Shown: positions 1 to 64,000 of the stretch, piece after piece
Layout: every line of letters starts with the position of its first letter
Numbering within the stretch: position 1 is the first letter of the stretch
NCBI GenBank assembly: GCA_043823745.1
Contig: JBDRAN010000044.1
Coordinates: 853-64,852 of the forward strand
Length of the DNA: 64,000 nucleotides
Reading direction: 5' to 3'
From: Candidatus Omnitrophota bacterium
Lineage (GTDB): Bacteria > Omnitrophota > Gorgyraeia > Duberdicusellales > 4484-171
Position numbers and translations under genes: made by a program
The notes under the pieces: generated by a model
Database searches by the model: none
Seen by the model: the letters and a program-made list of their open reading frames with translations, nothing else
What the model was told of the DNA's origin: nothing

Positions 1-16
1 AAAGGCAGAAGCATAT

Positions 17-817
17 TTGAAAGATGATGTTAATAATTTATTAGCATTTACTGATTTTGCTTGCATGGAAGCACTGAAGGGTGGCGTTTTATCTAATATT
101 AGAAATTCTTTGGAAATAGTTGCAAAATATGCCAACCAAATTCTAATACTGAAATGTTTACCTGAAATTATGAAAGTTGATTACAATTTAGAGAATTTTA
201 AAGAGACGTTTATCGATGCAGATCAAACCTTAACTTTTCCAAAATTCTGTATTAAAATCGTTAAGTCGAATGGCTCTGATTCCGAGTTCGAAAAAGACTT
301 ATTAAAAAGAAGCCAAGAGGCAACAGAATGCTTAGATGAAAAAAGAAAAGGAGCCGCTTTAGTATTTGAAGGTATAGCAGCTTTTAACCAACAAATGGAT
401 CAAAAATATTTGAAATATGTTCGTTCAGGTAAAAAATGGACGATAAACGAATATCAGTATGCCTGCGTCCAAATACTAAAAATGTGCGAAATATTATTTG
501 AAAAGAATATTAACAATACCAAAATGCCGGAAAAGGAAAATTTTATAAATCATTACATATTTCGTTACACCTTATCAGGCTATTTACTTGTTTTAAAATG
601 GTTAAAAGACCATGGATGGGAAAGTTATCCAGATGAGAAAAAGAGAAATGACATCATCGATATGTCTTATGTTACTTTTGCCACGTATTTTGATGGCGTA
701 TTGTCAAATGATAAAAAAATAAATTCAATTTATCCAAAGGTCATAAAGTTCATAGAATTTATAAAAAATAATGCGTCTAACAATTCACTCCAGCGGACTG
801 TGCCAGCCATCCGTTAG
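17..817 (+). CDS. Hypothetical protein in AT-rich island. The reading frame is open to the window start and TTG is the first in-frame start, so the gene is probably 5'-partial.
   Basis: 266-aa ORF with no recognisable motif. Very AT-rich codon usage differs from the rest of the window. The frame has no stop back to position 2. Confidence 0.4.
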   Translation: MKDDVNNLLAFTDFACMEALKGGVLSNIRNSLEIVAKYANQILILKCLPEIMKVDYNLENFKETFIDADQTLTFPKFCIKIVKSNGSDSEFEKDLLKRSQEATECLDEKRKGAALVFEGIAAFNQQMDQKYLKYVRSGKKWTINEYQYACVQILKMCEILFEKNINNTKMPEKENFINHYIFRYTLSGYLLVLKWLKDHGWESYPDEKKRNDIIDMSYVTFATYFDGVLSNDKKINSIYPKVIKFIEFIKNNASNNSLQRTVPAIR

Positions 818-869
818 CGCAAGGCACAGCCGCTGAGTTCAAACGTTAGATTAGAAAAAAGGAGAAAAG

Positions 870-1295
870 ATGGATTTTACAAATCTCCCTCCATCAACGC
901 TTATAATTGGAGAGGCATTTTCATTTCTATTGATATTTAGTCGTGCCCTTCTATCCAGTCTATTATTTTCAATACCAATAGTCATTTTTCTTTTGCTTTT
1001 TAAAAAAACTCGCAATTTCAAAGCTGCTTTTATTGTTTTCTATACAGTTATCGGCTACAAAGCAGTAGAATCAATAGTCGGTGGCCATTTTTTGAATTTA
1101 ATTGAAGTGGGACATTCACCACTGAATGCTAGAATTAGCGCCTTCTTTATACTTATTTTTCTTACATCACTATTTTTAGCCATGTCATTGACGGTTTTTT
1201 ATTTCCTCAACAAACAAAAACCATGGAAATATATATTACTCATCGTTCCTTGTTTAATTGTCTATACCGCAACTTGTTTACAGAATCCTCACTAA
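870..1295 (+). CDS. Small hypothetical polytopic membrane protein.
   Basis: 141 aa, predicted 3-4 hydrophobic helices. A strong RBS (aaggag) lies 8 nt upstream of the ATG. Confidence 0.45.
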   Translation: MDFTNLPPSTLIIGEAFSFLLIFSRALLSSLLFSIPIVIFLLLFKKTRNFKAAFIVFYTVIGYKAVESIVGGHFLNLIEVGHSPLNARISAFFILIFLTSLFLAMSLTVFYFLNKQKPWKYILLIVPCLIVYTATCLQNPH

Positions 1296-1310
1296 AGATA
1301 GGGGGGTCTT

Positions 1311-1622
1311 ATGGAATCAAATCCTGCTACAATTATAAAGAATGCTGTGGAAGATTTGTCAAAGAAGATCGAGTTTACTGCAGGAGAGATTGCTACTTTT
1401 AAAGAAGCTTTGTGTGGTATTGGAGAAAAAATGAATGATTCAAGTAATAAATTATTACGGGCTTCAAAATTTTATTTTTGGGGCAGTTTAATTCTTACAA
1501 CCGTAATTGCTTTTGCTATTTTGGTTCAGGCAAAAATAATTAATCTTGAAAAGACAATAAAAAACAAAAATCTAACAAAGCGTTTCCGCTTTTCGAACGC
1601 TTTGTTCGCCTCTTCATCCTGA
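1311..1622 (+). CDS. Small hypothetical protein with one TM helix. Its 3' end runs into the structured GC-rich element.
   Basis: 103 aa with a central hydrophobic helix. The last ~15 codons translate palindromic GC-rich sequence, so the true stop is uncertain. Confidence 0.3.
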   Translation: MESNPATIIKNAVEDLSKKIEFTAGEIATFKEALCGIGEKMNDSSNKLLRASKFYFWGSLILTTVIAFAILVQAKIINLEKTIKNKNLTKRFRFSNALFASSS

Positions 1623-1800
1623 AGGGGAATACTCATAGATGCGTAAGCGAAGAGGCGCTATAGGGGGCGCGCGAACAAATCGTTCGAGCGGAATTGTGCG
1701 TTTAAGGTAGATGCGAGCAAAGCTCGCAGACCTAAGATAAGATTAGGGTAGGTAAGCTCGCTTTACTCGCTTACCTTAATATTCCGCACAATCCGCTCAA
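1577..1800. other. GC-rich multi-hairpin structured element inside the AT-rich island. It could be a MITE/REP-like element or a structured ncRNA.
   Basis: Nested inverted repeats read directly: 1578-1585/1596-1603 (aaagcgtt/aacgcttt), 1601-1609/1671-1679, 1607-1615/1649-1657, 1713-1727 (gcgagc aaa gctcgc), 1750-1757/1769-1776 (aggtaagc/gcttacct), and a long-range pair 1686-1700/1785-1798 (gagcggaattgtgcg/cgcacaatccgctc). Confidence 0.45.
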
Positions 1801-1830
1801 CTCTGCGTTATAAGCAAAAAATAATATTAA

Positions 1831-2121
1831 ATGTTTAATTTCCTGAAAAAGAATAAGAAAATTAGGATCCACACAGATATTACTGCTATTAATCCGTCTG
1901 GAAAAGATACTGTAGAAAATACTAAAATTGAATATTGCTGCAGCAGATTTAAAGAAGCTGTTCAGAATGATGAGATTTGCTTTTCATATTCTAATACAAA
2001 TAAAATAGATGAGACAGCATGGGCTATCGATAAATTATGGCATATTTACTATTGCCCTTTTTGTGGTAAATTTATAAAAGGAGAAGGATTCGGAGATTTT
2101 GATAAGATAAATAATAAATAA
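1831..2121 (+). CDS. Small zinc-ribbon-like hypothetical protein.
   Basis: 96 aa with two Cys pairs (CC...CPFCG). It is followed by hairpin 2144-2177 plus a T-run, i.e. a terminator. Confidence 0.4.
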   Translation: MFNFLKKNKKIRIHTDITAINPSGKDTVENTKIEYCCSRFKEAVQNDEICFSYSNTNKIDETAWAIDKLWHIYYCPFCGKFIKGEGFGDFDKINNK

Positions 2122-2143
2122 AATCGCTTATAACAAAGCAATC

Positions 2144-2186
2144 CAGCGGACCGTAAAGCTGCGCTTTCCGGCCGCTGATTTTTGTG
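2144..2186 (+). terminator. Intrinsic terminator-like hairpin (cagcggaccg...cggccgctg) followed by ATTTTTG.
   Basis: A 9-10 bp stem with an inner aaagc/gcttt stem, followed by a T-run, lies immediately 3' of the 1831..2121 ORF. Confidence 0.5.
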
Positions 2187-2201
2187 TTATAAAGAGAAAA
2201 A

Positions 2202-2714
2202 ATGAAAAAAATAATTTTTACCGCAATATGCTTATTGCTGAGTACGGGAAATGTGTTTGGCCAGATTCAAGAAGAACCGAAATATAAACTAAACCCCAGC
2301 GTAGATAAAGAATCTCCCGCCGGCATTTATATTCCAAAAGATTTAGAAGACTGTTTTAAAGAACTAAGAACCATGCTTGCCCCGGCTTTAATTGAAGAAA
2401 TGAAATCGGGAACAGAAAGCGACATGAACAAATACCATCGCAGCCTGGGAATGTGGTTAAGAAATAACTGGGGCTTATGGTCGGACTCGAGATTAAAGAA
2501 ATATTTCAATGATATAGGAATCCATCATCCTGATGATATGTCCGGCATTATTCTTACCTCATTCTGGCGGCATCTCAACAATAAACCGATACAGCTTCAG
2601 GACCAAATATCCTATTACCGACAATACTGGAAAGATATGGAGACAGACAAAGAAAAAAATCACAAAGCGGAAACGCCGACACAAGAATCGCGAGTAACCC
2701 AGGAGGGGCAATGA
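2202..2714 (+). CDS. Secreted hypothetical protein with an N-terminal signal peptide.
   Basis: N-terminus MKKIIFTAICLLLSTGNVFGQ is typical of a Sec signal. Its end overlaps the next gene by 4 nt (ATGA). Confidence 0.55.
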   Translation: MKKIIFTAICLLLSTGNVFGQIQEEPKYKLNPSVDKESPAGIYIPKDLEDCFKELRTMLAPALIEEMKSGTESDMNKYHRSLGMWLRNNWGLWSDSRLKKYFNDIGIHHPDDMSGIILTSFWRHLNNKPIQLQDQISYYRQYWKDMETDKEKNHKAETPTQESRVTQEGQ

Positions 2715-3097
2715 AAAAATTGATAGCAGTGGCGATACTTGCGCTATTGGCTAGTACGGTAAAAGCAGCGATATACAATCAAGAGATAACAGAGACGGCA
2801 AAAGTTACCTTCTCTTTAAATAAAGAAGGCACATTACAAGCGCTGGTTATCAAACATATTGAAGAAGGCTCGTATCCAAAAAGCGGATGGGTTAATTGCG
2901 CGGTGCAAAATGCGGAAATCGAAAAAAAATACGTGGCCCAGTTAAAAGGTAAAGCTCAAATAGAAGATTATTTTACCGTTACCTATATTATTACCGAGCA
3001 GAATAAACAAAGCCAGATTTTAAGTTACGAAGGAATCGTACTCCAGCTAGAGCCCTGGTCTCCGGTTTTTTTACATAAGGGCTCAGCCGAGCAATAA
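2711..3097 (+). CDS. Secreted hypothetical protein with a signal peptide.
   Basis: N-terminus MKKLIAVAILALLASTVKA. Its start is translationally coupled to the upstream ORF. Confidence 0.55.
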   Translation: MKKLIAVAILALLASTVKAAIYNQEITETAKVTFSLNKEGTLQALVIKHIEEGSYPKSGWVNCAVQNAEIEKKYVAQLKGKAQIEDYFTVTYIITEQNKQSQILSYEGIVLQLEPWSPVFLHKGSAEQ

Positions 3098-3247
3098 AGC
3101 CTTCCCTTGATCAAGCGTCATGCGCCAGATCGATGCTCCGCAAGCAGAGATCGATTATTGCGCGAGCCTTGACGGCACCCATTATGATGTGAATAAGGAT
3201 GGGGGAAATGATGCCGGGGATTATACTCTTCGTAACTGGTAGGTTAG

Positions 3248-3281
3248 CCAAGAAACGCATTTTTCAAATGCATTTCTTGGG
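3248..3281. terminator. Bidirectional terminator-like hairpin between convergent genes.
   Basis: ccaagaaacgcattt / aaatgcatttcttgg forms a 15-bp stem with one G·U pair and loop ttca. It sits immediately 3' of the era stop (3286-3288, minus strand). Confidence 0.45.
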
Positions 3282-3285
3282 TTAT

Positions 3286-4200
3286 TTAGGTGAGCCAGTA
3301 ACCGAGCTCTTGCAGGATGCGAGGTTTGTTTTGCCAATCACTCATAACTTCAACCCAGATATCAAGATAGACTTTTCTTCCGATGATCTTTTCGATACGC
3401 GGCCGAGCCCGCGAACCAATCTCTTTTAAAATAGCGCCTTTGGTGCCCACGATTATTTTCTTCTGAGAAGTCCTGTTAACATACACCACCACCTTGATGT
3501 AGGTAAGCGCTTTTTTCTCCCGTATCTCTTCAACCTCAACCGCCAATGAGTGCGGAAGTTCTTTGCTTAAATGCGTGAATAACTGCTCGCGTACCGCGTC
3601 AGCCACGCGAAACTTAAGCGGAAAATCGGTTGTTGTTTGGGCATCATAAAACGCGGGATTTTCGGGCAAATGCGCAAGGATTACTTTGGTTAGCTCATCA
3701 ACATTTTTTCCCGACTTTGCACAAGTCGGAAGATACGCAACCAAAAGATCTTCAGCAACCCCTTTTTGCGCCAGTAGACTTTTCCAGGCGCTGATATAAT
3801 CAGGCAAGAACTTCCCGCCTAAGTCCATTTTATTAAGCACCATAATAACCTTAATACTCTGGGAACTGAGGAAATTCATCACATCCTGCTCTTCCCGGCC
3901 CAGGCACCGGGAAACATCAGCGACATATAAGAGCAGATCGCAACCATCGACTGATTGTTTTGCAATGGTGTTAAGATGTATGGTCAGGCTATCGCGAAAC
4001 GAGTGAATTCCCGGCGTATCCACAAAAACAATTTGCCCCTCCTCGACGTTAAGAATTCCTTTTATCTGATGACGCGTGGTTTGCGGGATAGCTGAAATGA
4101 TACTTATCCGCGAACCGACAAAGGCGTTTAAGAGCGTCGATTTACCAACATTAGGCCGACCGATAATACCGACAAACCCTGATTTGAATTTTTTTTCCAT
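3286..4200 (-). CDS. era: GTPase Era.
   Basis: G1 motif GIIGRPNVGKSTL, G3 DTPG, NKxD-like NKMD, and a C-terminal KH domain. Length 304 aa. Confidence 0.9.
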   Translation of the reverse strand: MEKKFKSGFVGIIGRPNVGKSTLLNAFVGSRISIISAIPQTTRHQIKGILNVEEGQIVFVDTPGIHSFRDSLTIHLNTIAKQSVDGCDLLLYVADVSRCLGREEQDVMNFLSSQSIKVIMVLNKMDLGGKFLPDYISAWKSLLAQKGVAEDLLVAYLPTCAKSGKNVDELTKVILAHLPENPAFYDAQTTTDFPLKFRVADAVREQLFTHLSKELPHSLAVEVEEIREKKALTYIKVVVYVNRTSQKKIIVGTKGAILKEIGSRARPRIEKIIGRKVYLDIWVEVMSDWQNKPRILQELGYWLT

Positions 4201-4345
4201 TGTTAAAACGCGAATTGCCGCGAATTTATAAACGCTAATTTTCGCGAATATAAAAACATGATTCTATCGTCCCTCGTCCCAGCGAAGCGGTCGTCCTTCA
4301 TCCCTAGTTTCTCAATCTGCAATCTGCTATCTATGCCTCAAACAC

Positions 4346-5479
4346 TTATCGGCCACCCACGTAAGCGTCAAGCTGCTGCACATAATCAATCAGCACATCG
4401 ACTCCTTTATGGAGATTACTCACCTTAACACTCTCGTTTTTAGTGTGGGCGTTACCCTTTGAACCAAAACCAAACGCAAAACTCTCGATGCCTTGTGCCT
4501 CAAGAAAGTTAATCACGGTAGCGCCAAAGCTAGGGCTCAACGCAGAACGGATACGATGCCGGCGTAAGACTTCCCGCAATATCTTTATGGAGGGACTCTT
4601 GGTATCAATCTCTATCGGCTCCTGATGCGCGAGCACGGTAACGCGATACCGTATCTTCTGTTTACGGATCGCCTTTTCAATACGCGTGACAATCGAGTTC
4701 TGCGTCATTGATGGCAGATACCGGATATCTAATTCAAAAAAACAATAACCGGCAACGATATTGACCTTATCGCCTCCCACAAAACGGCCGACATTAATCG
4801 TTGGTTTCTTTAAAAGCGGATGTCTGAGGTAGGAAAATTTTCTATCGAGGATTTCTGTAATAATCGAGACAGCTCGCTCGACCGCGTTCACCCCCCGCTC
4901 CGGATACGCGCCGTGCGCTTCTTTGCCAAAGAGCTCAACACGCAGATGCAGCAGGCCCTTCTGAGCAACAATAATATTAAAATCATCGGCATCGAGGACT
5001 ACCCCGTAATCAATACCGCGTAGCTTCTGCGCAAGAGGTATGATGCCCCCGTAACTTCCCGTTTCCTCATCAGCTGAGAATGCAAAGACCAGATCGAGAT
5101 TACGCAAACGAATATTTTTTTCCCGCAATGAACGGATAAGCGCGAGGCTTACCGCAACATTCGCCTTACAGTCAGTCGCTCCCCGGCCATAAATCCTACC
5201 GGCAAAACGCGTCCCGGAAAGCGCCCCAAAACGCCACCGACCTGTTACCGGTACCGTATCGACATGCGGCGTAAAAATAATGGAACGCTTCCGGTGTAAC
5301 GAAGGTATGGTGCATACGAGGTTCGGCCGGCCGGATTTAAATTCGTAAATCTTCGAAACGATACCATAGCGCACAAGGTAGGTTTTGATGAACTCAATAA
5401 TCGCGGTTTCGTTCCCCGGCGGATTTTGAGAATCAATTCGCACGAGTGACTGCAATAGCCGCGTCACTTCTTCCTTCAT
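4346..5479 (-). CDS. M20 family metallopeptidase (ArgE/DapE-like deacylase).
   Basis: HVDTVP, GRGATDCKANVA and ADEETG metal-ligand motifs are typical of M20 ArgE/DapE enzymes. Confidence 0.8.
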   Translation of the reverse strand: MKEEVTRLLQSLVRIDSQNPPGNETAIIEFIKTYLVRYGIVSKIYEFKSGRPNLVCTIPSLHRKRSIIFTPHVDTVPVTGRWRFGALSGTRFAGRIYGRGATDCKANVAVSLALIRSLREKNIRLRNLDLVFAFSADEETGSYGGIIPLAQKLRGIDYGVVLDADDFNIIVAQKGLLHLRVELFGKEAHGAYPERGVNAVERAVSIITEILDRKFSYLRHPLLKKPTINVGRFVGGDKVNIVAGYCFFELDIRYLPSMTQNSIVTRIEKAIRKQKIRYRVTVLAHQEPIEIDTKSPSIKILREVLRRHRIRSALSPSFGATVINFLEAQGIESFAFGFGSKGNAHTKNESVKVSNLHKGVDVLIDYVQQLDAYVGGR

Positions 5480-7466
5480 ATACCTCCTTCAGCGATACAT
5501 CTAAGTAGTCTGCCGTAAACGGATTATAACCAAAATATGCAATCAAAAAATAGGCGGTTGAGGCAAGTGAGCCTGTCGAATCACCATGAGGGGTACGCCA
5601 GCCATGCCCCGTATCAACGTCGGCACGTGAGGCATAGGGCAGGCACGGATCTTCTCTGCCGATACGTGAAGGGGACGTAATAAGCATTTTCTGCAGTTCG
5701 TTGGAATAAAAAACTGCCTGATCGAGATATTTACGATACTTAACCGGGTCATTGTCTTTATAGTAATCGGCCATAACCTCAAATGATAATATCATCTGCG
5801 CGGTCCATTCCCCTGATACGATACCGCCCCGTGCCATATTTTTGAATTTTGAAAAATCGAATCCGCGAATGGTCACGTCCCCTTCTTTACGCTTAAACGA
5901 TGTCTCTACTTCGCAGGACTGTATCGCAAAATCAAGAATTGTTTCCGGGTTCATCTTAAGCGAAGATAAAACGTCGGGGCCGAAGGTGCTTATTGACCAG
6001 GCATAGGTATCTGTCGCGATCGTCGCATCTCCCTTGCCGCGCTTAACCGGCGCCCCATAACTGGTGTAGGCGTACCGGGAAATCCAGTTTTTTAGCTTCT
6101 CGGCGGCCAGGCGATGCGCAGGGTCACCGTTGACTTGATAGTACAGCGTAAAGAATGCATAGGCATCAAGATTGTGTTCGGTTGAAAACCAAGCGTCGCC
6201 GGGACCGCCGCGTATACCACCTTCACTATCCATCATGCTGGTGAGGAAGGAGGCAACCTTCTGCGCTATTGCAAGGTACTGGCGGTCTCCGGTCTTTTTT
6301 GTGTAATTAAGCACCGCGATACCGATCCACGCGTTCGGGCCACTGTGGACTACCGCCTCGGCGGGTTCGCCATTTGAATAATACGCGTTATAAATACTCT
6401 CATGGCGGCCAGTTTGGGTAAGATAAAAATCAAATATCTGCGCTGCGGCGGGAGCATCATCCATAATAAGAAAAACCGTCGAAGCGAGTGCCTGATCGTA
6501 GGTAAAACAGACTTTATCCAGATTCCTATCTCCTTCAAAACTCATCACAAGGCCTCGCACAAGGTCACGGCGGTTCTGTATCCATTGATAGAGCCCCTGG
6601 ATAATCTTCTGAGAAAAACCGGCGCGCGAGCGCTTCAGGGTATGCACTTTCGCCTCGAGCGCCGCCGACGATGTAACCCGCTCCTGGAGACGCTTGTCAA
6701 AGAATACGCCTTCTTTTTTACGGCGGGCGAGCTCATCTTTAAGGCGCGCAATTTTTTCTTCAAGCTTTTTCGCGACTTCAGTATTATGCGCCGCCTCAAC
6801 AATCGCGTACTCCCGGGTCGCATTGGCGAGGTCCTCTTCGAGGTTTGCAATCGTCTGCGTGATTCCTTGGCGTCGGCGTTCGAACGTCTCGTCGCGGCCA
6901 CGTTCGGCCAACAATGTGTTTTCAAGGGACGACCCACTCTCAATAACGCCGACATAATCACTTACGAGTTTTCTGTTCTCTTGGATGAGCGCGCTTGTTT
7001 TTACGGTCAGAAAAATAGCGGCGAGCGCAAGCCCGGTGACAAGGAAAGCGGTGACTCGAGGAGCGTAGTACTTAAGGAGCGCGAAACGAAAAAGACTTTT
7101 CAGGGATCCGGCGTGTTCCTCGGTAAACTCAAGACCTATTTTATACTGGGTAAAGTCTTTGTTGGTAACTTGAGTGCGCCACGTAATGCGCCCTTTGACA
7201 AAATACGCCTTCCCCAGGCTAAGATTAATCTTAAGTTCTAAGATCCCGTTCGGCGTTGAGCACTTATCCCAGAAACCCCACCATAGGTCATTGATAACCA
7301 GACAAATTCCGCCGCGGCTTATATCCTGCGTAAAACCCTGCAACCAGGGAGTAATACGTTTTCCGGAGGTATCGGCAACAAAAAACTCGACCGGCAACAC
7401 GGTCGCTATTCTAATGTATCGTCTTTTTTCTTGTTGGCGCATAGCGTCAGCGGTATTATCGGGCAC
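5433..7466 (-). CDS. PilZ-domain protein with a TM segment, a coiled coil, and a C-terminal alpha/alpha-toroid (six-hairpin glycosidase-like) domain.
   Basis: The N-terminus RRYIRI...DISRGGICL matches PilZ RxxxR / DxSxGG motifs. A hydrophobic helix (TAFLVTGLALAAIFL) follows, then a long charged coiled-coil stretch. The ~350-aa C-terminus has features typical of a glycoside-hydrolase-like domain (STEHNLDAYAFF, GDPAHRLA). Confidence 0.6.
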   Translation of the reverse strand: MPDNTADAMRQQEKRRYIRIATVLPVEFFVADTSGKRITPWLQGFTQDISRGGICLVINDLWWGFWDKCSTPNGILELKINLSLGKAYFVKGRITWRTQVTNKDFTQYKIGLEFTEEHAGSLKSLFRFALLKYYAPRVTAFLVTGLALAAIFLTVKTSALIQENRKLVSDYVGVIESGSSLENTLLAERGRDETFERRRQGITQTIANLEEDLANATREYAIVEAAHNTEVAKKLEEKIARLKDELARRKKEGVFFDKRLQERVTSSAALEAKVHTLKRSRAGFSQKIIQGLYQWIQNRRDLVRGLVMSFEGDRNLDKVCFTYDQALASTVFLIMDDAPAAAQIFDFYLTQTGRHESIYNAYYSNGEPAEAVVHSGPNAWIGIAVLNYTKKTGDRQYLAIAQKVASFLTSMMDSEGGIRGGPGDAWFSTEHNLDAYAFFTLYYQVNGDPAHRLAAEKLKNWISRYAYTSYGAPVKRGKGDATIATDTYAWSISTFGPDVLSSLKMNPETILDFAIQSCEVETSFKRKEGDVTIRGFDFSKFKNMARGGIVSGEWTAQMILSFEVMADYYKDNDPVKYRKYLDQAVFYSNELQKMLITSPSRIGREDPCLPYASRADVDTGHGWRTPHGDSTGSLASTAYFLIAYFGYNPFTADYLDVSLKEVYEGRSDAAIAVTRAN

Positions 7467-7505
7467 GTTTGGAAGAAATCAACACTCCCGTAAATTATAC
7501 CTCAA

Positions 7506-7889
7506 TCAGCTCTTTTGAATACTCTTTATCTTAGCGAAAAAATTTTTGAAACTCGCGTGCTGGCGCACGTTTTCAAGATCAGGATCCTGAAGAATATACG
7601 AGAACTCGTCATACCCAAGCAATACCGCTTTTTTTAGCTGCGTATATGCCTCCTCCACTTCCCCGAGCAAGGAAAGGCTGCAGGAAAGATTATAATGAAT
7701 AATGGGGTCCTCCGGTTTGAGCTGAACGAGCCGGCGATCGACCGCGAGGCCTTCCTTATAAAAACCCTTGCTGGTATACGCATTACCCAAAGATACGAGC
7801 GCCTGGATAAAGTTAGGCCTTTCTTTAATCAAGCTCTCGTAAAATCTGATTTCAAGGTCTTTTCTCTTGGAAACTCTTTTCTTAGCCAT
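7506..7889 (-). CDS. TPR-repeat protein.
   Basis: 127 aa with 3 TPR-like repeats (ALVSLGNAY..., IHYNLSC...). Overlaps the upstream gene by 8 nt. Confidence 0.6.
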   Translation of the reverse strand: MAKKRVSKRKDLEIRFYESLIKERPNFIQALVSLGNAYTSKGFYKEGLAVDRRLVQLKPEDPIIHYNLSCSLSLLGEVEEAYTQLKKAVLLGYDEFSYILQDPDLENVRQHASFKNFFAKIKSIQKS

Positions 7890-10245
7890 GGCGTTCTAAA
7901 ACAATCTCCTCGCGTAAAAGATACATTACTTCTTCCAAATGTTTTTTGAAATCCTGATATTTCGCAAGCGGCACGAACCGTTCTTTTATAGCAAATTCCT
8001 GGTAAAAATCAAGAGATTTTCCGCCTACCCTGCACGAAGAAATAAACGTGAACCACTCGGTGTCAACCGTATGATTACGCGGTACATACTTGACGGCCAA
8101 CACGGGCGGAAGCGTAACGGTCAACCGGGTAATTTTGCGGGTAATCCCCTCAAGCTCGATAGGAAATACACGCGTCTCTTTGCTTACAAAACCAACATCA
8201 AAGCTGATATCGCCCAACGCAGAAAGAATACGCATGTTATCAGCCGGATTGAGCAGCTTTTGTGCATCAAACGAATACCGCACGGCCATTGGTTTATTAT
8301 AATCCTTCAGATTCTCAACGCTATAATCACGGAGTTTACCCGAAGGATTAATCTGAACAATACGATCCTTAAAACCATCTTCGATATTCTGAGGATGTGT
8401 ATTGGTAAAATAGAAACGCTGTGCGGCAGAAAAAGAACCGGTCGTGGTCACCGTGCGCGTAATGCGCGCGTTTTCGTCTGCATCGATATCCATCCGGGTA
8501 TCGTAGGTGACTTCGTTGGTTCTTATCAGAGGAGTTCGCGCAATCTGATGGCCCTCATCCATACACACGAGCACCAATCGATCCTGGTCACCCGAAGGCA
8601 AATCGCCGAACGATGTTGTAGACGAGGTGGTATCCATAAAGATTAATTGGCCCTCCAGTGAAAGGGCCGCTATGGCATGATTGAAATTTACCGTTGGGAA
8701 ATCTTCGTGAATTGCGTACACCTCACGCGTCGGGATTAAAACAGGGTATGCCGTAAAGCCCGCTTCTTTAAGCAGCGCGACGAGCAATGTTGCCTTATCC
8801 TTACAATCGCCGTAGCGATTAGCAAAGATATCGATTGCCCGATGTGGCTCGTAACCGCTATCACCATACTCGACTGCAACATATCTGATATCCCGGGCGC
8901 AGAATTCATAAATCGCCCGAGCTCTTGCACGCGCGTCCGGACAATCGCGAAGGAGCGTCGCAAGGAACTTTTTCATTTCATCGTTGAGCGCGATTTTATC
9001 TTTATAAAGATTGTACCACCACGCATATACTTGATTCCAAGAAGAAAAACTGGTAATACCGATTGCGGGATTGACTTTTGGAAGCGGTGGCATCCCGGTT
9101 TCCGGCAATATTGGGGCGATATTCTCGAAACTCCACGTGTAGACGGTTCCTTCGGATCCTTGAACCACGACAGGCTCAAGCGCTAAGCCGCCAGCATACT
9201 CCTGATTCCTTTGTTCGATTTGGACGGTTGTTTTCTTCGGTACACTGAGGCGAAACCGTGCGCGTGCCACCGGAAAACGCTCTCTGGCATGATAGAGAAG
9301 ACTAAAATTGCTTTTTGCGACCAGGCGCGAGGAATAGATTTTAGCTTTATATTCGATGATAGCGCCGGTATCAACCGACGGCATTGAAATGATCAGGGCG
9401 CGGGCATTGCTGTAGAGTGGAAAATTTAAGTACTTAGAGACATCGCGGATATTTTCTTTGCCCGCATATACGACACTTCCCTGCGACGTGATGGTACGGG
9501 CATATTCAAGCTCAACTCGCTCATCGGTTGAGTCATAACCGATCTCAACTTCGGCGAGCCCCTTGCCGCTCTCTCTGAGCACCTTTTGGACAATATAAAG
9601 CGTTGAAACAGCGGTATCGTCATCTTTAACTTCGATGGATTCGTCAGCCAAAACAATAACCGCTTCCTCCTTGGTGATAGCGGCAATAAACTGCTCTTTC
9701 TCAGCAAGAAGTGCGGCAAGCTCTGATGGAATTACTCCTTCGACCGAAATACCGATCTTAGCGATACGTTCACGGGCGGCTACGTCATAGGGCGGCTTGA
9801 CGTTACGATAGACGGCAATCGCTTTCGGGAAAAGATTCTTCTCTTCAAGCGTCGCGCCGTACAAATACATATACTCGCTATCATCAAGCTTCCCCACCTT
9901 TTCAAACACATTCAGCGCATCCGCGAAATCTTTAAGATGAAAAGCGGCCTTCGCGTACAGGGCGCGCAACGGCTGCGCGGTCAAACCTTCCGTTAACGCT
10001 TTGACCTTCTGATAATCATGAAAGCGCCAGAAAAATTGCGCCGCCTCCAAACGTATATCATCATTCGCGGGTTCGCGTGCGAGCCGTTCTTCGTAACGGG
10101 CGCACGCCCGCTGGTAAACAGAGAACGCGTCATGCCCCGAAGGATTACATGCGACAACAAAAAGAAACGCAACCAAGAAAATTTCAGGTACTCGATATTT
10201 TTTTTGCATAGGAAGAATGTCCGTGGCAATACCGGATTTACGCAA
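7882..10245 (-). CDS. Transglutaminase-like cysteine-protease-domain protein (DUF3857/transglutaminase architecture) with an N-terminal signal and TPR-like region.
   Basis: YGDCKDKATLLVALLKEAGFTAYPVLI is the canonical transglutaminase-like Cys motif. 787 aa. Confidence 0.7.
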   Translation of the reverse strand: MRKSGIATDILPMQKKYRVPEIFLVAFLFVVACNPSGHDAFSVYQRACARYEERLAREPANDDIRLEAAQFFWRFHDYQKVKALTEGLTAQPLRALYAKAAFHLKDFADALNVFEKVGKLDDSEYMYLYGATLEEKNLFPKAIAVYRNVKPPYDVAARERIAKIGISVEGVIPSELAALLAEKEQFIAAITKEEAVIVLADESIEVKDDDTAVSTLYIVQKVLRESGKGLAEVEIGYDSTDERVELEYARTITSQGSVVYAGKENIRDVSKYLNFPLYSNARALIISMPSVDTGAIIEYKAKIYSSRLVAKSNFSLLYHARERFPVARARFRLSVPKKTTVQIEQRNQEYAGGLALEPVVVQGSEGTVYTWSFENIAPILPETGMPPLPKVNPAIGITSFSSWNQVYAWWYNLYKDKIALNDEMKKFLATLLRDCPDARARARAIYEFCARDIRYVAVEYGDSGYEPHRAIDIFANRYGDCKDKATLLVALLKEAGFTAYPVLIPTREVYAIHEDFPTVNFNHAIAALSLEGQLIFMDTTSSTTSFGDLPSGDQDRLVLVCMDEGHQIARTPLIRTNEVTYDTRMDIDADENARITRTVTTTGSFSAAQRFYFTNTHPQNIEDGFKDRIVQINPSGKLRDYSVENLKDYNKPMAVRYSFDAQKLLNPADNMRILSALGDISFDVGFVSKETRVFPIELEGITRKITRLTVTLPPVLAVKYVPRNHTVDTEWFTFISSCRVGGKSLDFYQEFAIKERFVPLAKYQDFKKHLEEVMYLLREEIVLERHG

Positions 10246-10531
10246 TCAGGGCAAGAATATCCTTAATGATATCACCTTTCTTTATTCCTAAACGTCGCGC
10301 GGCAGGAGTCAATGAATGCACGCGCGCGCGCAGTGCATCCGCAATTGTGGCGACACCGGTAATTTTGACCGCAGCATCGTTACATTTACGTGCAACTGAG
10401 GTATTAAGATACCCGCACATAACATACCCGCGGCTACCCCGCAGCACAATAAGATTTTTACCTTGCAACGGAAATAAAAGCGCTTCTATCGTTTGCGATC
10501 CGGTTTTAATTTTTTTAGTGACCGCAAGCAT
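10238..10531 (-). CDS. Small conserved protein, DUF1805/YunC-like.
   Basis: 97 aa, MCGYLN motif and a Gly-rich middle region. The assignment is from memory of the family only. Confidence 0.4.
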   Translation of the reverse strand: MLAVTKKIKTGSQTIEALLFPLQGKNLIVLRGSRGYVMCGYLNTSVARKCNDAAVKITGVATIADALRARVHSLTPAARRLGIKKGDIIKDILALIA

Positions 10532-10539
10532 ATTCAGGC

Positions 10540-11697
10540 CTATAGTTTTTTAAGAAAGCGTTCGATGCGCACAATCGCCTCTTTCAGGTTATCGAACGAT
10601 GTTGCGTATGACATACGGATATAGGAATCAAATTCCCTGCCGAATGCCGCCCCCGGCACAACCGCCACTTTTTCCTCAAAGAGTAACCGTTTAGCGAATT
10701 CGAGCGAACTTATCTTGAAATTCCCAATTGACGCAAAACAGTAAAACGCTCCCTGGGGCTTACTCAGCAAGAGCCGTAAGCGATTAAGTTCCCTGACCAT
10801 AAAATCGCGCCGGCGTTTATATTCAAGGCGCATCTGGCACACTTCACGTTGGGCTTTAAGTGCCTCCGTTGCGGCAACCTGAGAAACAATCGGAGCGCAC
10901 ATCATCGAAAACGAATGGATCTTAGTCATTGCGTCGATGATTTCTTTATTGGCGCAGGCGTATCCGATACGAAAACCGGTCATAGCGTAAGACTTCGAAA
11001 ACCCATTTAGCAAAATAGTCCTCTGGCGCGCGGCTGGCGCGAGCGTAGCAAACGGCGTGGGTTTACCTGCGTAATTAAGTTCATCGTAAACCTCGTCGCT
11101 GATAACAAGGGTGCAGCTTGGAGCAAGAACCTTCCAAAGCAACGCAAGTTCTTTTGCGGTATAGGTCGTGCCGGTCGGATTAGCCGGATTATTAAAAATA
11201 ATTGCCTTGGGGTTCTCACGAAGAAGCTTTTTTAACACGCTCGGATTAATTTTAAAGCCTTCGTCCTGCCTGGTAACAAGATACAAAACTTTCCCTCCAG
11301 AAATCTCGACGAGGGCCGGATATGCGACAAAATGGGGGCTGGCGACAATAACGGTATCGCCGGGTTCAATGATTGCCCGCAGCGCCAGGTCAAGCCCTTC
11401 GCTTACCCCAACCGTAACAAGAACTTCTTCTTCCGCATCATACGAAAGTGAATACTTCTTCTCAAGAAACGCAGCAATCGCGCGGCGCAAGACGAAAAGG
11501 CCTTTGTTGGATGTATACGATGTCATACCTTCTTCGAGCGCGGTGATCGCTTTCTCCCGCGCGCGCCACGGCGTGATAAAATCAGGCTCGCCCACGCCCA
11601 GAGAGATCACATCAGGCATTCCTAAGACCAGGTCGAAGAACTGCCGTATCCCGGAAGGAGCTAATTGTTCGATATGTTTTGCAATCATAATTATCAA
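10540..11697 (-). CDS. PLP-dependent aminotransferase, class I/II (aspartate/aromatic aminotransferase-like).
   Basis: The PLP-lysine motif SKSYAMTGFRIGY and the NPANPTG motif are typical of class I aminotransferases. Confidence 0.85.
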   Translation of the reverse strand: MIIMIAKHIEQLAPSGIRQFFDLVLGMPDVISLGVGEPDFITPWRAREKAITALEEGMTSYTSNKGLFVLRRAIAAFLEKKYSLSYDAEEEVLVTVGVSEGLDLALRAIIEPGDTVIVASPHFVAYPALVEISGGKVLYLVTRQDEGFKINPSVLKKLLRENPKAIIFNNPANPTGTTYTAKELALLWKVLAPSCTLVISDEVYDELNYAGKPTPFATLAPAARQRTILLNGFSKSYAMTGFRIGYACANKEIIDAMTKIHSFSMMCAPIVSQVAATEALKAQREVCQMRLEYKRRRDFMVRELNRLRLLLSKPQGAFYCFASIGNFKISSLEFAKRLLFEEKVAVVPGAAFGREFDSYIRMSYATSFDNLKEAIVRIERFLKKL

Positions 11698-11823
11698 TAT
11701 TGGTAAGCTGCACGCTACAGGCTACAAGCTACATGCTTTTAGATTTTAAAACCTTGGTCTTGAGGCCCACGGTTTGTAGCTTATGGCTTTGGCTTGCGGC
11801 TTTCGCTACTGGAAGCGAAACCG

Positions 11824-11839
11824 TGCCCCTCTGGGCAAG
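11824..11839. repeat. Left copy of a perfect 16-bp inverted repeat (tgcccctctgggcaag) flanking lrp.
   Basis: An exact reverse complement sits at 12360-12375. A third related copy, ggccctctggcc, is at 11852-11863. Confidence 0.8.
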
Positions 11840-11866
11840 ACGCCAAACCACGGCCCTCTGGCCTGG

Positions 11867-12349
11867 CTAATACGTAATCGCCAAACGGCTGTCCTTTTCC
11901 TTTTCCGCTAAGATAACGCCGTCTTCCTTGTATTTCTTTAACATAAAATGCGTTACCGCGCCTTTCACTGAACTTAACGGTGCTAACTTCTCGGCAACGA
12001 AGCTTGCCACGGTATGAATATCCTTGCCCTCAACCAACAGAAGCAAATCGTATGTTCCCGACAACAGGTAACAACTGGTAACTTCCGGGAATTTATAGAT
12101 ACGTTGGGCCACATGGTCGAAACCAACGTCCTTCTGGGGGCTTACCCGCACCTCAATAAGCGCAACCACGCTGTTGCCGCTTTTGAGCTTTTCCTTATTA
12201 ATAACCGTTTTATACTTAACGATGATACCTTTCTTTTCGTATGCCTTAATTTCTTTTTCGATATCCTTTTTATTTTTTCCAGTTAATTTTGCAAGATCCT
12301 CAAGTGATACACGCGCGTTAGATTCCAAAATTTCTAGCATATCATCCAT
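11867..12349 (-). CDS. lrp: Lrp/AsnC family transcriptional regulator. The start is revised to the internal ATG.
   Basis: N-terminal HTH (MDDMLEILESNARVSLEDLAKLTG) plus a C-terminal RAM domain. A GGAGG RBS lies 7 nt upstream of the ATG at 12349. The longer ORF N-terminus (MPLWARRII) is just the translated inverted repeat and RBS. Confidence 0.85.
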   Translation of the reverse strand: MDDMLEILESNARVSLEDLAKLTGKNKKDIEKEIKAYEKKGIIVKYKTVINKEKLKSGNSVVALIEVRVSPQKDVGFDHVAQRIYKFPEVTSCYLLSGTYDLLLLVEGKDIHTVASFVAEKLAPLSSVKGAVTHFMLKKYKEDGVILAEKEKDSRLAITY

Positions 12350-12359
12350 AATAATCCTC

Positions 12360-12375
12360 CTTGCCCAGAGGGGCA
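12360..12375. repeat. Right copy of the 16-bp inverted repeat (cttgcccagaggggca). It overlaps the lrp RBS and 5' UTR.
   Basis: Exact reverse complement of 11824-11839. Confidence 0.8.
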
Positions 12376-12423
12376 ATACCGACGAAATACCATGAAGCGC
12401 CGGGTATAGCGCAGAAGCTTACA

Positions 12424-12473
12424 CACCTTGCCTATCCTATAAGGCAAGGTGCCGGCCGTTCCAATGCGGCCGG
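12424..12473. terminator. Two tandem perfect hairpins downstream of the exonuclease gene, i.e. upstream of lrp.
   Basis: caccttgcc-tatcctataa-ggcaaggtg is a 9-bp stem. ccggccg-ttccaatg-cggccgg is a 7-bp stem. No clear U-run follows, so the role is uncertain (terminator or regulatory). Confidence 0.3.
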
Positions 12474-12554
12474 GTATCGCGATATCTCATCGATAACCTT
12501 TCGAAACTATCCTCATTGTAAATAACAAACACCTTCTTGTAAAGAACAAACGCG

Positions 12555-13373
12555 TTAGGCGATTTCAATATCGAAAATACGGTTAATATTGATACGCCGG
12601 CTTTCGACTCCGGCGCCTTGATACCAAAGATAAAAGCTGTTGCGCTCCTGAAAAAAAATAAGCGGCCGTATCTTTTCGGTGCGCATCACATTTTCATCCG
12701 CAAAGTAACGAATCTTTAAATATATCTCTTTACTCATTGCCTCCTTAATCGCCACGATCTTAGGCTCCTCTTTCGAGCGAAACACCGTGTTATTGACCCC
12801 AAAAAGCGACACATAATCATCCGCCATCGTAAGATTACGCTCACGCAGCATATCCCGTAACTTCAGGAAAACCTGAAACGTAATCTGCGCATCGCTTATG
12901 GCGCGGTGAAAACCGCCTGCGGTATCAATGCCAAAAAATCGTGCTGCTGATTCAAGTTTATAACGCGTAAGCTTGACTGTCGTACGCGCCATGGAAAGAA
13001 TATCCATAGCCGGAAATTCAACCGCCACGCGGTTTTCACGCCAGGCTTGATGTTTAATAAAGCCTAAGTCGAACTCAGCGTTGTAAGCGCACACAATAGA
13101 ATCCTGCAAAAAATCCTGTACACCGTCAAAGACATCCCGAAAAGAAGGAGCGCTTTTAACATCCTGATCGGATATCTTATGAATCAGGTGCGCCTGCGGT
13201 GGAATACTTTTACCTGGATTAACGAGTGTCTGGAATTGTTTGACAATCGTATCCCCGCGGGTTCTCAGCGCTCCAATTTCGCAAATTGCGTCGCCCTCAA
13301 CAACATCAAGTCCCGTTGTCTCAAGATCAAGAAACACTAAATCAATATCGTCAATCGCACGCTTTAGATTCAT
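12555..13373 (-). CDS. DnaQ-like 3'-5' exonuclease (DEDDh family) with a ~100-aa C-terminal extension.
   Basis: Exo I motif VFLDLETTGLD is present. The Exo III region has H...D (GFHRAISDAQ). Confidence 0.75.
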   Translation of the reverse strand: MNLKRAIDDIDLVFLDLETTGLDVVEGDAICEIGALRTRGDTIVKQFQTLVNPGKSIPPQAHLIHKISDQDVKSAPSFRDVFDGVQDFLQDSIVCAYNAEFDLGFIKHQAWRENRVAVEFPAMDILSMARTTVKLTRYKLESAARFFGIDTAGGFHRAISDAQITFQVFLKLRDMLRERNLTMADDYVSLFGVNNTVFRSKEEPKIVAIKEAMSKEIYLKIRYFADENVMRTEKIRPLIFFQERNSFYLWYQGAGVESRRININRIFDIEIA

Positions 13374-13383
13374 ACCCGACGTT

Positions 13384-13794
13384 TTAACGCATAATTTTTA
13401 CTACTATAGTCCGTTCACGATGCCTGGTGTCAAAATCAATTAATACAATTTGCTGCCAGGTTCCCAAATCAGGCACACCCTTGGTGACTGAAACAAAAAA
13501 GTTTGTTTTTAAGAATGCACTGCGCAGGTGGGAATGAGCGTTATCGTCAGCCCAGGTGGCGTTATGCGCATAGTTTTCCCGGTGCAGCAGGAGCGCCTCG
13601 AACGTTAGCTTAAGATCGCCCATAAGGCCCGGCTCATACTCCATCGTCGTAAGGCCAGCGGTTGAACCAAGCACCGAAAGGAAAAGAATCCCATCGATGA
13701 TTGCCTCCGTACGGATGAGGTCTTGAATATCCGGCGTAATATTGAGAATATCGGTGTTACCGGCAGTATGTACAACGATAGAGCGCGTTTCCAT
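13384..13794 (-). CDS. YjbQ/UPF0047 family protein (secondary thiamine-phosphate synthase-like).
   Basis: 136 aa. The ...AHSHLRSAFL...LGTWQQIVLIDFDTRHRERTIVVKI region matches the conserved C-terminal half of YjbQ. Confidence 0.75.
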   Translation of the reverse strand: METRSIVVHTAGNTDILNITPDIQDLIRTEAIIDGILFLSVLGSTAGLTTMEYEPGLMGDLKLTFEALLLHRENYAHNATWADDNAHSHLRSAFLKTNFFVSVTKGVPDLGTWQQIVLIDFDTRHRERTIVVKIMR

Positions 13795-13803
13795 GAGAGC
13801 CGA

Positions 13804-14124
13804 TTACTTAACAATACTCCCGGGAAGCATATCCCGTTGCGTAGTAAGAATACTCAACGTATCGGCTGATTTAGCGGCAAGCAGCATCCCTTCAGAGACG
13901 ACACCCCTGATTTCCCGAGGCTCAAGGTTTACTAGAATGATGGCAAGTTTTCCTATAAGTTCTTCAGGAGCGTACGCCGGGCGGATCCCTGCGACCAGCG
14001 AAACAGTTTTTTCACCAATGTCAACCTTTAAACAATAAAGCTTATCGGCGTTGGGATGATTGACCGCCTCAAGGATCTTCCCAACACGCAAATCAAGTTT
14101 TGTAAAATCATCGTAACCGACCAT
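13804..14124 (-). CDS. tRNA-binding protein (CsaA/Trbp111 Myf-domain family).
   Basis: FTKLDLRVGKILEAVNHPNADKLYCLKVDIGE is the characteristic OB-fold tRNA-binding motif. Confidence 0.75.
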   Translation of the reverse strand: MVGYDDFTKLDLRVGKILEAVNHPNADKLYCLKVDIGEKTVSLVAGIRPAYAPEELIGKLAIILVNLEPREIRGVVSEGMLLAAKSADTLSILTTQRDMLPGSIVK

Positions 14125-14184
14125 AAATCCTCCCTATCGTTACCGTACCGACGAGCAGTCACAAACCTGCTAGCATTCTAACAA

Positions 14185-15150
14185 TCATTGCCAGGAAAGC
14201 AACTCTTTTACTTCCCACCATATGACATACCCGCATTCGACCTTTTTGATGCGCGCAGGCGGGGAAACCCGAACCGTAAAATCATCGAGATAAACCGTTT
14301 TTGGAAAGCTGTCAATAACCGCTTGGTACACCGCATATTCTCCAACTTCATCAAGCTTCTCGAGCGGTCCAATCAATGTTTTCTGGCGATATAATTGTGG
14401 CTCGGCGCCGTGAGAATCTATGTATACGCGCAAACGAATCGGAATATGCTCATGCGGAAATTGTTGTGCTTTCAGATCAAACTGTTGTGCATCAACGGGA
14501 AAGGTATAGGAAATCACATGCGCATCTCTGGCAAACTCAAGGCCCTCGGGCTTACGCGGGTTGGCATCAACCTGCTCAAAAAGCACATGCCTATCCAGCA
14601 TATACCGGGAGAAAGTCATCATCAAATAGGCAAAACCCAACGATGGCTGCTCATTGTAAAAATAATAGTCGCTGAGATAGAAATACGGCAGGTAATCTTG
14701 AGGGTATAGCGCGCGCGCCGCCTCTAAATACTTTCCCGCCTTCTGCATATCGCGCTGGTTGAGACAGAACCGTCCTGCTTGAAGATGATACACATAATCA
14801 AGTGGGTTAAGCTGCACCGCTTTTTCATACAGTGCTTCTATCGTCTGCGCATCGTATTCGTTAACGGACGGAGCGGTCTCACGAATTTCATTCCAGAGAT
14901 AATCGGCTTTCCTCAGATAATTCAACGCATTATCGGGTTGCGCTAATAATGCTTCCTGTGCGGACGCTTGCGCGTGGCGATAATACCGCTGTTTTTCAGA
15001 GGCAAGCGTTGGTATCGAAACGCCAATCTGTTGCAATGCCAGCTCCGCGCGCACCGAAGCAAGAAGAAATAAAAGGCACAGCAGAATCACCACCGCGGCA
15101 ATTCCTACGGCCACGCGTAATGTTGTTGCGTTTAACTCTTTTTCTTTCAT
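14185..15150 (-). CDS. Membrane-anchored TPR-like protein. It is the last gene of the EPS export operon.
   Basis: An N-terminal TM helix is followed by Tyr/Leu-rich repeats. It overlaps the wzy-like gene by 4 nt. Confidence 0.5.
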   Translation of the reverse strand: MKEKELNATTLRVAVGIAAVVILLCLLFLLASVRAELALQQIGVSIPTLASEKQRYYRHAQASAQEALLAQPDNALNYLRKADYLWNEIRETAPSVNEYDAQTIEALYEKAVQLNPLDYVYHLQAGRFCLNQRDMQKAGKYLEAARALYPQDYLPYFYLSDYYFYNEQPSLGFAYLMMTFSRYMLDRHVLFEQVDANPRKPEGLEFARDAHVISYTFPVDAQQFDLKAQQFPHEHIPIRLRVYIDSHGAEPQLYRQKTLIGPLEKLDEVGEYAVYQAVIDSFPKTVYLDDFTVRVSPPARIKKVECGYVIWWEVKELLSWQ

Positions 15151-16445
15151 TGCTCAAAGTGAGTATGGGCGCACTTATATGTCACCCCCAGTAACAACCA
15201 AAACAAAAAGCATATCGCCGGTATATGAAAATTAAAATCAAAGAAGCTGTGCAGCAGAACCCCCAACAAACCGCATGCACCACCGGCAACCACACCTAAT
15301 ACAAAAGGGTCGTGCCGTTGCGCAAGCTGCTTAAAAAGTGAGTGAAATATCAAAATTAGGAAATAGAAATAACAGCCTGCGGTGATTACTCCTGTTTCAA
15401 GGACAAGCTGAAAATGGTCATTGTGGAGATAGTACCAAAACGAAGGCGATAAGGAGCTCCGGTACATTGTGAAAATGTGATGAAAATTACCCAATCCTAC
15501 TCCCCATAAGGGGAAATCTTTCGCAACTGCGCTTGCATCGCGAAGCACGAGCAATCTCCTCCCCATTGCCATACCGTTTATCAAAAAACGCTCCTTTAGC
15601 GGTTCAAGACCGACAATACCCATCAAGACGACACCGGCGGCGAGGCCGGCAAAGACAACCCACGCCTTTCTTCTAATAACATCATAATGCTGTAACAATA
15701 TAAAGATACCGCAGAGTGCGCTGATAACACTCAATGCTCCTCCTCGTGAACCGGAAAGAAAAATGCTCGCGCAGATGAGGGCTCCCAGAAATAAAAAAAG
15801 AATTTTTTTGAAACGATCCGTACAGGAAATTGCATAGCCTACCGCTAAGGGCGCAACCATCACCATGTAGGCGGCGAAATGATTACGGTTACCAAAGACG
15901 CTAAAAGAATCTGTTAATGTTTTTTCCAAGATTAGATATTTCCGAACAAGGCCATAAAGACATAAAAGTGCTGCCCAGGCAATAATGAAACTACAGAGCC
16001 GTTCGAATTGTTTTTTTCTCACAATCCCGTTCAGTACCATAAAAAAAAGCCCCACAAAACAAACGTACTGCACTAATTCATTCTTAGTATTGAAAGAATA
16101 AATACTCAACGTATGGAGCTGAGTTTGAAAATTATCCGGGCCGTAGTGCTGATAAAGATATGCTGTCTTTGGCGAAAGGGCTGTGAGCAAAGAATTGGGT
16201 AAGGGGACTATTTGTAGCAGAAGTAAGCCGAAAAATATCATGAGAGCAATAATCGCGGCGGGAAATATGATCGTGGGGCGCAACGATACCGCCAGCTTAA
16301 CCAGGAAACCCGCCATCAATAGGAGAATAGCGATTTCAAGGAGGTATCGCGGTAAGGGCAAAAGCGAACCATAAAAAAGAGGGCTTACGATAATGAGGAG
16401 AATGAGGCAAGCCTCAACAAAGTAAGAGAATATCTTTTCTGTCAT
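15147..16445 (-). CDS. O-antigen ligase/polymerase family (Wzy_C) polytopic membrane protein.
   Basis: 432 aa with more than 10 predicted TM helices and one large loop. It sits next to the Wzc-like gene, with 1-nt start/stop coupling. Confidence 0.65.
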   Translation of the reverse strand: MTEKIFSYFVEACLILLIIVSPLFYGSLLPLPRYLLEIAILLLMAGFLVKLAVSLRPTIIFPAAIIALMIFFGLLLLQIVPLPNSLLTALSPKTAYLYQHYGPDNFQTQLHTLSIYSFNTKNELVQYVCFVGLFFMVLNGIVRKKQFERLCSFIIAWAALLCLYGLVRKYLILEKTLTDSFSVFGNRNHFAAYMVMVAPLAVGYAISCTDRFKKILFLFLGALICASIFLSGSRGGALSVISALCGIFILLQHYDVIRRKAWVVFAGLAAGVVLMGIVGLEPLKERFLINGMAMGRRLLVLRDASAVAKDFPLWGVGLGNFHHIFTMYRSSLSPSFWYYLHNDHFQLVLETGVITAGCYFYFLILIFHSLFKQLAQRHDPFVLGVVAGGACGLLGVLLHSFFDFNFHIPAICFLFWLLLGVTYKCAHTHFEQ

Positions 16446-18274
16446 TACGCTTTCTTTGGCGTGTAGTGGTAGTAGGAATAATAGGAGTAGTATCGGTCGG
16501 TTTCAACGCTCACATTATTAAGCACCGCACCGATAATCTTTATCTTTTTACCGAGCAGCTTGCGTACTTCCGTTATGAGTTTCAGCGAGGTCGATGCGGT
16601 TTTTATTACAAAAACAGCACCGTCGCACTTATCCCCAAGCATCAACGTATCAGAAACACCCAGTGCCGGAGGCGCATCAATAATAATTCGCTTAAATCGA
16701 CTCTTAGCAGTTTCTAAAAAAGTAACCAGTTTCTTCGAATTCAAGAGCTCAGCAGGGTTCGGGGTTGATGGTCCCGTCGGAATAAGGTACAAATTAGGCA
16801 CTGACGTAGAAACCACCGCCTCCTCCAACGAGCAAATGCCGGCCAAAAGGCTACTTAATCCGTTTTTTGTCTTTAGTTCAAATATATTCGATAGTCTCCC
16901 GCGACGCATATCAGCATCAATAAGTAATGTTTCCTCGTTGGTCTGGGCAAAACTAATCGCAAGGCTCGTCGAAACAAAGCTTTTACCTTCCTTGGCAATG
17001 GAACTGGTGACCATCAGTGTTTGTAGCGGCCTGTCTTCGGGAAAGGAAAAAATCAACGAGACGCGTAAATTCCTGAACGCCTCGGTGACTTGAGAATAAG
17101 GTTTTAACGCTGTAATTAAGTCTTTGTTTTCGTTACGTCGAGCCTCTCTCCGCGCCGAAGGAATATACGCCAAAAAAGGCATTTTGGTATAGAACTCAAC
17201 ATCTTCGGAAGTTTTCAGGGTTGAGTCGGCATATTCGAGAAAATAACAGAGCCCTATACCGAGCATTAAGCTTGCGATAATACCCTTCAAGATATCTTGC
17301 GTGGGTTGGGGCGAAATCGGTATCATGGGAATTTGGGCCTGATCGATAACCTGCACGTTGGAAGAAACCATTTCTTTGGAGACTTCGAGCTCTTTAATGC
17401 GCTTTAAAAAATCGGTATAGAGATTCTTGTAGATATCAACATCACGTACCAGTATTTTGTAATCCAATGATTTATCCTGCAATGCATACTGAGAATCCTC
17501 TTCTTCTTTTAACTTCTGCTCTACCGCCTCGAGTTGCGATGTCAGCTCAATGAGCTTTGGGTGTTTGTCACCGTATTTTTTCGACGACTCAATGGCGTCT
17601 CTTTCAAGATTGCTCTTTTGCCTCTTTAATCCCTCAATAAGGCTTTCTCGCTTCCCCGCCTCGGGCATATCACCGATACGGTTATCCCTCACAAAATCAT
17701 TGAGCCGCTTCTCTGCCTCTTCAAGTTTTTTCAAGGTAGAATCGAGCTGCTCTCCAAGCCAACTGATACCATACTTCGTCGTTATGAGGCGCTGTTCGAG
17801 ATCGGTCTTAACAAACTCCTCGGACCAGACGTTTGCAATGGAGGTAACCGTTAGAGGTTTGTGTCCTCGCACTCTGATAAAAACAAGGTTGCTTTTGTCT
17901 GGCGCATCAAACCGCACCATCGAAAGAAGCACCCTAACCGGGTCGCGAGCACCAAGAAATGGTTGCTCCGTCCTAAGGTTGAGCCGATCAAGAACTTTCT
18001 CCGCAACAATACGCGAAGTCAATAAATTCATCTGGTCTTCCTTGGACGGCGAACCACCCCTGTATACAATATCTTCTTTACCGGTGACTTTTGGAATGTT
18101 AACTTTAAGAAGTATCTTGGAGGAGGTTTCGTAAATCTTAGGTTGCGAAAAATCGTAAAAAGCAATAATACTGGGTATCACCACAAGCAGCGCCACAACA
18201 ATCCATACGCGGTGCATTATGATGTCTACATAATCTTTAATTGTTAGTTCTCGTACTTCCGGGGGCGGAATCAT
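16445..18274 (-). CDS. Polysaccharide co-polymerase / tyrosine autokinase (Wzc/GumC-CapB fusion type).
   Basis: An N-terminal TM is followed by a coiled-coil periplasmic region, a second TM, and a C-terminal P-loop ATPase domain (SSIAKEGKSFVSTSLA, DADMRR). Confidence 0.8.
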   Translation of the reverse strand: MIPPPEVRELTIKDYVDIIMHRVWIVVALLVVIPSIIAFYDFSQPKIYETSSKILLKVNIPKVTGKEDIVYRGGSPSKEDQMNLLTSRIVAEKVLDRLNLRTEQPFLGARDPVRVLLSMVRFDAPDKSNLVFIRVRGHKPLTVTSIANVWSEEFVKTDLEQRLITTKYGISWLGEQLDSTLKKLEEAEKRLNDFVRDNRIGDMPEAGKRESLIEGLKRQKSNLERDAIESSKKYGDKHPKLIELTSQLEAVEQKLKEEEDSQYALQDKSLDYKILVRDVDIYKNLYTDFLKRIKELEVSKEMVSSNVQVIDQAQIPMIPISPQPTQDILKGIIASLMLGIGLCYFLEYADSTLKTSEDVEFYTKMPFLAYIPSARREARRNENKDLITALKPYSQVTEAFRNLRVSLIFSFPEDRPLQTLMVTSSIAKEGKSFVSTSLAISFAQTNEETLLIDADMRRGRLSNIFELKTKNGLSSLLAGICSLEEAVVSTSVPNLYLIPTGPSTPNPAELLNSKKLVTFLETAKSRFKRIIIDAPPALGVSDTLMLGDKCDGAVFVIKTASTSLKLITEVRKLLGKKIKIIGAVLNNVSVETDRYYSYYSYYHYTPKKA

Positions 18275-18348
18275 AGTTCTTGGTTCCCCTTTACGTTTTT
18301 TCTATCCGTTATGCTTCGGGAGGAAATGCAAAGTTTCAAATCTTCGTT

Positions 18349-19731
18349 CTAAAACCAGCTTTCAGGGACCACAATCGTGTCTCCTCCCTGGAGTATTATA
18401 TCCCGCGATTTATCTCCCGTCTTTAAAATATACCCCATCGGAACTTTAATGGTTTTTTTCCTCTTCTCCTGTTCCCGTATCACCTTGACACCGTTGGTGT
18501 CGGCAACATCAGTAAACCCCCCGGCAGTGCCGATGGCGTCGGTGACAGTCATGCCGAGCGTATAAATATAATTCCCTGGTTTACGCACTTGGCCAAAGAT
18601 TGAGATATCCTGGTATGTTGTAACAATGATACGATCTTCTTCTTTCAAAAAGAAATCAGCGGCCATATTATCTAAAATATTAAGGGTGTATTCTTTCTTT
18701 CCGCCAGCCTCTTGCCGGTTCACGCTCACCGTAGAAAGATCAGCATTATCCACCGCGCCGCCGGCAAGAAAGTTAATCGCGTCCCCAATGGTCAGATCGC
18801 TGCGCTCTAACTTAAATGCGCCCGGATTTTTTACGGCGCCCACAATATAAATTCTCCCATATTTCTCAACAATAATTTTATCAAGCGGTTGCAAATAGAA
18901 GTTTCTCCCTTCTTTCTGCAAATCAAGGATACGCTCTTTGATCGGTCTTATCTCTCCCGGATCCCGGTATACTCTCACAACCTTCACACGGGAAGGATTC
19001 GCTTCCTCTTTAAGGCCACCGGCAAGCACAACAACATCAACAAGCGTAAGGGGCCCTTTAAGCTCGTAGCTTCCGGGCTGATTGACCTCCCCGTAAATAA
19101 AAACCTTCCCATAATCTTCAATAAGAACATTAACCTGGGGATTAAGCATATACCCGTTTTTCAAAAGCCCCTCGATCTTTTTTGAAGCATCGCTGGCGGT
19201 AAGGCCGCCTACTTTAATTTCTCCCAAAAGCGCATAGCGCACCGTGCCATCTTCGGAAACTTTCACCGTCGCCGTCAGATCCGGCTCTCCGTAAACAGAA
19301 ATTTGCAACGTGTCATAAGGAGAAATTTTATAAATAGGGACCTGCCCCGAGGATTGCTCTACGATAATATCCCTCTCGTAAAACACAACGGGACCTTCTC
19401 CGTCGGCCGCCGGTACCGCCTCAAGCGCAGCCACACCGCTGCGATTGATCGTAACCTTAACATCCATGAAATAGTATTGTTTCAGAAGCCCTTCTATTTG
19501 TTTGGCAGCATCCGATGTCGACAGGCCTGCGATTCCGATAACGCCAAGATACGGATACCGCATGGTCCCATCGCTTGCGACTTTAATCGTCTTGCTTAAA
19601 TCAGGCTGCCCCTCAACGGCAATCTGCAATGTATCCGCAGGCTGAATTGCCTCAACGAACGGTGAAGGCTGCGCGCATACAGCCATAACGCCTATCACTA
19701 AAAAAAATAACCCAATAACAATTTTCTTCAT
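18349..19731 (-). CDS. Periplasmic polysaccharide export protein (Wza/Poly_export with duplicated SLBB domains).
   Basis: A signal peptide is present. Two repeated modules share IEGLLK... and GEVNQPGSY-like motifs typical of Poly_export/SLBB. Confidence 0.8.
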   Translation of the reverse strand: MKKIVIGLFFLVIGVMAVCAQPSPFVEAIQPADTLQIAVEGQPDLSKTIKVASDGTMRYPYLGVIGIAGLSTSDAAKQIEGLLKQYYFMDVKVTINRSGVAALEAVPAADGEGPVVFYERDIIVEQSSGQVPIYKISPYDTLQISVYGEPDLTATVKVSEDGTVRYALLGEIKVGGLTASDASKKIEGLLKNGYMLNPQVNVLIEDYGKVFIYGEVNQPGSYELKGPLTLVDVVVLAGGLKEEANPSRVKVVRVYRDPGEIRPIKERILDLQKEGRNFYLQPLDKIIVEKYGRIYIVGAVKNPGAFKLERSDLTIGDAINFLAGGAVDNADLSTVSVNRQEAGGKKEYTLNILDNMAADFFLKEEDRIIVTTYQDISIFGQVRKPGNYIYTLGMTVTDAIGTAGGFTDVADTNGVKVIREQEKRKKTIKVPMGYILKTGDKSRDIILQGGDTIVVPESWF

Positions 19732-21074
19732 TAGAAATCCTTTTCTAATTTTAACGTTACCACATTATTCTTATAGCTTGCCGACCGAATATCCGAAGAC
19801 TGACAGAAGTACACATAATCAAGACCGACAGAAAACTGCTTACGAAACGCGTAGCGGACATTAACACCGCCCTCATATACATCGTCCTTGCGGCCCGTAT
19901 CATACCCTGAGTTGGTAAACCGAATAAACGAACCAAATTTCATACGCTCATGCCCAAACGGCGGCACATACGTTGAGCCAAGCTCAAACTTATTAGTTTC
20001 AACCCAGGTTTCATCGGAAAGCGTTGTCGTGTCGGTATTGCGCGATACCGAGATACCGTGGGAAAGACGCTCGGTCATTCGATATTCAAGATCTGCCTGG
20101 ACGACCTCCGTGTTAATGTTTGTCTTGTCTTCGTTTTCTCTGAATTTATATCCTACTTTCATTGTTCCCCCAACTTTCGAGGTAAGCTTGCCGCGGACAC
20201 CGCCCCAAAATGTATGCGCCGTGCCGTCGGCCCCGTCCACATCGGGGCGCGCGCTGACATCATAATCATACGAGAAGAGAAAGTCCGTCTTTGGCAACAG
20301 CCGAATATAATTTGTCAGGCTAACCCGATCCTCTGACGTGTTTGATTCGCGATACCGTTTTTCATACAAAGAATCTTTATGCGAATACTCCAGTTGAGAA
20401 GGGAGATACCTCCAATCCATCAAAAAAAAAGCTCCGTACCGGCGAACCCAATAATCAATAAGTGACTTAGGAATTATAGCGGATGTCTTAAGCTCTTGTG
20501 TCGTTGAATACGCTCTTGCAAAACCCCCGTCAAAACCCAACGTATACTTTCCCCGCGTATGCGTAAGGGTTACATCCGCTGAGCCTCGGCCCTTGGCAAA
20601 GGTCCCCCGCTTAGTCCTGTGAATATCGGGGCCGGCGGTAATATCGAACTGAAAGGCTGTGTGCCCTTTCTTCCATGCAATCTTCGGTAAATACTTAACC
20701 GCCATATCGATAGAAGAGACAAAGGCTATTTCGCGATCCTCAAGCTTATCGTTCACATGATAAAGATTATCATCATACTTTGTTGTATAGACGATATTGG
20801 TTTTAAAATCCTCGGAAACTTTTTTGATAACTTCGCCTGCCTTCTGAAGCGTTTCTTCCTGCTGTTTCCGGCTCCTCTCGCGGCGCTCTTGCATTAATTT
20901 CGCCGCCTCCGCGTCAAGACGCGCTTTCTCACTGTCGGTTTTAACGCGAAGATCGTAATAATCGAGGTGGCATGAAACGATCTCTTGCCGTGTTACCTCG
21001 GCAAAGACGGCGGGGTAAAAAAATCCTCCCCCCACCATGACAATAAGCAATAATCCCTTGGTTTTTTTAAGCAC
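19731..21074 (-). CDS. Outer-membrane beta-barrel protein with an N-terminal coiled coil (EPS-associated).
   Basis: A signal peptide is present. Alternating amphipathic beta-strand pattern. The C-terminus ends in aromatic F (LKLEKDF), as in OMPs. Confidence 0.55.
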   Translation of the reverse strand: MLKKTKGLLLIVMVGGGFFYPAVFAEVTRQEIVSCHLDYYDLRVKTDSEKARLDAEAAKLMQERRERSRKQQEETLQKAGEVIKKVSEDFKTNIVYTTKYDDNLYHVNDKLEDREIAFVSSIDMAVKYLPKIAWKKGHTAFQFDITAGPDIHRTKRGTFAKGRGSADVTLTHTRGKYTLGFDGGFARAYSTTQELKTSAIIPKSLIDYWVRRYGAFFLMDWRYLPSQLEYSHKDSLYEKRYRESNTSEDRVSLTNYIRLLPKTDFLFSYDYDVSARPDVDGADGTAHTFWGGVRGKLTSKVGGTMKVGYKFRENEDKTNINTEVVQADLEYRMTERLSHGISVSRNTDTTTLSDETWVETNKFELGSTYVPPFGHERMKFGSFIRFTNSGYDTGRKDDVYEGGVNVRYAFRKQFSVGLDYVYFCQSSDIRSASYKNNVVTLKLEKDF

Positions 21075-21129
21075 GGGTATAGTATCCGCTAAACTATGCT
21101 GCGTCTGCGTGGCGTCGCAGGTAACAACC

Positions 21130-21711
21130 TCATTTGCGCGCGATCGCCAAAAGACTCAATGCAATCGAAAAGAGCAAAATCATATTTACAACATTTATCC
21201 AGCTAACCGGCGCAACCGGAACCGTTATATTGATGAAGCGCGCGAGGAATCCTAAAACGGCTCCGATGACTCCGATCAACAAGAAGATAACCGATAATAC
21301 TTTCATAAGCGTGCCTCCTCTTTCCTGGTCTTGTTTTTTCCGAATATCGATAATCTTTTGATCGATAAATACGCTCATATCTTCAGGGAGCCCGTCAAAC
21401 TCGACGCCGACTTCAAATCCACCGAGTTTTTCGAGGAAATTAACCCGTATCACCCGAGCCATGACACGCACGGTCTTGGCATGCGCGGGAAAAGCGATTT
21501 CAAGCTCAAGGATGCTGTTTATGGAAAGATACTCATTCGTAAAAAGCAGGGCTCCGCTTGAGGAGATGTTACGGATAAAGGAAAGCGTGCGGATTTCCTC
21601 GGGCTTTTTGACAATTTTATATTTTAAAAGATGATGAATGCTTAGACGCACACACCGCCGTTTTTCCCGATCTCGCGTGCCGGAAAAATTTGCCACTGAA
21701 TCCTCCCCCAT
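21130..21711 (-). CDS. PilZ-domain protein with two C-terminal TM helices.
   Basis: RRCVRLSIHH...NISSSGALL matches RxxxR / D/NxSxxG PilZ motifs. A C-terminal hydrophobic hairpin follows. Confidence 0.65.
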   Translation of the reverse strand: MGEDSVANFSGTRDREKRRCVRLSIHHLLKYKIVKKPEEIRTLSFIRNISSSGALLFTNEYLSINSILELEIAFPAHAKTVRVMARVIRVNFLEKLGGFEVGVEFDGLPEDMSVFIDQKIIDIRKKQDQERGGTLMKVLSVIFLLIGVIGAVLGFLARFINITVPVAPVSWINVVNMILLFSIALSLLAIARK

Positions 21712-21746
21712 AATAATCTTATTGTACTAAAAAGTTAACTCTTTTG

Positions 21747-23495
21747 CTACAATAATTTTAATTTTTCGCCGATTTGATTCAAAAACTCAGCAACGCGTTG
21801 ATACGCGGGTGATAATTTTTCTACGATCGTAAACTCTTCTTGAGCCTGCCTATAGTCTTTAAGCGTTAAAAATAAGATTCCTAAATTATAATGCGCCTCG
21901 ACGTAATCCGGCTTGATGCTGATCGCCTTTTCAAGATTCACTTTCGCTTCAGCGTATGCCCCTTTGAGCCAGAGCAAATACCCTAAGTTATTGTAGGAGT
22001 AAACAAAATGAGGATTGCGTTCCGCCGCTTTACGCAAATGATCGATCGCCTTTACCAGATCGCTTTTGACGATATAAATTGTTCCCAAATTATAGTGTAA
22101 GAACGCCGACTGGGGAGCAAGCAACATCGCTTTGGTATATTCCTGGACAGCTTCGTCCATCAGCCCAAGGTGATAATAAATAAAAGCCAGATTTGCGAGG
22201 ATCTCAGGGCTTTGGGGCGCCAGCTGGTGCGCACGACGGGCATTCGCGATCGCTTCTTCTTTATTGTCCAGGAAATAGAAAGCCAAGCCTCGGCCGCTAT
22301 GCGCAAACGCGTCCGAAGAATAAAACTTGAGCGCCAACGCAAATTTATCCAGGCTTTCCCTGTACTTAAGCGTGCCTTCTTCCTTTTTATTGTGCCGCGT
22401 AAGCCGGTACCCTTCGGCAAGCAGTTTGAAACCTGCTTCGCGAAATTGTTTCGCTATCGAAGGCACAACATTTGTTTTAAGATGGATGTTAAGACTGCTA
22501 TACGAGAATAAACCACCCGGCTCCATGCCTCTGCGCACGCCGCGACCGCCCATTTCGCGAATACGCTCTTGGCCGGTGGTAATACTGGCCGTTTCGAGTT
22601 TCATAAAGTTATCGTACGCTTTCTGCTGATCGCCTAAATCATATAAGGTAATATACCCGGCACGAAACTGCGAAAGTTGAGCCATCGGCGAAGACGGGTC
22701 TCGCTCAAAAAGAACCTCAAAGGTTCGCGCTGCGTCCTCTTTTCTGCCCATTACATAAAGACAGTCGCCTTCCTGATACGCGGAAAGTTTTCCCAATTCC
22801 TGAGGAAGGTTTTCTTTCGCTTTGGCGAACACTTCCCTGGCTTCGAGTATTTTTCCCTGAAATTTATACACAAAACCTAAATACAGTTGCGCTTTCAGCG
22901 CAAGCTTCGTATCCGGATCTATCTCGATTGTTTTCATAAGAAATTCCTGCGCGTCCTGAAAAGATTTTCCCCGTATGCATAGACGGGAAATCTCAAGATA
23001 CTTCTCCTGTGCGTTGACTCCGACACCAGCGGCGATTTCGCGCTTTAAACGCTCTATTCGCTTTTTAAGATGGCTGGTGTTTTCGGTGCGTTTTCGGGGA
23101 AATATCGTGATAAATAAATTATCGACAGCCTTGGAAAACCAGTTGCTTTTTTCTTCTTTCCGGCGTACAACATCACGTAGAAAAAAGTTCGCGTCGCGTA
23201 GTTGATCCCTATTGTCTGCGGATCCGATGATATTGCCGGCAAATTCTATCTTTGCTAACGACGAAGGATCGATATCCTCCCTGGTAATTTCAAGAATAAG
23301 CGCGCCCTCAAGAACGTCTTTGATGCGATGCGCATCCTTAACGTTTTTGACACTCTCAAGCTGCCTGAGTGAGACCTTTAAGTTAGTCAATGACTTGTCA
23401 AGAAGGTATTGATTGTAGCTTACAAAAAAGATAATCGCCACGGTAGACGCGACGATTAACGGAAGGATATTTTTATTGAAGAATTTGGCATTCAT
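21747..23495 (-). CDS. Large TPR-repeat protein with an N-terminal membrane anchor. It is the first gene of the EPS operon.
   Basis: 582 aa with more than 8 TPR repeats (AHYNLGILF, AFLHYNLGTIY, etc.) and an N-terminal TM. Confidence 0.65.
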   Translation of the reverse strand: MNAKFFNKNILPLIVASTVAIIFFVSYNQYLLDKSLTNLKVSLRQLESVKNVKDAHRIKDVLEGALILEITREDIDPSSLAKIEFAGNIIGSADNRDQLRDANFFLRDVVRRKEEKSNWFSKAVDNLFITIFPRKRTENTSHLKKRIERLKREIAAGVGVNAQEKYLEISRLCIRGKSFQDAQEFLMKTIEIDPDTKLALKAQLYLGFVYKFQGKILEAREVFAKAKENLPQELGKLSAYQEGDCLYVMGRKEDAARTFEVLFERDPSSPMAQLSQFRAGYITLYDLGDQQKAYDNFMKLETASITTGQERIREMGGRGVRRGMEPGGLFSYSSLNIHLKTNVVPSIAKQFREAGFKLLAEGYRLTRHNKKEEGTLKYRESLDKFALALKFYSSDAFAHSGRGLAFYFLDNKEEAIANARRAHQLAPQSPEILANLAFIYYHLGLMDEAVQEYTKAMLLAPQSAFLHYNLGTIYIVKSDLVKAIDHLRKAAERNPHFVYSYNNLGYLLWLKGAYAEAKVNLEKAISIKPDYVEAHYNLGILFLTLKDYRQAQEEFTIVEKLSPAYQRVAEFLNQIGEKLKLL

Positions 23496-23623
23496 CTATG
23501 GTTACTATATTCCTAGTTACCGCCGTTGTCAATACTATCCGTACGGGAATGGGTGATAAAAAGGGATGTTCATACCGGCGAGGTTGCTGGCGCGGTGATG
23601 TTAAGGGAAAGTGACGCGGGTGG

Positions 23624-24088
23624 TTATGTGAGGGGGCGGTGTCGCATGAAGAGACGGCGCGCGCAATAGAGAGTAACGAGGCTATTAAAAACGGTACTGA
23701 TGATAAGAATGGGTCGCGCACCGAGAGAGGCGACGCCTTCCTGAAGTCCTTCGACACGCACCAGAGCCCCGGTACGCGTCAGCGCGCATAGATTATTCAA
23801 TAAAAAGAAACTATGAAAAAAAAGTGCGCACCAGAAACCCCGGGCAGACCCTCGTTTAATAGCGCCATAGAGCCAGAAAAGCAGAAGCGCAAGCGCTGCG
23901 CGTGCCGCAAAAAGCGACGGTCCGCCGACCTGGTGAGTGCCAACAAATGTACGCGTGTAAAACAGATGAGGTGAAATGAGGTGAAAGAAAAGAAGAAAAA
24001 GGTAGAATTTCGAAAGGATTGATAATCCTAACTCATTCTCTATCAATGTCTTACGTTCTATTGACATGGGCTTCTTTTTATGGTACAT
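23624..24088 (-). CDS. Hypothetical membrane protein (weakly supported).
   Basis: 154-aa ORF with hydrophobic segments and no recognisable motif. It overlaps another frame in a 600-bp region without a confident gene. Confidence 0.2.
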   Translation of the reverse strand: MYHKKKPMSIERKTLIENELGLSILSKFYLFLLFFHLISPHLFYTRTFVGTHQVGGPSLFAARAALALLLFWLYGAIKRGSARGFWCALFFHSFFLLNNLCALTRTGALVRVEGLQEGVASLGARPILIISTVFNSLVTLYCARRLFMRHRPLT

Positions 24089-24098
24089 ATAAGTGAGG
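24061..24098 (+). promoter_or_regulatory. Sigma70-like promoter (TTGACA, 17 nt spacer, TACATA) plus RBS for the small secreted ORF.
   Basis: TTGACA is at 24061-24066. The 17-nt spacer is followed by TACATA at 24084-24089. GTGAGG lies 8 nt before the ATG at 24106. Confidence 0.4.
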
Positions 24099-24105
24099 TC
24101 TTTAG

Positions 24106-24351
24106 ATGAAGAAAACAGCGATTATTCTGATGTTGGCAGGTATAGGGGTTATGTGGGGACAGTTCGTTTTAAGCCAGAATAGCGAAGAGCTTATCCCTCG
24201 CGAGAATACTGCCATCTCCCGGGGAACTGTTTCTTCCGCAATCAGCGAAGACGAAAAAGACGAAGATAAGACTGCTAAAGATTACATAATCACCCTGCCC
24301 TTTCCGGCGCTGGATACCAACCTCGCGGTCAGCGAAGAAGCCGTTAGCTAA
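24106..24351 (+). CDS. Small secreted or membrane-anchored acidic protein.
   Basis: 81 aa with an N-terminal hydrophobic signal/anchor and an acidic C-terminal half. A promoter-like sequence lies upstream. Confidence 0.35.
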   Translation: MKKTAIILMLAGIGVMWGQFVLSQNSEELIPRENTAISRGTVSSAISEDEKDEDKTAKDYIITLPFPALDTNLAVSEEAVS

Positions 24352-25661
24352 TCTTTTCGTTGGTCAACAATAAAACAACTACGTCCCTCGCGTTTTGCTT
24401 TCTTCTTTATTTCAGCGGCTATGTTGGTAATTTCGCCATAACTGGTGATGGTGCGATGAACGTTGGTGACCCCCGCCAACGATATCGTCATAATGGGAAA
24501 ACTGCATATTTTACCATCACGCGCGCTCGCCACAATACACCCTTTCTCAAGATCCTCCGCATTATAGAGGCTGCGTATTCTTTTATCGAATTCGGAGATA
24601 ATATAGTTCGCGATCGAATCGGCGTGGTCGGGAGCCGCCAACAAGATAAAATCATCGCCGCCTTCATGTCCGAGAAAATCATGGCTATCGCCCTTATTTT
24701 TGATCGCTTCCCTAAAAATATCAGCTGCTATCTTTATTGCCTCATCGCCTTGATGCACTCCATATTTATCGTTAAAGGCTTTAAAATTATCAAGATCGCA
24801 GTAAATAACCGTAAACTTCTTGCCCTCGCGTATTCGCCGCTCAACTTCTTCCATAATGACAATATTACCCGGAAGTTTTGTCAGCGGATTAGCGTTTTCG
24901 GCGCGATCTTTCATTTTAATTAACTCTGTGGCCATCGAGTTAAATGTTTCGGCAAGCTCTTCAAGCTCATCGCCCGTATTAACGCGTACGCGTAAATCAA
25001 GCCTTCCCGAAGAAATCGTCTTTGCTGCCTCGTTAAAAACCCTAATGGGCCCGATAATCAACCTCGCCAGAAAAATGCCCAGCGCGATGTTGACGAGAAC
25101 CAGGAGAAAGCCGACAAAGAATGCCGGCTGATAGACAGCGCGAAATGCCTTCCAGATATCGCCGAGGTAAAAAAATATTTTAGCGATAAAGAGAATACGG
25201 TCTTTCTCGCGCAGGGGAACATAGATAATTATCAATTTTTCTTTTTTATCAATAACCGTTTCTCCTCGTATAAACTCACTTCGTTTGATTTTATCAAGCA
25301 TTTCATAATCATTATAATCGGCGGGGGAACCAAGCAGTTGTTCGTCGGTTGACGCAACGACTTTTCCTCCGAGATCAAAGATGTACGCTTTTTTGATCTC
25401 TTCCGGGTACTCCTCAACAATTGAATGCAAAACACTACCGAGAAGATTGACCTTTTCTTTGGTCGACTTTGACGCATTAGCGATTATTTCGTTGAGCGCT
25501 TCTTCGATTTGCCGGGAATATTCTTTCGAGCTATATTCGAGGTAACGGCCGGTTACTTCCAAACCATGGGAAAGCTGAATGGTAACAAAAATTCCGATCG
25601 TACAGATCGTAAATATCGTTAAAAGGATAATAATCCGGCTTTTAAGCGTTGATGTTCTCAT
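24348..25661 (-). CDS. Membrane sensor GGDEF-family protein (TM–periplasmic domain–TM–HAMP–GGDEF) with a noncanonical GGDDF signature.
   Basis: A HAMP-like segment is followed by DLDNFKAFNDKYGVHQGDEAIK and HEGGDDFILLA, which align to the GGDEF domain. No RxxD I-site is visible. Confidence 0.7.
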   Translation of the reverse strand: MRTSTLKSRIIILLTIFTICTIGIFVTIQLSHGLEVTGRYLEYSSKEYSRQIEEALNEIIANASKSTKEKVNLLGSVLHSIVEEYPEEIKKAYIFDLGGKVVASTDEQLLGSPADYNDYEMLDKIKRSEFIRGETVIDKKEKLIIIYVPLREKDRILFIAKIFFYLGDIWKAFRAVYQPAFFVGFLLVLVNIALGIFLARLIIGPIRVFNEAAKTISSGRLDLRVRVNTGDELEELAETFNSMATELIKMKDRAENANPLTKLPGNIVIMEEVERRIREGKKFTVIYCDLDNFKAFNDKYGVHQGDEAIKIAADIFREAIKNKGDSHDFLGHEGGDDFILLAAPDHADSIANYIISEFDKRIRSLYNAEDLEKGCIVASARDGKICSFPIMTISLAGVTNVHRTITSYGEITNIAAEIKKKAKREGRSCFIVDQRKD

Positions 25662-25694
25662 TGGTCAATACACTCCTGATACATCGTTAGCCCA

Positions 25695-26810
25695 TCATAG
25701 CTTTTCGGTAAGACCCGTTTTAATGATCCTGAAAAAAACATTGAGTATTTCACGGGAAGCGCCGGGATGCTTTAGGAATTCCCAGAGAAGAAGCGAGTGA
25801 TTTTCAAAATCGCCTTTCTCCTCGATCAATGATGTCTTGCGCTTAATGAATGCGAATATCTTTTTGATATCTTTGTCGGTAAGTGCATTAAAAATTTCCC
25901 TGGCACGCAACGCAACCCGTATCTCGCCGCCGTAATGCTTATGCCACCGCGGCGAGTATTGCGAAAATTTTCCCGACAGCATACAATCCACAAGGATCTC
26001 TGCCCCGCGCATGCCCATATAAATACCGCCATAGCTTAAGGGCTTAACCTGAGAAGCGGCATCGCCTACCAAGAAAATCCGCTCGCGGGAAAGCGTATTG
26101 AAATGAACCCGTGGCACGATCCCGGCAAATTTCTCGATAATATTATTTCCCATCCTTCTCTCTTTGACAAATTCAAGAAGATCCTGGTAGGGATTCTGAG
26201 AAATAACTCCGACCCGGACTTCCTCTGCGCTTTCGGGTATAATCCAATAAAAATACGGACGCTTGATATAGACCTCAACCATATCATGATAGAGTGGAGC
26301 AAATTTCATGCGAAACTGAACTCCCCGCATATATTGTATGCTGTTTTGCTTACGCACGATACTGCGTACCGCCGAATTGGCGCCATCGGCACCAACCAGG
26401 ATATCGGCGGAAAAGTCTCCTTTATCAGTCTCAAGGATATACCGATGCTTGTTCTTTTCAAAACCAAGAAACCGTGTCTCAAAAATTATATTTAAATCTT
26501 TTCCTAAACTCTTATCGAAAAGTTCACGGTTGATAACATAGGCGACTTCTTTGCGCCGCAAGATGAGTTCTTCTTTTCCAAAGTGAATCACGGCGCCATT
26601 GATTGTATTCAAAATGCAGCTCGGGGCAAGCGGCAGGCGCGCCTCCTGAAAAACCTTTTTACCTACAAGGCCGGCGCAATGAATGGGCCTACCCAACTCT
26701 TTATGCTCCTCGATAAGCAAGGAGCTCCTCCCCTTCAATTTCAAAAGTTGGGCAAGATAGCCTCCAACCGGACCTGCACCTACAATAATGATGTCGTACT
26801 TATCCTTCAT
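25695..26810 (-). CDS. FAD-dependent oxidoreductase, geranylgeranyl-reductase family.
   Basis: N-terminal dinucleotide-binding motif IIIVGAGPVGGYLA. Length 371 aa. Confidence 0.7.
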   Translation of the reverse strand: MKDKYDIIIVGAGPVGGYLAQLLKLKGRSSLLIEEHKELGRPIHCAGLVGKKVFQEARLPLAPSCILNTINGAVIHFGKEELILRRKEVAYVINRELFDKSLGKDLNIIFETRFLGFEKNKHRYILETDKGDFSADILVGADGANSAVRSIVRKQNSIQYMRGVQFRMKFAPLYHDMVEVYIKRPYFYWIIPESAEEVRVGVISQNPYQDLLEFVKERRMGNNIIEKFAGIVPRVHFNTLSRERIFLVGDAASQVKPLSYGGIYMGMRGAEILVDCMLSGKFSQYSPRWHKHYGGEIRVALRAREIFNALTDKDIKKIFAFIKRKTSLIEEKGDFENHSLLLWEFLKHPGASREILNVFFRIIKTGLTEKL

Positions 26811-26974
26811 GGCAATGGATGCGATTCTTTATGATGTGCTCGAACCAAACAGAATGAAGAAGATATTTTATTTTTTAATACCCGAGACAATTTCTCTGAT
26901 TCTGTAAGGAAGTTTAGCCTAAATTACAGAAAAAGCAACTGTTTTACGTTGTTCGTTTTTACGCTCCGGAGATA

Positions 26975-28867
26975 TTATCCTTTAGAGCCACTTACCGCAA
27001 ACAATAATTTTTTTGCTTGTTCTTCATCGTAACGAAGGCCGCTGTCACAGACTGCACGTATCTGCTCTAAGATCCCTTCAAGTTTCATGCTTTCTTCCAC
27101 CTTAAAAATTTTATTAAACGTGGTGGTTATTTTCTTTTCGCGATTACTGAATAGTTCTTCCGATGTTTTTTCTCCCTCGCGTTTTCCTATATACACAATA
27201 TCGTCCTCTTTAAGGTGTTTACCATAAAAAAGGGCAATATCATACGCCAAATCTTTTATTTTTACAGGATTACCCATGTCAAGGACCAATATTTCTCCTC
27301 CTTCTCCTGAAGAAATCGCTTGCAGCGTTAACCTTGTTGCCTCGGCCAAACTCATAAAATACCTATTCATCTGAGGGTCGGTAATGGTTAAACGCTCTCC
27401 TTTTTGAAGCTGTTGAGCAAATATCTCGATCACATTGCCGGAAGAACCGATGACATTACCGAATCGTACCGCCATGAATTTTGTTTTCGTTTCTGCATTA
27501 CCACTGAATATTTTTACTAAAAGCTCCCCTGTTCTCTTTGTCGCACCCATAAGCGAAGTTGCGTTAACTGCTTTATCGGTCGAAATATAGCCGAATTTTT
27601 TTACACCAAACTCTTGCGCACATTGCATCATGTTAAGCGTCCCACATACGTTTGTTACTATTGCTTCAATCGGATTATACTCGCACAAAGAGACATGCTT
27701 GAGGGCGGCGGCATGAATGACATAATCGACGGTATGGGCGGTGAATATCCTATCCAGCGCCCGTCTATTCCTGATGTCGGCTATCTTGCAAAGTATTTCT
27801 GTATCCTCCGGGTCAGGCATATCGCCCTGGTGCGTTACGTCATAGGAAATCCTAAAGAGGTTGGTCTCCGATATATCCAATATGACTAATTTACGGGGAG
27901 AAAACTTAAGTAGCTCTTTGCATATGCTTGCGCCTATAGAACCGCCGCCGCCGGTAACCATAATAGTTTTGCCGTAAAAAACATCTCGTATCTTTTCGGT
28001 ATCAAACGTAACCGGTTTCCTATCTAAATAATCTTCGAATTTTATCTCGCGTAAGCTCTTTAAGGTAAACCTGCCATCAACCAAATCAACCATTGAGGGG
28101 GCAATCCTCACCAACGCACCGGTGGCTTGAGAAATCTTGATGATTTGTTTCATTTCTTCATTAGACGCATTATCCACGGCAATAAAAATATAGCGTATGC
28201 CCTTTTCTTGGACTAGCGACGGTATATCGCCAATCGTGCCGACAATGGACGTGGCGTTAATCGTCTCCCCCACACGGTTTTTGTGAAACGTGATGAAACC
28301 CGTCACTCTGAAACGATGACTGTCGTTCTTCAAAATAGTATATTGAAGAGATGCTGCGATATCTTGGTCTCCCACAATCAATACGTTTTCTCTCGTTTTA
28401 CTCAAGCGTTTTACTTTATCAAAAATAATTCGGTACGAAAGCCGCACACCGCTTAAACTCAAAAATAAAATAAAGAGGTTAACAATATAAACTGACCGTG
28501 GAATCTCTATGATAGCGCCGTGCAGCAGCATAAAAGCAACACAAATGCTGAGTCCGTTGCTCACCAAGACTAAAACGCCCGTCCGCTCTATGTCGCGCAA
28601 GCTCGCGTACCTCCATATCCCTTTTGCTAAACCAAAAAAGTAATCGCAGAAAAGAAAACAAACCACAAAGATGAAAATAGTTTTCTTGAATACGGCAAAA
28701 TCATCGGGAGGAACGGCGCCTTCAAACCGTATAAGATACGCAAGCCAGTAACTTGCAACAACCAGCGTCACATCAACGCAATACTTCACCCACAAGAGAA
28801 TCTTATTGAAAGGCGCAAGAAAATTATCGAAACTTATTGTTTTATGATTTTCCATCGAATCACTCAT
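26975..28867 (-). CDS. Membrane-bound UDP-N-acetylglucosamine 4,6-dehydratase (CapD/WbpM/PglF family).
   Basis: Four N-terminal TM helices are followed by the MVTGGGGSIGASICKEL Rossmann motif, typical of CapD/PglF. Confidence 0.85.
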   Translation of the reverse strand: MSDSMENHKTISFDNFLAPFNKILLWVKYCVDVTLVVASYWLAYLIRFEGAVPPDDFAVFKKTIFIFVVCFLFCDYFFGLAKGIWRYASLRDIERTGVLVLVSNGLSICVAFMLLHGAIIEIPRSVYIVNLFILFLSLSGVRLSYRIIFDKVKRLSKTRENVLIVGDQDIAASLQYTILKNDSHRFRVTGFITFHKNRVGETINATSIVGTIGDIPSLVQEKGIRYIFIAVDNASNEEMKQIIKISQATGALVRIAPSMVDLVDGRFTLKSLREIKFEDYLDRKPVTFDTEKIRDVFYGKTIMVTGGGGSIGASICKELLKFSPRKLVILDISETNLFRISYDVTHQGDMPDPEDTEILCKIADIRNRRALDRIFTAHTVDYVIHAAALKHVSLCEYNPIEAIVTNVCGTLNMMQCAQEFGVKKFGYISTDKAVNATSLMGATKRTGELLVKIFSGNAETKTKFMAVRFGNVIGSSGNVIEIFAQQLQKGERLTITDPQMNRYFMSLAEATRLTLQAISSGEGGEILVLDMGNPVKIKDLAYDIALFYGKHLKEDDIVYIGKREGEKTSEELFSNREKKITTTFNKIFKVEESMKLEGILEQIRAVCDSGLRYDEEQAKKLLFAVSGSKG

Positions 28868-29444
28868 TGAGCGTCCCTCCTATGGTCCTTAAGATAATAC
28901 TCAGGTCATCGATAAGATTGGTGCGGCCGCGAAAATACTCTAAATCATATTTAATTTTTCGAGGCAAAACCTCGTTCAAATAAAATTCCATAAGTTCCTT
29001 CTTTTCCAGAAGCCGCTCTTCATGCAGAAATTTTACGGTTGCAAAGGAAGTAAACCCGGGCCTAAAACATAATATTTCCCGCTGCCATGGCGCATAGTGC
29101 ATAACGAGTTCGGGTATTTCCGGCCGCGGACCGACAACGCTCATATCACCCTTTACAATATTAATAAATTGAGGAAGTTCGTCAAAATTGGTCCTTCGCA
29201 ACAGCTTTCCTGCCCTACTGATACGTGCATCGCCGGCGGCAGTAATGAGGCTCCCTGTTGCCATCTTCATAGTCCGGAATTTAAGGATCATGAAAATGCG
29301 CCCATTCTTGCCGACCCTGCGTTGTTTAAAAATAATCGGGCCGGGCGAATCTACTTTTATCATTACTGCGGCAATGATAAATATTGGGAAGGAAAAAAAT
29401 AAAACAACCAGTGAAAAAACAATATCGAATATTCGCTTTGCCAT
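28860..29444 (-). CDS. Small undecaprenyl-phosphate sugar phosphotransferase (PglC/WbaP C-terminal-domain type). It is the initiating transferase.
   Basis: MAKRIFDIVFSLVVLFFSFPIFIIAAVMIKVDSPGPIIFKQRRVGKNGRIFMILKFRTM is the hallmark bacterial sugar transferase motif. 194 aa. Confidence 0.85.
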   Translation of the reverse strand: MAKRIFDIVFSLVVLFFSFPIFIIAAVMIKVDSPGPIIFKQRRVGKNGRIFMILKFRTMKMATGSLITAAGDARISRAGKLLRRTNFDELPQFINIVKGDMSVVGPRPEIPELVMHYAPWQREILCFRPGFTSFATVKFLHEERLLEKKELMEFYLNEVLPRKIKYDLEYFRGRTNLIDDLSIILRTIGGTLNE

Positions 29445-29632
29445 TGAGAAACCTTATGTCTTTTTTTTCGTAAAGGATACCTCGCTCTCGAGTAACTCTC
29501 GCTTATTGCGAGTGCACAAAGTCTTAATTTCATTATAAAGCTTCGGGGTCCTCTCCGGTATAAACACAGGGAAATGCACGGAAAAACCCGCATACCGGGA
29601 ATCGCGTAAAAAATGCTCAAACGTAGGTATAA

Positions 29633-30325
29633 TCATTTTTGTATTACCGTTATGTAGTGTGACCGTAACAATGATATTTTTTCTAACATGTAACATAGCC
29701 TATACGACAGGGGCCCGAGGAACCGGGCCAGCGTAGGTATGAGCGTTAACGCCGTAAAAGAGAGGCGTGTATAACCGCTGAAATACTTCCGAACTAACTG
29801 TTTCGTCAAAGCCCGCACGAAAGGATTAAAAAGGTTGGGGTACCGAACATCGTAAATGATGATTAAACCCCCGGTTTTTAAAACGCGCATTGCTTCACCG
29901 GCGATCTTCTTCGCCATTGAATCATCAAGAATGGAACTAAATACCGTAAAGATGATGATCATGTCAAAAGAGAAATCAGGAAACTCCAGATGTTCTGCGT
30001 CAGCGCAATAAAAGGTAAACGCCGGGTAACGGCTCCGTGCGTCCTCGATTCTCTCGGGAATAAGATCAACACCGTATAGATTTTCTGGTTTGGCGCCCCA
30101 GGTGAGAAATCCGGCTAACGTAGTCCCGCCGCCGCAGCCTATATCAAGAATCTTTCTATCGTGAATCGGAAAAAATCCCTCGTGTTTTAAAATTTCGACC
30201 AGTACCTCCTCCCTTCTGGAAAAGATATATTTATTACCGCTAAGCTCTCCGTCCCATTGGGCTCTACAAACCTTGCTGGCACGATAGCGCTGATAAACAC
30301 TTTTTATGCGATTGGCTTCATCCAT
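29633..30325 (-). CDS. Class I SAM-dependent methyltransferase.
   Basis: Motif I is ILDIGCGGGTTLAG. Confidence 0.75.
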   Translation of the reverse strand: MDEANRIKSVYQRYRASKVCRAQWDGELSGNKYIFSRREEVLVEILKHEGFFPIHDRKILDIGCGGGTTLAGFLTWGAKPENLYGVDLIPERIEDARSRYPAFTFYCADAEHLEFPDFSFDMIIIFTVFSSILDDSMAKKIAGEAMRVLKTGGLIIIYDVRYPNLFNPFVRALTKQLVRKYFSGYTRLSFTALTLIPTLARFLGPLSYRLCYMLEKISLLRSHYITVIQK

Positions 30326-30400
30326 GCGTCACCCCGTCCCGAATTGCTCGAAACCCATTTGACCCTACCTGCATAAATGCCCCATGATATTCATACTCTT

Positions 30401-31795
30401 CTAACGGCCAACCCATTTTGTATACCAAAATACTAAAAATCTCCTTACGGCGGGAAAATTTTTTGTTTTTATATAGAGCGCCCTGATGATTGCTCCGGCA
30501 ATCTTGCTATGAAAACGCATGCCCATAATTTCCGTCGTTGCTTTATCGAGAACGTTGTAATCGATGCCTTTTATTTTCGGTTTGTTCGGAGCGGTTGTAA
30601 GATCGTTGTCGTCTTTGAGCAATGATAAACCATGCGCCACACAATACTCGTACAGATCGCTTCCCGGCATGGGCGTATAATATGAAACGCTGACAATGTC
30701 CGGCTTGATTGCCCTCACCATGTTGACAGTTTTATCGACATCTTCTTTGGTCTCGGTGGGCGCGCCTAACATGATATTTGCTACCGTTCTTACCTTGTAT
30801 TTTTTGCAGATTGCTACCGATGCGATATTTTGCTCGACGGTTGTACCTTTTTGTAAGAAATTCAGCATCTTTTGACTCCCGCTTTCGAGCCCGATAATCA
30901 CCATCGTTAAGCCTATCTCTGAAAGCATACGTATGGCATGTTCGTTTGCGCAAATCTGATCGGCGCGGGCCTGACAGAGAAAGGCAGCTGTAAAGCCTTG
31001 TTCTCGATACTTATGGCAAAACTCTTCGACCCATCCGGGGTTAGAAACAAACGAATAATCATAGAACTTAAAGCTCCTGAAATCATAACGATCCCGCAGC
31101 ATTCGTAGTTCTCCAATCACATTGTCGACGCTGCGATACCTGACACCTTTACCAAAGAGCAACCGACCGCCCGGTTGACAAAAATTGCAATTATACAAAC
31201 AACCGCGGCTTGCCAGCAGCGTTACCATCGGTGCCTTAAATATACCAGAATAATTAGGACGGTTGATTATGGTGCGATACGGATATAATTCCCGATCCTC
31301 GTATGGTAGAGAATCGAGATCCGGAGCAATCCCTCGCATAAGCCTCTCTTTTCCACGGCCCCTGCTCGCTATATCATTCAGCAAGGCAACAAAACTTATC
31401 TCTCCTTCACCGGTCACAATATAATCGATCATGCTTTGCCGCACAACATCCTCAGTCGCTATGGTTGGGTGGACACCGCCGACCACGACGATAATACGCT
31501 CATCAATAGCTTTGACGATTTCAATGGCTCGCATAACAAAACTATAATCGTAACTTCGTATGGTAAAACCTATAACATCGGGGTGGCGCACGGTGAGTGC
31601 TTCTTGGAACGCTTTCCAGCTGCGTAGCTTCCTTACGTCAATAAGGTCACAATCGCCGAATCCATCTGCCTTGGCGCACGCACTCAAAAAGCATAAACCT
31701 TCGTGGTTGATGCTGGTCCAATGTGAGCTGCCGAAGGATCCAAAACTCTTTTCTCCCAGGCCAGGGTCAACGAGCGTAATCTTTAAGTGCTTCAT
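30401..31795 (-). CDS. B12-binding-domain radical SAM protein (class B rSAM). The start is revised to the internal Met.
   Basis: CLYNCNFC is a Cx3Cx2C motif. The N-terminus MKHLKITLVDPG is typical of cobalamin-binding rSAMs. The longer ORF-track start would overlap the next gene by 154 nt. Confidence 0.75.
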   Translation of the reverse strand: MKHLKITLVDPGLGEKSFGSFGSSHWTSINHEGLCFLSACAKADGFGDCDLIDVRKLRSWKAFQEALTVRHPDVIGFTIRSYDYSFVMRAIEIVKAIDERIIVVVGGVHPTIATEDVVRQSMIDYIVTGEGEISFVALLNDIASRGRGKERLMRGIAPDLDSLPYEDRELYPYRTIINRPNYSGIFKAPMVTLLASRGCLYNCNFCQPGGRLLFGKGVRYRSVDNVIGELRMLRDRYDFRSFKFYDYSFVSNPGWVEEFCHKYREQGFTAAFLCQARADQICANEHAIRMLSEIGLTMVIIGLESGSQKMLNFLQKGTTVEQNIASVAICKKYKVRTVANIMLGAPTETKEDVDKTVNMVRAIKPDIVSVSYYTPMPGSDLYEYCVAHGLSLLKDDNDLTTAPNKPKIKGIDYNVLDKATTEIMGMRFHSKIAGAIIRALYIKTKNFPAVRRFLVFWYTKWVGR

Positions 31796-31821
31796 CGAAT
31801 ATATTCTACCACCATGGTATG

Positions 31822-32892
31822 CTACAAAGCACCCGTCGTATGGGTCTGATGGGGCTTGTTGTTTCTTCTGAATCGCCACAAGCCCGTCAAGAATCCAAGC
31901 CCGTAACTTATATGAATAATAGTGAAAACAAAAGGCAGAAAAAACAGCGTAAACGGCAAGCGGCGTGCAACCCACGCACTGAAGATTACATTAAGCACAA
32001 GGTAGGGGCACCCTACAATCAACGCTAAGAAGTTATTCCTTGTCACCAGGCCTACAAGAAAGCTTGCAAGAAGCGCGGCCACAAACAGCGGCGGCACGAT
32101 ATGCCGGAATGAGGGGATTGCATTTCGTTTTTGTATTACACGCACCTTATAAAAACCGTATTGAAAGTATTGCCTCCAGAGGCGCGCCAAGGTACTACGG
32201 CTATAGTAGCGCACCGAAAGCGCCGGGTCGAACCAAATTTTTCCTCCTGCCTGAATAAGCCGAAAATTAAATTCATCGTCCTGATTACGAACAAGCTCCT
32301 CATCAAACATGCCTATCCGCTCGAAAATTACCCGCTGGTACGTGCCCAGATATACCGTATCAACCCATCCGGGTTTGGTTGCATAACGAAAATATGCATT
32401 CCCTGCCCCGAATGGAGAACTGGTAGCCAAAGCAATGGCCTTGCCCACCGTAGTCTCGCTCACCGCGCATTGCATCCCTCCTACGCAATCTGCCCCGGTA
32501 TGTGCTAATAAATCAACACACCGGCGAATGTAGGCACTCGGGATTTCGCAGTGCCCGTCGACACGAACCATAATTGCCCCTTGGGCGTACGCCAAACCGA
32601 TATTAAGCGCTGCGGGCACGATACGAGAAGGGTTATCGAGGAGCGCGATGCGCAGGCGCATGTTGTTTTTGCTCTCGCGATCGATGATTGTTTGTACGAT
32701 TTGCCTGGTTCCATCATCAGACATCCCGTCTACAACAATAACCTCGATTTTTTCTTTCGGATAATCCTGCCGCAGAACCGCGCTGATACTGCGCTCGATA
32801 TATTGCTGTTCGTTACGAATGGGCACGATTACCGAAACACCGGGCTGAGGGGAAGAAAAACTTGACTCTCTACCTTGTGTACTATCAATCAT
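31822..32892 (-). CDS. GT2 glycosyltransferase with C-terminal TM helices (GtrB/ArnC/DPM1-like polyprenyl-phosphate glycosyltransferase).
   Basis: VSVIVPIRNE...VVDGMSDDGT GT2 core, plus two C-terminal hydrophobic helices as in ArnC/GtrB. Confidence 0.65.
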   Translation of the reverse strand: MIDSTQGRESSFSSPQPGVSVIVPIRNEQQYIERSISAVLRQDYPKEKIEVIVVDGMSDDGTRQIVQTIIDRESKNNMRLRIALLDNPSRIVPAALNIGLAYAQGAIMVRVDGHCEIPSAYIRRCVDLLAHTGADCVGGMQCAVSETTVGKAIALATSSPFGAGNAYFRYATKPGWVDTVYLGTYQRVIFERIGMFDEELVRNQDDEFNFRLIQAGGKIWFDPALSVRYYSRSTLARLWRQYFQYGFYKVRVIQKRNAIPSFRHIVPPLFVAALLASFLVGLVTRNNFLALIVGCPYLVLNVIFSAWVARRLPFTLFFLPFVFTIIHISYGLGFLTGLWRFRRNNKPHQTHTTGAL

Positions 32893-32959
32893 AGCGCCTC
32901 AGACATACCATACGGTTTCTCGGCATACAGGGCCGAATGCATCATAAACAATACTAAAG

Positions 32960-33988
32960 TTAAGGCTTACGCGCGAGCGGTTTTCCCTCACGGCAGACTT
33001 GTTCGACCAGATCACACAACGCCTGTTTTCGTGCCGCAAACGAAAAGAGTTCTTTCACTCTTTCTTGTGCCAGAGCGCCTGTCTGCGTATCATCTAAAGC
33101 CTTTATGATGGCGCGCGACAGCTCGCCTGCGTCGTCATACGGCACATAGTAACCGGCCTGACCCACCACTTCAGGAAGCGCTGATGTTGAGGTTACCACG
33201 GGCACGCACCTATGCGCCATAGCCTCAGCGAGAGAGCGCCCGAACTGTTCATGATATGATACCTGGACATATACTGTCGCCCGGGAATAAAACTGGCATA
33301 ACACTTCATTGCTCACCCGGCCGGTTATAATTACATTGTCGGTCACTGAGCCCTGCAGATACCGTGCCATTCGCTTATCAAGGTAACCAACCATAAAAAA
33401 TTTTATTTCCGGAAGCATCGCGGCAGCTTTGATAAACGTTGCCAGCCCTTTCCTTTTCAGATTATTCTCTATGATGTTACCTACGGTTAACACGCTACGC
33501 TCTTTTTTGATATTTTCTGCTCCGCCGCAAGAACACAAGGGAATGCCCTGGTATATCATAGAAATCCTATCGGAAGGAATCTTGCAATTTGTGATAATCT
33601 CTCGCTTGTTGAATTCAGAAACCGCAATAATCCTGTCTGCCAGCGTTATGATGTATCGCGTGATCGCCCTGGTTGGAAAAAACCTCAATCCCTTTCTAAA
33701 CGCTCCATAATTGATTTCAGGCGCGTTTACGCAATCCCACCCGCCGACAACTAAAATTATTTTCTTTTTAAAAAATTTTGCGAACAACAGCGGTATCAAC
33801 GCCGACCGAGACGCAAACCAGCAGAATACGGCATCAACGTTTCGTATGCTGCCTATCCCGCGGGGAATCTTAAAAAACGTATCTTTATAGAAACGTAAAT
33901 CTTCGGCGCAAAAATTATTCTTAAGTATTTCCCAATCGTTTTCTTCGAAACCGGTCCAACCTTGATGCAAAAATAAAATCTTCTTCAT
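32960..33988 (-). CDS. GT4 (GT-B fold) glycosyltransferase.
   Basis: EQFGRSLAEAMAHRCVPVVTSTSALPEVVG is an EX7E-type C-terminal motif. Confidence 0.75.
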   Translation of the reverse strand: MKKILFLHQGWTGFEENDWEILKNNFCAEDLRFYKDTFFKIPRGIGSIRNVDAVFCWFASRSALIPLLFAKFFKKKIILVVGGWDCVNAPEINYGAFRKGLRFFPTRAITRYIITLADRIIAVSEFNKREIITNCKIPSDRISMIYQGIPLCSCGGAENIKKERSVLTVGNIIENNLKRKGLATFIKAAAMLPEIKFFMVGYLDKRMARYLQGSVTDNVIITGRVSNEVLCQFYSRATVYVQVSYHEQFGRSLAEAMAHRCVPVVTSTSALPEVVGQAGYYVPYDDAGELSRAIIKALDDTQTGALAQERVKELFSFAARKQALCDLVEQVCREGKPLARKP

Positions 33989-34018
33989 ACTATACCTGAC
34001 TAAGCCCGTATGGCCCTG

Positions 34019-35221
34019 TTATTTCAAAATGGACTTTACCGCCGCGATAACATCTTCCACGTCAGAAGCGGTAAGCTTGGCGGAAAGAGGAAGCGACAGG
34101 GTTGTATCGGAGACATATTCAGCATTGGGAAAGTCTCCTTTCTTATAGCCGAAATTGTGTTGATAATACGGGCTTAAATGAAGCGCCGTAAAATGAATAC
34201 CGGTGCCGATATTACGTTTATGCAGGCGCTGCTGCATTTCATCGCGCGATATACCCGTAACAGTTTTAGGCACCAGTATCGTGTATAAATGCCGGGCATG
34301 CACCGTATCTCCCTCAACAGGGGCAGGCAGCGTAATCGACAGGCCGGCAAACGCTACGTTGTATCGCTTCCAAATCTTCTCTCTCTTTTTTAAATAGTTC
34401 CCGATTCGTTTAAGCTGATGTATCCCCAAGGAGGCCTGAATATCCATCATATTGTATTTAAAACCCGGGTAAACGACCTGGTACTTGACATGTCCTTTGT
34501 CCGAATACCGATGCCATGCCCCCTTAGACATCCCATGCAAGCCATACATTTCGATACGCTGCGCAAACTCTCTATTATCGGTGGTTACCATTCCTCCTTC
34601 TCCGGTCACTAAATTTTTGGTGGCATAAAAACTAAAACACGTAAGGTCTCCGATAGTTCCGACTTTACGATTCTTATATACACCCTCAATGCAATGCGCG
34701 GCATCTTCAATGACATAGAGATTATATTTCCGCGCGATTGCACGTATCTGCTTCATGTCGCAGGGCCTGCCCGCAAAATGCACAGGGACAATTGCACGCA
34801 GGTGCTTATGCGTTTCTTTATTAACAGGGGAGCCTGTCTTATGGTCAATATAATAATCGCGCTCAATGCACTCATTGATTTTTTGCGGCGATAGATTAAA
34901 CGTCTGGGCATCAACATCAACAAAAACAGGCCGGGCGCCCGTATGTATGATGCTGTTGGCGGTTGCACAGAACGTCAGGGGCGTCGTGATAACTTCGTCA
35001 CCGGGGCCTATTCCAATAGCTACCATTGAGAGATGCAGGCCCGCAGTACAGGAATTAAGCGCCAGGGCGAATTTTGACCCGATGTATTCTCGAAACATTT
35101 CTTCAAAACGATGCACTTTGGGGCCTGTTGATAGCCACCCCGAACGCAACGTAGCCACCACCTCTTTGATCTCTGCTTCCTCGATGCGTGGTGCCCCAAA
35201 AAGTAAAAAATTTTTACGCAT
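34019..35221 (-). CDS. DegT/DnrJ/EryC1/StrS-family sugar aminotransferase (PglE/WbpE-like).
   Basis: FSFYATKNLVTGEGGMVTTD contains the PLP-lysine region. Length 400 aa. Confidence 0.85.
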   Translation of the reverse strand: MRKNFLLFGAPRIEEAEIKEVVATLRSGWLSTGPKVHRFEEMFREYIGSKFALALNSCTAGLHLSMVAIGIGPGDEVITTPLTFCATANSIIHTGARPVFVDVDAQTFNLSPQKINECIERDYYIDHKTGSPVNKETHKHLRAIVPVHFAGRPCDMKQIRAIARKYNLYVIEDAAHCIEGVYKNRKVGTIGDLTCFSFYATKNLVTGEGGMVTTDNREFAQRIEMYGLHGMSKGAWHRYSDKGHVKYQVVYPGFKYNMMDIQASLGIHQLKRIGNYLKKREKIWKRYNVAFAGLSITLPAPVEGDTVHARHLYTILVPKTVTGISRDEMQQRLHKRNIGTGIHFTALHLSPYYQHNFGYKKGDFPNAEYVSDTTLSLPLSAKLTASDVEDVIAAVKSILK

Positions 35222-35307
35222 AAGTTTCTCCTTTATCGTTGATATTGGTGCAATAACCTCATGCCCGTCGCGCCGGGGCGCTCAACAAAGAAATAAACAT
35301 AATCGGC

Positions 35308-36705
35308 TCAGAGACGCTCTTGGGAAGCAGGGTCATTCTCGTTAATCGCAATGACCTCCGCTTCTTCCTCAGGCAAACGCGCCAGCACAAACCCTATTGC
35401 CAGCATAAACCAAAAGGGGACGTAGACTTCCGGAAGGTTAAGATAGCTTTCGATAAAAAATGAGAAGAAAAAACCAAAGAGGCTCGCAAACACCCCTACT
35501 CGATATTCTGCTAATTCGGGATCGCGGGTGCTCCGTATGGATTTACGTAATCGATTGAGAATTTTTATATAAAAGATCATAAATAAAAGTGAGGTAAGAA
35601 TGCCATTGTCGGATGCAAATTGAATAATATCGCTATGAACAAGGCCGCTGCCGGCTAGTCCAATGCCGACAAACGGATGCTCCCTGATGAGCACTAAAGC
35701 TCCTTGCATACGCTCGCGCCGTATGTACGCGCTGGTTCCTACGGCGGATTCCGGATCAAGACCTCTGATGCGGTATTCGATAAACGGAGCAGCAAAATGG
35801 TATGCCATCAATATGAGGCCCAAAAGGATAGTCACTTCCTTCTTCCCCCGATAAAAACTATAGGCCATGAGCCCGGCTAAGACTGCAATCCATATCCCTC
35901 GATAACCCGAAAAAAATATAAATGCGATACAGGAGAGAAATGAAAAAACCATAAAGAACCGTAGAAAACTTGATTTCCTGAAGATATTAAAAAACGAGAT
36001 AATTAAAGGTAAAATCAATGCAAGATATCCGGCAAGCATCGGTCCTCCCCAAAAAGTAGCGGATGCGCGCATAGGCCCGGCTTCTCCCTCTTGCATGATC
36101 GTACCGCCGTACCAGCCTGATAAAAGCGGTATTCGTATCCCGACGTATTCAGCCATTCCCAGCAACGAGTTCAAGAATGCGGTAACAATCAGCACAAAAA
36201 ATATCTTTCTGACGATACCAATATCTTTTACCAAAGCATGTACCACATAAAAAATAGGAAAAGCGCATACTAACAAAATCCCGTATGCGATAGCAAAATT
36301 CATATTCAGGCGGTTCAAGAACGCGGTCACCAGGCCAAACAGTACGCCCAGCAGATAAAGATATCCTGAGGGAAGAAACCACCGTACAAGCGCTCCCGAT
36401 GGTCGTTTTTGAAATATCAAAAGCAATAAAAATAAATATGCGCAAAGAGCAAGGGCGGGGCTAATCCGTATAGCCTGGCCAATATAGATTGTCCGTTGCC
36501 CCAACATAAACATGGCAACACATAAGTAAAGCAGGCTCACAAACGTTTTCTCCTGGGCTTTAACAAATGAAATGAAAATAGCCATACCGATAAAAGCGAT
36601 AATCAAAAATTCTCCCTTGCTAGAAATAGAAAATGCGAAGAAAAGCAGAAGCATGCTGAGGTTGAATAGAAGAGATACCCAGTGAATCTTAATAGGCTTT
36701 TTCAT
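35308..36705 (-). CDS. O-antigen ligase family (Wzy_C domain) membrane protein, WaaL- or PglL-like.
   Basis: 465 aa with about 12 TM helices and a large loop containing conserved R/H residues typical of Wzy_C. Confidence 0.65.
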   Translation of the reverse strand: MKKPIKIHWVSLLFNLSMLLLFFAFSISSKGEFLIIAFIGMAIFISFVKAQEKTFVSLLYLCVAMFMLGQRTIYIGQAIRISPALALCAYLFLLLLIFQKRPSGALVRWFLPSGYLYLLGVLFGLVTAFLNRLNMNFAIAYGILLVCAFPIFYVVHALVKDIGIVRKIFFVLIVTAFLNSLLGMAEYVGIRIPLLSGWYGGTIMQEGEAGPMRASATFWGGPMLAGYLALILPLIISFFNIFRKSSFLRFFMVFSFLSCIAFIFFSGYRGIWIAVLAGLMAYSFYRGKKEVTILLGLILMAYHFAAPFIEYRIRGLDPESAVGTSAYIRRERMQGALVLIREHPFVGIGLAGSGLVHSDIIQFASDNGILTSLLFMIFYIKILNRLRKSIRSTRDPELAEYRVGVFASLFGFFFSFFIESYLNLPEVYVPFWFMLAIGFVLARLPEEEAEVIAINENDPASQERL

Positions 36706-36709
36706 ATTC

Positions 36710-37492
36710 TCATCCTTTTATGCATAACAAATCTTTATAGACAAGAAATTTATTCACGGCGACAAAAAGAGCCCATAACCAACCGCGCCAGCCGTCAATA
36801 AATCCTTTCTTGATGAATAATAGATATATAAAGACACTGCACGGGTATGTGAGAAGCTGATGGGGTTTTATCCTTCGGCCTTCCTGTTTACGCTGAAGAT
36901 ATTCGAGGCGCCGGTATCTGCTCAACTTTTTCCTGATTGTCTCCCAATCCTCAAAACCATAATGCAATACATGTCCCTGCAGCTGCCCGATATTTCCTTC
37001 AACCATTAACTTTTCATGTATCCACGCTCCATTGTATCGGAATTTTTTCTTAAAAAGTCTGATCCTGTTATCAGGATATAAATCGGCGCCCCGCATCCAC
37101 CGGCCCAAAATATGGTTTCGTGTCGGCGTTTTAAAAGCCTCGCACGCACTATCGCCACGGGGCATGATTGCGTTAAGTTCAGACATTAGCTCTTCCGTCA
37201 CGATTTCATCGCTATCAATTTGCAATACCCACTCATTACTGCAGTGTGCTATTGCCCAATTGCGCTGCGTTGAAGGAGATTCGTGTTTATAATAATAAAC
37301 TGCATTGGTATATTCCCGGCAGATGGCAACGGTGTTATCCGAACTAAAACTATCGCACACAACGATTTCCCGAAAGCCCTTAACGCTTGCGAGGCATCGC
37401 CTGATGATCTTCTCATTGTTACAGGTAAGTATAAGTACCGATACGTTATGCATTGCGAATATGACAAAATACGTTCTGTGACTGTGCAGCAT
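36710..37492 (-). CDS. GT2 glycosyltransferase.
   Basis: VSVLILTCNNEKII...CDSFSSDNT GT2 motifs. The true start may be the internal MHNVSV. Confidence 0.7.
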   Translation of the reverse strand: MLHSHRTYFVIFAMHNVSVLILTCNNEKIIRRCLASVKGFREIVVCDSFSSDNTVAICREYTNAVYYYKHESPSTQRNWAIAHCSNEWVLQIDSDEIVTEELMSELNAIMPRGDSACEAFKTPTRNHILGRWMRGADLYPDNRIRLFKKKFRYNGAWIHEKLMVEGNIGQLQGHVLHYGFEDWETIRKKLSRYRRLEYLQRKQEGRRIKPHQLLTYPCSVFIYLLFIKKGFIDGWRGWLWALFVAVNKFLVYKDLLCIKG

Positions 37493-38654
37493 ATTTTTCT
37501 AGAGAGAAGAACTCATTCGCCCTTCGATGCGCATTGCGCCCCATGCGTTTCATTAAGCCCTCATCGCCGATAAAAGTTTCGATGGCCGCGGCAAGCGCGC
37601 TTGGTTGCCCCGGCGGAACCACTATCCCCGAATCAACGTTGATTAATTCGCTTGTCCCCGGAACGCTGGTGGCAACGATAGCCTTCTCCATAGCCATGGC
37701 ATAAATAAGCGTCAAGGGGCAGCCTTCCGGTTCTATCGAAGAATGAACGAATATGTCAATGGCCGCCAACACGCGCGGCAAATCTTCCCGAAAACCCAAC
37801 AAGATAATATCAGTTTCCAAATGTAATTTCTTTATTTCTTCGATAATTAACTCTTTGCATCGAGAGGTTTCAAATATGGTGCCGCCGACTAAAAAAAATT
37901 TAACCCCGGGATGCCTATCCTGTATTATACGAGCGGCCCTAATAAAATCGAGCTGGCCCTTCCAATAGGTAAAACGAGCGATGTGTGCGATAACGATCTG
38001 TTTTTCAATAATACTGAATTCGCTGCGTACGGACTGACGGTCTGCTGTTTCCGGGTTAAATATATCGAGGGGTATCCCGTTGTAAACAAGGGAAATTTTC
38101 TTCCATAAAAATTTATAAAATTGTTCCCGTATCGCTCCGGAACCAACGATAACATGCTCCACGAAGAAATACACCCACATATTGACGCACCAGCGTACCA
38201 CTCCGCATGCTCTGCGTTTATCAATAATTTCCTGCATATCCCATATACACGATGCGGCAACCCCCATGCATGCCAGGCTACCATAAAAATTTGCCATAAG
38301 GCCTTTGGTGCAGACAATCATAAATTTTTCTTTGCGCAGGAAACGGTGATATCGAATCGCGGCATATATAACGGCGAGAAAATTATAGGCAAGCGCAAAC
38401 GGGTTGAACACAATATATTTTTCTCCAAATTGGAAACTCGTAGAAAAAAACCTCGGCCGGGACACGATGCAGTACGGCAGCCGAGCCTGCCTGCATTTTT
38501 CGGTCAGTTTGCCTTCACGCGGGCATATAAACGTGATGGGGAATGTGCTCCGATCGACTCTTTCTGCCAATGCCAGGCTGTTATATTCGATGCCTGCCAT
38601 CTCAGATTCTTGCATCAGGAAAGCGATAGATATCTTTTCGATTATGGTGCTCAT
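37446..38654 (-). CDS. GT4 glycosyltransferase. The start is revised to Met28, which removes a 77-nt overlap.
   Basis: C-terminal GT4 motifs are present (EGCPLTLIYAMAMEKAIVATSVPGTSELI). The ATG at 38654 abuts the stop of the upstream acetyltransferase gene. Confidence 0.7.
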   Translation of the reverse strand: MSTIIEKISIAFLMQESEMAGIEYNSLALAERVDRSTFPITFICPREGKLTEKCRQARLPYCIVSRPRFFSTSFQFGEKYIVFNPFALAYNFLAVIYAAIRYHRFLRKEKFMIVCTKGLMANFYGSLACMGVAASCIWDMQEIIDKRRACGVVRWCVNMWVYFFVEHVIVGSGAIREQFYKFLWKKISLVYNGIPLDIFNPETADRQSVRSEFSIIEKQIVIAHIARFTYWKGQLDFIRAARIIQDRHPGVKFFLVGGTIFETSRCKELIIEEIKKLHLETDIILLGFREDLPRVLAAIDIFVHSSIEPEGCPLTLIYAMAMEKAIVATSVPGTSELINVDSGIVVPPGQPSALAAAIETFIGDEGLMKRMGRNAHRRANEFFSLEKYAAQSQNVFCHIRNA

Positions 38655-38658
38655 TGGC

Positions 38659-39228
38659 TTATTGTTCAAGGCGACGCAACGGCCGTGCAGGCACCCCACC
38701 GACAACGGTATTCTCCGGAACGTCTTTATTAACAAAACTCATAGCAGCCACCAAGGATCTTTTTCCGATGGTAACCCTGCTTTTTATGATTGACCCTGCA
38801 CCTATATATGCATCGTCTTCAATAAGAAGGGGCGCCCGTGCCGGCGGCAAAACGTTGTGTATGCTGCTTTTGCCGGCGTCAAAATGGGTAAGAAGGGTTG
38901 TCCTCATGCCGATAACGACGCGATTACCGATCTTTATTTTGTCCGTAATATCTAAAAACACATCTCTTCCTACATACGCATCATCACCGATTTCCAAGTT
39001 GGCGAAATTATTTTTTGCGTTATGTATTATAAGGGGTGTATGTATCGCAACATTGTTACCGATCGTGGCGCCATATTTTCTTAACGCGGGGACGATAAGG
39101 GACGGAGGGATAAAATAAAAAAGAGCGTTAACGCCATCAAGCTTATAAATTCTATAAGCGATACACAGGAGGCCTTTAAAAAAGAAGGTCATCAAATATT
39201 TCAAGTACGACTTTTTTTCCGTATACAT
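38659..39228 (-). CDS. Hexapeptide-repeat (LbH) sugar N-acetyltransferase (PglD/WbbJ-like).
   Basis: Repeated [LIV]G-x4 hexapeptides are present (IGDDAYVGRDVFL, IGNRVVIGMRTTL). Confidence 0.75.
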   Translation of the reverse strand: MYTEKKSYLKYLMTFFFKGLLCIAYRIYKLDGVNALFYFIPPSLIVPALRKYGATIGNNVAIHTPLIIHNAKNNFANLEIGDDAYVGRDVFLDITDKIKIGNRVVIGMRTTLLTHFDAGKSSIHNVLPPARAPLLIEDDAYIGAGSIIKSRVTIGKRSLVAAMSFVNKDVPENTVVGGVPARPLRRLEQ

Positions 39229-39240
39229 ATCCCCTCCTTT

Positions 39241-40449
39241 TTATTGTTCATATGTCGTATTGCTCCCGGTATCCGGTTGATTTTCTTTTTCTGGCGCATC
39301 CGGTGTTCCTTGAAAAATATGTACGTACCGCGCCGCCATTGCGGTTGCGGTAAAACGGGAAAGAGAACGAGTTGCATTCTGAACCATCGTGTTCCGTAGT
39401 GCCGTATCCTTAAGCAACGTTATTAGTGCCTCAGCCAAGGCTTGAGAGTCATCGTTTTCTACCAAGAGGCCGCTTACGCCATGCTCGATTATTTCCTCGG
39501 GTCCTCCGGAACGGGTTGCGACTACTGTCTTGCCGACGGCAAAGGCTTCAATGATGGTTAAATTAAATGTCTCGTGGCGCGAAGACACAACGACAAACTC
39601 ACATCCGTTCAATAATTGTACTACCTGTGCAGCATTCGCTCTACCAACGAAATGAATCCGGTCGTTAAGGCCCAGCCGATTCACGAGGTGATGCAGAATA
39701 ATTTCGTCTTCCCCTTCGCCGGCGATGATAAGATCAATATGAGGATTAGACCGCGCCACACGGGTAAAGGCCTCAATGAGTACATCTAAGCCTTTATTAT
39801 GGGTAAATCGTGCGTAGGCAAGAAGATATGGCCGCGCATGCACGTACGGCGCCTTATCGTGAAAGGCTTCGGGTTCGATGCCATTATACGTCACGTATGC
39901 TTTATGGGCGACCACGGGATATAATTGGAGAGCGTTCTTCAAAAGAAAATCAGAACAAGCCGTAATAGCGTCTGCGGCGTCAAGAATATTCCTGAGAGCT
40001 ACGATGTTCCTGCCCCTGCGGTGCGCCAAGTAGAATCGTGCAATCTCATCGCCATGCAAGGAGACGATTAGTTTGAATTTTATTTTTTTGTGCGCCTGGA
40101 GCACAAAAGGAATCTGCGCATCGGGAAAATGAATATTAACAACGTCGGGCTTAAAATTCTGTATAAGCATCGTCAATCGGGAAAGCGTCTGGGGATAAAA
40201 ATACCAAGACGCCGCAAAAAGGTCAATACGGCCGTTGAGCAGGTGTCGAAAATCCGGCGATAGAAAAAGCAACCGCGATACCGGCACCCCTTCGATGACT
40301 TCATGCTGCGGCAGAGAACGTGGGTAACGATTAGTCACTACTTCGACGACATGCCCCTGATGCATCAAGGCGCGCGCTAATGTATGCGCTGCATTTTGCA
40401 GGCCACCGAGCACAGGGAGGTATGACGCTGTAAGTATGAAAATACGCAT
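39241..40449 (-). CDS. GT4 glycosyltransferase.
   Basis: ETFNLTIIEAFAVGKTVVATRSGGPEEII is a typical GT4 C-terminal motif. Confidence 0.75.
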   Translation of the reverse strand: MRIFILTASYLPVLGGLQNAAHTLARALMHQGHVVEVVTNRYPRSLPQHEVIEGVPVSRLLFLSPDFRHLLNGRIDLFAASWYFYPQTLSRLTMLIQNFKPDVVNIHFPDAQIPFVLQAHKKIKFKLIVSLHGDEIARFYLAHRRGRNIVALRNILDAADAITACSDFLLKNALQLYPVVAHKAYVTYNGIEPEAFHDKAPYVHARPYLLAYARFTHNKGLDVLIEAFTRVARSNPHIDLIIAGEGEDEIILHHLVNRLGLNDRIHFVGRANAAQVVQLLNGCEFVVVSSRHETFNLTIIEAFAVGKTVVATRSGGPEEIIEHGVSGLLVENDDSQALAEALITLLKDTALRNTMVQNATRSLSRFTATAMAARYVHIFQGTPDAPEKENQPDTGSNTTYEQ

Positions 40450-40455
40450 ACGGTT

Positions 40456-42006
40456 TTATTGCACGCGCCAGACGACAATGCGCGGCTTTGCCTTATTATC
40501 GAATACAGTATACCATCCATGGTGAGTGGCCCGCGCAGATTCGGAATCAAGGAGCCATAGTAAAGAAGGACATTGCCCTGCGCCGTTACGCTCATCAAAG
40601 ACCACCCATTGTATCCCTCGTGTATGTATACTTTGCTCAAAGTTTTCTAACTCCTCCCTGGTAAAACTCTCAAAAAGCTCTCCCGGACGCTGGGCATAAA
40701 AGTAAACATGAGGTTGTGAAGCAAGCACCTTATCATGAGGGCCCGCGTTCGCGTTTAAGAATATGCCGGCCTTTTTAAATTCCATTGCTTGTTCACCTAT
40801 ATGCTCCTTGGTATTTTCGATTGTTGCAAAAATATTAATCAAAAATATCACCGTAAATCCGATAATAATGCCAATCTTTTTATCGTTAACTAACATACGC
40901 CACATGGCAAGGCCCGATGCTAAAACCAAAGGAAGAACGGGCAAAAAATAACGTGGTTCGTCTCTAAAGAATATCGCGCTCAAAAAAGATAAATAGAGCA
41001 TTATACACACGCCCCAAAAGGTTAAGAGACGGCGGTTTTGTTTGCAACGACGAACCGAAAAAATATAACCCGGTACCGCTACATATGCCGGCCAATATGC
41101 TGCGTGTGATATTACGGTCGGTACGTGAACAACAAATCGCTTAATCCATAGGCTGCATAAACGTAACCAGTCTTGTTGACTAATGTTTACATAGGAGGGG
41201 GTGTAAAGGGCACCGTCATACACACCGTTATGAAGCGAAAGCACCACAAGGCGCCAACTATTTATAAACACGGGTGATATCACATTTACGATAATCTGCG
41301 GTAAGCTGCCGATGATAAAGCCAACGCTGCCGATCATAAACTTACGGATAGCCTGAGGTCTATCACCCTTAAGATCGCGTATAACTGAAAAAATAAGTAA
41401 GATAAATATTATATATATATACCTGACCGTAAAACCCAACCCTAAACAAAGACCGGCGAGAAATACTCGTGAATCACGTTGATTGTCCAACAATGCCCAT
41501 AGTGCCATCATCAGAAATGCTGCTGCTAACATGTCGGATTGTGAGAGGGTGCTGTAAAATACAACCGTGGGATTAACAAGCAATAACAATGCTGCCAGCA
41601 ATCCTGTGGAAGGTGCGTACAGTTTCTTTATCACCTTAAGGGAAGCTAGAAGATAAAAAAATCCAGCTACCATAGAAACAAGTTTGCCTGCGGCAAAAGT
41701 ATCGTGCACTATCATATCAAAAAACCGTATCGCAAATACGATTCCTACTCCTGCGCCGAAGATGGGCGGTGAAAAATGCTCGGTAAAAAGCGCTCTGCTT
41801 TTTATCATAAACACGACACCATCGGTTTCGTATCCGGTGATGGGTACGCTGCGAATAGAAAAAAGTATTGTCATGGCGACAATATAGAAAAAGAACAGAA
41901 GGAATACGGCAACTTTCCAAAGAGTGGGATAATGAAAGTAATTTTCCGCGCTGCGCATTGAAGGCGCGCCGGCGGACGAACTGCTGTTATTCCCTAATTG
42001 CATCAC
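40456..42006 (-). CDS. GT-C fold polytopic membrane glycosyltransferase (GT39/GT83 ArnT/PMT-like), paralog A.
   Basis: 516 aa with about 11 N-terminal TM helices. An acidic motif (GYETDG) sits in the first extracytoplasmic loop. A C-terminal soluble domain ends in KPRIVVWRVQ. Confidence 0.6.
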   Translation of the reverse strand: MMQLGNNSSSSAGAPSMRSAENYFHYPTLWKVAVFLLFFFYIVAMTILFSIRSVPITGYETDGVVFMIKSRALFTEHFSPPIFGAGVGIVFAIRFFDMIVHDTFAAGKLVSMVAGFFYLLASLKVIKKLYAPSTGLLAALLLLVNPTVVFYSTLSQSDMLAAAFLMMALWALLDNQRDSRVFLAGLCLGLGFTVRYIYIIFILLIFSVIRDLKGDRPQAIRKFMIGSVGFIIGSLPQIIVNVISPVFINSWRLVVLSLHNGVYDGALYTPSYVNISQQDWLRLCSLWIKRFVVHVPTVISHAAYWPAYVAVPGYIFSVRRCKQNRRLLTFWGVCIMLYLSFLSAIFFRDEPRYFLPVLPLVLASGLAMWRMLVNDKKIGIIIGFTVIFLINIFATIENTKEHIGEQAMEFKKAGIFLNANAGPHDKVLASQPHVYFYAQRPGELFESFTREELENFEQSIHTRGIQWVVFDERNGAGQCPSLLWLLDSESARATHHGWYTVFDNKAKPRIVVWRVQ

Positions 42007-42193
42007 GTATCTCCTTGAAAAATTTATTGCTCATCGGTATTCACCCGCGCGGCGAGGCTCAAAGCTTCGATGAGCGCATCTAAACCTTATGTCTTTCTGT
42101 ATCCGGTGCCCAGCGCCTATATGCACTATATTGTACAAGCCTCCCAATACGGGCAGATAAGAAGCGGTAATGATAAATATGCGCATAGAGTTT

Positions 42194-43747
42194 CTATTGT
42201 ACACGCCAAATTACAATACGAGGTTTTTCCTTATTATCGAAGACGAGATGCCATCCGGTGGCCTGTGCACGCTTTGATTGAGGATTCAGGAGCCAGCGGG
42301 CCGGACGGAATCTTCTTACCGCGTAACGCTCATCAAAAACCACCCATCGTATCCCTAAGTTCTGCACGGTGACAGCGAGAGATCTTAACTGACCGCGGTC
42401 AAGACGCTCAAAAAGCTCCCCTGGGCGGTGCGCATACAATAAAACATGCGGTTGCGAGACAAGGATGCGGTCACCGGGAGAAGCGTGTCTACGCAAAAAC
42501 GTGCCGGCGATTTTAAACTCTGTTGCCTGCGTTTTTAAATAATCCCCGGTATTTTCGATGGTCGCAAAGGTACTAATAGAAAATACCACGAGGAACCCGA
42601 CAATAATGCCGATCTTTTTTTCGCTGACTATGATGCGCCACATTGCCAGGCCAGAAGCTATCACGAGAGGCAAGACAGGCAGGAAATAACGCAGTTCAAG
42701 CTTGTAGGTCGCTGCCAGAGACAAGAGATACATCGTAAGCGCCCCGCCCCAAAGGATCAAGACACGCTTATGGTTCGAAGACCGCAGAAAAAGAAAATAA
42801 CCCGGAACCGCTAGGTATGCGAGCCAATAGGCCGCCGCAAGCAGGCGTTGCGGTATCCAAACAACCACCTGATGAATCCATGAGCTGTATAAGCGGAGCC
42901 AATCATTCAAGGGAATCTGCCCAAGAGATTTAAGCCGATCGGCGGCGTAGGGAACATAAATAGGGTAAGTGACCTGACGCCAGTTATCCGTGTAGAAAGG
43001 AAAGCCAAAAAAAATCATGTTTGTAATAAGCTGGGGAAAGGCTCCTGTCAGAAGACCAAAAGTTCCCATGCATACTGCTTTAATAAAAAAGCCCCGGTGA
43101 CACCTCTGATACACTACAGGAATGATGATGAGCGGCCAAAAGACTATAAAAATGGTCTTCACCGCGAACGCAAACCCCAAACACAGGCCAGCAAAAAAGA
43201 TTTTCAGGAAACTTGTGCGCGTGACGAGAATCCAAATTGCCGTCATAAGAAAAGCGGCTGCCAACATATCAAAGAGCGTCATAGAGCTATAAATGAATAC
43301 GGTGGGATTAACAAAAAGCAGCCAGCCGGTCATAAGCCCTAAGGAAGGCCGATACAGGCGAGCGATTACCTTCCAGGAAGCTAGAAGATAAAAAAATCCG
43401 GCCATCATAGAAACAAGCTTCGCTGCAGCAAAGGTGTTGTGGAGAACTGTATCGAAGAGCCGTATTGTAAGCATCCCACCGATTCCTCCCCCTAAACGAA
43501 ACGCGGCATATGCAGGAAAATGATCGGTAAAGAGAGCCCGACTAAACACCATGTAATAAACACCATCGGTTTCGTGGCCGACCAACGGTACGCTGCGAAA
43601 GCCGGTCATAAACGCCATCGCAGCACTATAGAAAAAAAGCAAAGAAAATAAACCAAGCCCCTGGACAATGCGCCGGTTAAAGCAATTTTCCGGGAACCTC
43701 CGCAAACGCGTGCTCATTAACGAACTAATTGCATACTTCAAACGCAT
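42194..43747 (-). CDS. GT-C fold membrane glycosyltransferase, paralog B. About 55% identical to the 40456..42006 product.
   Basis: Same architecture, with GHETDG in loop 1 and a KPRIVIWRVQ C-terminus. It is a tandem duplicate. Confidence 0.6.
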   Translation of the reverse strand: MRLKYAISSLMSTRLRRFPENCFNRRIVQGLGLFSLLFFYSAAMAFMTGFRSVPLVGHETDGVYYMVFSRALFTDHFPAYAAFRLGGGIGGMLTIRLFDTVLHNTFAAAKLVSMMAGFFYLLASWKVIARLYRPSLGLMTGWLLFVNPTVFIYSSMTLFDMLAAAFLMTAIWILVTRTSFLKIFFAGLCLGFAFAVKTIFIVFWPLIIIPVVYQRCHRGFFIKAVCMGTFGLLTGAFPQLITNMIFFGFPFYTDNWRQVTYPIYVPYAADRLKSLGQIPLNDWLRLYSSWIHQVVVWIPQRLLAAAYWLAYLAVPGYFLFLRSSNHKRVLILWGGALTMYLLSLAATYKLELRYFLPVLPLVIASGLAMWRIIVSEKKIGIIVGFLVVFSISTFATIENTGDYLKTQATEFKIAGTFLRRHASPGDRILVSQPHVLLYAHRPGELFERLDRGQLRSLAVTVQNLGIRWVVFDERYAVRRFRPARWLLNPQSKRAQATGWHLVFDNKEKPRIVIWRVQ

Positions 43748-43804
43748 CGGGTATCTCCGTCGACAGGTACGCGATAATAGAAGAATATAAAACCGGTCCT
43801 CATG

Positions 43805-45250
43805 CTATTTCCTGCCCTCTTCCAGATATTCGGCGTCAATATTAATATTCCACAACACGTACGGAGCCCCCGGCAATTGCAGATAATTTCTCGCGGCAAG
43901 GATCCCGCTCATAAGCGAATGATCCTGATTATTATATTTATGCATGCCGGCGCGGCCGATAGAATAAAAATTATCGAATTGGTTAATCCTTGCTTTTAAG
44001 ACCTCGTAGGGCGCTTCGAAACCAATATAATAAAGGGGATATGCGTACGCTTCTCGGACAACCCAAAATTTATCTATCTCCTCGGCTTTAAGTAACCCCA
44101 TGCGCGATAATTCACTACTCGCTAGTTTTCTTAAAGAATCATCAGATTCGTTCCATAAACCCTGCCCGCGAGAAACAAAATATTCCGCACAGAGGGCTGT
44201 CATACCGGCAAACGGGACCATTGCCTTCGAAAAATTGTTGTAATTAGCTACCCGTGCCGTCTGCACTTCCGGAGAATGAACGTATATCCACTGGTCAGGG
44301 AATACATTTTCTCTTCGCACCAACAAATTCACCGAGATATGATCACGGTATCGTAGCATAGCTGCGGCCTTTCGTATATATTCTGGTTCCGGCGGATCGA
44401 AGATGGTAAAAAAACGAGCCATGGGAATACTACTGAAAAAATGTTGAGCCGTGATCGTTACCACGCGGGAATCCGGTTCCATAATATCTACGGAAACGAC
44501 CCTGGTATCTGAGCGATTGAGTTTGATAACCGTATGGTCAAGCATCAGCGTCGCCCCGCGCGACAGCACTTCGTCGCGCATAGCCTCGTACATCTGGCCT
44601 GAACCTAATACGGGGAAGTCGAATTCTTCGACCAACGTCTTAATTGTTGTATGCCGCCGGCCGCGCAACGCACGAACGATAACCGCAAGGCCGTCTAATC
44701 CTCTAATTCTCTGCGCAGCCCACTCTGCGCTGATCTGGCTGCAGGGGATTCCCCAGACTTTCTCCGTGTATGTTTTGAAAAATATTTCATAAAGTTTTCG
44801 CCCAAACCTTTGGCATATCCAATCCTCAAAGCTGGCAGAATCGCCATGCCTGTGGATTTGTGAAGAAAAAAAAGAGAGGGCCGCGCTCAACGATTCCTGA
44901 ACCCCCAACTTACGGAATACATCGGCGGCTTCTACCGGATAGTTAAAATATCGATTCTTATAGAATATGCGCGTCAGGCGCGATACGGGCCTGAAGTCTT
45001 TTCCCAGCATTTCATGCCATATCGTGTTAATCTCATTATTTTTCGTAAAAAAACGGTGGGGGCCGACGTCAAATCGTACCCCGTCATAAATTTCGGTCCT
45101 GGCAACTCCGCCCACGTATACATTCTTATCGATAATAAGGATATCCGTAACACCATGCCTGACTAGTTCCAAAGCCGCGCCCAACCCGGCAGGGCCGGCG
45201 CCGATAATGCAGCATTCATAATTCTTTTTATTTTCTTTCATGTGCTGCAT
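43805..45250 (-). CDS. NAD(P)/FAD-dependent oxidoreductase (amine-oxidase / UDP-galactopyranose-mutase-like fold).
   Basis: The N-terminus CCIIGAGPAGLGAALEL is a dinucleotide-binding motif. Length 481 aa. Confidence 0.6.
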   Translation of the reverse strand: MQHMKENKKNYECCIIGAGPAGLGAALELVRHGVTDILIIDKNVYVGGVARTEIYDGVRFDVGPHRFFTKNNEINTIWHEMLGKDFRPVSRLTRIFYKNRYFNYPVEAADVFRKLGVQESLSAALSFFSSQIHRHGDSASFEDWICQRFGRKLYEIFFKTYTEKVWGIPCSQISAEWAAQRIRGLDGLAVIVRALRGRRHTTIKTLVEEFDFPVLGSGQMYEAMRDEVLSRGATLMLDHTVIKLNRSDTRVVSVDIMEPDSRVVTITAQHFFSSIPMARFFTIFDPPEPEYIRKAAAMLRYRDHISVNLLVRRENVFPDQWIYVHSPEVQTARVANYNNFSKAMVPFAGMTALCAEYFVSRGQGLWNESDDSLRKLASSELSRMGLLKAEEIDKFWVVREAYAYPLYYIGFEAPYEVLKARINQFDNFYSIGRAGMHKYNNQDHSLMSGILAARNYLQLPGAPYVLWNINIDAEYLEEGRK

Positions 45251-45356
45251 CGCCGCGGCGGCGGATATTTTTGTGCGGATCTTTTCTTAATAATCTATAA
45301 CGGCTGCTGGATGGAAGCTGCATTGTGGTACCGCGGAAACAATATAAACTGTTTTA

Positions 45357-46892
45357 CTATTTTTTCCGTGCAACAAAAATCACATGCCCGGCAAACTCCA
45401 ACGGCATAACGGTAGTAATCCACTCCATGCTGAAACCATCCCCCCGGCCCAGGCGAAACCAAACAAAACTTATGAAATAACGTATAAACGCCAACGGCAG
45501 AAGCCAGAGGCGCGTAAGCGGAAGCGCTAAATCTGAGAGCGTCTTTCCTCCGTAACGCTGCAAGAATGTCCAGAGGATAAGCGCAAATCCTGAAATATCG
45601 GGAATAAGCACAATATCGGAAAATCCTTCGTCCTTAAGTATACGCTCAAGCACGACGTAACTCATACCGTATGTTGAATGGCCGTGGACCGGCTCCAGAA
45701 AAGAACTCGATCCGCACAGTACCCCTCCTGGTTCAAGCACGCGATAAATTTCTTTGAACGCGCAGGAGGGGTTGTTAAGAAGTGAGGTGACGGTCCAAAA
45801 AATAACACACGCTACTTTTTCTGAACCTATAGGAAGCGTATGGGCATCGCCTGCAATATGGAAGTGCGTTTGAGGATAGTCGAGACCGAACCATGTATAT
45901 CCCGCTTCTATTGCGGCCGCCCTATGCGGCCCCGTACCACAGCCAACATCAAGACAAATACCGTTTCCCGCAGGAAGAAAGTCACGGAGGTCATTCCATT
46001 GCAGGCTTCTTGAAAAAACTTTAAAATCTCTCAGGCGCCACCGGCGGTGCGATACCCCAAAGGGTGACGCGGGCTGGGAAACGATTGTATCATAACGCGC
46101 AGGGACTGTGTTCACTTCCCATATACGCTCAGCGGCTACACCTTTTCCTATATATACGGCATACTGCTTTAAACGCTCCCGGGCCTTCTTTTCCGTACCC
46201 CCCCACAAGCCGATTTGCGATCTGTAGCACAGAACCGCTTGTGCTTTAACGGCGAGGTTAATCGGGAACACGGAAGGCTTCCATAGATGAGCATCCTGAC
46301 GCAAGGAATATTTTTCTACACCGGGCCATGGGTCGTAATGACGAATATGTATGTCTGTACCGGTAAGCCGAGATACTGCCTGACAAACCAGGGCATGGTC
46401 AACGTGGCCGAAAGAATCGATGGGTAGATAGACAAAAGGAGTAAAATTCTCGATGCGTATCCGTTCAATACGCCGCTCCAGGAAAGAAATTATCTCAGCG
46501 GTCAACGCTCCATCATCATCCAAGGGGCACCCCGCAAGAACATCATAGGCACAATAGAGGGGCCTGCCCTCGTGTGTCCGCCGATACGGCGCCTCAATGA
46601 AATTGCAGTGCTCAAAGGAAACGCCAAGAAGGTTACACGCACGCATATCTTCTTCCTGCCGGCAACGGGTAACACTCCTGTTCCCTAAACCCCATTGTGC
46701 ATGAAGATGCCGGGCGAATGCACTCAAAGAAGGACTATCGGCACCTTGTGCAAATAGAGTAAGAACCGTAACCGCTTCGCCCTGCTGGCGTTGCGAATAC
46801 ATAAGCCCTCCGCAGGAAAGTATGGCGTCATCAAAATGAGGAGAAAGATACAAATGATACGGTCGGCGAGAAGAAACATGTTCTGTCATCAT
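45357..46892 (-). CDS. Fusion protein: N-terminal PIG-L/LmbE-family deacetylase plus a C-terminal class I SAM methyltransferase.
   Basis: HLYLSPHFDDAILSCGG is the PIG-L zinc-binding motif. CLDVGCGTGPH is MTase motif I. Confidence 0.7.
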   Translation of the reverse strand: MMTEHVSSRRPYHLYLSPHFDDAILSCGGLMYSQRQQGEAVTVLTLFAQGADSPSLSAFARHLHAQWGLGNRSVTRCRQEEDMRACNLLGVSFEHCNFIEAPYRRTHEGRPLYCAYDVLAGCPLDDDGALTAEIISFLERRIERIRIENFTPFVYLPIDSFGHVDHALVCQAVSRLTGTDIHIRHYDPWPGVEKYSLRQDAHLWKPSVFPINLAVKAQAVLCYRSQIGLWGGTEKKARERLKQYAVYIGKGVAAERIWEVNTVPARYDTIVSQPASPFGVSHRRWRLRDFKVFSRSLQWNDLRDFLPAGNGICLDVGCGTGPHRAAAIEAGYTWFGLDYPQTHFHIAGDAHTLPIGSEKVACVIFWTVTSLLNNPSCAFKEIYRVLEPGGVLCGSSSFLEPVHGHSTYGMSYVVLERILKDEGFSDIVLIPDISGFALILWTFLQRYGGKTLSDLALPLTRLWLLPLAFIRYFISFVWFRLGRGDGFSMEWITTVMPLEFAGHVIFVARKK

Positions 46893-47011
46893 AGCATATC
46901 CTCACAATTTTTGGTTTACGTGCTGTACTCAATATATTATTTTATCACGCAGGACGCAAGGAAAAATTGGCTACAACGTTACTTCGGAAACCGCTCGGCA
47001 ATGCGGTCTCA

Positions 47012-47040
47012 CGCACGCATGATATATTCTCATGCGTGCG
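47012..47040. other. Perfect 11-bp stem hairpin (cgcacgcatga/tcatgcgtgcg) 3' of the GT4 gene.
   Basis: The sequence was read directly. The loop is tatattc. No U-run follows on the coding (minus) strand. Confidence 0.4.
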
Positions 47041-47064
47041 CATACACCATGACAAACGATATGT

Positions 47065-48258
47065 TTATTTTTTAAGATGTTCATAAAGCGCAAGCATCTG
47101 GGCACAGATTTTTTCTGGAGTAAAATTGGTCATGACGTGCGTGCGGCCGGCCTGGCCCATACGTTGGCGAAGCTCGCGATCGCTCAACAGGCGCACTATC
47201 GCGCGAGCCAATTCCTGCACATTTTTTGGTGGCACCAGTATGCCGGTAACATTATCAAGGACTGTTTCGGGCAAAGCTCCGGATGCAGCCGCCACAACCG
47301 GCAAGCCAAAAATCATTGCCTCGATGCATGATATCGAGAATGTTTCAAAATATGACGGCATGACAAAAATCAACGAATTTTGATAAAGCTCGAAAACCTT
47401 CGACCATGCAAGATGGCCTCGAAGATCAAGGTAGGGTGCAATGCCCAGTTCCTTAATAGTTTTCTGCAACGTTTGCTGCGTTAAAGACATATGCCGGCCG
47501 CCCGCGAAGATAAACTTTACATCAGGATATTGCTCAATAACATAGGGGATGGCCCGCAGGAGGCATAGTATTCCCTTTCTATATTCCAGTCTGCCCGTAT
47601 AAAGAACCGTGGGTGCGCCATTGGTGGGCGACAGGGAGCGTGATACATGCGGAAGAAAATCCGCGTCTATCGGGTTTGGTATAACGCGTACTTGTTGTTC
47701 TGGGATACGCAGCTCACCAGCGATCTCACGTGCCTGGAAATGACTCGGCGCAACGATACAGGCGCATTTCCGTAAACACCAGCACTCTATCATTCTCGAT
47801 AGTTTATGGCCGAGGTATATCGCTTCGCCGCTGAATTTGCTCATCGTGACATACGATCCGTGTGTTTTAATCACCAGGGGTATTTTCTTTATAAAAAGCG
47901 TAATCAATAAATTTCCGGTTTCTGACGACTCGATAACATCAATGGGATGTTTTTTTAAAATCTTTCTGAGGGCAAACCAGGCGCTTAATGCCCACTCAAG
48001 CTGGCAAATGATTGCCGATATTCTTTTTCCTATAACGGGAACCTTATGCACATAATAGTGTATGTTGCCAAAGGGAACGCTATAGACTTTTACGCCCGCA
48101 GGATCGGAAAACACATGTTCCCCGGCAAAAGCTTTCGCGATAATTATGACGTTGTGTCCTGAGGAAACAAAATTTTGTGAAAGGGTTTTAAGATATGATG
48201 CTATCCCTCCCCCTCCTTCTGTCCGGTGATAATCAATAGAAATATAACAGATATTCAT
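47065..48258 (-). CDS. GT4 glycosyltransferase.
   Basis: FETFSISCIEAMIFGLPVVAAASGALPETV is an EX7E-type motif. Confidence 0.75.
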   Translation of the reverse strand: MNICYISIDYHRTEGGGGIASYLKTLSQNFVSSGHNVIIIAKAFAGEHVFSDPAGVKVYSVPFGNIHYYVHKVPVIGKRISAIICQLEWALSAWFALRKILKKHPIDVIESSETGNLLITLFIKKIPLVIKTHGSYVTMSKFSGEAIYLGHKLSRMIECWCLRKCACIVAPSHFQAREIAGELRIPEQQVRVIPNPIDADFLPHVSRSLSPTNGAPTVLYTGRLEYRKGILCLLRAIPYVIEQYPDVKFIFAGGRHMSLTQQTLQKTIKELGIAPYLDLRGHLAWSKVFELYQNSLIFVMPSYFETFSISCIEAMIFGLPVVAAASGALPETVLDNVTGILVPPKNVQELARAIVRLLSDRELRQRMGQAGRTHVMTNFTPEKICAQMLALYEHLKK

Positions 48259-48542
48259 AGCGTAGTAGGGGGAGTGTGAGTATCTTTGGTAATAATGAAA
48301 AAATAGTGCCCCGATAAGAAAAGCTTGACGGCGTTGATCCGCGCCGGGGAGCTAGCGCATAGACGACCTAAAAAATAAATAAGCTTATTAATAATCGTCT
48401 CTCGGTTTACAGTGACAAAGCGTTTACATCGAAAAAGGGAGATACCGAGTATTAAGGAAAAACAATCGATGCCGGGCCTGATTTCCTTGACGTTCAAAGA
48501 AGCGTTCTTGGCTAACACCCATAACCCATACGGCGTAATATT

Positions 48543-48974
48543 TCATAAGCTACGGGAGCGATAGGGTTCAAGTTGAGAAACCGATCCTATCACATAACCA
48601 TTATGTTTTAAAACCCGGGATAGTTCAGATAAAACAATGTGTGGCTTCTCAATATGCTTCAGGACATGGTCCAGCACTACCATATCAAAGCACTCGTCAG
48701 GAAACGGCAATCTCGTGCCATCGTACACAACAAACGATGCATCGAGCCTGCGCCGGACGGGGCTTTCAGGAGAAGCAAGAATATCGCACCCCACATAGGT
48801 TGACGGTATGTTCTTGAAAAAATCTACATACTTTCCTTCACCACATCCTAAATCGAGGATCCGGGGGCTGGTCATGTTTTTCAAATACCCGTGGAGAATA
48901 TCACGCACGGATTCTATGCGCGCGCAATCATCGCGAACAAGGTCTCTTATCTCGGTATCAAGAAAATTAAACAT
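48543..48974 (-). CDS. Small class I SAM-dependent methyltransferase.
   Basis: ILDLGCGEGKY is motif I. Length 143 aa. Confidence 0.7.
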   Translation of the reverse strand: MFNFLDTEIRDLVRDDCARIESVRDILHGYLKNMTSPRILDLGCGEGKYVDFFKNIPSTYVGCDILASPESPVRRRLDASFVVYDGTRLPFPDECFDMVVLDHVLKHIEKPHIVLSELSRVLKHNGYVIGSVSQLEPYRSRSL

Positions 48975-49009
48975 GCTTTTCCTCTACAATCAAAAAACGC
49001 ATAATCAAA

Positions 49010-50062
49010 TTAACAATTCAGTATAAACTTCAGCTCATGGACATATGTCTTGTCGTATTGGCCATCCATATCCTTAAGAGCATCGTAAGCGTCTTTGGCA
49101 ACACGCGCGCGTAACGGTGGATTTTTCTTTAGCAATCTTTTAGCCGACGCATCATAACCGAATTCAATTATGTCCGCGCCGATTTCTTTTGCTTTTCTGA
49201 TAAATAAGGCGATTTCATGAAGGTTTTCAGGCACGATAGTCATATGAAAAAGAACTTTACAATCTTTATTCAGGGCTTTCGCTATTCGTTTTATCATGAC
49301 GATATTCGCTAATACCTTTTCGAAACAAGAACCTCGATTAATTTTCTCGTGAGTTTCTTTTGTTGCCGCGTTAAGAGACACATTATACGATTTTGAATAC
49401 TGCACGATCATCCGTGCGAGGCGCTCATTCATGATTGTCCCATTCGTAATAAAGGAAACATCGCACCCCTTCTCTCCATAAAACCGAAATGCCTCTATTG
49501 CGCCCGGCATAAATAAAGGTTCGCCTCCCTGTATTACGACTGTCGTCGCGGCTGTCACCGGTATTTTATCTTTAATTTTCTCAAAGTCTAAAACCGGTAT
49601 GCTTGTATCCTGGCCCCGCTGCGGACACATAATGCAACTAACATTGCAACGTTCGCCGAACAAAAGCCAGATTTTGCGTAACTTGTCGGGCGCTACGCTC
49701 AAGGGAGGGCGCTGCGGCAAATCATACTGCCGCGAAGCAATGTAACATGCGCGCCGACAATGAAGCGCGCCGGCCAAACACCTCTTCCGAGATATTTTCA
49801 TCCTGCGAGAGTTCCATATTTCTGCCCACGAGTCTCGATAAATATTCCCGACGATCTCGGGCATATAATGGCAGCACGCATACACGTCGCCTAAGTAATT
49901 GATAAAAGTTTCTTCCCAGAGATGATGACAATATCTAATCGTATCTGGTTTCAGATAATACCGTAATCTCCAAAAATCACGAATATACCGTAAGCAGACA
50001 ATGAGGGGTTTATTCTTTTTCAAAATAAAAACTAATTTATTCTGTACGCGCTTAATCTGCAT
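49010..50062 (-). CDS. Radical SAM protein with an N-terminal Cys-rich region.
   Basis: ERCNVSCIMCPQ is a Cx3Cx2C motif. It is preceded by about 130 aa containing 7 Cys (CHH..., ACCHY, CLAGALHCRRAC). Confidence 0.65.
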   Translation of the reverse strand: MQIKRVQNKLVFILKKNKPLIVCLRYIRDFWRLRYYLKPDTIRYCHHLWEETFINYLGDVYACCHYMPEIVGNIYRDSWAEIWNSRRMKISRKRCLAGALHCRRACYIASRQYDLPQRPPLSVAPDKLRKIWLLFGERCNVSCIMCPQRGQDTSIPVLDFEKIKDKIPVTAATTVVIQGGEPLFMPGAIEAFRFYGEKGCDVSFITNGTIMNERLARMIVQYSKSYNVSLNAATKETHEKINRGSCFEKVLANIVMIKRIAKALNKDCKVLFHMTIVPENLHEIALFIRKAKEIGADIIEFGYDASAKRLLKKNPPLRARVAKDAYDALKDMDGQYDKTYVHELKFILNC

Positions 50063-50156
50063 GGTTCTTACGCTGTATATTCGTGCAATAAAAATTATGG
50101 AAACATCACGGTGACGGACACCGTATGTTCAGGACGTGCAAGAAATAACCCGACCT

Positions 50157-52103
50157 TTACTTAGTATATGGTTCATGGGACAAGCGCGCAAAGAGACGAC
50201 GAAACCATGTATATAGCGCCCTTACCGTCGCATACCTGTCCGCGATACGTTTTAATGTATATCGTAGGTATTTGTTTTGCAACGTTTCTATTTCTTCTGC
50301 GGTCCAATGCCCCATTTTCAACTCGCAGCCAAGACAATCAAAGTATGGCTTTTTACGATTTACATGCCTACGGACACCTCTAAATTTCTTAGTATTCCAG
50401 AGAGCAATAAATCGTTCTCTCCCCGTCTTAAGTTTTGCGAGGTCGAGCTCTCTGCAACAACAGGAAATAGTACCGCGGCTATCAATGGCCACGCACGTCC
50501 ACGGTAAATAGCAAGCTATTAATTCCTTACGTGCGACGCCGATGCCGCTATTCTTCTTTTCGGGATTATACTTGTCTTTAAAAGTTATCGTTATCGGTAT
50601 TCCTGTCTGTTGAGATTTTTCCTCAAACTTTCTTATATAGGAAACGGTCTTCTGGGGGTCCTGCCAGAGGCACTCCCTCTCTTTCTCCTTTGTGAATGCT
50701 GTAAATTCTCTAAACAGAATTTTATCGACACCTATGTCTTTCAGGGCAAACACATCCATTAAATTCTCAAGATTACTCAGCATAACGCAAATAGCCAGAA
50801 CGATAAACGGCTTATTTTTTTTCTTTTCTTTTCGGTACTCCGCGATCAGTTTTATATTTTCTGCAATCTTTTCCCAAGGAAAATGCCTCGTTCTTGAATA
50901 AGCCTCGCCTATTCCCTCAACACTTATCTCCAGCGCATCAACATTCTCAGCAATGATATCTGCTTTTTCACGATCAAGCAGAGTAAGATTGGTAATAAGC
51001 GAAACCTCTTTTAGATGAGCATTATTTTTCCTGTCCAATATCTTAAAAAAATACTTAAAATCTTTGGAGAATAAGGGTTCCCCTATGTCCGCCCCCCCAA
51101 TTCTTACGTATTGACAATGAACCAGGATATTCTTCACGATATATTCCAAGAACTCTCGTGGCATATCCGTTGCTATGCCCGGCCGATCAGCTTCTGAGCA
51201 ATGCCAGCAACACAAGTTGCATCGTGAAGTGAGCGAAATCATTGCCTTTTCAGGGTAATCATACGAAAACGTATTGCCTGAATCATATTTTTGATTATAC
51301 TGCTGTGCCCAAAATTGGGGTTCATTGTTAGTCGTCGTGGGTGCAGCAGATAGCTGCATACGTTTCTCGCATTTTTGAGATCCATAAAAATACCGGCGTA
51401 TTCTGTGTGTAATTTTCTTTACCAAGGTAACCATTTCTCCTTTATATACATGCCTGGTTGCAGAATACAGTGCCCGGAAACGGTGAGCACCACCTGCGTT
51501 CTGATGTAGCGAATTACGCATAACAAACGATTGTTGATGAAACTCCCTGCTATGACTGCCCTCTGCTCTTTTGGTGAAGATAGCAGCTCGCTGAGGTATG
51601 CTTTTAATTAATTTCCACTCAGCTTCCAAACAAAGGAATTCCTCCAAGACTTTGCCTGTCCATATGTTCGTATCATCAACGATCAAGATGCCGCCGGTTT
51701 TCAATCCTGATGAAGCATAATACCAGTCGATAAAGGGGGTAGGAAATGCATGGCGACCGTCGATAAGTACCAAATCAAGATCTTTAAGTTGTAAGTGCGG
51801 CAATGCGTCTTCTGATTTTTGTACCTGAAAATTGATCTTTTCAAGTGAAATATTTCTGTTTTTACAATAGGTCACAATATTGATAACCTCTTTTTCATTC
51901 GGCGTAATACAGATATGGTGTGTCCCTCGAAGCGCAAAAACAATCGTACTAAGCCCTGCACCGGTTTCCAAAGTTTTTGAGGTTTCATCCACCGCATCAT
52001 AAATATATTGCGATAATGCGCGCACCAATTTGAAAGGAACAGGACTATCCGGCATGTCGCCTGGCAGGGCATACATCTCGTTTAAAAATTCATCAATGTT
52101 CAT
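50157..52103 (-). CDS. Fusion protein: N-terminal class I (TylF/MycF-like) SAM methyltransferase plus a C-terminal radical SAM domain with a SPASM-like Cys cluster.
   Basis: The N-terminus has TGAGLSTIVFAL ... LIDGRHAF. A mid-protein SRCNLCCWHCSE motif is Cx3Cx2C. The C-terminus has SCCCREL and FDCLGC. Confidence 0.65.
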   Translation of the reverse strand: MNIDEFLNEMYALPGDMPDSPVPFKLVRALSQYIYDAVDETSKTLETGAGLSTIVFALRGTHHICITPNEKEVINIVTYCKNRNISLEKINFQVQKSEDALPHLQLKDLDLVLIDGRHAFPTPFIDWYYASSGLKTGGILIVDDTNIWTGKVLEEFLCLEAEWKLIKSIPQRAAIFTKRAEGSHSREFHQQSFVMRNSLHQNAGGAHRFRALYSATRHVYKGEMVTLVKKITHRIRRYFYGSQKCEKRMQLSAAPTTTNNEPQFWAQQYNQKYDSGNTFSYDYPEKAMISLTSRCNLCCWHCSEADRPGIATDMPREFLEYIVKNILVHCQYVRIGGADIGEPLFSKDFKYFFKILDRKNNAHLKEVSLITNLTLLDREKADIIAENVDALEISVEGIGEAYSRTRHFPWEKIAENIKLIAEYRKEKKKNKPFIVLAICVMLSNLENLMDVFALKDIGVDKILFREFTAFTKEKERECLWQDPQKTVSYIRKFEEKSQQTGIPITITFKDKYNPEKKNSGIGVARKELIACYLPWTCVAIDSRGTISCCCRELDLAKLKTGRERFIALWNTKKFRGVRRHVNRKKPYFDCLGCELKMGHWTAEEIETLQNKYLRYTLKRIADRYATVRALYTWFRRLFARLSHEPYTK

Positions 52104-52201
52104 TGGATTTATAATTTTTTAACGAAAAATTCCATATTACGGGGCATGGCGCGGTAAAATATGAGTTATATCAATGGAAACGCAGGATGCCTCGTCGAGT
52201 C

Positions 52202-54292
52202 TCACTTCGATTCCATACTATGCGCGCCAGAAAACAGCTCGCGCCGAAGGAATAAAGACCTTTTTGTGAAAGGAACTTCTAATTTTAAAAATCCCGCCGC
52301 ATTCGGATTATCGAGAAATTCTTTGCGTTCACTGGCTTCAAATCGTATGGATTGTTTTAGAAGCCCGGTTGCCAATACCATATTTATTTCATGTTGCTTC
52401 ATAAAAGCAGTAAAAGACTCATTCGTACCGACTCCCATGAGGCTTGTATAATTATCTCCTACGTAAATATCGAATTTACCTTCTGCCGTCAGTAAATTGA
52501 CTTTATCGCGTATCCGCAGTAACTTTATAAACTCTAGTGTCTTTAGATTGCCCTGCCAGTCATGATGCATTCTTTGCGTAGTTATCTTTTTTGGCATCAA
52601 ACCAAAGGAATATCCTACGCCTGAGGGATGCTCCACAATCGGATACGGCGTGAGTAATACTATACAAAGGCCTGTCGCAAAGGCTTTGACTACCCCCGGC
52701 CGCTGCATACAAACATTTTTGTTAAAAGCATGTGAGGCGAAATACGCGATAAGAATTATTATAATCGTGAGTTGCAAAATAAGGTAATGCTCTCGGGGAT
52801 AGACTACGAACGCTGACAGCATACTAGCCGCGGAGACCAGCAGCAAAACAACACCAAGATGTTTAAGGAGAGTATAATCGATGGTTCGAACAATACGTCT
52901 TCTCGCGACTACCAAACAGATACCAAGCGCCCCCAGAAAGAGGACATAGAATAACCGCATCACGGTATCCAGCGGCCGCCAACAGGAAGGATTGGGCTTT
53001 ATTAATAGCAATTGCATCAACGTTGGAGTATACCGATATACGTTATAGAAGACATGCCGCAAAAATTCTTTCGGATTATTCAATATTGCCGTAACAACAG
53101 TATTGGCATTACCAAAGGCACTTTTTGTAATGTCTACCCAGACCTCCCACGGGTCAACCAGACTATGGTGCCGCTGAACATAATTGATACTGAAATGCTG
53201 GGCAAATGACAGCCAGCTTTTGGCAATGGTAGTATGATCGCCTGTCAAACGTATCGGTTCATACGGCTTAGACTCCCACAAGGGATTACCAAAAATAGCA
53301 ATCATCGCGACGCCGATCAAGACAAAAGAAAATATTTTACTCAGGTGCAGACACGGCTTTCCAGATATTTTCACCGATGCTCGTAAATACCAAAACAGCG
53401 CAAGCGCACCCAGAAGAAGAAGTGAAACAAAATATTCTGGCCTAACGAAAGAAACCGTTAAGATGCCCAATCCCAGTATATAGTAATAATTTTCCTTTGA
53501 TGTGGTGAAGGTGGCAAGGATAAGGAACAGGAGAAAGATCGACAACGCATAAAGGGTAACCCACGTATTATCCCATCGAAAAACTCCTGACATCAAGAAT
53601 AAGAAAGAAGCAAGGGCCGAGATGAAAGGCATGACGTGGAGCCGTCTCAGGTAAATATAGAGCAACAGCGTTGTCGAAGAAACCAAGATTTTAAAATTCA
53701 TATAATAGAGTTGCACATAATCTTTACTGAAAAAAGACAATACAAAATACCAAACCGCATACAAAGGCGCCCACTGCGCATGCGGTAGCCCCTTAATCGG
53801 CAGCTTGATGCCTCTTTGTAAATAATACGTCTCATCCCAAAGGCTGATATCCATGATCGCTTCAGCGGAGTAGGTATATTTCATTACCGCAAGCATAAGA
53901 AATAAAAAGACAATTATGTCGACGCCTAATATCTTAACCATTGAACGCCGCTCCGGTGTAACGGACACCGCAGCACCATCGATGTCTACCGGGCCCCCAT
54001 GGCAGGAGGTTTTAACGGTACGCAAGAAATAAAGAATCATACATAGAAAAAAATAGACATAAACACTTACGAAAAGCGCCTGCTGGCATATCTCATCTCC
54101 TATCGCATAGTAATGTTCCAACGAATACAGCAACTGCGCTTCAATGACCCTATTCAAGAAACCAAACGACTCGCCGTGATACATCGCGGCGATGAGTTTA
54201 TGGCCAAAGCAGAGATATAAAAACCATCCCGTCAAGAGCAACGCAAGTAACGGCGACAGAGGGAGCGCTAATTTTTTTTTATCGTTGAACAT
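52202..54292 (-). CDS. Large polytopic membrane protein of unknown function (possible GT-C-like or polymerase).
   Basis: 696 aa with more than 12 predicted TM helices and an acidic motif (DISLWDETYY) in an early loop. There is no soluble catalytic motif. Confidence 0.4.
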   Translation of the reverse strand: MFNDKKKLALPLSPLLALLLTGWFLYLCFGHKLIAAMYHGESFGFLNRVIEAQLLYSLEHYYAIGDEICQQALFVSVYVYFFLCMILYFLRTVKTSCHGGPVDIDGAAVSVTPERRSMVKILGVDIIVFLFLMLAVMKYTYSAEAIMDISLWDETYYLQRGIKLPIKGLPHAQWAPLYAVWYFVLSFFSKDYVQLYYMNFKILVSSTTLLLYIYLRRLHVMPFISALASFLFLMSGVFRWDNTWVTLYALSIFLLFLILATFTTSKENYYYILGLGILTVSFVRPEYFVSLLLLGALALFWYLRASVKISGKPCLHLSKIFSFVLIGVAMIAIFGNPLWESKPYEPIRLTGDHTTIAKSWLSFAQHFSINYVQRHHSLVDPWEVWVDITKSAFGNANTVVTAILNNPKEFLRHVFYNVYRYTPTLMQLLLIKPNPSCWRPLDTVMRLFYVLFLGALGICLVVARRRIVRTIDYTLLKHLGVVLLLVSAASMLSAFVVYPREHYLILQLTIIIILIAYFASHAFNKNVCMQRPGVVKAFATGLCIVLLTPYPIVEHPSGVGYSFGLMPKKITTQRMHHDWQGNLKTLEFIKLLRIRDKVNLLTAEGKFDIYVGDNYTSLMGVGTNESFTAFMKQHEINMVLATGLLKQSIRFEASERKEFLDNPNAAGFLKLEVPFTKRSLFLRRELFSGAHSMESK

Positions 54293-54311
54293 AGAGCGAT
54301 ACGTATCGAAG

Positions 54312-55439
54312 CTAGAAATTTGGATTGAAAACCTTCATCATACGTATTATTTCCCGGGAAACAATGATATTGATGAAATGCTTTAATTGTATTATCCACT
54401 TGCTACAGAATTCTTCCGTGGTCATCAATGTTCCCCCCACCATGATCATTGATGTGCCGACGGGTAAACTATCTTTCATAGAGAGAGCCTTGAGAACATG
54501 CTTCGGCAATATTTTCTCCATACAGTTTTGCTTTGTCAATCCTTTCTCGCACAATCGGAGTCTATATGATCTCTGGCATGGGCTGCACGACGTTGACGAA
54601 GTAATCGAAATAGATTTACCCTCTCTGCCTACCCAGGGATGCAGCAGAACGGGAGAAGAAGTGCCGTGTAATGAAATAATCGGCACTCCGCTGACTGCGG
54701 CAATATGCATTGCGCCGTGATCGGTGGTGATGAGCACATTGAGCTGTTGACATAAGCCGATAAATTCTTGTATCGAGGCCGTACGTTGGTATGAACAGCC
54801 CGTTAATGACACTATTTGTTCCATATTCGACCAATCACATGCTGCCCCCACGACGACAACATTTTCTTTGCCGAGTGAAGCAATAAGCGTTTGCCAGTGG
54901 CCCAGCGGCCAGCTTCTATTCTTTTTTGCCTGGAATTCAGTTTGCGCCGTATATATGCAACAACCTATTTTATTTTTATGTTCGGCGAACAAAGCGTAAG
55001 ATGGACGGGGGCAATAAAGCGCAGGGGTCTCGCCCGTATAGCCGATACGCCTGAGGAGCTCCATATTCAATTCTACCTGGTGCTTCTCAAAAAGCATATG
55101 CCGATACGCTGCAGTGACTTTTTTCTTCCAGCGTTGCGGTTCAGTCGGATACAAATGGCTCAATTCTATATAGCATTTGGCCTTTTTAGCGCATTCCTTG
55201 ACTGCGTCGGCACAGGAAAAAACCGGCATTACCGCCATATCATAGCCGGAAAGATCGAGTCCATCGGTAAATACAGCCGTGTGATCAAAAAGATTAATTC
55301 CTTCAAGCACCGGGTGATTGTTTCTTTCAGAAACTACATCGAGCGTTTCCTGAGGATACAGCCTGCGCAATGCGGCATACAACGGAGTTGCCATAATCGT
55401 ATCGCCGATCTCTTGAGGCGCAAAGGTAACAATCTTCAT
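54312..55439 (-). CDS. GT9 glycosyltransferase (LPS heptosyltransferase family).
   Basis: The N-terminus has MKIVTFAPQEIGDTIMATP. The ITTDHGAMHIAAVSGVPIISLHG motif matches the GT9 consensus D-[ST]-G-x-M-H-[IL]-A-A. Confidence 0.75.
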   Translation of the reverse strand: MKIVTFAPQEIGDTIMATPLYAALRRLYPQETLDVVSERNNHPVLEGINLFDHTAVFTDGLDLSGYDMAVMPVFSCADAVKECAKKAKCYIELSHLYPTEPQRWKKKVTAAYRHMLFEKHQVELNMELLRRIGYTGETPALYCPRPSYALFAEHKNKIGCCIYTAQTEFQAKKNRSWPLGHWQTLIASLGKENVVVVGAACDWSNMEQIVSLTGCSYQRTASIQEFIGLCQQLNVLITTDHGAMHIAAVSGVPIISLHGTSSPVLLHPWVGREGKSISITSSTSCSPCQRSYRLRLCEKGLTKQNCMEKILPKHVLKALSMKDSLPVGTSMIMVGGTLMTTEEFCSKWIIQLKHFINIIVSREIIRMMKVFNPNF

Positions 55440-55499
55440 CGTGGATTTATACGTTTAACGAGCACATAATACTGTGCCCTTTCATGCTTTACCATAGCT

Positions 55500-56483
55500 T
55501 CAGAAGATTTTTTTGCTGCTGTTTTTCTCTTTCGGTGAAGCTCGGTTTTGAACGATCAGCATACGAATTTCTGTTATGGCGCGGCCTATCGCCCGTATGC
55601 TTTCCAAAAAATTGACAGCTGCCTTTTTGCCATTCACGATCGCATAGAACAATCCTTTCCCGCTATACCACAACGAACATCGCATGTCATAAAGCGCTTT
55701 TTTAAAAAGCGCGATATTGTCGGTGCATTCATTTCCAAAATCAAGATAGACCTCTGTTACGCCGTCCCAAAAAATCCGTTTAGCCAGCCATGTTAATCGT
55801 TGCCGCTCTTGCGGAACTACATGATATACTATTTGTTTTGGATTGTAATAAATCTTTGCTCCCGACGCATAAAGCCTATGGTACATATCATTGTCCTCTC
55901 CGGAAAGAAGGCATGTCCCTTTCCTGCCTAGATATGTTCTAAAGCCGCCCGTACGCAAAAAGAATTCCTTATGAAAAGCCGCATTTACCGTGATCAGATA
56001 ATCATCTGCCCCGAGATAGCAGGGCTCATTGCCAAAATCATATTTACCTACTATAGTTTCATATTCGACAGGAAATTGCTTGCGTCGGGCGCCTTCCCAG
56101 GCAAGCTCCACTTTCCCCACTACGCAGGCGGGACTAGGTTGTACGGTCGTAAAAACCTGGACAATCTGAGTAAGCCATTCCGGTCCTGGTAATGCATCAT
56201 CATCAATGTATGCGATATATTTCCCACAAGCTTCATAAGCGCCGCGATTACGGGCATAGGCGATACCTTGCTGTTTTTCGAGACAATACGTAATGGCTAC
56301 CTGTGTTTCCTTGCGTACCGTTCCTACAACATCCCGCGTCGCATCGCTTGAATTATTATCAACAACAAGAATATCGAAACAGAAATCAGCCTTTTGTGCG
56401 GCCAATTCTTTGAGCAAACGCTCAAGGAACATAGAGCGGTTATACGTACAGATAATTATAGTAGTTAAAACATCCTGTTCCAT
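55500..56483 (-). CDS. GT2 glycosyltransferase.
   Basis: LTTIIICTYNRSMFLERLLKELAAQ, with ...VVDNNSSD and DD motifs. Confidence 0.75.
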   Translation of the reverse strand: MEQDVLTTIIICTYNRSMFLERLLKELAAQKADFCFDILVVDNNSSDATRDVVGTVRKETQVAITYCLEKQQGIAYARNRGAYEACGKYIAYIDDDALPGPEWLTQIVQVFTTVQPSPACVVGKVELAWEGARRKQFPVEYETIVGKYDFGNEPCYLGADDYLITVNAAFHKEFFLRTGGFRTYLGRKGTCLLSGEDNDMYHRLYASGAKIYYNPKQIVYHVVPQERQRLTWLAKRIFWDGVTEVYLDFGNECTDNIALFKKALYDMRCSLWYSGKGLFYAIVNGKKAAVNFLESIRAIGRAITEIRMLIVQNRASPKEKNSSKKIF

Positions 56484-56666
56484 AGCAATTATGACGGTAC
56501 AGCGACGTGCCGGGTCTCGAGAACCTTTTCAATAAATTCTTTGGAACCAACCATAGATCATTCTTCTTTCTTACTAGCTTTTTTGTAGCCGACTGATTTT
56601 AAGCCGTTGCACACACCGTTCTCGATACTTCGCAGATCAGGGCGCACTACCAAGTGTTACGTGCTT

Positions 56667-58229
56667 CTAATGTATCCGTAGATATCTCGATTTCATTTTG
56701 CAAAGAATACCATCGATATACGAAAATCTGATGACTTTCCGCAGCGGTTCATACATAACAAAAAAACTCAGTATGCTTATGGCGGAATTTGCAAGCAGGG
56801 GCAACCGTTGGTTGATGAATCGATAAAACGCAATACAGGAATCGGTGACCAATGCTCTCGGCACATAACCGATTCTGAAATCATTGGCATCGCCTTCCAT
56901 TAGTAATATTATCCAATGGAACAATTTATGTGGTAGCGCTTCCTCTTTAAGAATCAAATATCCGACGGCAGAACCTGTGTGTTTGATTCGCGTGCGCACA
57001 TGAAGGCCCGCAGCATGCGCACGCTCATACAACTTTGTTCCCGGATAAAACGCCAAACTATTATGATAGAGGTAAAAAGGAGGCGGCAGCCTTTTTATCA
57101 ACTGGATGGTAGCAACAATATCTTCCTCGCGTTCAAACGGATTCATTCCGATAAAATCATAATAAATCTGTATAGTACGATATCGGGAAAGCGTTCGTGC
57201 TACCTCCAGAATTTTTCCAGTCGCTATGGGACGATCATAGATCGCACGATTGGTATGCTCGCTACCGCTCTGCACACCGACAATGACTTCACTCATCCCT
57301 GCCTCAAGAGCAAGCTTTAGCTTTTCCTCATCGAACGTCCAGGGCGAAATAAGAATAAGAAAAGGCTTATGGATTGCCGATGGGTACATGCGGACAAACT
57401 CCGCAAGTTCGTAAAAACCTTTGTCGAAAAAAGTATCGTCACTAAACCAAAAACTTTCTATTTCAGGGTAATGATTGCATATTTCCTTTAAATGATTAAT
57501 AATGTAATCGACCGAATAATGCCGGACCCGCGCGCGCCAGGGAAAACGTTCCTTAAGCGTCTGGTTCGAACAGTAGGCGCATCGATGCGGGCAGCCGCGT
57601 GAACCTTGGATAGGAAAATGTATGTACTCAGCATGCCAGGAGCCGCTTTTCTGTGCTTTCATGGGTATGAGCCGATTGTTTTCGAGGATAAACTGGTGAG
57701 ATATATCATAATCAGGAAATGGATAATCGTTAATATCTCTCTGAAGCGGACAGGCCTGATTCCTGATAATATCATTGTGTTGTTTTATCCATAAGCCCGC
57801 AACATCCTGGTATGATGCGCCGTGACATATGCGCTCTGCCAATGTTACGAGCATATCTTCGCCTTCGCCGCAACAAACCAGATCAAAAAAGTTCAGAAGA
57901 CTCTCCGGGTCTGCCGAAGCGTGAGCCCCACCGACAATGATGGGAGCCGGTAATTCTCTTTCAAGAATTTGTTTTACTTCAATCGCCTTCGCGACGCTAT
58001 GCGTCATGCATGAAATTCCTATAAGGCAGGCATCGCTACATATTTCCTTAAGATCATTCCAATGAAACCCATTATCGCCTGGCGCAAACGTCTGCATAAA
58101 CACAATCGTGCTGCTGAATCCCGCCTGAAGAAGGCACGAAGAAAGCGTCCGTACGCCGGTACCGGTGATGCATTCATCGGTACTTATGAGTACAATGCTC
58201 CGTGATTTTTTTCTCGGGTCCATATTCAA
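56667..58229 (-). CDS. B12-binding-domain radical SAM protein (class B).
   Basis: SRGCPHRCAYCSN is Cx3Cx2C. An N-terminal Rossmann-like cobalamin-binding region is present (IVLISTDECITG). Confidence 0.75.
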   Translation of the reverse strand: MNMDPRKKSRSIVLISTDECITGTGVRTLSSCLLQAGFSSTIVFMQTFAPGDNGFHWNDLKEICSDACLIGISCMTHSVAKAIEVKQILERELPAPIIVGGAHASADPESLLNFFDLVCCGEGEDMLVTLAERICHGASYQDVAGLWIKQHNDIIRNQACPLQRDINDYPFPDYDISHQFILENNRLIPMKAQKSGSWHAEYIHFPIQGSRGCPHRCAYCSNQTLKERFPWRARVRHYSVDYIINHLKEICNHYPEIESFWFSDDTFFDKGFYELAEFVRMYPSAIHKPFLILISPWTFDEEKLKLALEAGMSEVIVGVQSGSEHTNRAIYDRPIATGKILEVARTLSRYRTIQIYYDFIGMNPFEREEDIVATIQLIKRLPPPFYLYHNSLAFYPGTKLYERAHAAGLHVRTRIKHTGSAVGYLILKEEALPHKLFHWIILLMEGDANDFRIGYVPRALVTDSCIAFYRFINQRLPLLANSAISILSFFVMYEPLRKVIRFSYIDGILCKMKSRYLRIH

Positions 58230-58284
58230 AATACGTTTCCCTATGCCGCTTAAGCCCGCTCGGCAGTGCCGCGGTTGCTGTACA

Positions 58285-59769
58285 CTATCGAGGCTTCAAG
58301 AAAGCCCACGCCTTATGCCAGAGCCGCGCGACAAATTCCATGGGATTGCTCACCAGAAGTCCGATTCGCCTCTTAAAAACCTTCCTTCGATAATTTTTTT
58401 CTTTATCGCTATCAAGTTTTACCTGTATTTTTTTAATTATCTGTATCAGCGTATCGTATGCGATATTTTTCGTTAAACCCATTTTCGGTGAATGGTGGAA
58501 AAAGTTTGACCACTCACCGGTGCTGGGCAATATACCATTGCACGAAGCATAATCATATAATTCAGTACCAGGATACGGTGTCACGATACAAAAACATGAA
58601 AAATCGCTTTTGAGCTTATACATCAGCTTAGTGGTGTCATGAACCTGCTTAAGCGTTTCGTTAGGAAAACCGATCATGAAATAGGCTAATGATTCTAACT
58701 TTGCTTTTTTAACCATGGCAAAAGCTCTGCGAACCTGTTTGGGGGTAATATTCTTCTTTATGTAATTTAAGATTTCCGGGTTCCCGGATTCTACTCCGAT
58801 GTTGACCCTGAAACAACCCGCCGATTTCATGGTCTGAAGAATTTCGGGAGTGCATAAATCTGCCCGAATGTCGCACATCCATTGTATAGTTAGCTGAGCA
58901 TTCTTTATTTTCTCACAAATCTCCATTACCCTATTTTTATCGAGGATAAACGTATCGTCGGCAATCCGATACGTAGATGCTTTAAAACGTTGTGCGGTAT
59001 ATATCAGTTCGGCAAGCACGCGGTCTGCTGACATAAAACGAGTCTTTCTGCTCCATATTTTGTTGCTCGCACAATACGTACATTGGTATGGGCACCCTCG
59101 TGATGTAAAAAGTATCCCAAAGCTATCGGGAGGATGTTGCGTGCCTTGATAGGTGCAATCCCACGCGGGAAAAGGTAAACTATCAAGATCCTGTATATAT
59201 GGTCGATTCTGATTTTCCCGGATAGCGCCATTGCACTTAAATGCGATACCGGCCACATTCTCAAGGGCTGATTTTTTTTCGATAGCGTTCACCAGCTCTA
59301 AAAAAGTCAACTCACCCTCATGTTTTACCACTACATCAATCGAGGATTCTTTAAGGGTTTCCAGGGGCAAGATGGTCGGGTGAGGACCGCCGGCAACGAT
59401 AATAACCTGAGAAAATTCATTTTTGATATGATTTGTTATTTTAACGACAATCGCATACTTTGCTGTTGGCATGGTAATACCGACGATATCGGGTTTGAAG
59501 TCACCGATAATGGTTCGTATGGTATGCCATGTTTTCTTCCAGATAGGGCTGTTTTCTTCTAAGTTCGAAAGATAAAGACCGAAATTTGTGATTACATCTT
59601 GTTTGAAATGGTCTTCTGCTACCAACCCAAACTCCCCATTGTACAATATGCACTCATGTCGATTGTTTCGTAAGACTGCCGCACACGAAGCAAGGCCATA
59701 GGAAACCTTGTTATAGCTGACGTTTTGCAAAGCATACCACGGAGGATCGATTAATAAAACTCGTGCCAT
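58285..59769 (-). CDS. B12-binding-domain radical SAM protein (class B).
   Basis: The N-terminus is MARVLLIDPPW. SRGCPYQCTYCAS is Cx3Cx2C. Confidence 0.8.
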   Translation of the reverse strand: MARVLLIDPPWYALQNVSYNKVSYGLASCAAVLRNNRHECILYNGEFGLVAEDHFKQDVITNFGLYLSNLEENSPIWKKTWHTIRTIIGDFKPDIVGITMPTAKYAIVVKITNHIKNEFSQVIIVAGGPHPTILPLETLKESSIDVVVKHEGELTFLELVNAIEKKSALENVAGIAFKCNGAIRENQNRPYIQDLDSLPFPAWDCTYQGTQHPPDSFGILFTSRGCPYQCTYCASNKIWSRKTRFMSADRVLAELIYTAQRFKASTYRIADDTFILDKNRVMEICEKIKNAQLTIQWMCDIRADLCTPEILQTMKSAGCFRVNIGVESGNPEILNYIKKNITPKQVRRAFAMVKKAKLESLAYFMIGFPNETLKQVHDTTKLMYKLKSDFSCFCIVTPYPGTELYDYASCNGILPSTGEWSNFFHHSPKMGLTKNIAYDTLIQIIKKIQVKLDSDKEKNYRRKVFKRRIGLLVSNPMEFVARLWHKAWAFLKPR

Positions 59770-59849
59770 CGTTATACCACCTTCTTAATGCGTTTCGTTC
59801 TCATACAACAATGTAGTTTAAACGTTATAGGTAATGACCCCGGACACGG

Positions 59850-61091
59850 TCATTGCCCTCGTCTATCATGAATATGTTCGTCAATAAGCTTAATGACCTG
59901 CGCTGGCTTTATTTTCTTTAAACACTCCATCTTTTCTGCGCGGGCGCAAGGCTCATCCAGGCTCAACAGTAGCATGGATTTTCTACAGGGAATACATTCG
60001 AGGTCAGAGGTGACGATAAAATGCTTTTTGTGCGTGCGCGCCAAGAAAGCGCTATTCGTCGGCCCGTAAATGGCGATAAGCATCGTACATTTAACTGCGG
60101 CGGCCAGATGAACGACGCTGGTATCGTTGCTAATGCATATATCGGCCTTCTCTATTAACGCCGCAAGCTGCTGAAATGTCAGCTGATTACAGAGATTATA
60201 GCTGTTGCCGATTTCTTTATGCACAAAATCGCATACCTCGGCATCATGCGGGCCCATGCCTGAAATAAAAACATAATAGTTTTTTTTAGCCAGGTGGGCG
60301 ATGACTTCTCGATAATACTCAGCCGGCCAACGCCTTGAATTATGATGCGGGGTCCCTCCGGGATGCACAACCGCTATAGGATGGTTTACGTCAATGCCGA
60401 CTATTTTTTTTAAAATACGTTGCAGCTGGTCTCTACTGCTTCTATCGACTTCGAAATACAGCTCAGGAGACGAGACAGAATCAATGTCGAAATACGTAAG
60501 CAGATTAAGATAAAAAGACGGGCCTACAAGATCAAACTCATTAACCGTATGATGTTGCATTGCCAGAACTGCCTCATCAGGCCTATGAAAACCGACTATC
60601 GCGGGAATCGCTAAAACGTTAAGCAGGGCACCCTCGAGCATAACGGTCCAGGGAAGTTGTCCGCAATTAATGCCTGCTCCATAATTACGCCGCGATAATG
60701 TTAGATATTCTATCGGGTAATAACAAAGCGCTTTGAATATAGCCTGCCTGCGAGAATGTGTATGGGCAAAATGCCGGGCGCAGGAAAAATCGACATAATA
60801 AATATTTTTGTATATGGATTGTTGTGCGAGCGCTGCGGCTCGTTCCGGATTATTTGATACAAGGTCAACCTCATATTTCTTTGATAATTCCCGTACCAAT
60901 GAAGACATCATTAAGAGGTCGCCAAGGCCACCCGTATTCGTAATCAAGATCCTCCGAGGATTTTTTTTGACGGCACGGCGACATGCAAAGACAAACAATG
61001 CTACCGGCAACAATAGTATATGGTGATACCGTAGCTGTTTCCAGCGAAATAGAAACAATTTTATCGTCTGGAATAATCTTATCAGAATCAT
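59850..61091 (-). CDS. GT9 glycosyltransferase (heptosyltransferase family).
   Basis: ILITNTGGLGDLLMMSSLVRELSKKY plus a C-terminal DTSVVHLAAAV motif. Confidence 0.75.
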   Translation of the reverse strand: MILIRLFQTIKLFLFRWKQLRYHHILLLPVALFVFACRRAVKKNPRRILITNTGGLGDLLMMSSLVRELSKKYEVDLVSNNPERAAALAQQSIYKNIYYVDFSCARHFAHTHSRRQAIFKALCYYPIEYLTLSRRNYGAGINCGQLPWTVMLEGALLNVLAIPAIVGFHRPDEAVLAMQHHTVNEFDLVGPSFYLNLLTYFDIDSVSSPELYFEVDRSSRDQLQRILKKIVGIDVNHPIAVVHPGGTPHHNSRRWPAEYYREVIAHLAKKNYYVFISGMGPHDAEVCDFVHKEIGNSYNLCNQLTFQQLAALIEKADICISNDTSVVHLAAAVKCTMLIAIYGPTNSAFLARTHKKHFIVTSDLECIPCRKSMLLLSLDEPCARAEKMECLKKIKPAQVIKLIDEHIHDRRGQ

Positions 61092-61117
61092 GTGTAATAC
61101 ATTGCAACAAAAATTAT

Positions 61118-62164
61118 TTATGGACGGCTATGCGTTCTGCATCGAATGTTCCTGAAAAAGTCTCTAAGACTGCGAAGGTATTTCTTTATGCGTACCTTAT
61201 AATAGTGCTTCAATCTATACTCAAGAAACTCTTCCTTTGGCGTATCAAACCAACCTGGTCCGCTGCCAAATCTACCGCGTACAGAATCTACCGCTCCGCG
61301 TATAATCAACACTATCGCTGTTATCCGTAAATAATATTGATGGGTAAATAACTTTTTAATATCATGCATGATCCACATAATAAGCTCTTTGGGGATTCTC
61401 TTTTTTACGAATCCGTGCTTTTTCGCGAATAAGAGCCTGTTCCGAGAAAGATAATAATAAATGCCGGGGTGAGCAGCGTTATCGGTCGAGGCGGCGACTT
61501 TATGGCGTACACGTGCCGCCGGAACGTAGATGTTGCGTAAGCCTGCGTTCTTTATCCGTAGGCCAAAATCAGTATCTTCCCAATACAAAAAGAAGCGCTC
61601 GTCAAAGAATCCGACCTTCTCGATAGTAGAACGGCTCAAGAAAATAGCTGCACCGGTAATATAATCAACTTGGGCGATTGTATCGTATTGTCCGCAGTCT
61701 TGCTCGCGTTCCCCGCGATTGAAGGCATGCATAATAGACTTATCCGTAATGATGCCGCCGGCATGCTGAAGGCGGCTTGAATCTTCGTAGTAAACTATTT
61801 TACACCCCAATGATCCTGCGTTTTTCTCATTGAGCGCGGCGGCAACGAGAACGGACAGGATTTCTCGATTAACAAGCGTATCGTTGTTGAGTATAAAAAT
61901 ATAATCGGCGCCGCTTTTAAGAGCATACCGTATGCCGACATTGTTGCCGCCGGCATACCCTAGGTTTGTATGGTTTTCTATAAGAACTATCTCGGGGAAT
62001 AATTTTTTGATTACCTTTGAGGAGCCATCGGTCGAAGCATTATCGACAACAATAACCTCATAATTTGAATAGTCTATAGCGCCGATAGACGTAAGGCATG
62101 CGGGCGTATACCGCAACCCATTCCAATTAAGCAGTACGATAAATATTTTTGGTTGGTTTATCAC
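61118..62164 (-). CDS. GT2 glycosyltransferase (rhamnosyl/galactosyltransferase-like, soluble).
   Basis: FIVLLNWNGLRYT...VIVVDNASTDGS, with DxD (WEDTDF). Confidence 0.8.
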   Translation of the reverse strand: MINQPKIFIVLLNWNGLRYTPACLTSIGAIDYSNYEVIVVDNASTDGSSKVIKKLFPEIVLIENHTNLGYAGGNNVGIRYALKSGADYIFILNNDTLVNREILSVLVAAALNEKNAGSLGCKIVYYEDSSRLQHAGGIITDKSIMHAFNRGEREQDCGQYDTIAQVDYITGAAIFLSRSTIEKVGFFDERFFLYWEDTDFGLRIKNAGLRNIYVPAARVRHKVAASTDNAAHPGIYYYLSRNRLLFAKKHGFVKKRIPKELIMWIMHDIKKLFTHQYYLRITAIVLIIRGAVDSVRGRFGSGPGWFDTPKEEFLEYRLKHYYKVRIKKYLRSLRDFFRNIRCRTHSRP

Positions 62165-62263
62165 ACGCCCCTACAACTTGATCATACGTTTCATGCTCAC
62201 TGGAGAATACTACGAGCACAAGATCTCGTGATTCTAGGGTATATACGGAAACAATGGCTCCGG

Positions 62264-63505
62264 TTAGGATAAAGAGAGCAATTTCTGTGCTGCCGCTTGC
62301 ACCTCCTCTACGGTAACCTGTAAAATACAGTGGGGCGTAAGACTGACACAGCCGTATTTACAAACATCATCTGGTTTTTTAGGGCCAAGTTGGATGTGCG
62401 GCACTTTCCATGGCTTAAAAGCCTGCGGTGTATTGAGGCTCATGGGAAAACTTGTGTTTCCAAACGGAGAAATTTCTACGACTGGTATGCGCAGCGCCGT
62501 TGCTATGTGCTTTAAGCCGCTATCGCTACCGATAGAAAGAACACAAGATTTTAGCAATGCTGTTGCCTGCCGAAGCGTGGTCATCCCAATAATATTAACC
62601 ACCGATTCTCCTAAATCCCTGCTCAGCTCTTCTCCCATATCTTTCTCCAGAGAATTACCCAGAAGAAGTATCCGAACATTATAGTTCTTGTGCAGCCACA
62701 TGCCCAGTTGCCGAAATCGTTCAGGCGGCCACCTTCTTCTTGGTACACTGGCTCCCATACAGAAGCACACAAGCAGATCATGGGGCTTGACGCCGTGACG
62801 CGTAAGTGTCTCCTCAGCAAAATGAATATCCCGTTCATCAATCCAAACCTCTAAGGCATCATCCGTAACGCTGCCGCCAAGAAATTTTACTACCTCTAAA
62901 TTCCTTTCTACCTCGTGCCTAAGCGTTGTGTCTAAAATTACGTCCGTAAACAGCCTATCGCATCCTTTATTCCCCTTTTGCTTGTCGACGTGGACGCGTT
63001 CGGAATAGGCAACGCGCCGGGCTGCGCCGCTTACATAGGTCAACAATGAGCCATAATAGCCCTTATCAAGGTGCCACACAGGTAAGACTGCCACATCGAA
63101 CTTTTTTGCCCATAAATGCCTGGCCGCAAAAGTTACGATCTGAAAATAGTGTGTTAATGTTTTGTGGCAGCCTGTTGCTTTTGGTTCAAACGTTAATATT
63201 TCATCAACATAGGGACACATCTCTACCAGATTATAGATCTCCGGCTTTACGATAAGCGTGATCCACACACGCGGCATATTCTTTCGCAATTCCCTCAGAA
63301 AGGGAGTGATTAAGATCACGTTGCCGATTTCATCTAAACGCGTGACAAGGACTCTTCTTGCCAGAAGAATAGGTATCGATCTATTTCGATGACGAAACCC
63401 AAAAAGCCAAAAGATCGGCTCACCCACAAAACGAGTTATGCGGAGCACCAAACGTACCGGTTCGATCATATCCGCAATAAAGGTAAATAAAGTTGTTGGT
63501 TTCAT
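62264..63505 (-). CDS. GT9 glycosyltransferase.
   Basis: VLVTRLDEIGNVILITPFLRELRK plus a C-terminal SDSGLKHIATALRIPVV motif. Confidence 0.7.
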   Translation of the reverse strand: MKPTTLFTFIADMIEPVRLVLRITRFVGEPIFWLFGFRHRNRSIPILLARRVLVTRLDEIGNVILITPFLRELRKNMPRVWITLIVKPEIYNLVEMCPYVDEILTFEPKATGCHKTLTHYFQIVTFAARHLWAKKFDVAVLPVWHLDKGYYGSLLTYVSGAARRVAYSERVHVDKQKGNKGCDRLFTDVILDTTLRHEVERNLEVVKFLGGSVTDDALEVWIDERDIHFAEETLTRHGVKPHDLLVCFCMGASVPRRRWPPERFRQLGMWLHKNYNVRILLLGNSLEKDMGEELSRDLGESVVNIIGMTTLRQATALLKSCVLSIGSDSGLKHIATALRIPVVEISPFGNTSFPMSLNTPQAFKPWKVPHIQLGPKKPDDVCKYGCVSLTPHCILQVTVEEVQAAAQKLLSLS

Positions 63506-63521
63506 TTGTTATTGATGCATA

Positions 63522-64000
63522 CTAGCGCATCTCTTTTGCATTATCAATGCGGGTTCCGACAAGAAGACGAAAGAGCAGTGCCACATGGTTTCGACATGGC
63601 GCATTCACCGACAACAACAGCAGTGAAACAAACCCATACTGTAATGCCAAGTACCGATGGCCTAATCTATATTGTTCTTCCGCGCGCGCGTAAAAGGAGA
63701 GTGATTTTTTTTGCCACTGCACTTTATTAAACGAATACCAATAAAAGTAATACGCCGGCGTCAACATGCTACCCCAGTATTTCTGACTGATTCTCATACG
63801 CTCAGCGAACCATTTTTTTTCAGCGGTTTGACTTAATTGCAATATTGATTTCGATGAAGAATGAAATCGATATACCGCTAAAACTCTATCCAGATAACAG
63901 AAACGGTACCTGCTGCTTAATCGTATCCATAAATCATAATCCATAGAGTAATGCAGCGTTTCATCGAGAAGGCCCACGTTATCAATAGCTTCCCTGGAAT
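63522..64000 (-). CDS. GT2 glycosyltransferase, C-terminal part only. The gene continues beyond the window end.
   Basis: The DYDLWIRL motif is typical of the C-terminal region of GT2 enzymes. The frame is open to the window edge. Confidence 0.5.
   Translation of the reverse strand, partial: SREAIDNVGLLDETLHYSMDYDLWIRLSSRYRFCYLDRVLAVYRFHSSSKSILQLSQTAEKKWFAERMRISQKYWGSMLTPAYYFYWYSFNKVQWQKKSLSFYARAEEQYRLGHRYLALQYGFVSLLLLSVNAPCRNHVALLFRLLVGTRIDNAKEMR

Follow-up and report, generated by a model that had tools for sequence, protein, structure and literature searches.

We report here a predicted inner-membrane protein of Candidatus Omnitrophota in which a canonical PilZ domain is joined, through a single transmembrane helix and a helical hairpin, to a periplasmic (alpha/alpha)6 toroid, and which may act as a c-di-GMP-controlled periplasmic glycan-processing enzyme and as the partner of a transglutaminase-type peptidase encoded upstream. 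We hold this reading with moderate confidence, counting in its favor the PilZ match and motifs, the single membrane segment, the toroid fold, its invariant residues, the stable fusion and the conserved partner. Counted against it are the lack of a match to any curated glycosidase family, a best profile match to a solved sequence with an E-value of 7e-4, and the non-canonical GGDDF signature of the single GGDEF protein that is encoded in the window (the whole 64-kb stretch of DNA that was analysed). The protein and its parts are:

5433..7466, minus strand: whole open reading frame, 677 aa, PilZ + transmembrane helix + helical hairpin + (alpha/alpha)6 toroid (sequence, Pfam, homolog alignment, AlphaFold2)
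7122..7430, minus strand: PilZ domain, residues 13-115 (Pfam 37.8 bits, AlphaFold2 strands, motifs in homologs)
6993..7055, minus strand: transmembrane helix, residues 138-158 (Kyte-Doolittle 2.04; unbroken helix 116-225 in AlphaFold2)
6573..6992, minus strand: periplasmic helical hairpin or coiled-coil stalk, residues 159-298 (AlphaFold2 helices; arm and tip lengths in 116 sequences)
5517..6572, minus strand: (alpha/alpha)6 toroid, residues 299-650 (AlphaFold2 pLDDT 93, Foldseek, invariant residues)

The reading frame is open throughout its 677 codons, and a plus-strand reading of the same interval was ruled out because its translation is full of stops. The first-pass annotation of this DNA had called the gene without stating its strand; the order that it gave for the product, PilZ, membrane helix, coiled coil and alpha/alpha toroid, is borne out by Pfam, hydropathy and AlphaFold2. 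The listed start is a GTG at 7466; the homolog alignment suggests that the true start is probably the ATG at 7442 (M9, 'MRQQEKRRYIR'), and the choice between them leaves the architecture unaffected. Scans for promoters and terminators gave signals no better than in shuffles, and whole-protein searches of Pfam, NCBIfam and PDB sequences returned, outside PilZ, coiled-coil noise only.

Given more than 1160 homologs, of which the top 120 are 44-57% identical along their full length, the reading frame is far beyond chance. The PilZ-toroid fusion is present in at least 206 species-level genomes, the best 80 of which are nearly all labelled Omnitrophota, and PilZ is still present in members with toroid identity down to 28-36%; judged from these sequences, the fusion is stable across divergent members. 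The phylum Omnitrophota is uncultured; its members are very small bacteria, possibly dependent on a host, and carry giant surface proteins. Because the gene occurs widely among them and keeps its synteny, it probably marks a core envelope function. The literature searched contains no description of the combination of PilZ, transmembrane helix, coiled coil and toroid.

The PilZ domain and its link across the membrane

The N-terminal domain matches PilZ (PF07238) over residues 13-128 with an E-value of 2.5e-9 and a score of 37.8 bits (cut-off 22.5), and divergent orthologs score 28-32 bits. AlphaFold2 places the beta-barrel strands within residues 18-114, followed by a C-terminal helix from residue 116. 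The motifs for binding of c-di-GMP are R15-x-x-x-R19, with both arginines in 107/107 complete homologs, and D48-I-S-R-G-G53, with D or N at position 48 in 115/115 and G53 likewise in 115/115. At the third position of this (D/N)x(S/A)xxG motif the window protein has a serine and most orthologs have a glycine, a variation on the S/A consensus. The domain is thus canonical with its putative c-di-GMP-binding motifs intact, and the PilZ call made earlier from the RxxxR...DxSxGG pattern withstands a profile search, with a Pfam score above threshold and both motifs aligned in all complete homologs. The alignment also reveals an unusually invariant insert, N59-D-L-W-W-G64, and further invariant positions on the PilZ surface (P40, Q43-G-F45, N59-D-L-W62, and G64).

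A single hydrophobic segment spans residues 138-158 (Kyte-Doolittle 2.04), and on the same scale there is no second transmembrane candidate in the 677-aa protein; the topology check that the first-pass annotation had proposed therefore yields one membrane segment. In the AlphaFold2 model this segment is a direct extension of the PilZ C-terminal helix, which continues unbroken from residue 116 to 225. Residues 159-298 are all helical, with a hydrophobic periodicity strongest at 3.5 residues, and helices 116-225 and 229-298 (pLDDT 81-93) are joined by a turn at 226-228 into a hairpin, the geometry of which is that of the monomer prediction. The hairpin arms are about 64 and 52 residues long, and among 116 aligned sequences the arm lengths are constant and the tip length ranges from 15 to 54 residues.

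Fold, relatives and probable chemistry of the toroid

Residues ~299-650 are predicted by AlphaFold2 (pLDDT 93, pTM 0.93) to form twelve alternating helices in an (alpha/alpha)6 toroid, and Foldseek matches it with a probability of 1.00 to many six-hairpin enzymes, as the proposed alpha/alpha-toroid fold would predict. TMq is 0.57-0.65 to cellobiose-2-epimerase/AGE, GH76, the GH15-like 5z3a and MmpH, and 0.50-0.51 to GH144; GH76 structures are also seen at 0.53-0.58, and the sequence identity to these structural matches is 15% or less. The MmpH paper offers no catalytic residues transferable to the toroid. The only paper found to cite 5Z3A concerns homologs of GH15. Searches of Pfam, NCBIfam and PDB sequences gave no match to the toroid of the window protein, and as far as its sequence can tell it is outside every curated family; there is no second toroid copy within the 64-kb window.

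The nearest family by sequence profile is that of the GH76 alpha-1,6-mannanases, which share the fold. The best match to a solved sequence is 4mu9 (E-value 7e-4), which was deposited under the name 'GH73' yet aligns with the GH76 motif, and the GH76 entries have E-values of 0.02-0.3. However, the 'YYDDNxW' of 4mu9, whose adjacent Asp residues we take to be the GH76 catalytic pair, lies opposite 'HSGPNAW' in the toroid, such that 'DD' is replaced by 'GP', and the family-invariant E430 of the toroid aligns with a Cys in 4mu9. GH76 membership was rejected because this alignment leaves the toroid without the catalytic Asp-Asp. The window protein has no match to the Pfam GH76 family (PF03663) at E<=0.01, and relatives score 19.6-26.6 bits against its cut-off of 25.9.

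The toroid family comprises ~830 cluster representatives, and in a set of 45 diverse members (about 25% mean identity, including domains of 2000-3300 aa proteins) Y323, D324, E430, D486, E553, and Y611 are identical in all 45, and G376 is also invariant. By AlphaFold2 secondary structure, the acidic residues D324, E430, D486, and E553 are situated one each in the first turn of inner helices 1, 5, 7, and 9, and it is at the inner-helix starts that the catalytic pocket of six-hairpin enzymes forms. Since these acidic residues are invariant and the histidines vary (H374 in 17/45, H431 in 26/45, H621 in 16/45), the pattern favors a carboxylate, hydrolase-type chemistry over epimerisation. The family, uncurated and putatively carbohydrate-active, has a clear invariant residue set. 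One of the two glycosidase-like motifs picked out in the first-pass annotation, 'STEHNLDAYAFF', is real and includes E430; the other, 'GDPAHRLA', is unconserved and sits where the sequences vary.

We assign only a marginal probability to AGE-type epimerisation or isomerisation of a sugar or polymer in the periplasm. The AGE superfamily (cellobiose 2-epimerase, YihS, N-acylglucosamine 2-epimerase) does lead the structural comparison (E-values as low as 3e-10, TMq ~0.6), the top Foldseek matches being cellobiose 2-epimerases, a glucose 2-epimerase and YihS; NCBI gives one paralog the name 'AGE family epimerase/isomerase', and the PilZ-type subfamily itself has H374, H431, and H621, whose match to the AGE histidines was judged by helix position and not by superposition. 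Nonetheless, none of these histidines approaches the 45/45 of the carboxylates, identity to AGE enzymes is 9-15%, Pfam gives no GlcNAc_2-epim match for the window protein, and AGE enzymes are cytoplasmic and act on free sugars whereas the toroid is extracytoplasmic. The variable histidines lead us to reject AGE-type epimerisation as the family function and, set against four invariant carboxylates, they disfavor the epimerisation that had been proposed for this protein.

Conserved partner and gene neighborhood

The genes flanking the PilZ-toroid gene are:

7882..10245, minus strand: TPR + DUF3857 + transglutaminase-core lipoprotein, upstream partner (Pfam; sequence; conserved adjacency)
7506..7889, minus strand: small TPR protein, 127 aa, between the lipoprotein and PilZ genes (Pfam and NCBIfam TPR_END_plus, 55 bits)
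4346..5479, minus strand: ArgE/DapE-family M20 deacylase, downstream (Pfam, sequence)

The phylum-wide conserved partner, as identified from sequence and synteny, is the transglutaminase-like lipoprotein, which the first-pass annotation overlooked. Its gene is directly upstream on the same strand in 54/59 informative loci, and the product matches DUF3857 and Transglut_core in Pfam, with no solved relative by sequence. The probable start is M13 at 10209, the lipobox cysteine is Cys33 (conserved in 46/50), and the Cys481/His523/Asp538 triad is intact in 50/50. The M20 deacylase has no signal peptide, and its listed reading frame overlaps the 3' end of the PilZ gene by 47 nt; it is adjacent in 32/79 loci, with Era directly after in 18/79, and is probably a housekeeping gene that is a frequent but not constant neighbor. 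Both it and a neighboring aminotransferase were left out of the system, since they look like ordinary ArgE/DapE and class-I enzymes.

The small TPR protein lacks a signal peptide, and its gene, the start of which overlaps the upstream stop by 8 nt, is present in 44/59 loci. It is the kind of cytoplasmic partner needed by an outside-in sensor, in which the toroid binds a periplasmic glycan and an inward signal alters PilZ binding of c-di-GMP or of a protein such as this one; the extra PilZ surface is so unusually invariant as to suggest a fixed partner, which would suit such a scheme. We consider it very unlikely, however, as the invariant carboxylate set of the toroid looks catalytic, and PilZ domains are receivers for which no output of their own is known.

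A very large polysaccharide cluster occupies 14-64 kb of the window on the same strand as the PilZ-toroid gene, with Wza, Wzc, an outer-membrane barrel, a membrane-anchored PilZ protein and a HAMP-GGDEF protein ~7-18 kb upstream. AlgL, BcsZ, and PslG are trimming or clearing enzymes of their own polysaccharide pathways, and the toroid could similarly be a dedicated exopolysaccharide enzyme that trims or clears the polymer of the neighboring Wzx/Wzy-Wza-Wzc pathway, with c-di-GMP coupling it to synthesis. The proximity of this large same-strand cluster and the occurrence of a Wzy_C gene and a TPR gene upstream in some relatives are consistent with this, but housekeeping genes (tRNA-binding, YjbQ, RNase T, AsnC, aminotransferase) intervene, and adjacency to the export module is seen within 8 kb flanks in only about five closer relatives and not at loci L002 or L004. 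Moreover, the conserved gene block includes no glycosyltransferase or synthase, the conserved pairing being with the transglutaminase-like lipoprotein, and we regard a dedicated exopolysaccharide role as unlikely. The secreted-polysaccharide trimming envisaged in the first-pass annotation may nonetheless occur, given the Wza/Wzc module ~7 kb upstream, although that association is confined to closer relatives.

Proposed mechanism and comparison with known c-di-GMP systems

In the reading that we favor, that of a c-di-GMP-controlled glycan-processing enzyme, the protein would be a c-di-GMP effector of the inner membrane whose output in the periplasm is enzymatic. The PilZ barrel would be kept just beneath the membrane, and its binding of c-di-GMP would send a signal via the rigid helix, transmembrane segment and hairpin, probably within a dimer, and thereby switch the activity, position or partner binding of the periplasmic domain. 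The toroid would represent a new family of glycoside hydrolases or transglycosylases with a cell-envelope or secreted glycoconjugate as its target, and would cooperate with the upstream lipoprotein, a putative transglutaminase-fold Cys-His-Asp enzyme, the two attacking the glycan and peptide portions of one substrate; adjacency of their genes is, however, no proof that they share one. To our knowledge, the well-studied PilZ effectors all either gate a synthase or work within the cytoplasm. A PilZ domain connected across the membrane with an enzyme-like domain in the periplasm would, if true, represent a direct 'inside-out' c-di-GMP control of envelope glycan chemistry.

Alg44, the Pseudomonas alginate co-polymerase that partners the Alg8 synthase, similarly has an N-terminal canonical PilZ domain, a single transmembrane helix and a periplasmic domain. 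The resemblance to it that was noted earlier holds for this topology but goes no further, as the window protein has a hairpin and toroid in the periplasm with no HlyD match in Pfam, and there is no synthase in the conserved block. In Alg44 the periplasmic part is HlyD/MFP-like and the PilZ C-terminal helix participates in dimerisation (bioRxiv 10.1101/814665). By analogy, the corresponding helix of the PilZ-toroid protein probably mediates dimerisation.

The GH8 enzyme BcsZ, the PL5 enzyme AlgL, and Listeria PssZ are likewise carbohydrate-active alpha/alpha-toroid domains that lie beyond the cytoplasmic membrane and belong to systems regulated by c-di-GMP. Each of these glycanases is a protein distinct from the receptor (BcsA-PilZ, Alg44, PssE), whereas the window protein unites receptor and toroid in a single chain, and its toroid has no match to any of these families.

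The LapD-LapG system is comparable in that a c-di-GMP receptor of the inner membrane, with its output in the periplasm, is encoded next to a cysteine peptidase that faces the periplasm, here a putative transglutaminase-fold enzyme, and it differs in having a degenerate GGDEF-EAL in place of PilZ and the LapD periplasmic domain in place of the toroid; PilZ is the sole Pfam match of the window protein, in which there is no GGDEF-EAL, HAMP or LapD periplasmic domain. A rather improbable reading is that the toroid is mainly a docking platform in a similar inside-out switch, with c-di-GMP-dependent capture or release of the adjacent cysteine peptidase that processes a surface protein, possibly a giant one. 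The near-constant pairing of the receptor gene with a periplasm-facing lipoprotein with an intact triad and the rigid helical link through the membrane in the AlphaFold2 model would fit such a switch, as would the toroid domains within proteins of 2000-7900 aa, at least one of which (P0249, 5959 aa) is from Omnitrophota. A GH76-like domain recognised by structure only is also described in giant Omnitrophota proteins (bioRxiv 10.1101/2023.11.21.568195). However, the receptor has no domain homologous to LapD, the peptidase matches Pfam Transglut_core, and the invariance of the seven pocket-type residues extends to standalone secreted copies and giant-protein copies that have no PilZ domain, which argues for catalysis or ligand binding rather than mere docking. 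We give a similarly slim chance to a broader version, a phylum-wide, non-homologous LapD-LapG analogue in which c-di-GMP, via the PilZ domain, transmembrane helix and hairpin, would make the toroid capture, release or co-act with the lipoprotein peptidase, controlling the processing of glycosylated surface or giant proteins, in which this toroid domain recurs, and thereby how the cell attaches to hosts or prey.

The giant Omnitrophota proteins ('Archaeovorins') are akin to the window protein in that the toroid family occurs in giant proteins, the published GH76-like domain being a possible member of it, but they lack PilZ and are secreted or giant multidomain proteins. Standalone toroid homologs carry signal peptides, and the contexts of standalone paralogs vary, with NlpC/P60 at one locus and nothing informative at two others. 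Elsewhere, the toroid adjoins, or is fused with, other peptidases (NlpC/P60 and subtilase S8).

The PilZ-toroid open reading frame and its architecture

The PilZ-toroid open reading frame has the coordinates given in the first-pass annotation (5433–7466) but lies on the minus strand, and it runs uninterrupted over 677 residues from a GTG; because aligned homologs start about eight residues after this GTG, translation more likely begins at the ATG at 7442 (M9). The sole Pfam domain is PilZ (residues 13–128, E 2.5e-9, 37.8 bits with a cut-off of 22.5). Pfam has no match in the other ~550 residues, and searches of NCBIfam and of PDB sequences returned only coiled-coil noise. A hydropathy scan gives a single transmembrane segment (residues 138–158, mean Kyte-Doolittle 2.04), and the full-length AlphaFold2 model, built with 36 homologs as input (pLDDT 86, pTM 0.77), has the following elements:

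residues 18–114, PilZ beta-barrel
residues 116–225, unbroken helix that includes the transmembrane segment
residues 229–298, second helix, after a turn
residues ~319–645, twelve alternating helices (the toroid)

The proposed order of PilZ, transmembrane helix, helical stalk and toroid is thus borne out, with rigid helices leading through the membrane to an extracytoplasmic toroid. Alignment of the window protein with 115 homologs (116 sequences in all) shows helical arms fixed at 64 and 52 residues, joined by a segment of anything from 15 to 54 residues, as expected of a hairpin with a free tip.

The motifs for binding c-di-GMP claimed for the PilZ domain are intact: R15 and R19 are kept in all 107 homologs with a complete N-terminus, position 48 is D or N and G53 is present in 115 of 115, and at the third motif position G is commonest, with S and A as alternatives. 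PilZ is present even in members in which toroid identity is just 28–36%. A survey of PilZ proteins reports that the PilZ domains of fusion proteins invariably retain c-di-GMP binding, and that the PilZ C-terminal helix provides partner contacts and Alg44 dimerisation (bioRxiv 10.1101/814665); here that helix leads directly into the membrane (AlphaFold2 and hydropathy). The homolog alignment also reveals an additional, unusually invariant PilZ surface (P40, Q43-G-F45, N59-D-L-W62, and G64). The likeness to Alg44 noted earlier holds for topology and for nothing beyond it. Bcs, Alg and Pss systems have the periplasmic toroid glycanase in a different protein from the receptor, whereas here the two parts share one chain, and we found no description of such a fusion in the PilZ survey, the Omnitrophota giant-gene study, or c-di-GMP literature searches.

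The toroid as a six-hairpin family

Modelled alone by AlphaFold2 with 26 diverse relatives, the toroid reaches pLDDT 93 and pTM 0.93, and Foldseek matches it in the PDB exclusively to (alpha/alpha)6 toroid enzymes, confirming the fold first suggested from sequence features. The matches (E-values 3e-10 to 5e-8, identities 9–15%) include cellobiose and glucose 2-epimerases, YihS, and N-acylglucosamine-epimerase family proteins, together with GH76 mannanases, the mycobacterial MmpH hydrolase, a GH15-related glycosidase (5z3a), and GH144. Query-normalised TM-scores are 0.57–0.65 for most of these and 0.50–0.51 for GH144, and judged from the model no single family within the six-hairpin fold appears favoured.

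With residues 285–677 as query, a full HMMER search through 1.84 billion cluster representatives identified 832 relatives at E<=1e-3, including 91 at E<=1e-30, in three groups:

~650 aa, PilZ type
~370–500 aa, standalone, many with N-termini resembling signal peptides
1000–7900 aa, toroid embedded in a larger protein

Y323, D324, G376, E430, D486, E553, and Y611 are identical in 45 of 45 aligned relatives, S309 and W380 each in 43, and D480 in 41. The central pocket of six-hairpin enzymes is built by the N-termini of inner helices, and in the model D324, E430, D486, and E553 are the first or second residues of helices 1, 5, 7, and 9; helix order would thereby place these invariant carboxylates, which are of catalytic type, at the pocket. 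The histidines are variable, with H374, H431, and H621 present in just 17, 26, and 16 of the 45 relatives. Residue conservation thus makes carboxylate-based chemistry (hydrolase or transglycosylase) more likely than His/His epimerisation, which had been one of the activities proposed, and that the toroid is an AGE-type epimerase is most improbable.

The family profile has marginal matches to PDB sequences, the best being 4mu9 (E 7e-4), followed by AprG (1.6e-3) and named GH76 entries (0.02–0.3). Although deposited as 'GH73', 4mu9 aligns through a GH76 motif, with 'YYDDNxW' opposite 'HSGPNAW' and the invariant E430 opposite a Cys. The two adjacent Asp residues, which we take to be the GH76 catalytic pair, face Gly-Pro, and we therefore reject assignment to GH76. 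Pfam matches to the relatives are sub-threshold or barely at threshold (GH76, GH88, GlcNAc-2-epimerase, C5-epimerase, GH127, and LanC-like). We conclude that the toroid is a new family inside the six-hairpin group.

Several homologs (P0178, P0193, P0206, P0227, P0231, P0249, and P0267) carry the toroid within proteins of 3000–7900 aa, sometimes in several copies, and at least one is from Omnitrophota. The giant-gene preprint describes in giant Omnitrophota proteins a GH76-like domain visible by structure only, probably of the same family.

Distribution, partner genes and a possible mechanism

A word-indexed search found more than 1160 PilZ-toroid homologs, with database names 'PilZ domain-containing protein' or 'hypothetical'; the top 120 share 44–57% identity over the full length, and the named ones are all Candidatus Omnitrophota. 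Scanning a single genome for each GTDB species gave 206 loci, the best 80 of which are full-length with few exceptions (those cut by contig ends) and labelled nearly always as Omnitrophota or with MAG-type names ('uncultured Planctomycetia', 'uncultured bacterium'). Among these loci are full-length orthologs on a 5 kb contig (locus L014, JAIWAR010000068.1) of a Methanosarcinales bin ('Methanosarcinales archaeon') and at loci L015–L018 and others labelled 'uncultured Planctomycetia'. Because the synteny is Omnitrophota-type, these cases seem to stem from errors of binning or labelling and not from true occurrence outside the phylum.

Gene order among the loci is strikingly conserved: tRNA-binding protein, YjbQ, RNase T-like exonuclease, AsnC, aminotransferase, DUF1805, transglutaminase-like lipoprotein, small TPR protein and PilZ-toroid, often followed by an M20 deacylase and then Era. 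Those nearest the PilZ-toroid gene in the window are:

10238–10531, minus strand, DUF1805 protein of 97 aa, tightly packed between the aminotransferase and transglutaminase-like genes and kept in many loci
7882–10245, minus strand, transglutaminase-like lipoprotein of 787 aa (TPR, DUF3857, and transglutaminase core)
7506–7889, minus strand, small TPR protein, scoring 55 bits against the NCBIfam 'TPR end-of-group' domain, between the lipoprotein and PilZ-toroid genes

Counting loci with sufficient flank, a few of which are duplicate fetches of one contig, the transglutaminase-like gene adjoins the PilZ-toroid gene on the same strand in 54 of 59 and is its most conserved neighbour across Omnitrophota; 44 of 59 have the small TPR gene, M20 comes next in 32 of 79, and Era follows directly in 18 of 79. 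Sequence comparison yields no solved relative of the lipoprotein. Since Cys481, His523, and Asp538 are invariant among 50 distinct orthologs and the lipobox Cys33 is kept in 46, it is very probably a functional cysteine peptidase or amidase, anchored in the membrane and facing the periplasm. Neither the small TPR protein nor the M20 enzyme has a signal peptide; the former is a possible cytoplasmic partner of the conserved PilZ surface N59-D-L-W-W-G64. The M20 and aminotransferase neighbours resemble ordinary ArgE/DapE and class-I enzymes.

We propose that c-di-GMP binding would shift the PilZ/helix arrangement, probably within a dimer by analogy with Alg44, and that the shift would pass via the transmembrane helix and hairpin to alter toroid activity, position or partner binding, with toroid and lipoprotein jointly cleaving or remodelling an envelope glycoconjugate. 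We regard this reading as evenly poised. A sequestration switch like that of LapD/LapG is decidedly unlikely, and a glycan sensor working from the outside in very improbable.

The glycan-domain-plus-peptidase theme recurs, with the toroid fused to a subtilase and a second paralog (P0194-type) directly after an SH3 + NlpC/P60 peptidase gene in one genome. This paralog (2241–3560 at locus L086) is standalone, secreted and ~435 aa long; its named members are mostly from Omnitrophota, and one carries the NCBI name 'AGE family epimerase/isomerase'.

The polysaccharide cluster

The wider window holds a very large polysaccharide cluster:

14185–64000, minus strand, ~50 kb uninterrupted same-strand run of polysaccharide/LPS-type genes, reaching the window end
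21130–21711, minus strand, second PilZ protein of 193 aa (RxxxR and NxSxxG motifs, two C-terminal hydrophobic helices)
24348–25661, minus strand, HAMP-GGDEF protein with the signature GGDDF, not GG(D/E)EF
42194–43747, 52202–54292, and 23624–24088, minus strand, ORFs of 517, 696, and 154 aa lacking Pfam matches at E<=1e-4

It encodes two Wzy_C proteins, Wzc, Wza, a PEP-CTERM-type outer-membrane barrel, five GT2, five GT1/GT4 and three GT9 glycosyltransferases, PMT_2, PIG-L + methyltransferase, DegT, Polysacc_synt_2, a 582 aa TPR protein, and unusually many radical-SAM enzymes (three B12-binding, one SPASM, and one methyltransferase fusion). Such a cluster lends something to the earlier suggestion of exopolysaccharide trimming, and to the toroid being a glycanase dedicated to that pathway, but housekeeping genes separate it from the PilZ-toroid gene and the adjacency of cluster and gene was observed in closer relatives only, and we consider a dedicated glycanase unlikely. 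The second PilZ protein lies within the Wza/Wzc/outer-membrane-barrel export module and is likely a membrane-anchored c-di-GMP receptor of that pathway. From its signature, the HAMP-GGDEF protein may not supply c-di-GMP but instead be a degenerate cyclase or a receptor. Plus-strand genes are few in the window, and one (2202–2714) encodes a DUF6794 protein (E 3e-35).

Follow-up and report, generated by a model that had tools for sequence, protein, structure and literature searches.

At this locus of an uncultivated Omnitrophota bacterium, a gene for a transcriptional regulator of the Lrp/AsnC family (lrp) is followed by a gene for a class I/II aminotransferase, and both genes are on the reverse strand of the window (the whole 64-kb stretch of DNA that we analysed). 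In the orthologous loci that we inspected in detail, lrp is also directly upstream of the aminotransferase. A conserved promoter-like site precedes the structured leader of lrp, and the -10 region of this promoter is also found at the locus of the closest relative (L082), whose contig begins there. Two extra strong hairpins (at about 12420-12470) make the leader some 80 nt longer than that of L082. The features of the locus are listed in Table 1.

Table 1. Features at the lrp locus, in coordinates of the window.
Feature	Coordinates	Strand	Details
Left copy of the inverted repeat, TGCCCCTCTGGGCAAG	11824-11839	+	Exact reverse complement at 12360-12375; 520 nt between the arms
5' arm (mRNA sense), UGCCCCUCUGGGCAAG	12360-12375	-	Found by pattern search and repeat finder
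3' arm (mRNA sense), CUUGCCCAGAGGGGCA	11824-11839	-	27 nt 3' of the lrp stop codon
Third near-copy, GGCCCTCTGGCC	11852-11863	-	GGCC-AGAG-GGCC in the mRNA sense; small stem-loop
lrp, Lrp/AsnC family, 160 aa	11867-12349	-	ATG at 12349; TAG stop at 11867-11869
Shine-Dalgarno core, GGAGG	12356-12360	-	6 nt ahead of the ATG; same GGAGG spacing in orthologues
Structured 5' leader, about 157 nt	12350-12507	-	Fold z = -3.6
Promoter-like site, TTTACA-17-TACAAT	12515-12543	-	Conserved upstream of lrp in L002, L004, L010, L021, and L033
Class I/II aminotransferase	10540-11688	-	Downstream partner of lrp; gene pair conserved
Tandem 27-nt units (two)	11812-11861	-	11812-11834 and 11839-11861, 78% identical
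Stem-loop, GGUUUCGCU-UCCAGU-AGCGAAAGCC	11798-11822	-	Directly 3' of the 3' arm
Heptamer-periodic part of the spacer, GTAGCnn and AAGCCnn units	11700-11790	-	Tandem Repeats Finder array at 11705-11737

An earlier note had described a perfect 16-bp inverted repeat around lrp, and we confirmed it by reading the sequence, by pattern search, and with a repeat finder. The left copy, which is the 3' arm in the message, does lie 27 nt beyond the stop codon of lrp, as the note had it. The right copy (the 5' arm) was said to overlap the ribosome-binding site (RBS). This is right at the edge only: the copy reaches no further than the first G of GGAGG (12356-12360) and therefore shares 3-4 bases with an extended AAGGAGG, and the RBS is not covered. 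Each arm is itself a small palindrome of the form TGCCC-N4-GGGCA. In local folding, the 5' arm together with U12376 forms a 6-bp stem-loop (UUGCCC-CUCU-GGGCAA, 12361-12376), and the 3' arm forms a 5-bp stem-loop (UGCCC-AGAG-GGGCA, 11824-11837).

The note had also claimed that the core of the repeat is present three times, and CCCTCTGG does occur exactly three times in 64 kb, always at the lrp locus. The third near-copy, GGCCCTCTGGCC, is where it was said to be (11852-11863). Its stem-loop has the same loop and closing pairs as the arms, and it has the potential to base-pair with 8 nt in the 5' arm. This copy is part of a tandem duplication of 27-nt units, each of which is one AGAG-loop hairpin and then GGUUU. 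Between lrp and the aminotransferase, these units make up the part of the spacer that is lineage-specific, and they are unique to this organism among the loci that we compared. The heptamer-periodic part of the spacer corresponds to heptamer hairpins in the same spacer of other Omnitrophota. An Rfam scan of 11000-13200, which includes the spacer and the heptamer array, gave no match at E-values of up to 5.

Chance does not account for the perfect 16-nt repeat. It is the sole perfect inverted repeat of at least 16 nt within 1.5 kb in the window. In a first-order Markov simulation, 13 of 150 random windows had some perfect inverted repeat of that length and span, and for 16-mers containing 11 or more G/C we calculated about 5e-4 per window. 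The longest exact inverted match between the two spacers that flank lrp is 16 nt, versus a mean of 7.7 and a maximum of 10 when they were shuffled. For the CCCTCTGG core, the count of three compares to 0.82 expected from shuffles (5 of 100 shuffles reached three). The block of identity is sharp-edged: the flanks of the two arms are unrelated, and we looked for similarity extending past the 16-mer around both arms and found none.

In L082, whose Lrp is 97% identical, there is a homologous 5' hairpin, TGCCCTTCTGGGCG, with 3 of the 16 positions changed and with identical flanks. Since L082 has this stem-loop with three substitutions, the 5' stem-loop is ancestral. The lrp-aminotransferase spacer is wholly replaced in L082, and the 3' arm is missing there. 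More broadly, the inverted 16-mer repeat is missing from all of about 85 orthologous loci in Omnitrophota, and the motif was not found in further relatives (P0003-P0007). There is no covariation, and across about 80 other orthologues we found no complementary flanks of lrp except in L017, where an unrelated 80-nt repeat brackets lrp. (As for covariation within the L017 bracket, L206 is the one close relative and is 100% identical; after it, Lrp identity drops to about 80%.)

Among the screens for bracketing repeats, the exact-match screen reported only the window locus, L017, and L050; with RNAduplex and shuffles, only the window locus was clear, and L059 and L084 gave gappy duplexes; and local alignment of the flanking DNA ranked L017 and the window locus at the top. 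We discarded the bracketing alignments for L053 and L023, which fall in coding sequence, and a long-window RNAduplex comparison of the orthologues was too noisy for use. The CCCTCTGG motif is also found just 3' of lrp in L019, L043, and L047, where it encodes Pro-Ser-Gly within the APSGIR motif of the aminotransferase and is unrelated.

The spacer itself is hypervariable: in 48 of 84 loci there are fewer than 40 nt from lrp to the next ORF (of at least 150 aa). Species-specific hairpins fill the leaders and spacers of L002-L006, L050, L082-L085, L207, and L209. In L017, L050, and L207, a species-specific element is found on both sides of lrp, and in the two besides L017 it is a direct copy of a hairpin.

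We also note several general features of these loci. The lrp loci of Omnitrophota are a hot spot of species-specific hairpin elements, including hairpins that are built from heptamers. A TTCAATTC hairpin module occurs at Omnitrophota lrp loci; when seven related loci with the hairpin module were scanned with Rfam at gathering thresholds, no family matched. The elements at these loci also include a hairpin abutting the RBS that is conserved in structure, with many compensatory changes. We considered whether a stable hairpin ahead of the RBS is a general trait of lrp leaders and rejected this, as the median z-score is -0.27 and only a few lineages have one.

A single gene that is flanked by a perfect 16-bp inverted repeat is what one would see if the arms were the terminal inverted repeats of a small mobile cassette carrying lrp, as the earlier note had suggested. 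We find this scarcely credible. The order lrp-then-aminotransferase is syntenic in over 80 Omnitrophota genomes without the repeat, and the upstream neighbours (RNase_T, YjbQ, and tRNA_bind) are the same at the window locus and in L083. There is no target-site duplication: the outer flanks (gaaaccg before the left arm and ataccga after the right arm) show no direct repeat at the arms. There is also no compositional break and no transposase within about 12 kb (25 proteins). A cassette with these ends would part lrp from its conserved promoter at the right arm, and there is no second copy anywhere that we searched.

The same arrangement might instead be an invertible segment of about 0.5 kb. A site-specific recombinase would flip the 520-bp lrp segment and switch lrp off relative to the promoter, which is outside the segment, while the RBS and lrp are within the segment. 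The repeat in L017 is arranged likewise. This is very improbable, as the 25 proteins scanned, up to about 12 kb away on either side, include no recombinase, the locus is identical in sequence and in orientation in two assemblies, and relatives do not conserve the repeat.

Autoregulation and binding to multiple sites are common in Lrp-family proteins, and with three palindromic sites around a regulator gene, the TGCCC-N4-GGGCA palindromes could be DNA sites for Lrp or for another dimeric regulator, acting in autoregulation or in looping. The earlier note had proposed Lrp operators; we consider operators of either kind improbable. The helix-turn-helix of Lrp is nearly invariant in the orthologues, yet the palindromes are not conserved: those at the same place in L002 and L004 are completely different, and L082 is without the downstream sites. 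The conserved promoter and predicted start lie some 130-150 nt ahead of the upstream site, and no promoter is predicted in the lrp-aminotransferase spacer. Known sites for the Lrp family are AT-rich and 13-15 bp long, whereas the half-sites here are GC-rich with a 4-nt spacer. Finally, a site for a dimer would not need the asymmetric CTCT loop, yet this loop is kept in all three copies.

We also considered a low-copy dispersed palindromic element, similar to REP or MITE elements, that by chance lies in both of the spacers that flank lrp, in opposite orientations. Like REP/BIME and MITE elements, the arms are small GC-rich palindromes in intergenic, non-coding DNA, in both orientations, and the two tandem copies in the downstream spacer resemble a REP cluster. 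Dispersed hairpin modules adjoin lrp at related Omnitrophota loci: L017, L050, and L207 have their own hairpin element on either side of the gene, and the element in L017 is part of a module that is also found ahead of other genes and in other species. Unlike those families, the motif is present in just three copies at one gene, and its perfect block is 16 nt long with unrelated flanks. The rest of the window (about 60 spacers in 64 kb) has no other 16-mer (with up to 3 mismatches), GCCC-N4-GGGC, or 27-nt unit, so that within the window we do not see the common REP element which the earlier note had named as the outcome that would count against it. None of 84 related loci has a match, neither related loci nor metagenomes yielded a family, and none of the 25 proteins scanned near the locus is a RAYT-type transposase. 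Public metagenomes, which are weaker evidence, gave at least 120 single matches to the 16-mer that were unrelated, with unconserved flanks (zero information), which is the chance background. The JGI source lacks this species' Lrp, so the metagenome scan says little about this genome. Overall, a dispersed element is quite unlikely.

The remaining explanations concern the message. Both arms are probably in non-coding RNA of one transcript, judging from the sequence: the conserved promoter precedes the 5' arm, and the stretch between the arms has no predicted terminator. The first AGAG hairpin may act as a weak terminator. The earlier note had proposed that the ends of the mRNA pair with each other. 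This is physically plausible and is favoured in folding, but the pairing is not conserved among orthologues. The 16-mer duplex is predicted to have a free energy of -34.6 kcal/mol, versus -7.6 kcal/mol for each local hairpin, and the minimum free energy of the full transcript is -265.1 kcal/mol, versus -257.5 kcal/mol if the local hairpins are enforced. In its minimum-energy fold, the whole transcript has a long-range helix of 16-17 bp, with pair probabilities of 0.78-1.0, in a calculation on 800-nt mRNAs that leaves out ribosomes and co-transcriptional kinetics.

The note had gone on to propose that this pairing occludes the RBS. The folding model has the RBS more open when the 3' arm is present, so occlusion is not what the model shows. 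The predicted helix reaches just 1-2 bases of GGAGG, with the first G inside it and a G-U pair at the second. The predicted probability that the RBS is unpaired is 0.16-0.21 if the 3' arm is left out and 0.5 if it is included; in the former case, CCUCU pairs with GGAGG with a probability of 0.83.

We conclude that the repeat is most probably a small stem-loop that was recently copied nearby, and not a conserved control element, an operator, or a mobile cassette. It is a peculiarity at the level of the species rather than a conserved device. For the whole locus, we tentatively propose, at a confidence somewhat below even, that a stem-loop abutting the RBS gained an exact inverted copy in the spacer through a recent short-patch event, and that the two form a clamp at the RNA level. 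The upstream stem-loop is ancestral and its inverted copy in the spacer is lineage-specific, placed in a region where Omnitrophota gain and lose hairpin-forming sequences very rapidly. The copy may have arisen by template switching or by conversion between two GC-rich hairpins. Quasipalindrome or template-switch mutagenesis produces short, perfect, sharp-edged inverted copies that are templated by a nearby hairpin. Such events are usually described over tens of bases, versus 520 bp here, and we propose this process only as a likely origin.

As to function, which we infer only at the RNA level, the arms on the lrp-aminotransferase transcript would form a helix of 16-17 bp that encloses the lrp cistron, from the RBS through 27 nt beyond the stop codon. 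This helix would compete with the two small local hairpins, and also with a local hairpin in which GGAGG is masked by CCUCU from the 5' arm. The long-range helix is possible only once the whole gene has been transcribed, so it would alter the translation of Lrp or make a double-stranded target for RNase III. Either way, the output of Lrp would be uncoupled from that of the aminotransferase, as in icaR of Staphylococcus aureus. Whether the RBS would be masked or unmasked is ambiguous in the folding models, and the sign of the effect is not predictable from the sequence.

Alternatively, the repeat could be a neutral by-product, that is, a recent mutational accident in a hairpin-rich and fast-evolving spacer, with no measurable effect on expression. 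We regard this as somewhat unlikely. The repeat is not kept in L082, with its 97% identical Lrp and entirely different spacer, the spacer is hypervariable across Omnitrophota (under 40 nt at 48 of the 84 loci), and the RBS core is outside of the helix. A young duplication would also look like a perfect, sharp-edged block; such a match suits a very recent neutral event as well as it suits selection. On the other hand, two GC-rich complements of 16 bp in untranslated parts of one transcript would be expected from folding models to pair at least part of the time. One arm abuts the RBS; by our estimate, an arm placed in the 157-nt leader would do so at only some 10-15% of the positions. The third copy has diverged but keeps the 8-nt core perfectly, and L017 has an independent bracketing repeat.

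If the L017 case is given more weight, then helices that clamp lrp might have arisen independently at least twice (the 16-mer and the 80-nt pair of L017) and might have been selected as species-specific 5'/3' clamps, which would time or limit the translation of Lrp or direct the excision of the lrp cistron from the aminotransferase message by RNase III. Both the 16-mer helix and the L017 helix end exactly at the 5' edge of the RBS. Here the 3' arm would be an anti-anti-Shine-Dalgarno sequence that frees GGAGG from CCUCU of the 5' arm after the full gene is transcribed. We think that such repeated selection is unlikely.

The clamp that we propose can be compared to known systems. In hok and in the fold-back inhibition of IS10, a distant segment pairs with the message's own translation-initiation region and keeps the message closed. 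Those helices cover the initiation region and are conserved in families, whereas the helix at lrp is marginal to the RBS and is unconserved. A closer likeness is to icaR from S. aureus, where the 3'UTR pairs with the ribosome-binding region, which blocks initiation and makes a substrate for RNase III (PMC3868564). Both icaR and lrp encode transcriptional regulators; in both, a segment 3' of the stop codon is complementary to the RBS region of the same mRNA; and the duplex predicted for lrp is likewise long enough for RNase III. The pairing in icaR is species-specific, with S. epidermidis and S. capitis lacking it (PMC7049690); similarly, the lrp repeat is in one species and is missing in close relatives, where the 3' regions have diverged. 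Complementarity is not kept across lineages for lrp, and the validated icaR pairing also fails this comparison beyond S. aureus and its nearest species (PMC7049690).

There are also differences. UCCCC of icaR pairs with the Shine-Dalgarno bases themselves, while the lrp helix stops at the first 1-2 of these bases. The 3' arm of lrp is in the intercistronic spacer of an operon, whereas that of icaR is in a terminal 3'UTR, and pairing at lrp is a prediction of folding models. In Bacillus subtilis hbs, an interaction between the 5' and 3' UTRs hinders cleavage of the monocistronic mRNA by RNase Y (PMC5737220). The resemblance is that the ends of one mRNA come into contact, which in hbs changes the access of ribonucleases; for lrp, the contact is predicted and it may have an effect on decay.

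If the clamp is functional, it would join a very small number of bacterial examples in which pairing of the 5' and 3' parts of one mRNA exerts control. It would be the first of them in an uncultivated phylum, and its 3' arm would be in the spacer of an operon instead of a terminal 3'UTR. It would also back the idea that regulation specific to a species arises from fast-evolving 3' regions (PMC7049690). If the repeat is neutral, then it is a useful warning that hairpin turnover can leave behind a perfect and statistically convincing inverted repeat next to an RBS. Of more general value is what surrounds the repeat, which is a hot spot of species-specific hairpins at the lrp loci of Omnitrophota.

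The 16-nt inverted repeat around lrp was recovered by reading the sequence, by a pattern search and by a repeat finder, and its left copy begins 27 nt past the lrp stop codon, as the earlier note had stated. The two arms (TGCCCCTCTGGGCAAG and its exact reverse complement) are 520 nt apart. Read as mRNA, the upstream arm is UGCCCCUCUGGGCAAG, and GAGGAUUAUUAUG comes directly after it, so the last base of the arm is the first G of GGAGG: the arm adjoins the ribosome-binding site (RBS) without covering it. Each arm is a small palindrome in its own right. The 64 kb contain three occurrences of the 8-mer CCCTCTGG, every one at the lrp locus.

When we scanned the whole window, this pair was the only perfect inverted repeat of at least 16 nt within 1.5 kb. 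Some repeat of this kind was present in 13 of 150 simulated sequences with the same dinucleotide make-up, and by our own calculation about 5e-4 are expected per window for a 16-mer with 11 G/C. When the leader (the 5' UTR of lrp) and the spacer (between lrp and the aminotransferase gene) were shuffled, the longest inverted match averaged 7.7 nt and never exceeded 10, versus the observed 16. The uniqueness in the window, the simulations, the calculation and the shuffles together indicate that the repeat is a genuine copy and not a coincidence. The edges of the identical block are sharp (the bordering 45 nt and 27 nt are unrelated between the arms).

The Lrp protein's match to HTH_24 is under the Pfam cut-off (20.2 vs. 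21.9 bits), although the helix-turn-helix region is highly conserved. In the Omnitrophota loci that we inspected in detail, the aminotransferase gene is directly downstream of lrp, an arrangement which we take to recall alaR-alaT of B. subtilis. The aminotransferase ATG has no recognisable Shine-Dalgarno sequence in the window's lineage (ttgataattATG), in L082 (the locus of the closest relative) or in the related loci L002 and L004; lrp, by contrast, has a strong GGAGG. A promoter-like site upstream of lrp is also found before lrp in L002, L004, L010, L021 and L033, and its -10 region is found in L082, whose contig begins there. Because of this site, we put the leader at about 157 nt; it has a strong predicted fold (z = -3.6). 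Between the two arms, the prediction gave no terminator-like site.

Positions of the features at lrp and at related Omnitrophota loci (L numbers; positions without a locus are in the window)
Feature	Position	Remarks
lrp	ATG 12349; TAG stop 11867-11869	minus strand; 160-aa Lrp/AsnC family protein, Pfam AsnC_trans_reg match
Class I/II aminotransferase	10540-11688	next after lrp; NCBIfam PRK07682 closest
RNase_T-type exonuclease	12555-13373	precedes lrp
Promoter-like TTTACA-17-TACAAT	12543-12515	upstream of lrp
Extra leader part	12390-12490	compared with L082
Direct repeat GCCGGGTAT(A/C)GCG	12399-12411, 12469-12481	in extra leader part
Upstream arm	12360-12375	fold UUGCCC-CUCU-GGGCAA
CCUCU loop and local hairpin	12356-12371	CCUCU in upstream arm
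Downstream arm	11824-11839	fold UGCCC-AGAG-GGGCA
Third (near-)copy, GGCCCTCTGGCC	11852-11863	fold GGCC-AGAG-GGCC
Two tandem 27-nt units	11812-11834, 11839-11861	78% identical; headed by the two downstream hairpins
Additional stem-loop	11798-11822	after the 27-nt units
7-nt-unit stretch	11705-11737	Tandem Repeats Finder array; after the 27-nt units
Heptamer sequences	11700-11790, 4260-4340	
Heptamer sequences	L002, L003, L004, L005, L050, L082, L083, L084, L085, L207, L209	spacers and leaders
24-nt tandem repeat AAAACGCGAATTGCCGCGAATATA	4205-4257	2.2 copies
L017 bracket arms	L017:2906-2988, 3482-3561	identical in L206
Heptamer-built hairpins beside lrp	L207:156-222, 738-806	about 67-nt alignment, few mismatches
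Heptamer-built hairpins beside lrp	L050:2822-2878, 3482-3538	57 nt at 74%
Pre-RBS module	L017:2928-2995, L068:2930-2996, L043:2926-2995, L078:2925-2992, L080, L084	
Pre-RBS module, further sites	L077 (+2681 and -2640), L052 (-842), L017 (-3544)	
CCCTCTGG just downstream of lrp	L019:3523-3530, L043:3524-3531, L047:3531-3538	aminotransferase codons

Over 3860 nt, the window matches a contig of assembly GCA_018827245.1 with 100% identity. The 80 orthologous loci are all from Candidatus Omnitrophota metagenome-assembled genomes (MAGs) or from MAGs labelled Planctomycetia. A protein search found one closer relative, P0002 (97% identical, from Logan contig L082), and several more at 83-86%. The lrp coding DNA of L082 is very similar to the window's, with differences that mostly leave the protein unchanged, and the -10 region and the final 60 nt of its leader are retained. 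In place of the upstream arm, L082 has the homologous TGCCCTTCTGGGCG, which is changed at 3 of 16 positions between identical flanks (cgtcggtatt to gaggattattATG). Its lrp-aminotransferase spacer is wholly unrelated and is a hairpin of GTCAAnn units that lacks a complement of the upstream hairpin. Since L082 keeps the upstream hairpin and has an unrelated spacer, the upstream arm is ancestral, and the downstream arm is part of sequence that was replaced after the two lineages split.

The window's leader is about 80 nt longer than that of L082, and the extra part contains two strong hairpins, CCGGCCG..CGGCCGG and CACCTTGCC..GGCAAGGTG. The second of these includes CCUUGCC, which could also pair with the GGCAAGG beside the RBS.

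The repeat is confined to one uncultivated lineage. GCCCCTCTGGGC is absent from all other orthologues, and among these only L017 has leader-spacer complementarity beyond chance. In 48 of 84 loci, the gap between lrp and the next ORF (150 amino acids or more) is shorter than 40 nt and thus too small to accommodate a 3' arm.

The earlier note also suggested that the arms might be ends of a mobile cassette, or Lrp operators. We reject the cassette, which is hardly credible given that the lrp-aminotransferase order is kept in the loci inspected in detail and that L083, which shares the window's upstream neighbours, lacks the repeat. There is no target-site duplication or compositional step, and our scan of 25 neighbouring proteins showed neither a transposase nor a recombinase. 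That the arms bound an invertible segment is very unlikely. Lrp operators are rejected because the helix-turn-helix region is almost invariant while palindromes at this position are not conserved: the palindrome before the RBS is different in L002 (GTTTCCCGATG..CATCGGGAAAC) and in L004 (TTTTTCTGAC..GTCAGGAAAAA), and many other orthologues have none just before the RBS. A binding site for any protein seems improbable.

Could the arms be copies of a dispersed palindrome? A common REP element is not apparent within the 64-kb window, which contains no further copies of the 16-mer with up to 3 mismatches, no other GCCC-N4-GGGC, and no other 27-nt unit. This search is compatible with a low-copy family elsewhere in the genome, which is possible, but we think it unlikely. 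In public metagenomes, the 16-mer had unrelated single matches only, with no information in their flanks; this is a weak argument, as the JGI source lacks the species' Lrp.

The sequence supports a consequence at the RNA level only. In the folding model, the 16-mer duplex is at -34.6 kcal/mol, versus -7.6 kcal/mol for each local hairpin. The minimum-energy fold of an 821-nt transcript includes the long-range helix (-265.1 kcal/mol, versus -257.5 kcal/mol with the local hairpins enforced), with predicted pair probabilities of 0.78-1.0; these predictions leave out ribosomes and folding kinetics. The complementary loops, CUCU and AGAG, would help nucleation. Pairing was expected to occlude the RBS, but the model points the other way. 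When the 3' arm is left out, GGAGG is for the most part predicted to be paired (0.16-0.21 unpaired; in one context, its partner is CCUCU of the 5' arm itself, at 0.83). When the 3' arm is present, it captures the 5' arm, and the RBS core is predicted to be about 0.5 unpaired. A 17-bp helix adjoining the RBS could still hinder the 30S subunit, so the effect could go in either sign. Of the three interpretations in the earlier note, RNA pairing is plausible on energetic grounds, while conservation and synteny tell against the operators and the cassette.

The CCUCU loop resembles an anti-Shine-Dalgarno sequence, and the local hairpin CCUCU-GGGCAA-GGAGG is predicted to be able to mask the RBS. The terminator scan also flagged this site.

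Among known systems, icaR of S. aureus comes nearest: its 3'UTR pairs with the ribosome-binding region, which prevents initiation and yields a substrate for RNase III (PMC3868564); hbs of B. subtilis is a second precedent (PMC5737220). Unlike in these systems, the lrp helix barely touches the Shine-Dalgarno bases, the 3' arm sits in an operon spacer, and the pairing is a prediction from sequence. The icaR interaction is species-specific and does not occur in S. epidermidis or S. capitis (PMC7049690); by this precedent, the non-conservation of the lrp repeat lowers the case for function without removing it.

Elements that are common to both flanks of lrp recur in other Omnitrophota. In L017, an imperfect inverted repeat of about 80 nt, unrelated to the 16-mer, brackets lrp; its local alignment has z = 20.8 and its duplex is at -97 kcal/mol. 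Its 5' arm stops exactly at the edge of GAGGGAGG, and its 3' arm starts inside the stop codon. This bracket is two inverted copies of a module that is also seen before other genes and in other species. In L207 and in L050, the same heptamer-built hairpin flanks lrp on either side, in direct orientation; this suggests either that a separate hairpin copy is placed upstream of each cistron, or that the two spacers exchange sequence. In those species, the shared elements resemble copies of repeat families, and this speaks for a mutational origin rather than for a conserved mechanism. Next to the L017 bracket is a 111-nt element, present in two direct copies, that has terminal inverted repeats of 16-18 nt. 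We rejected CCCTCTGG just downstream of lrp in three loci as a copy of the repeat: it encodes Pro-Ser-Gly of the aminotransferase's conserved N-terminal APSGIR motif, and is a trap for motif searches.

In several Omnitrophota, the module seen in the L017 bracket lies directly before the RBS, both at lrp and at other genes; the window lacks it. It consists, in this order, of a GC-rich hairpin, GG-TTCAATTC, a long hairpin of species-dependent sequence, and GTGCTCATTGAAGGAGG; TTCAAT pairs with ATTGAA, and GCAC with GTGC. Compensatory changes affect 13 of its 19 pairs, with very few G-U pairs, and 94.7% of cells are paired, which none of 500 shuffles reached (slid controls gave 30-40%). The loci scanned had no match for it in Rfam at gathering thresholds. 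It could represent either a new leader RNA or a palindromic element at the DNA level.

We also note intergenic sequences made of tandem 7-nt units (TCAGCnn, CACGTnn, TAAGTTn, GTCAAnn, CACCAGn, GTAGCnn), in which the two arrays form long hairpins. Their sequence is species-specific and their architecture is shared; at a strict threshold, lag 7 gave 6 arrays, whereas lags 4-6 and 8-10 gave 0-1. Similar heptamer direct repeats have been reported from Beggiatoaceae and cyanobacteria (PMC4679880). A 24-nt tandem repeat lies in the 146-nt spacer between the genes for an Era-like GTPase and an M20 peptidase.

In Omnitrophota, the non-coding sequence beside lrp is a hot spot of hairpins that are species-specific. 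We propose that the 16-mer repeat is most likely a recent, lineage-specific inverted copy of the RBS-adjoining stem-loop. That a copy of this origin has no effect is possible, though somewhat less likely than the reading that we lean towards, without confidence: that it may act as a 5'/3' clamp on the lrp mRNA and affect expression to some extent.

What the first reader, a model, noticed from the sequence alone, without database searches (positions are those of the whole stretch)
26975..39228. Pgl/Wbp-like diacetamido- or acetamido-amino-dideoxyhexose pathway next to a Wzy_C-family ligase: O-antigen locus or general protein glycosylation system?
The window holds a CapD/PglF-type membrane dehydratase (26975-28867), a small PglC-type phosphoglycosyltransferase (28860-29444), a DegT aminotransferase (34019-35221) and a hexapeptide acetyltransferase (38659-39228). 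Together these reconstitute the canonical route to bacillosamine, QuiNAc4NAc or FucNAc-type sugars on Und-P. Immediately beside the aminotransferase is an O-antigen-ligase-family (Wzy_C) protein (35308-36705). In Neisseria, Acinetobacter and others, the Wzy_C protein PglL is an O-oligosaccharyltransferase acting on proteins. Three GT9 enzymes further downstream instead point towards an LPS-core-like acceptor. The sequence alone cannot decide between the two outcomes.
Basis: partly seen in the sequence, partly recalled or inferred. Interest (0 to 1): 0.55.

Follow-up and report, generated by a model that had tools for sequence, protein, structure and literature searches.

The report
Surface-glycan cassette with WaaL-like ligase
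This stretch of an uncultured Omnitrophota genome is a conserved gene cassette that builds an amino-sugar-primed surface glycan and carries a divergent WaaL-like transferase; it sits in a 50-kb polysaccharide export locus, so it is an elaborate but ordinary cell-envelope glycan locus with nothing specific to protein glycosylation.

Summary
All five genes exist at the stated coordinates, and three GT9 genes are present. The window comes from a Candidatus Omnitrophota MAG. The dehydratase is PglF-type and the phosphoglycosyltransferase is PglC-type. The aminotransferase is closer to ArnB than to PglE. The acetyltransferase resembles O-acetyltransferases, not PglD.

That locus holds a second Wzy_C protein fused in operon to Wzc, a Wza exporter, an outer-membrane barrel, two PMT_2 GT-C enzymes and c-di-GMP parts.

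The Wzy_C protein at 35308-36705 belongs to a divergent clade. Its model has the WaaL fold, and it keeps WaaL's Arg/Arg/His catalytic residues. It has no PglL_A or Wzy_C_2 signature. It travels with the same aminotransferase, glycosyltransferase and acetyltransferase genes in all nine related stretches of DNA (seven distinct contigs). One related locus carries a Wzm/Wzt transporter. No Wzx flippase appears in any of them.

My reading is that it transfers the undecaprenyl-diphosphate-linked glycan en bloc, most likely to a lipid or LPS-type acceptor (about 0.45). A Wzy polymerase role (about 0.3) and a protein O-oligosaccharyltransferase role (about 0.12) are not excluded. Interest is low to moderate.

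The parts
26975..28867 (-). PglF/WbpM-type membrane-anchored UDP-HexNAc 4,6-dehydratase (630 aa; 3 predicted N-terminal TM segments)
   Evidence: Polysacc_synt_2 E 1.4e-99 plus CoA_binding_3. Best solved structure is C. jejuni PglF 5BJU at 226 bits, against PseB/FlaA1 at 128. Fused to the PGT in L012.
28860..29444 (-). Small monotopic PglC-type phosphoglycosyltransferase (194 aa); overlaps the dehydratase gene by 8 nt
   Evidence: Bac_transf E 2.7e-53. Best solved structure is PglC 8E37/8G1N at 92 bits. One predicted TM segment.
29633..30325 (-). Class I SAM methyltransferase, kept in the cassette of relatives L011 and L012
   Evidence: Methyltransf_25/11. Orthologues at 36-39% identity in L011 and L012.
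30401..31975 (-). B12-binding radical SAM enzyme; the likely true start is the ATG at 31795
   Evidence: B12-binding plus Radical_SAM. NCBIfam matches to HpnJ/BchE-like families are all below cutoff. Start codons listed.
31822..32892 (-). GT2 glycosyltransferase with 3 predicted C-terminal TM segments; possible polyprenyl-phosphate-sugar synthase feeding the GT-C enzymes (inferred)
   Evidence: Glycos_transf_2. TM prediction. Orthologues at 44-46% identity in L011 and L012.
32960..33988 (-). GT4 glycosyltransferase
   Evidence: Glycos_transf_1 / Glyco_trans_1_4. Orthologues in L001 (56%) and L011 (42%).
34019..35221 (-). DegT-family sugar 4-aminotransferase, almost always next to the Wzy_C gene in relatives
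   Evidence: DegT E 1.6e-125. ArnB 1MDO 274 bits, PseC 144, PglE 107. Adjacent to the Wzy_C homologue in L001-L004, L010, L011, L015 and L016.
35308..36705 (-). Divergent Wzy_C / WaaL-fold (GT-C_B) membrane enzyme, 465 aa, about 12 TM helices. Conserved R71, R213, R269, R329 and H357. Called WzyC_A in this report.
   Evidence: Wzy_C 33.7 bits. Family profile against WaaL 7TPG gives E 1.5e-12 and aligns R269/R329/H357 with Arg191/Arg265/His313. AF2 model has pLDDT 85.7. Foldseek best hit is 7TPG, TM 0.59/0.67.
36710..37492 (-). GT2 glycosyltransferase (260 aa), core cassette member
   Evidence: Glycos_transf_2. Orthologues at 34-53% identity in L001, L011, L012 and L016.
37446..38654 (-). GT4 glycosyltransferase, core cassette member. 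The mechanical ORF runs to 38735; the ATG at 38654 is the likely start.
   Evidence: Glycos_transf_1. Start codons. Orthologues at 34-56% identity in L001, L011, L012 and L016.
38659..39228 (-). Left-handed beta-helix acetyltransferase; N- or O-acetylation unresolved
   Evidence: Hexapep. WcaF-family best hit in NCBIfam. 3ECT/Maa/LacA are the best structures, with no PglD. Directly follows DegT, start and stop overlapping, in L011.
39241..40449 (-). GT4 glycosyltransferase, immediately upstream of the Wzy_C homologue in L010 and L011
   Evidence: 40-43% identity.
40456..43747 (-). Two tandem paralogous PMT_2 (GT-C_A, ArnT/PMT-like) membrane glycosyltransferases: 40456-42006 and 42194-43747
   Evidence: PMT_2 E 3.4e-11 and 1.7e-3. 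8-9 predicted TM segments. 489 bits to each other. PMT_2/PMT proteins are present in L001, L010, L011 and L012.
43805..48258 (-). FAD oxidoreductase of the PRK07208 family, a PIG-L deacetylase fused to a methyltransferase, and a GT4. This is the 5' end of the cassette, before a 752-bp gap.
   Evidence: The oxidoreductase has a homologue in L010.
14185..23495 (-). Export module, in transcription order: TPR protein, PilZ, beta-barrel (BBP2_2), OPX Wza, PCP Wzc with tyrosine kinase, a second Wzy_C protein (15147-16445, start overlapping the wzc stop), and a TPR protein
   Evidence: Wza matches TIGR03027 at 192 bits, above the cutoff of 180; the second Wzy_C also has the R/R/H residues. Promoter-like site at 23532-23504.
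54312..63505 (-). Upstream module holding three GT9 enzymes (54312-55439, 59850-61091, 62264-63505), two GT2 enzymes and two B12-radical-SAM enzymes
   Evidence: All GT9 proteins score below the heptosyltransferase equivalog cutoffs.

Best explanation
The region is the oligosaccharide-assembly cassette of a large cell-surface glycan locus in an Omnitrophota bacterium. The proposed steps are as follows.
1. Inferred from homology: the PglF-type dehydratase and the DegT aminotransferase convert UDP-HexNAc into a UDP-4-amino-4,6-dideoxy-HexNAc. The beta-helix acetyltransferase may or may not acetylate it.
2. The PglC-type transferase loads this sugar onto undecaprenyl phosphate as the reducing-end sugar.
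3. The GT4 and GT2 enzymes extend it on the cytoplasmic face.
4. The lipid-linked glycan is flipped by a component that is not identified in the window.
5. The Wzy_C protein at 35308-36705 acts like WaaL. R269 and R329 hold the diphosphate of the carrier. H357 activates an acceptor hydroxyl. The whole glycan is transferred with inversion at the amino sugar.
6. The most likely acceptor is a lipid-anchored core (LPS-type or another glycolipid) rather than a protein.
7. The PMT_2 GT-C enzymes add side residues in the periplasm from polyprenyl-phosphate sugars.
8. The neighbouring Wzc/Wza/barrel module, with its own Wzy_C protein, polymerises and exports a high-molecular-weight form under c-di-GMP control.

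What is shown: gene content, fold, conserved residues and conserved synteny. What is inferred: the sugar's identity, the acceptor, and the division of labour between the two Wzy_C proteins.
For: Fold and residues:
- The AF2 model (pLDDT 85.7, pTM 0.88) matches WaaL 7TPG best (E 4.7e-7; TM 0.59/0.67), followed by the SEDS proteins FtsW and RodA.
- The family profile hits 7TPG at E 1.5e-12. It aligns R269, R329 and H357 with Arg191, Arg265 and His313.
- PMC10920833 names those residues as the Und-PP binders and the acceptor activator. It also reports Asp or Glu at the His position in polymerase families of the same clan.
- hhalign places R329 and H357 on E. coli WaaL R288 and H338.

Context:
- The same DegT, GT2, GT4 and acetyltransferase genes flank the homologue in all nine related stretches of DNA (seven distinct contigs), down to 28% identity. 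This fits an enzyme that acts on the amino-sugar reducing end.
- L011 has a GT2-ABC2 permease fusion and a Wzt_C-bearing ATPase in the same gene string. A polymerase is not needed in that kind of pathway.
- No Wzx was found in the window or in any related locus, by Pfam or by tblastn with three E. coli Wzx proteins.
- There is no Wzc or Wzz near the homologue in L001, L010, L011 or L012.
- In the window, the other Wzy_C gene is the one whose start overlaps the wzc stop codon.
- The Wza and beta-barrel genes imply that the cell has an outer membrane.
Against: - The His-Asn/Ser-X9-Gly motif also occurs in pneumococcal beta-linking Wzy polymerases (PMC12502699), so His357 is not decisive.
- Being embedded in, and co-evolving with, a glycosyltransferase cassette is the classical position of wzy. 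Classical waaL genes usually sit with core genes.
- The protein has no NCBIfam match and scores only 13 bits against E. coli WaaL.
- The GT9 enzymes are not recognisable as WaaC or WaaF orthologues.
- No Kdo, heptose or lipid A genes lie in the window.
- Whether this genome makes lipid A could not be checked.
- The flippase is unidentified.
- A family member in a Burkholderiales MAG stands alone, outside any glycan locus.
Confidence: 0.45

Rival explanations
1. The Wzy_C protein is the Wzy repeat-unit polymerase of this cassette. It joins flipped Und-PP-linked repeat units through a beta (inverting) linkage at the amino sugar. The polymer is then handled by Wzc and Wza.
For: - It sits among the glycosyltransferases that build the unit and co-varies with them across all related contigs. 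E. coli wcaD and wbbH are placed the same way.
- It diverges faster (28-30% identity) than its neighbours (34-55%).
- Wzy_C and the R...GxG / H-N-X9-G motifs are typical of beta-linking Wzy polymerases (PMC12502699).
- A PCP/OPX exporter lies in the same strand-continuous locus.
- L016 has a Wzc-like gene beside the cassette.
Against: - No Wzx is present in the window or in any related locus.
- L011 pairs the homologue with a Wzm/Wzt-type ABC exporter.
- There is no PCP within 10 kb in L001, L010, L011 or L012.
- His, not Asp or Glu, occupies the acceptor-activating position.
- In the window, the other Wzy_C gene is the one coupled to wzc.
Confidence: 0.3
2. The Wzy_C protein is a new class of protein O-oligosaccharyltransferase. 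The cassette would then be a general protein O-glycosylation system of Omnitrophota. The PMT_2 enzymes might act as additional protein glycosyltransferases.
For: - Known O-oligosaccharyltransferases (PglL, TfpO, PglS, TfpM) share only the Wzy_C core and the same Arg/Arg/His residues (PMC3643930; PMC9829042).
- The cassette would make a short oligosaccharide primed with a bacillosamine-like sugar, as in the Neisseria and Campylobacter systems (knowledge of those pathways).
- The Wzm/Wzt-plus-Wzy_C arrangement in L011 resembles S-layer glycosylation clusters (my own knowledge, not tested).
- PMT_2 enzymes recur in every longer locus.
Against: - PglL_A (PF15864) and Wzy_C_2 (PF11846) are absent at E<=10 from the protein and at E<=1 from its 18 closest relatives.
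- It is 465 aa with no extra periplasmic domain.
- It is embedded in a polysaccharide locus, whereas PglL genes are typically outside such loci and next to a pilin-like target (PMC3643930).
- No pilin-like or S-layer candidate lies in the window.
- The exporter genes point to a secreted or anchored polysaccharide.
Confidence: 0.12
3. The Wzy_C protein ligates the finished glycan to a non-LPS envelope anchor, such as a diacylglycerol glycolipid or peptidoglycan. This would parallel the ligase-family proteins of Gram-positive bacteria.
For: - The GT121 ligase family is widespread outside LPS producers, and such acceptors have been proposed (PMC10920833).
- No lipid A or core genes lie in the window.
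- The GT9 enzymes are atypical.
- The GT4 at 32960-33988 has weak matches to glycolipid-anchor glycosyltransferases, far below cutoff (NF053513, 47.7 bits against a cutoff of 460).
Against: - There is no positive evidence for any particular anchor.
- The organism has outer-membrane export parts.
- It belongs to the diderm PVC group, in which LPS is documented (PMC5945725).
Confidence: 0.1

Closest known systems
WaaL O-antigen ligase (CAZy GT121; Cupriavidus metallidurans WaaL, PDB 7TPG; E. coli WaaL)
   Same: - Same GT-C_B fold with about 12 TM helices.
- Same Arg/Arg/His positions.
- Matches the H-[NSQ]-X9-G-X2-[GTY] motif that I recall from the WaaL literature; the sequence reads HSDIIQFASDNGILT.
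   Different: - Sequence similarity is confined to the C-terminal half (E 1.5e-12, and only with a family profile).
- No NCBIfam match.
- Embedded in a glycosyltransferase cassette rather than next to recognisable core genes.
- Extra near-invariant R71 and R213 in the N-terminal periplasmic loops.
PglL / TfpO / PglS / TfpM protein O-oligosaccharyltransferases
   Same: The Wzy_C core and the equivalent Arg/Arg/His residues (PMC3643930). The donor is an Und-PP-linked glycan.
   Different: - No PglL_A or Wzy_C_2 domain.
- No pilin-like neighbour.
- Lies inside a polysaccharide locus.
- Shorter than PglL, with no C-terminal periplasmic domain.
Inverting (beta-linking) Wzy polymerases that carry Wzy_C (CAZy GT125-129; pneumococcal type-B Wzy)
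   Same: Position inside the repeat-unit gene cassette. R-X17-GxG and H-S-X9-G motifs like GN1 and GN2.
   Different: - His instead of the Asp/Glu reported for those CAZy families.
- No Wzx partner in any locus.
- One orthologous locus uses an ABC exporter.
Campylobacter/Neisseria diNAcBac route (PglF, PglE, PglD, PglC)
   Same: A PglF-type dehydratase (226 bits to 5BJU) and a PglC-type small PGT (92 bits to 8E37), translationally coupled here and fused in L012.
   Different: - The aminotransferase is ArnB/perosamine-synthase-like rather than PglE-like.
- No PglD/NeuD-type N-acetyltransferase.
- No PglB.
- A 2-acetamido-4-amino (AAT/Bac2Ac-type) sugar is an equally good prediction (inference).
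Hyper-variable polysaccharide cassettes of Omnitrophota (bioRxiv 10.64898/2026.05.20.726742 and 10.64898/2026.06.07.730766)
   Same: Same phylum and the same kind of content: Wzc, 'O-antigen ligase', heptosyltransferase-II-like GT9 and many glycosyltransferases.
   Different: Those reports are at annotation level only. This window lacks AlgI/AlgJ and an LPS-exporter gene, and adds radical SAM and PMT_2 enzymes.
PCP-OPX-beta-barrel (Wzc-Wza-Wzp) secretion systems of Myxococcus xanthus
   Same: Adjacent genes for a Wzc-type PCP, an OPX protein and an outer-membrane beta-barrel (PMC12819527).
   Different: The OPX protein here is 460 aa with three SLBB domains, and its class was not determined. 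No Wzx or Wzb was found in the window.

Membership tests
PglL-type O-oligosaccharyltransferase | Wzy_C (PF04932) core with the conserved Arg/Arg/His residues | tested here: met
   Wzy_C 33.7 bits. R269, R329 and H357 align to the WaaL residues, which Schulz et al. equate with PglL R224, R298 and H349. This feature is shared with WaaL, so it does not discriminate.
PglL-type O-oligosaccharyltransferase | PglL_A motif (PF15864), the HMM built to separate PglL from WaaL | tested here: not met
   No hit at E<=10 for the protein or for P0002-P0004. No hit at E<=1 in any of the 19 closest family members.
PglL-type O-oligosaccharyltransferase | Wzy_C_2 (PF11846) C-terminal domain | tested here: not met
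   The model shows only a short C-terminal tail after the last TM helix.
PglL-type O-oligosaccharyltransferase | Located outside LPS/polysaccharide loci and next to a pilin-like target gene | tested here: not met
   Embedded between GT2 and DegT genes in the window and in all related contigs. No pilin-like ORF in the window.
PglL-type O-oligosaccharyltransferase | Demonstrated transfer of glycan to Ser/Thr of proteins | not testable with these tools
   Needs glycoproteomics or heterologous expression.
WaaL O-antigen ligase (GT121) | GT-C_B fold like 7TPG | tested here: met
   Foldseek best hit is 7TPG: E 4.7e-7, TM 0.59/0.67, 437 aligned columns, using a model with pLDDT 85.7.
WaaL O-antigen ligase (GT121) | Two Und-PP-binding Arg residues and the acceptor-activating His (7TPG Arg191, Arg265, His313) | tested here: met
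   Residue-by-residue alignment. E. coli R288 and H338 align. The residues are kept in 90% or more of the family.
WaaL O-antigen ligase (GT121) | Sequence membership in a curated ligase family | tested here: inconclusive
   No NCBIfam hit at E<=0.01. Pfam Wzy_C is only just above threshold. The profile gives 13 bits to E. coli WaaL but E 1.5e-12 to C. metallidurans WaaL. CAZy GT121 HMMs were not available.
WaaL O-antigen ligase (GT121) | Genome makes a lipid A-core acceptor (lpx, kds, waaA, heptosyltransferases I/II) | not testable with these tools
   Only this 64-kb window of a 65-kb contig is held. The three GT9 proteins score 72-84 bits against cutoffs of 135-185. PVC bacteria are diderm and LPS is documented in Gemmata (PMC5945725), but nothing specific to Omnitrophota was found.
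Wzy polymerase of a Wzx/Wzy-dependent pathway | Gene embedded in the repeat-unit glycosyltransferase cassette | tested here: met
Wzy polymerase of a Wzx/Wzy-dependent pathway | Cognate Wzx flippase in the locus | tested here: not met
   No Polysacc_synt or MurJ-type Pfam hit among the window ORFs or the ORFs of related loci that were scanned. tblastn with E. coli RfbX, WzxC and WzxE gave nothing at E<=1. Caveat: Wzx proteins are very diverse, and one 696-aa protein with 11 predicted TM segments is unassigned.
Wzy polymerase of a Wzx/Wzy-dependent pathway | Co-polymerase (Wzz/Wzc) partner | tested here: inconclusive
   Wzc is present in the window, but it is 17 kb away and coupled to the other Wzy_C gene. 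It is absent within 10 kb in L001, L010, L011 and L012 and present next to L016.
Wzy polymerase of a Wzx/Wzy-dependent pathway | Asp/Glu at the position of the WaaL His (CAZy clan GT-C1 polymerase families) | tested here: not met
   H357 occupies the position, and it is His in 191 of 212 aligned sequences. Pneumococcal type-B Wzy motifs are nevertheless written with His, so this test is weak.
diNAcBac pathway (PglF/PglE/PglD/PglC) | PglF-type dehydratase and PglC-type PGT | tested here: met
   Supported by the gene fusion in L012.
diNAcBac pathway (PglF/PglE/PglD/PglC) | PglD/NeuD-type 4-N-acetyltransferase | tested here: not met
   TIGR03570 matches only the last 47 residues (56 bits against a cutoff of 161). 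No PglD structure appears among 51 PDB hits, and the best are O-acetyltransferases. Its adjacency to DegT in L011 keeps an N-acetyltransferase role possible.

The most novel reading that the evidence does not exclude
The Wzy_C clade found here has only four members at 45% identity or more and lacks every PglL signature. It is always linked to an amino-sugar cassette and to PMT_2 GT-C enzymes. It could be the transferase of a previously unrecognised general protein O-glycosylation system, or of a system that builds a non-LPS envelope anchor, in ultra-small and possibly host-dependent Omnitrophota. If the 4-amino group stays free, the glycan would be amino-sugar-primed and possibly zwitterionic.
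Probability: 0.1. Interest if true: 0.65.

Novelty: new member of a known kind. Interest (0 to 1): 0.3.

Why it matters
Omnitrophota are uncultured, mostly ultra-small bacteria whose surface chemistry is unknown. Recent preprints describe their polysaccharide cassettes as hyper-variable, possibly as a means of phage escape.

This work defines a conserved core: the Wzy_C enzyme with an aminotransferase, two glycosyltransferases and an acetyltransferase, primed by PglF- and PglC-type enzymes. It also shows that the Wzy_C enzyme keeps WaaL's catalytic residues. Together these give a concrete, testable handle on how these cells decorate their envelope.

For glyco-engineering, a transferase that acts on a bacillosamine/AAT-type reducing end would be of some use.

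In itself the locus is a normal kind of bacterial surface-glycan locus, so the wider significance is modest.

Tried and rejected
- Exact-sequence look-up of the window's Wzy_C protein found nothing on record.
- Word-indexed homologue searches returned only 4 close relatives, or generic Wzy_C proteins.
- The first AF2 run with 4 sequences was unusable (pLDDT 42). I replaced it with a 59-sequence alignment.
- phmmer of the single protein against the PDB found nothing. A family profile was needed.
The 9-sequence alignment gave 5 genome loci and 2 metagenome loci.
- The NCBIfam scan of the 131-member alignment exceeded the size limit.
- Context look-ups for relatives of the second Wzy_C protein were uninformative or not on record. 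A Burkholderiales family member stands alone.
- hhalign against single E. coli sequences (WcaD, WbbH) gave no signal.
- The promoter/terminator scan was near chance apart from one site.
- The Rfam scan was empty, so there is no c-di-GMP riboswitch.
- Literature searches found no statement on lipid A in Omnitrophota.
- I rejected a Campylobacter-type N-glycosylation system because there is no PglB/STT3.
- I rejected an exosortase (PEP-CTERM) locus. No exosortase is present, and only the Wza protein passes an XrtA-system cutoff.
- I rejected a classical Arn pathway. There is no ArnA-like enzyme, although the aminotransferase is ArnB-like.

Full report
**Source and layout**

The Wzy_C protein of the window is 100% identical to an NCBI protein annotated 'MAG: O-antigen ligase family protein [Candidatus Omnitrophota bacterium]' on a 65,204-bp contig. 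Every gene from 3286 to 64000 lies on the - strand. Pfam and NCBIfam scans of all ORFs of 150 aa or more show that 14185-63505 is one strand-continuous glycan locus of about 50 kb. It has four modules.
- 63505-49010: three GT9 enzymes, two GT2 enzymes, two B12-radical-SAM enzymes, an orphan protein with 11 predicted TM segments, and two SPASM radical SAM enzymes.
- 48258-26975: the cassette that the finding describes.
- 26810-23624: a geranylgeranyl-reductase-family protein, a HAMP-GGDEF protein and a small membrane protein.
- 23495-14185: an export module. In transcription order it holds a TPR protein, a PilZ protein, a beta-barrel, the OPX Wza, the PCP/tyrosine kinase Wzc, a second Wzy_C protein and another TPR protein.

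**Check of the observation**

- Dehydratase: the nearest solved structure is PglF, 5BJU, at 226 bits, against 128 bits for the inverting PseB type.
- 194-aa transferase: the nearest structure is PglC, 8E37, at 92 bits.
- Aminotransferase: ArnB scores 274 bits, well ahead of PseC (144) and PglE (107).
- Acetyltransferase: the nearest are Maa/LacA-type O-acetyltransferases (66 bits). The amino-sugar N-acetyltransferases QdtC and WlbB score about 35 bits, and PglD is absent.

The dehydratase, aminotransferase and priming steps are therefore well supported. The second acetamido group is not. A 2-acetamido-4-amino-trideoxyhexose is as good a prediction as a diacetamido sugar. The PGT and dehydratase genes overlap by 8 nt here and are fused into one 784-aa protein in the related locus L012. 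This ties the dehydratase product to the sugar that primes the lipid carrier.

The three GT9 genes are real. They are transcriptionally upstream of the cassette and score far below the curated cutoffs for LPS heptosyltransferases.

**The Wzy_C protein**

It is a weak Pfam match (33.7 bits against a cutoff of 31.7) and has no NCBIfam match. Word-indexed searches of 5.8 billion proteins found only three relatives, at 46-70% identity, from Omnitrophota or unassigned contigs. An exhaustive profile search found a wider family: 1219 representatives at E<=1e-3 and 39 at E<=1e-30.

In 131 full-length members, R71 and R269 are invariant. G69, R213, G220, G267, W272, S325, R329, P344, G347, G349, H357, G368 and W432 are at least 90% conserved.

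The family profile matches the C-terminal half of C. metallidurans WaaL (7TPG) at E 1.5e-12. Counting along the printed alignment places R269 on Arg191, R329 on Arg265 and H357 on His313. Meitil et al. (PMC10920833) describe those residues as the two Und-PP-binding arginines and the proposed acceptor-activating histidine. hhalign puts R329 and H357 on E. coli WaaL R288 and H338, which Schulz et al. list as essential.

An AlphaFold2 model built with 59 homologues is confident (pLDDT 85.7, pTM 0.88). Its best match among solved structures is WaaL (E 4.7e-7, TM 0.59/0.67), followed by the SEDS polymerases FtsW and RodA.

**Test against PglL**

Schulz et al. built PglL_A (PF15864) specifically to separate PglL from WaaL. 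They also noted that pglL genes lie outside LPS loci, usually beside a pilin-like target. Neither Wzy_C protein of the window has PglL_A or Wzy_C_2, even at E<=10, and none of the 19 closest family members has them. The gene is embedded in a glycosyltransferase cassette, and no pilin-like gene is present. Membership of the PglL family is therefore not supported. A new class of O-oligosaccharyltransferase cannot be excluded from sequence, because the known classes share only the Wzy_C core.

**Ligase or polymerase**

Pfam Wzy_C also covers most beta-linking Wzy polymerases, and their GN2 motif is written H-N-X9-G (PMC12502699). The domain and the histidine are therefore suggestive, not decisive. 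This holds even though Meitil et al. report Asp or Glu at that position in the polymerase families of the same clan.

Context gives more. I recovered nine stretches of DNA that encode relatives, on seven distinct contigs; two of the genome-collection loci duplicate contigs already held.
- L001/L002, L003 and L004: 46-70% identity.
- L010, L011 and L012: 28-31% identity.
- L015 and L016: 28-31% identity.

In all of them the homologue is flanked by orthologues of the same genes. These are DegT (44-73% identity, usually the very next gene), the 260-aa GT2, the GT4 at 37446-38654 and the acetyltransferase. The longer loci also carry the GT4 at 39241-40449, the membrane-anchored GT2, the methyltransferase and one or two PMT_2 GT-C enzymes.

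This co-inheritance fits an enzyme whose chemistry takes place at the amino-sugar reducing end. It is compatible with all three roles.

Four points favour a ligase-type transferase.
- L011 carries a GT2-ABC2 permease fusion and an ATPase with a Wzt_C domain in the same gene string. That pathway type needs no polymerase.
- No Wzx was detected in the window or in any related locus.
- No co-polymerase lies within 10 kb in four of the longer loci.
- In the window, the other Wzy_C gene (15147-16445) is the one whose start overlaps the wzc stop codon. That makes it the better polymerase candidate. It also has the Arg/Arg/His pattern.

Four points count against the ligase reading.
- A position inside the cassette is classical for wzy.
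- The protein diverges faster than its neighbours.
- L016 has a Wzc-like gene next to the cassette.
- The acceptor is unknown.

**Mechanism proposed**

The cassette makes a UDP-4-amino-4,6-dideoxy-HexNAc and primes undecaprenyl phosphate with it. Up to five cytoplasmic glycosyltransferases extend it. An unidentified component flips it. The Wzy_C protein then transfers the glycan en bloc with inversion. R269 and R329 sit on the diphosphate and H357 activates the acceptor hydroxyl.

The tandem PMT_2 enzymes probably add periplasmic side residues. They may be fed by the GT2 at 31822-32892, which has three predicted C-terminal TM segments. The export module resembles the PCP-OPX-porin systems described in Myxococcus. 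The adjacent GGDEF and PilZ proteins indicate that it handles a polymeric form under c-di-GMP control.

My probabilities for the role of the Wzy_C protein are:
- ligase to an LPS-type or other lipid core: about 0.45;
- polymerase: about 0.3;
- protein O-oligosaccharyltransferase: about 0.12;
- other anchor: about 0.1.

**Comparison with what is known, and novelty**

Two 2026 preprints already describe Omnitrophota polysaccharide cassettes with Wzc, 'O-antigen ligase', heptosyltransferase-II-like genes and many glycosyltransferases. They report these cassettes as hyper-variable between strains. The window is another such locus.

What is added here is the conserved core around a divergent WaaL-fold enzyme, the failure of the PglL membership tests, and the corrected sugar pathway. 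Whether the genome makes lipid A could not be tested. The literature held here says only that PVC bacteria are diderm, with LPS shown in Gemmata. The window's Wza and beta-barrel genes imply an outer membrane.

I rate this as a new member of a known kind, of low to moderate interest.

Noticed in passing
window 15147-16445 (-), with 16445-18274, 18349-19731 and 19731-21074: There is a second Wzy_C protein (50.6 bits; it also has the Arg/Arg/His pattern 'YLHND'). Its start overlaps the stop codon of a Wzc-type tyrosine-kinase co-polymerase. Upstream lie an OPX Wza and an outer-membrane beta-barrel, and a 321-aa TPR protein follows at a 4-nt overlap. Fused Wzy_C-TPR proteins exist in other Omnitrophota (P0192).
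   Followed up: partly
window 25695-26810 (-); L012 8954-9820: A geranylgeranyl-reductase-family protein (TIGR02032, 174.6 bits, above the cutoff of 158.8) lies directly downstream of the PglF-type gene. A UbiA prenyltransferase sits next to the Wzy_C homologue in L012. These may modify, or provide an alternative to, the polyprenyl carrier.
   Followed up: no
window 52202-54292 (-): A 696-aa protein with about 11 predicted TM segments has no Pfam or NCBIfam match and no homologue in the related loci. It is a candidate for the missing flippase, or for a further GT-C enzyme.
   Followed up: partly
window 49010-50062 (-) and 50157-52103 (-): Two SPASM-type radical SAM proteins sit in a glycan locus. 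In the 350-aa one, the SPASM-like match (residues 45-94) precedes the radical SAM core (135-289), which is an unusual order. The other protein is fused to a Methyltransf_24 domain.
   Followed up: no
window 30401-31975, 56667-58229, 58285-59769 (-): Three B12-binding radical SAM enzymes are interleaved with glycosyltransferases. All are below the cutoffs of named families. They may C-methylate or otherwise tailor sugars.
   Followed up: no
window 40456-42006 and 42194-43747 (-): Two PMT_2 GT-C genes are tandem paralogues (489 bits to each other). PMT_2/PMT proteins recur, one or two per locus, in L001, L010, L011 and L012.
   Followed up: partly
L011 1097-4053; L011 4050-5993; L012 18926-21277; contig of P0004: Relatives carry several gene fusions: GT2 with an ABC-2 permease (followed by a Wzt_C-bearing ATPase), GT4 with a polysaccharide deacetylase, PGT with the PglF dehydratase, and GT2 with PGT.
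   Followed up: partly
window 24348-25661, 21130-21711, 5433-7466 (-): A HAMP-GGDEF protein and two PilZ-domain proteins lie around the export module. This suggests c-di-GMP control. No riboswitch or any other Rfam family was found in the window.
   Followed up: partly
window 1-2000: GC content is 0.335, against about 0.45 in the rest of the window. The only ORF of 150 aa or more is on the + strand (17-817) and has no family match.
   Followed up: no
L013 2169-3608: A family member (22% identity) in a Burkholderiales MAG stands alone between sugar-catabolism and ABC-uptake genes, outside any glycan locus.
   Followed up: no
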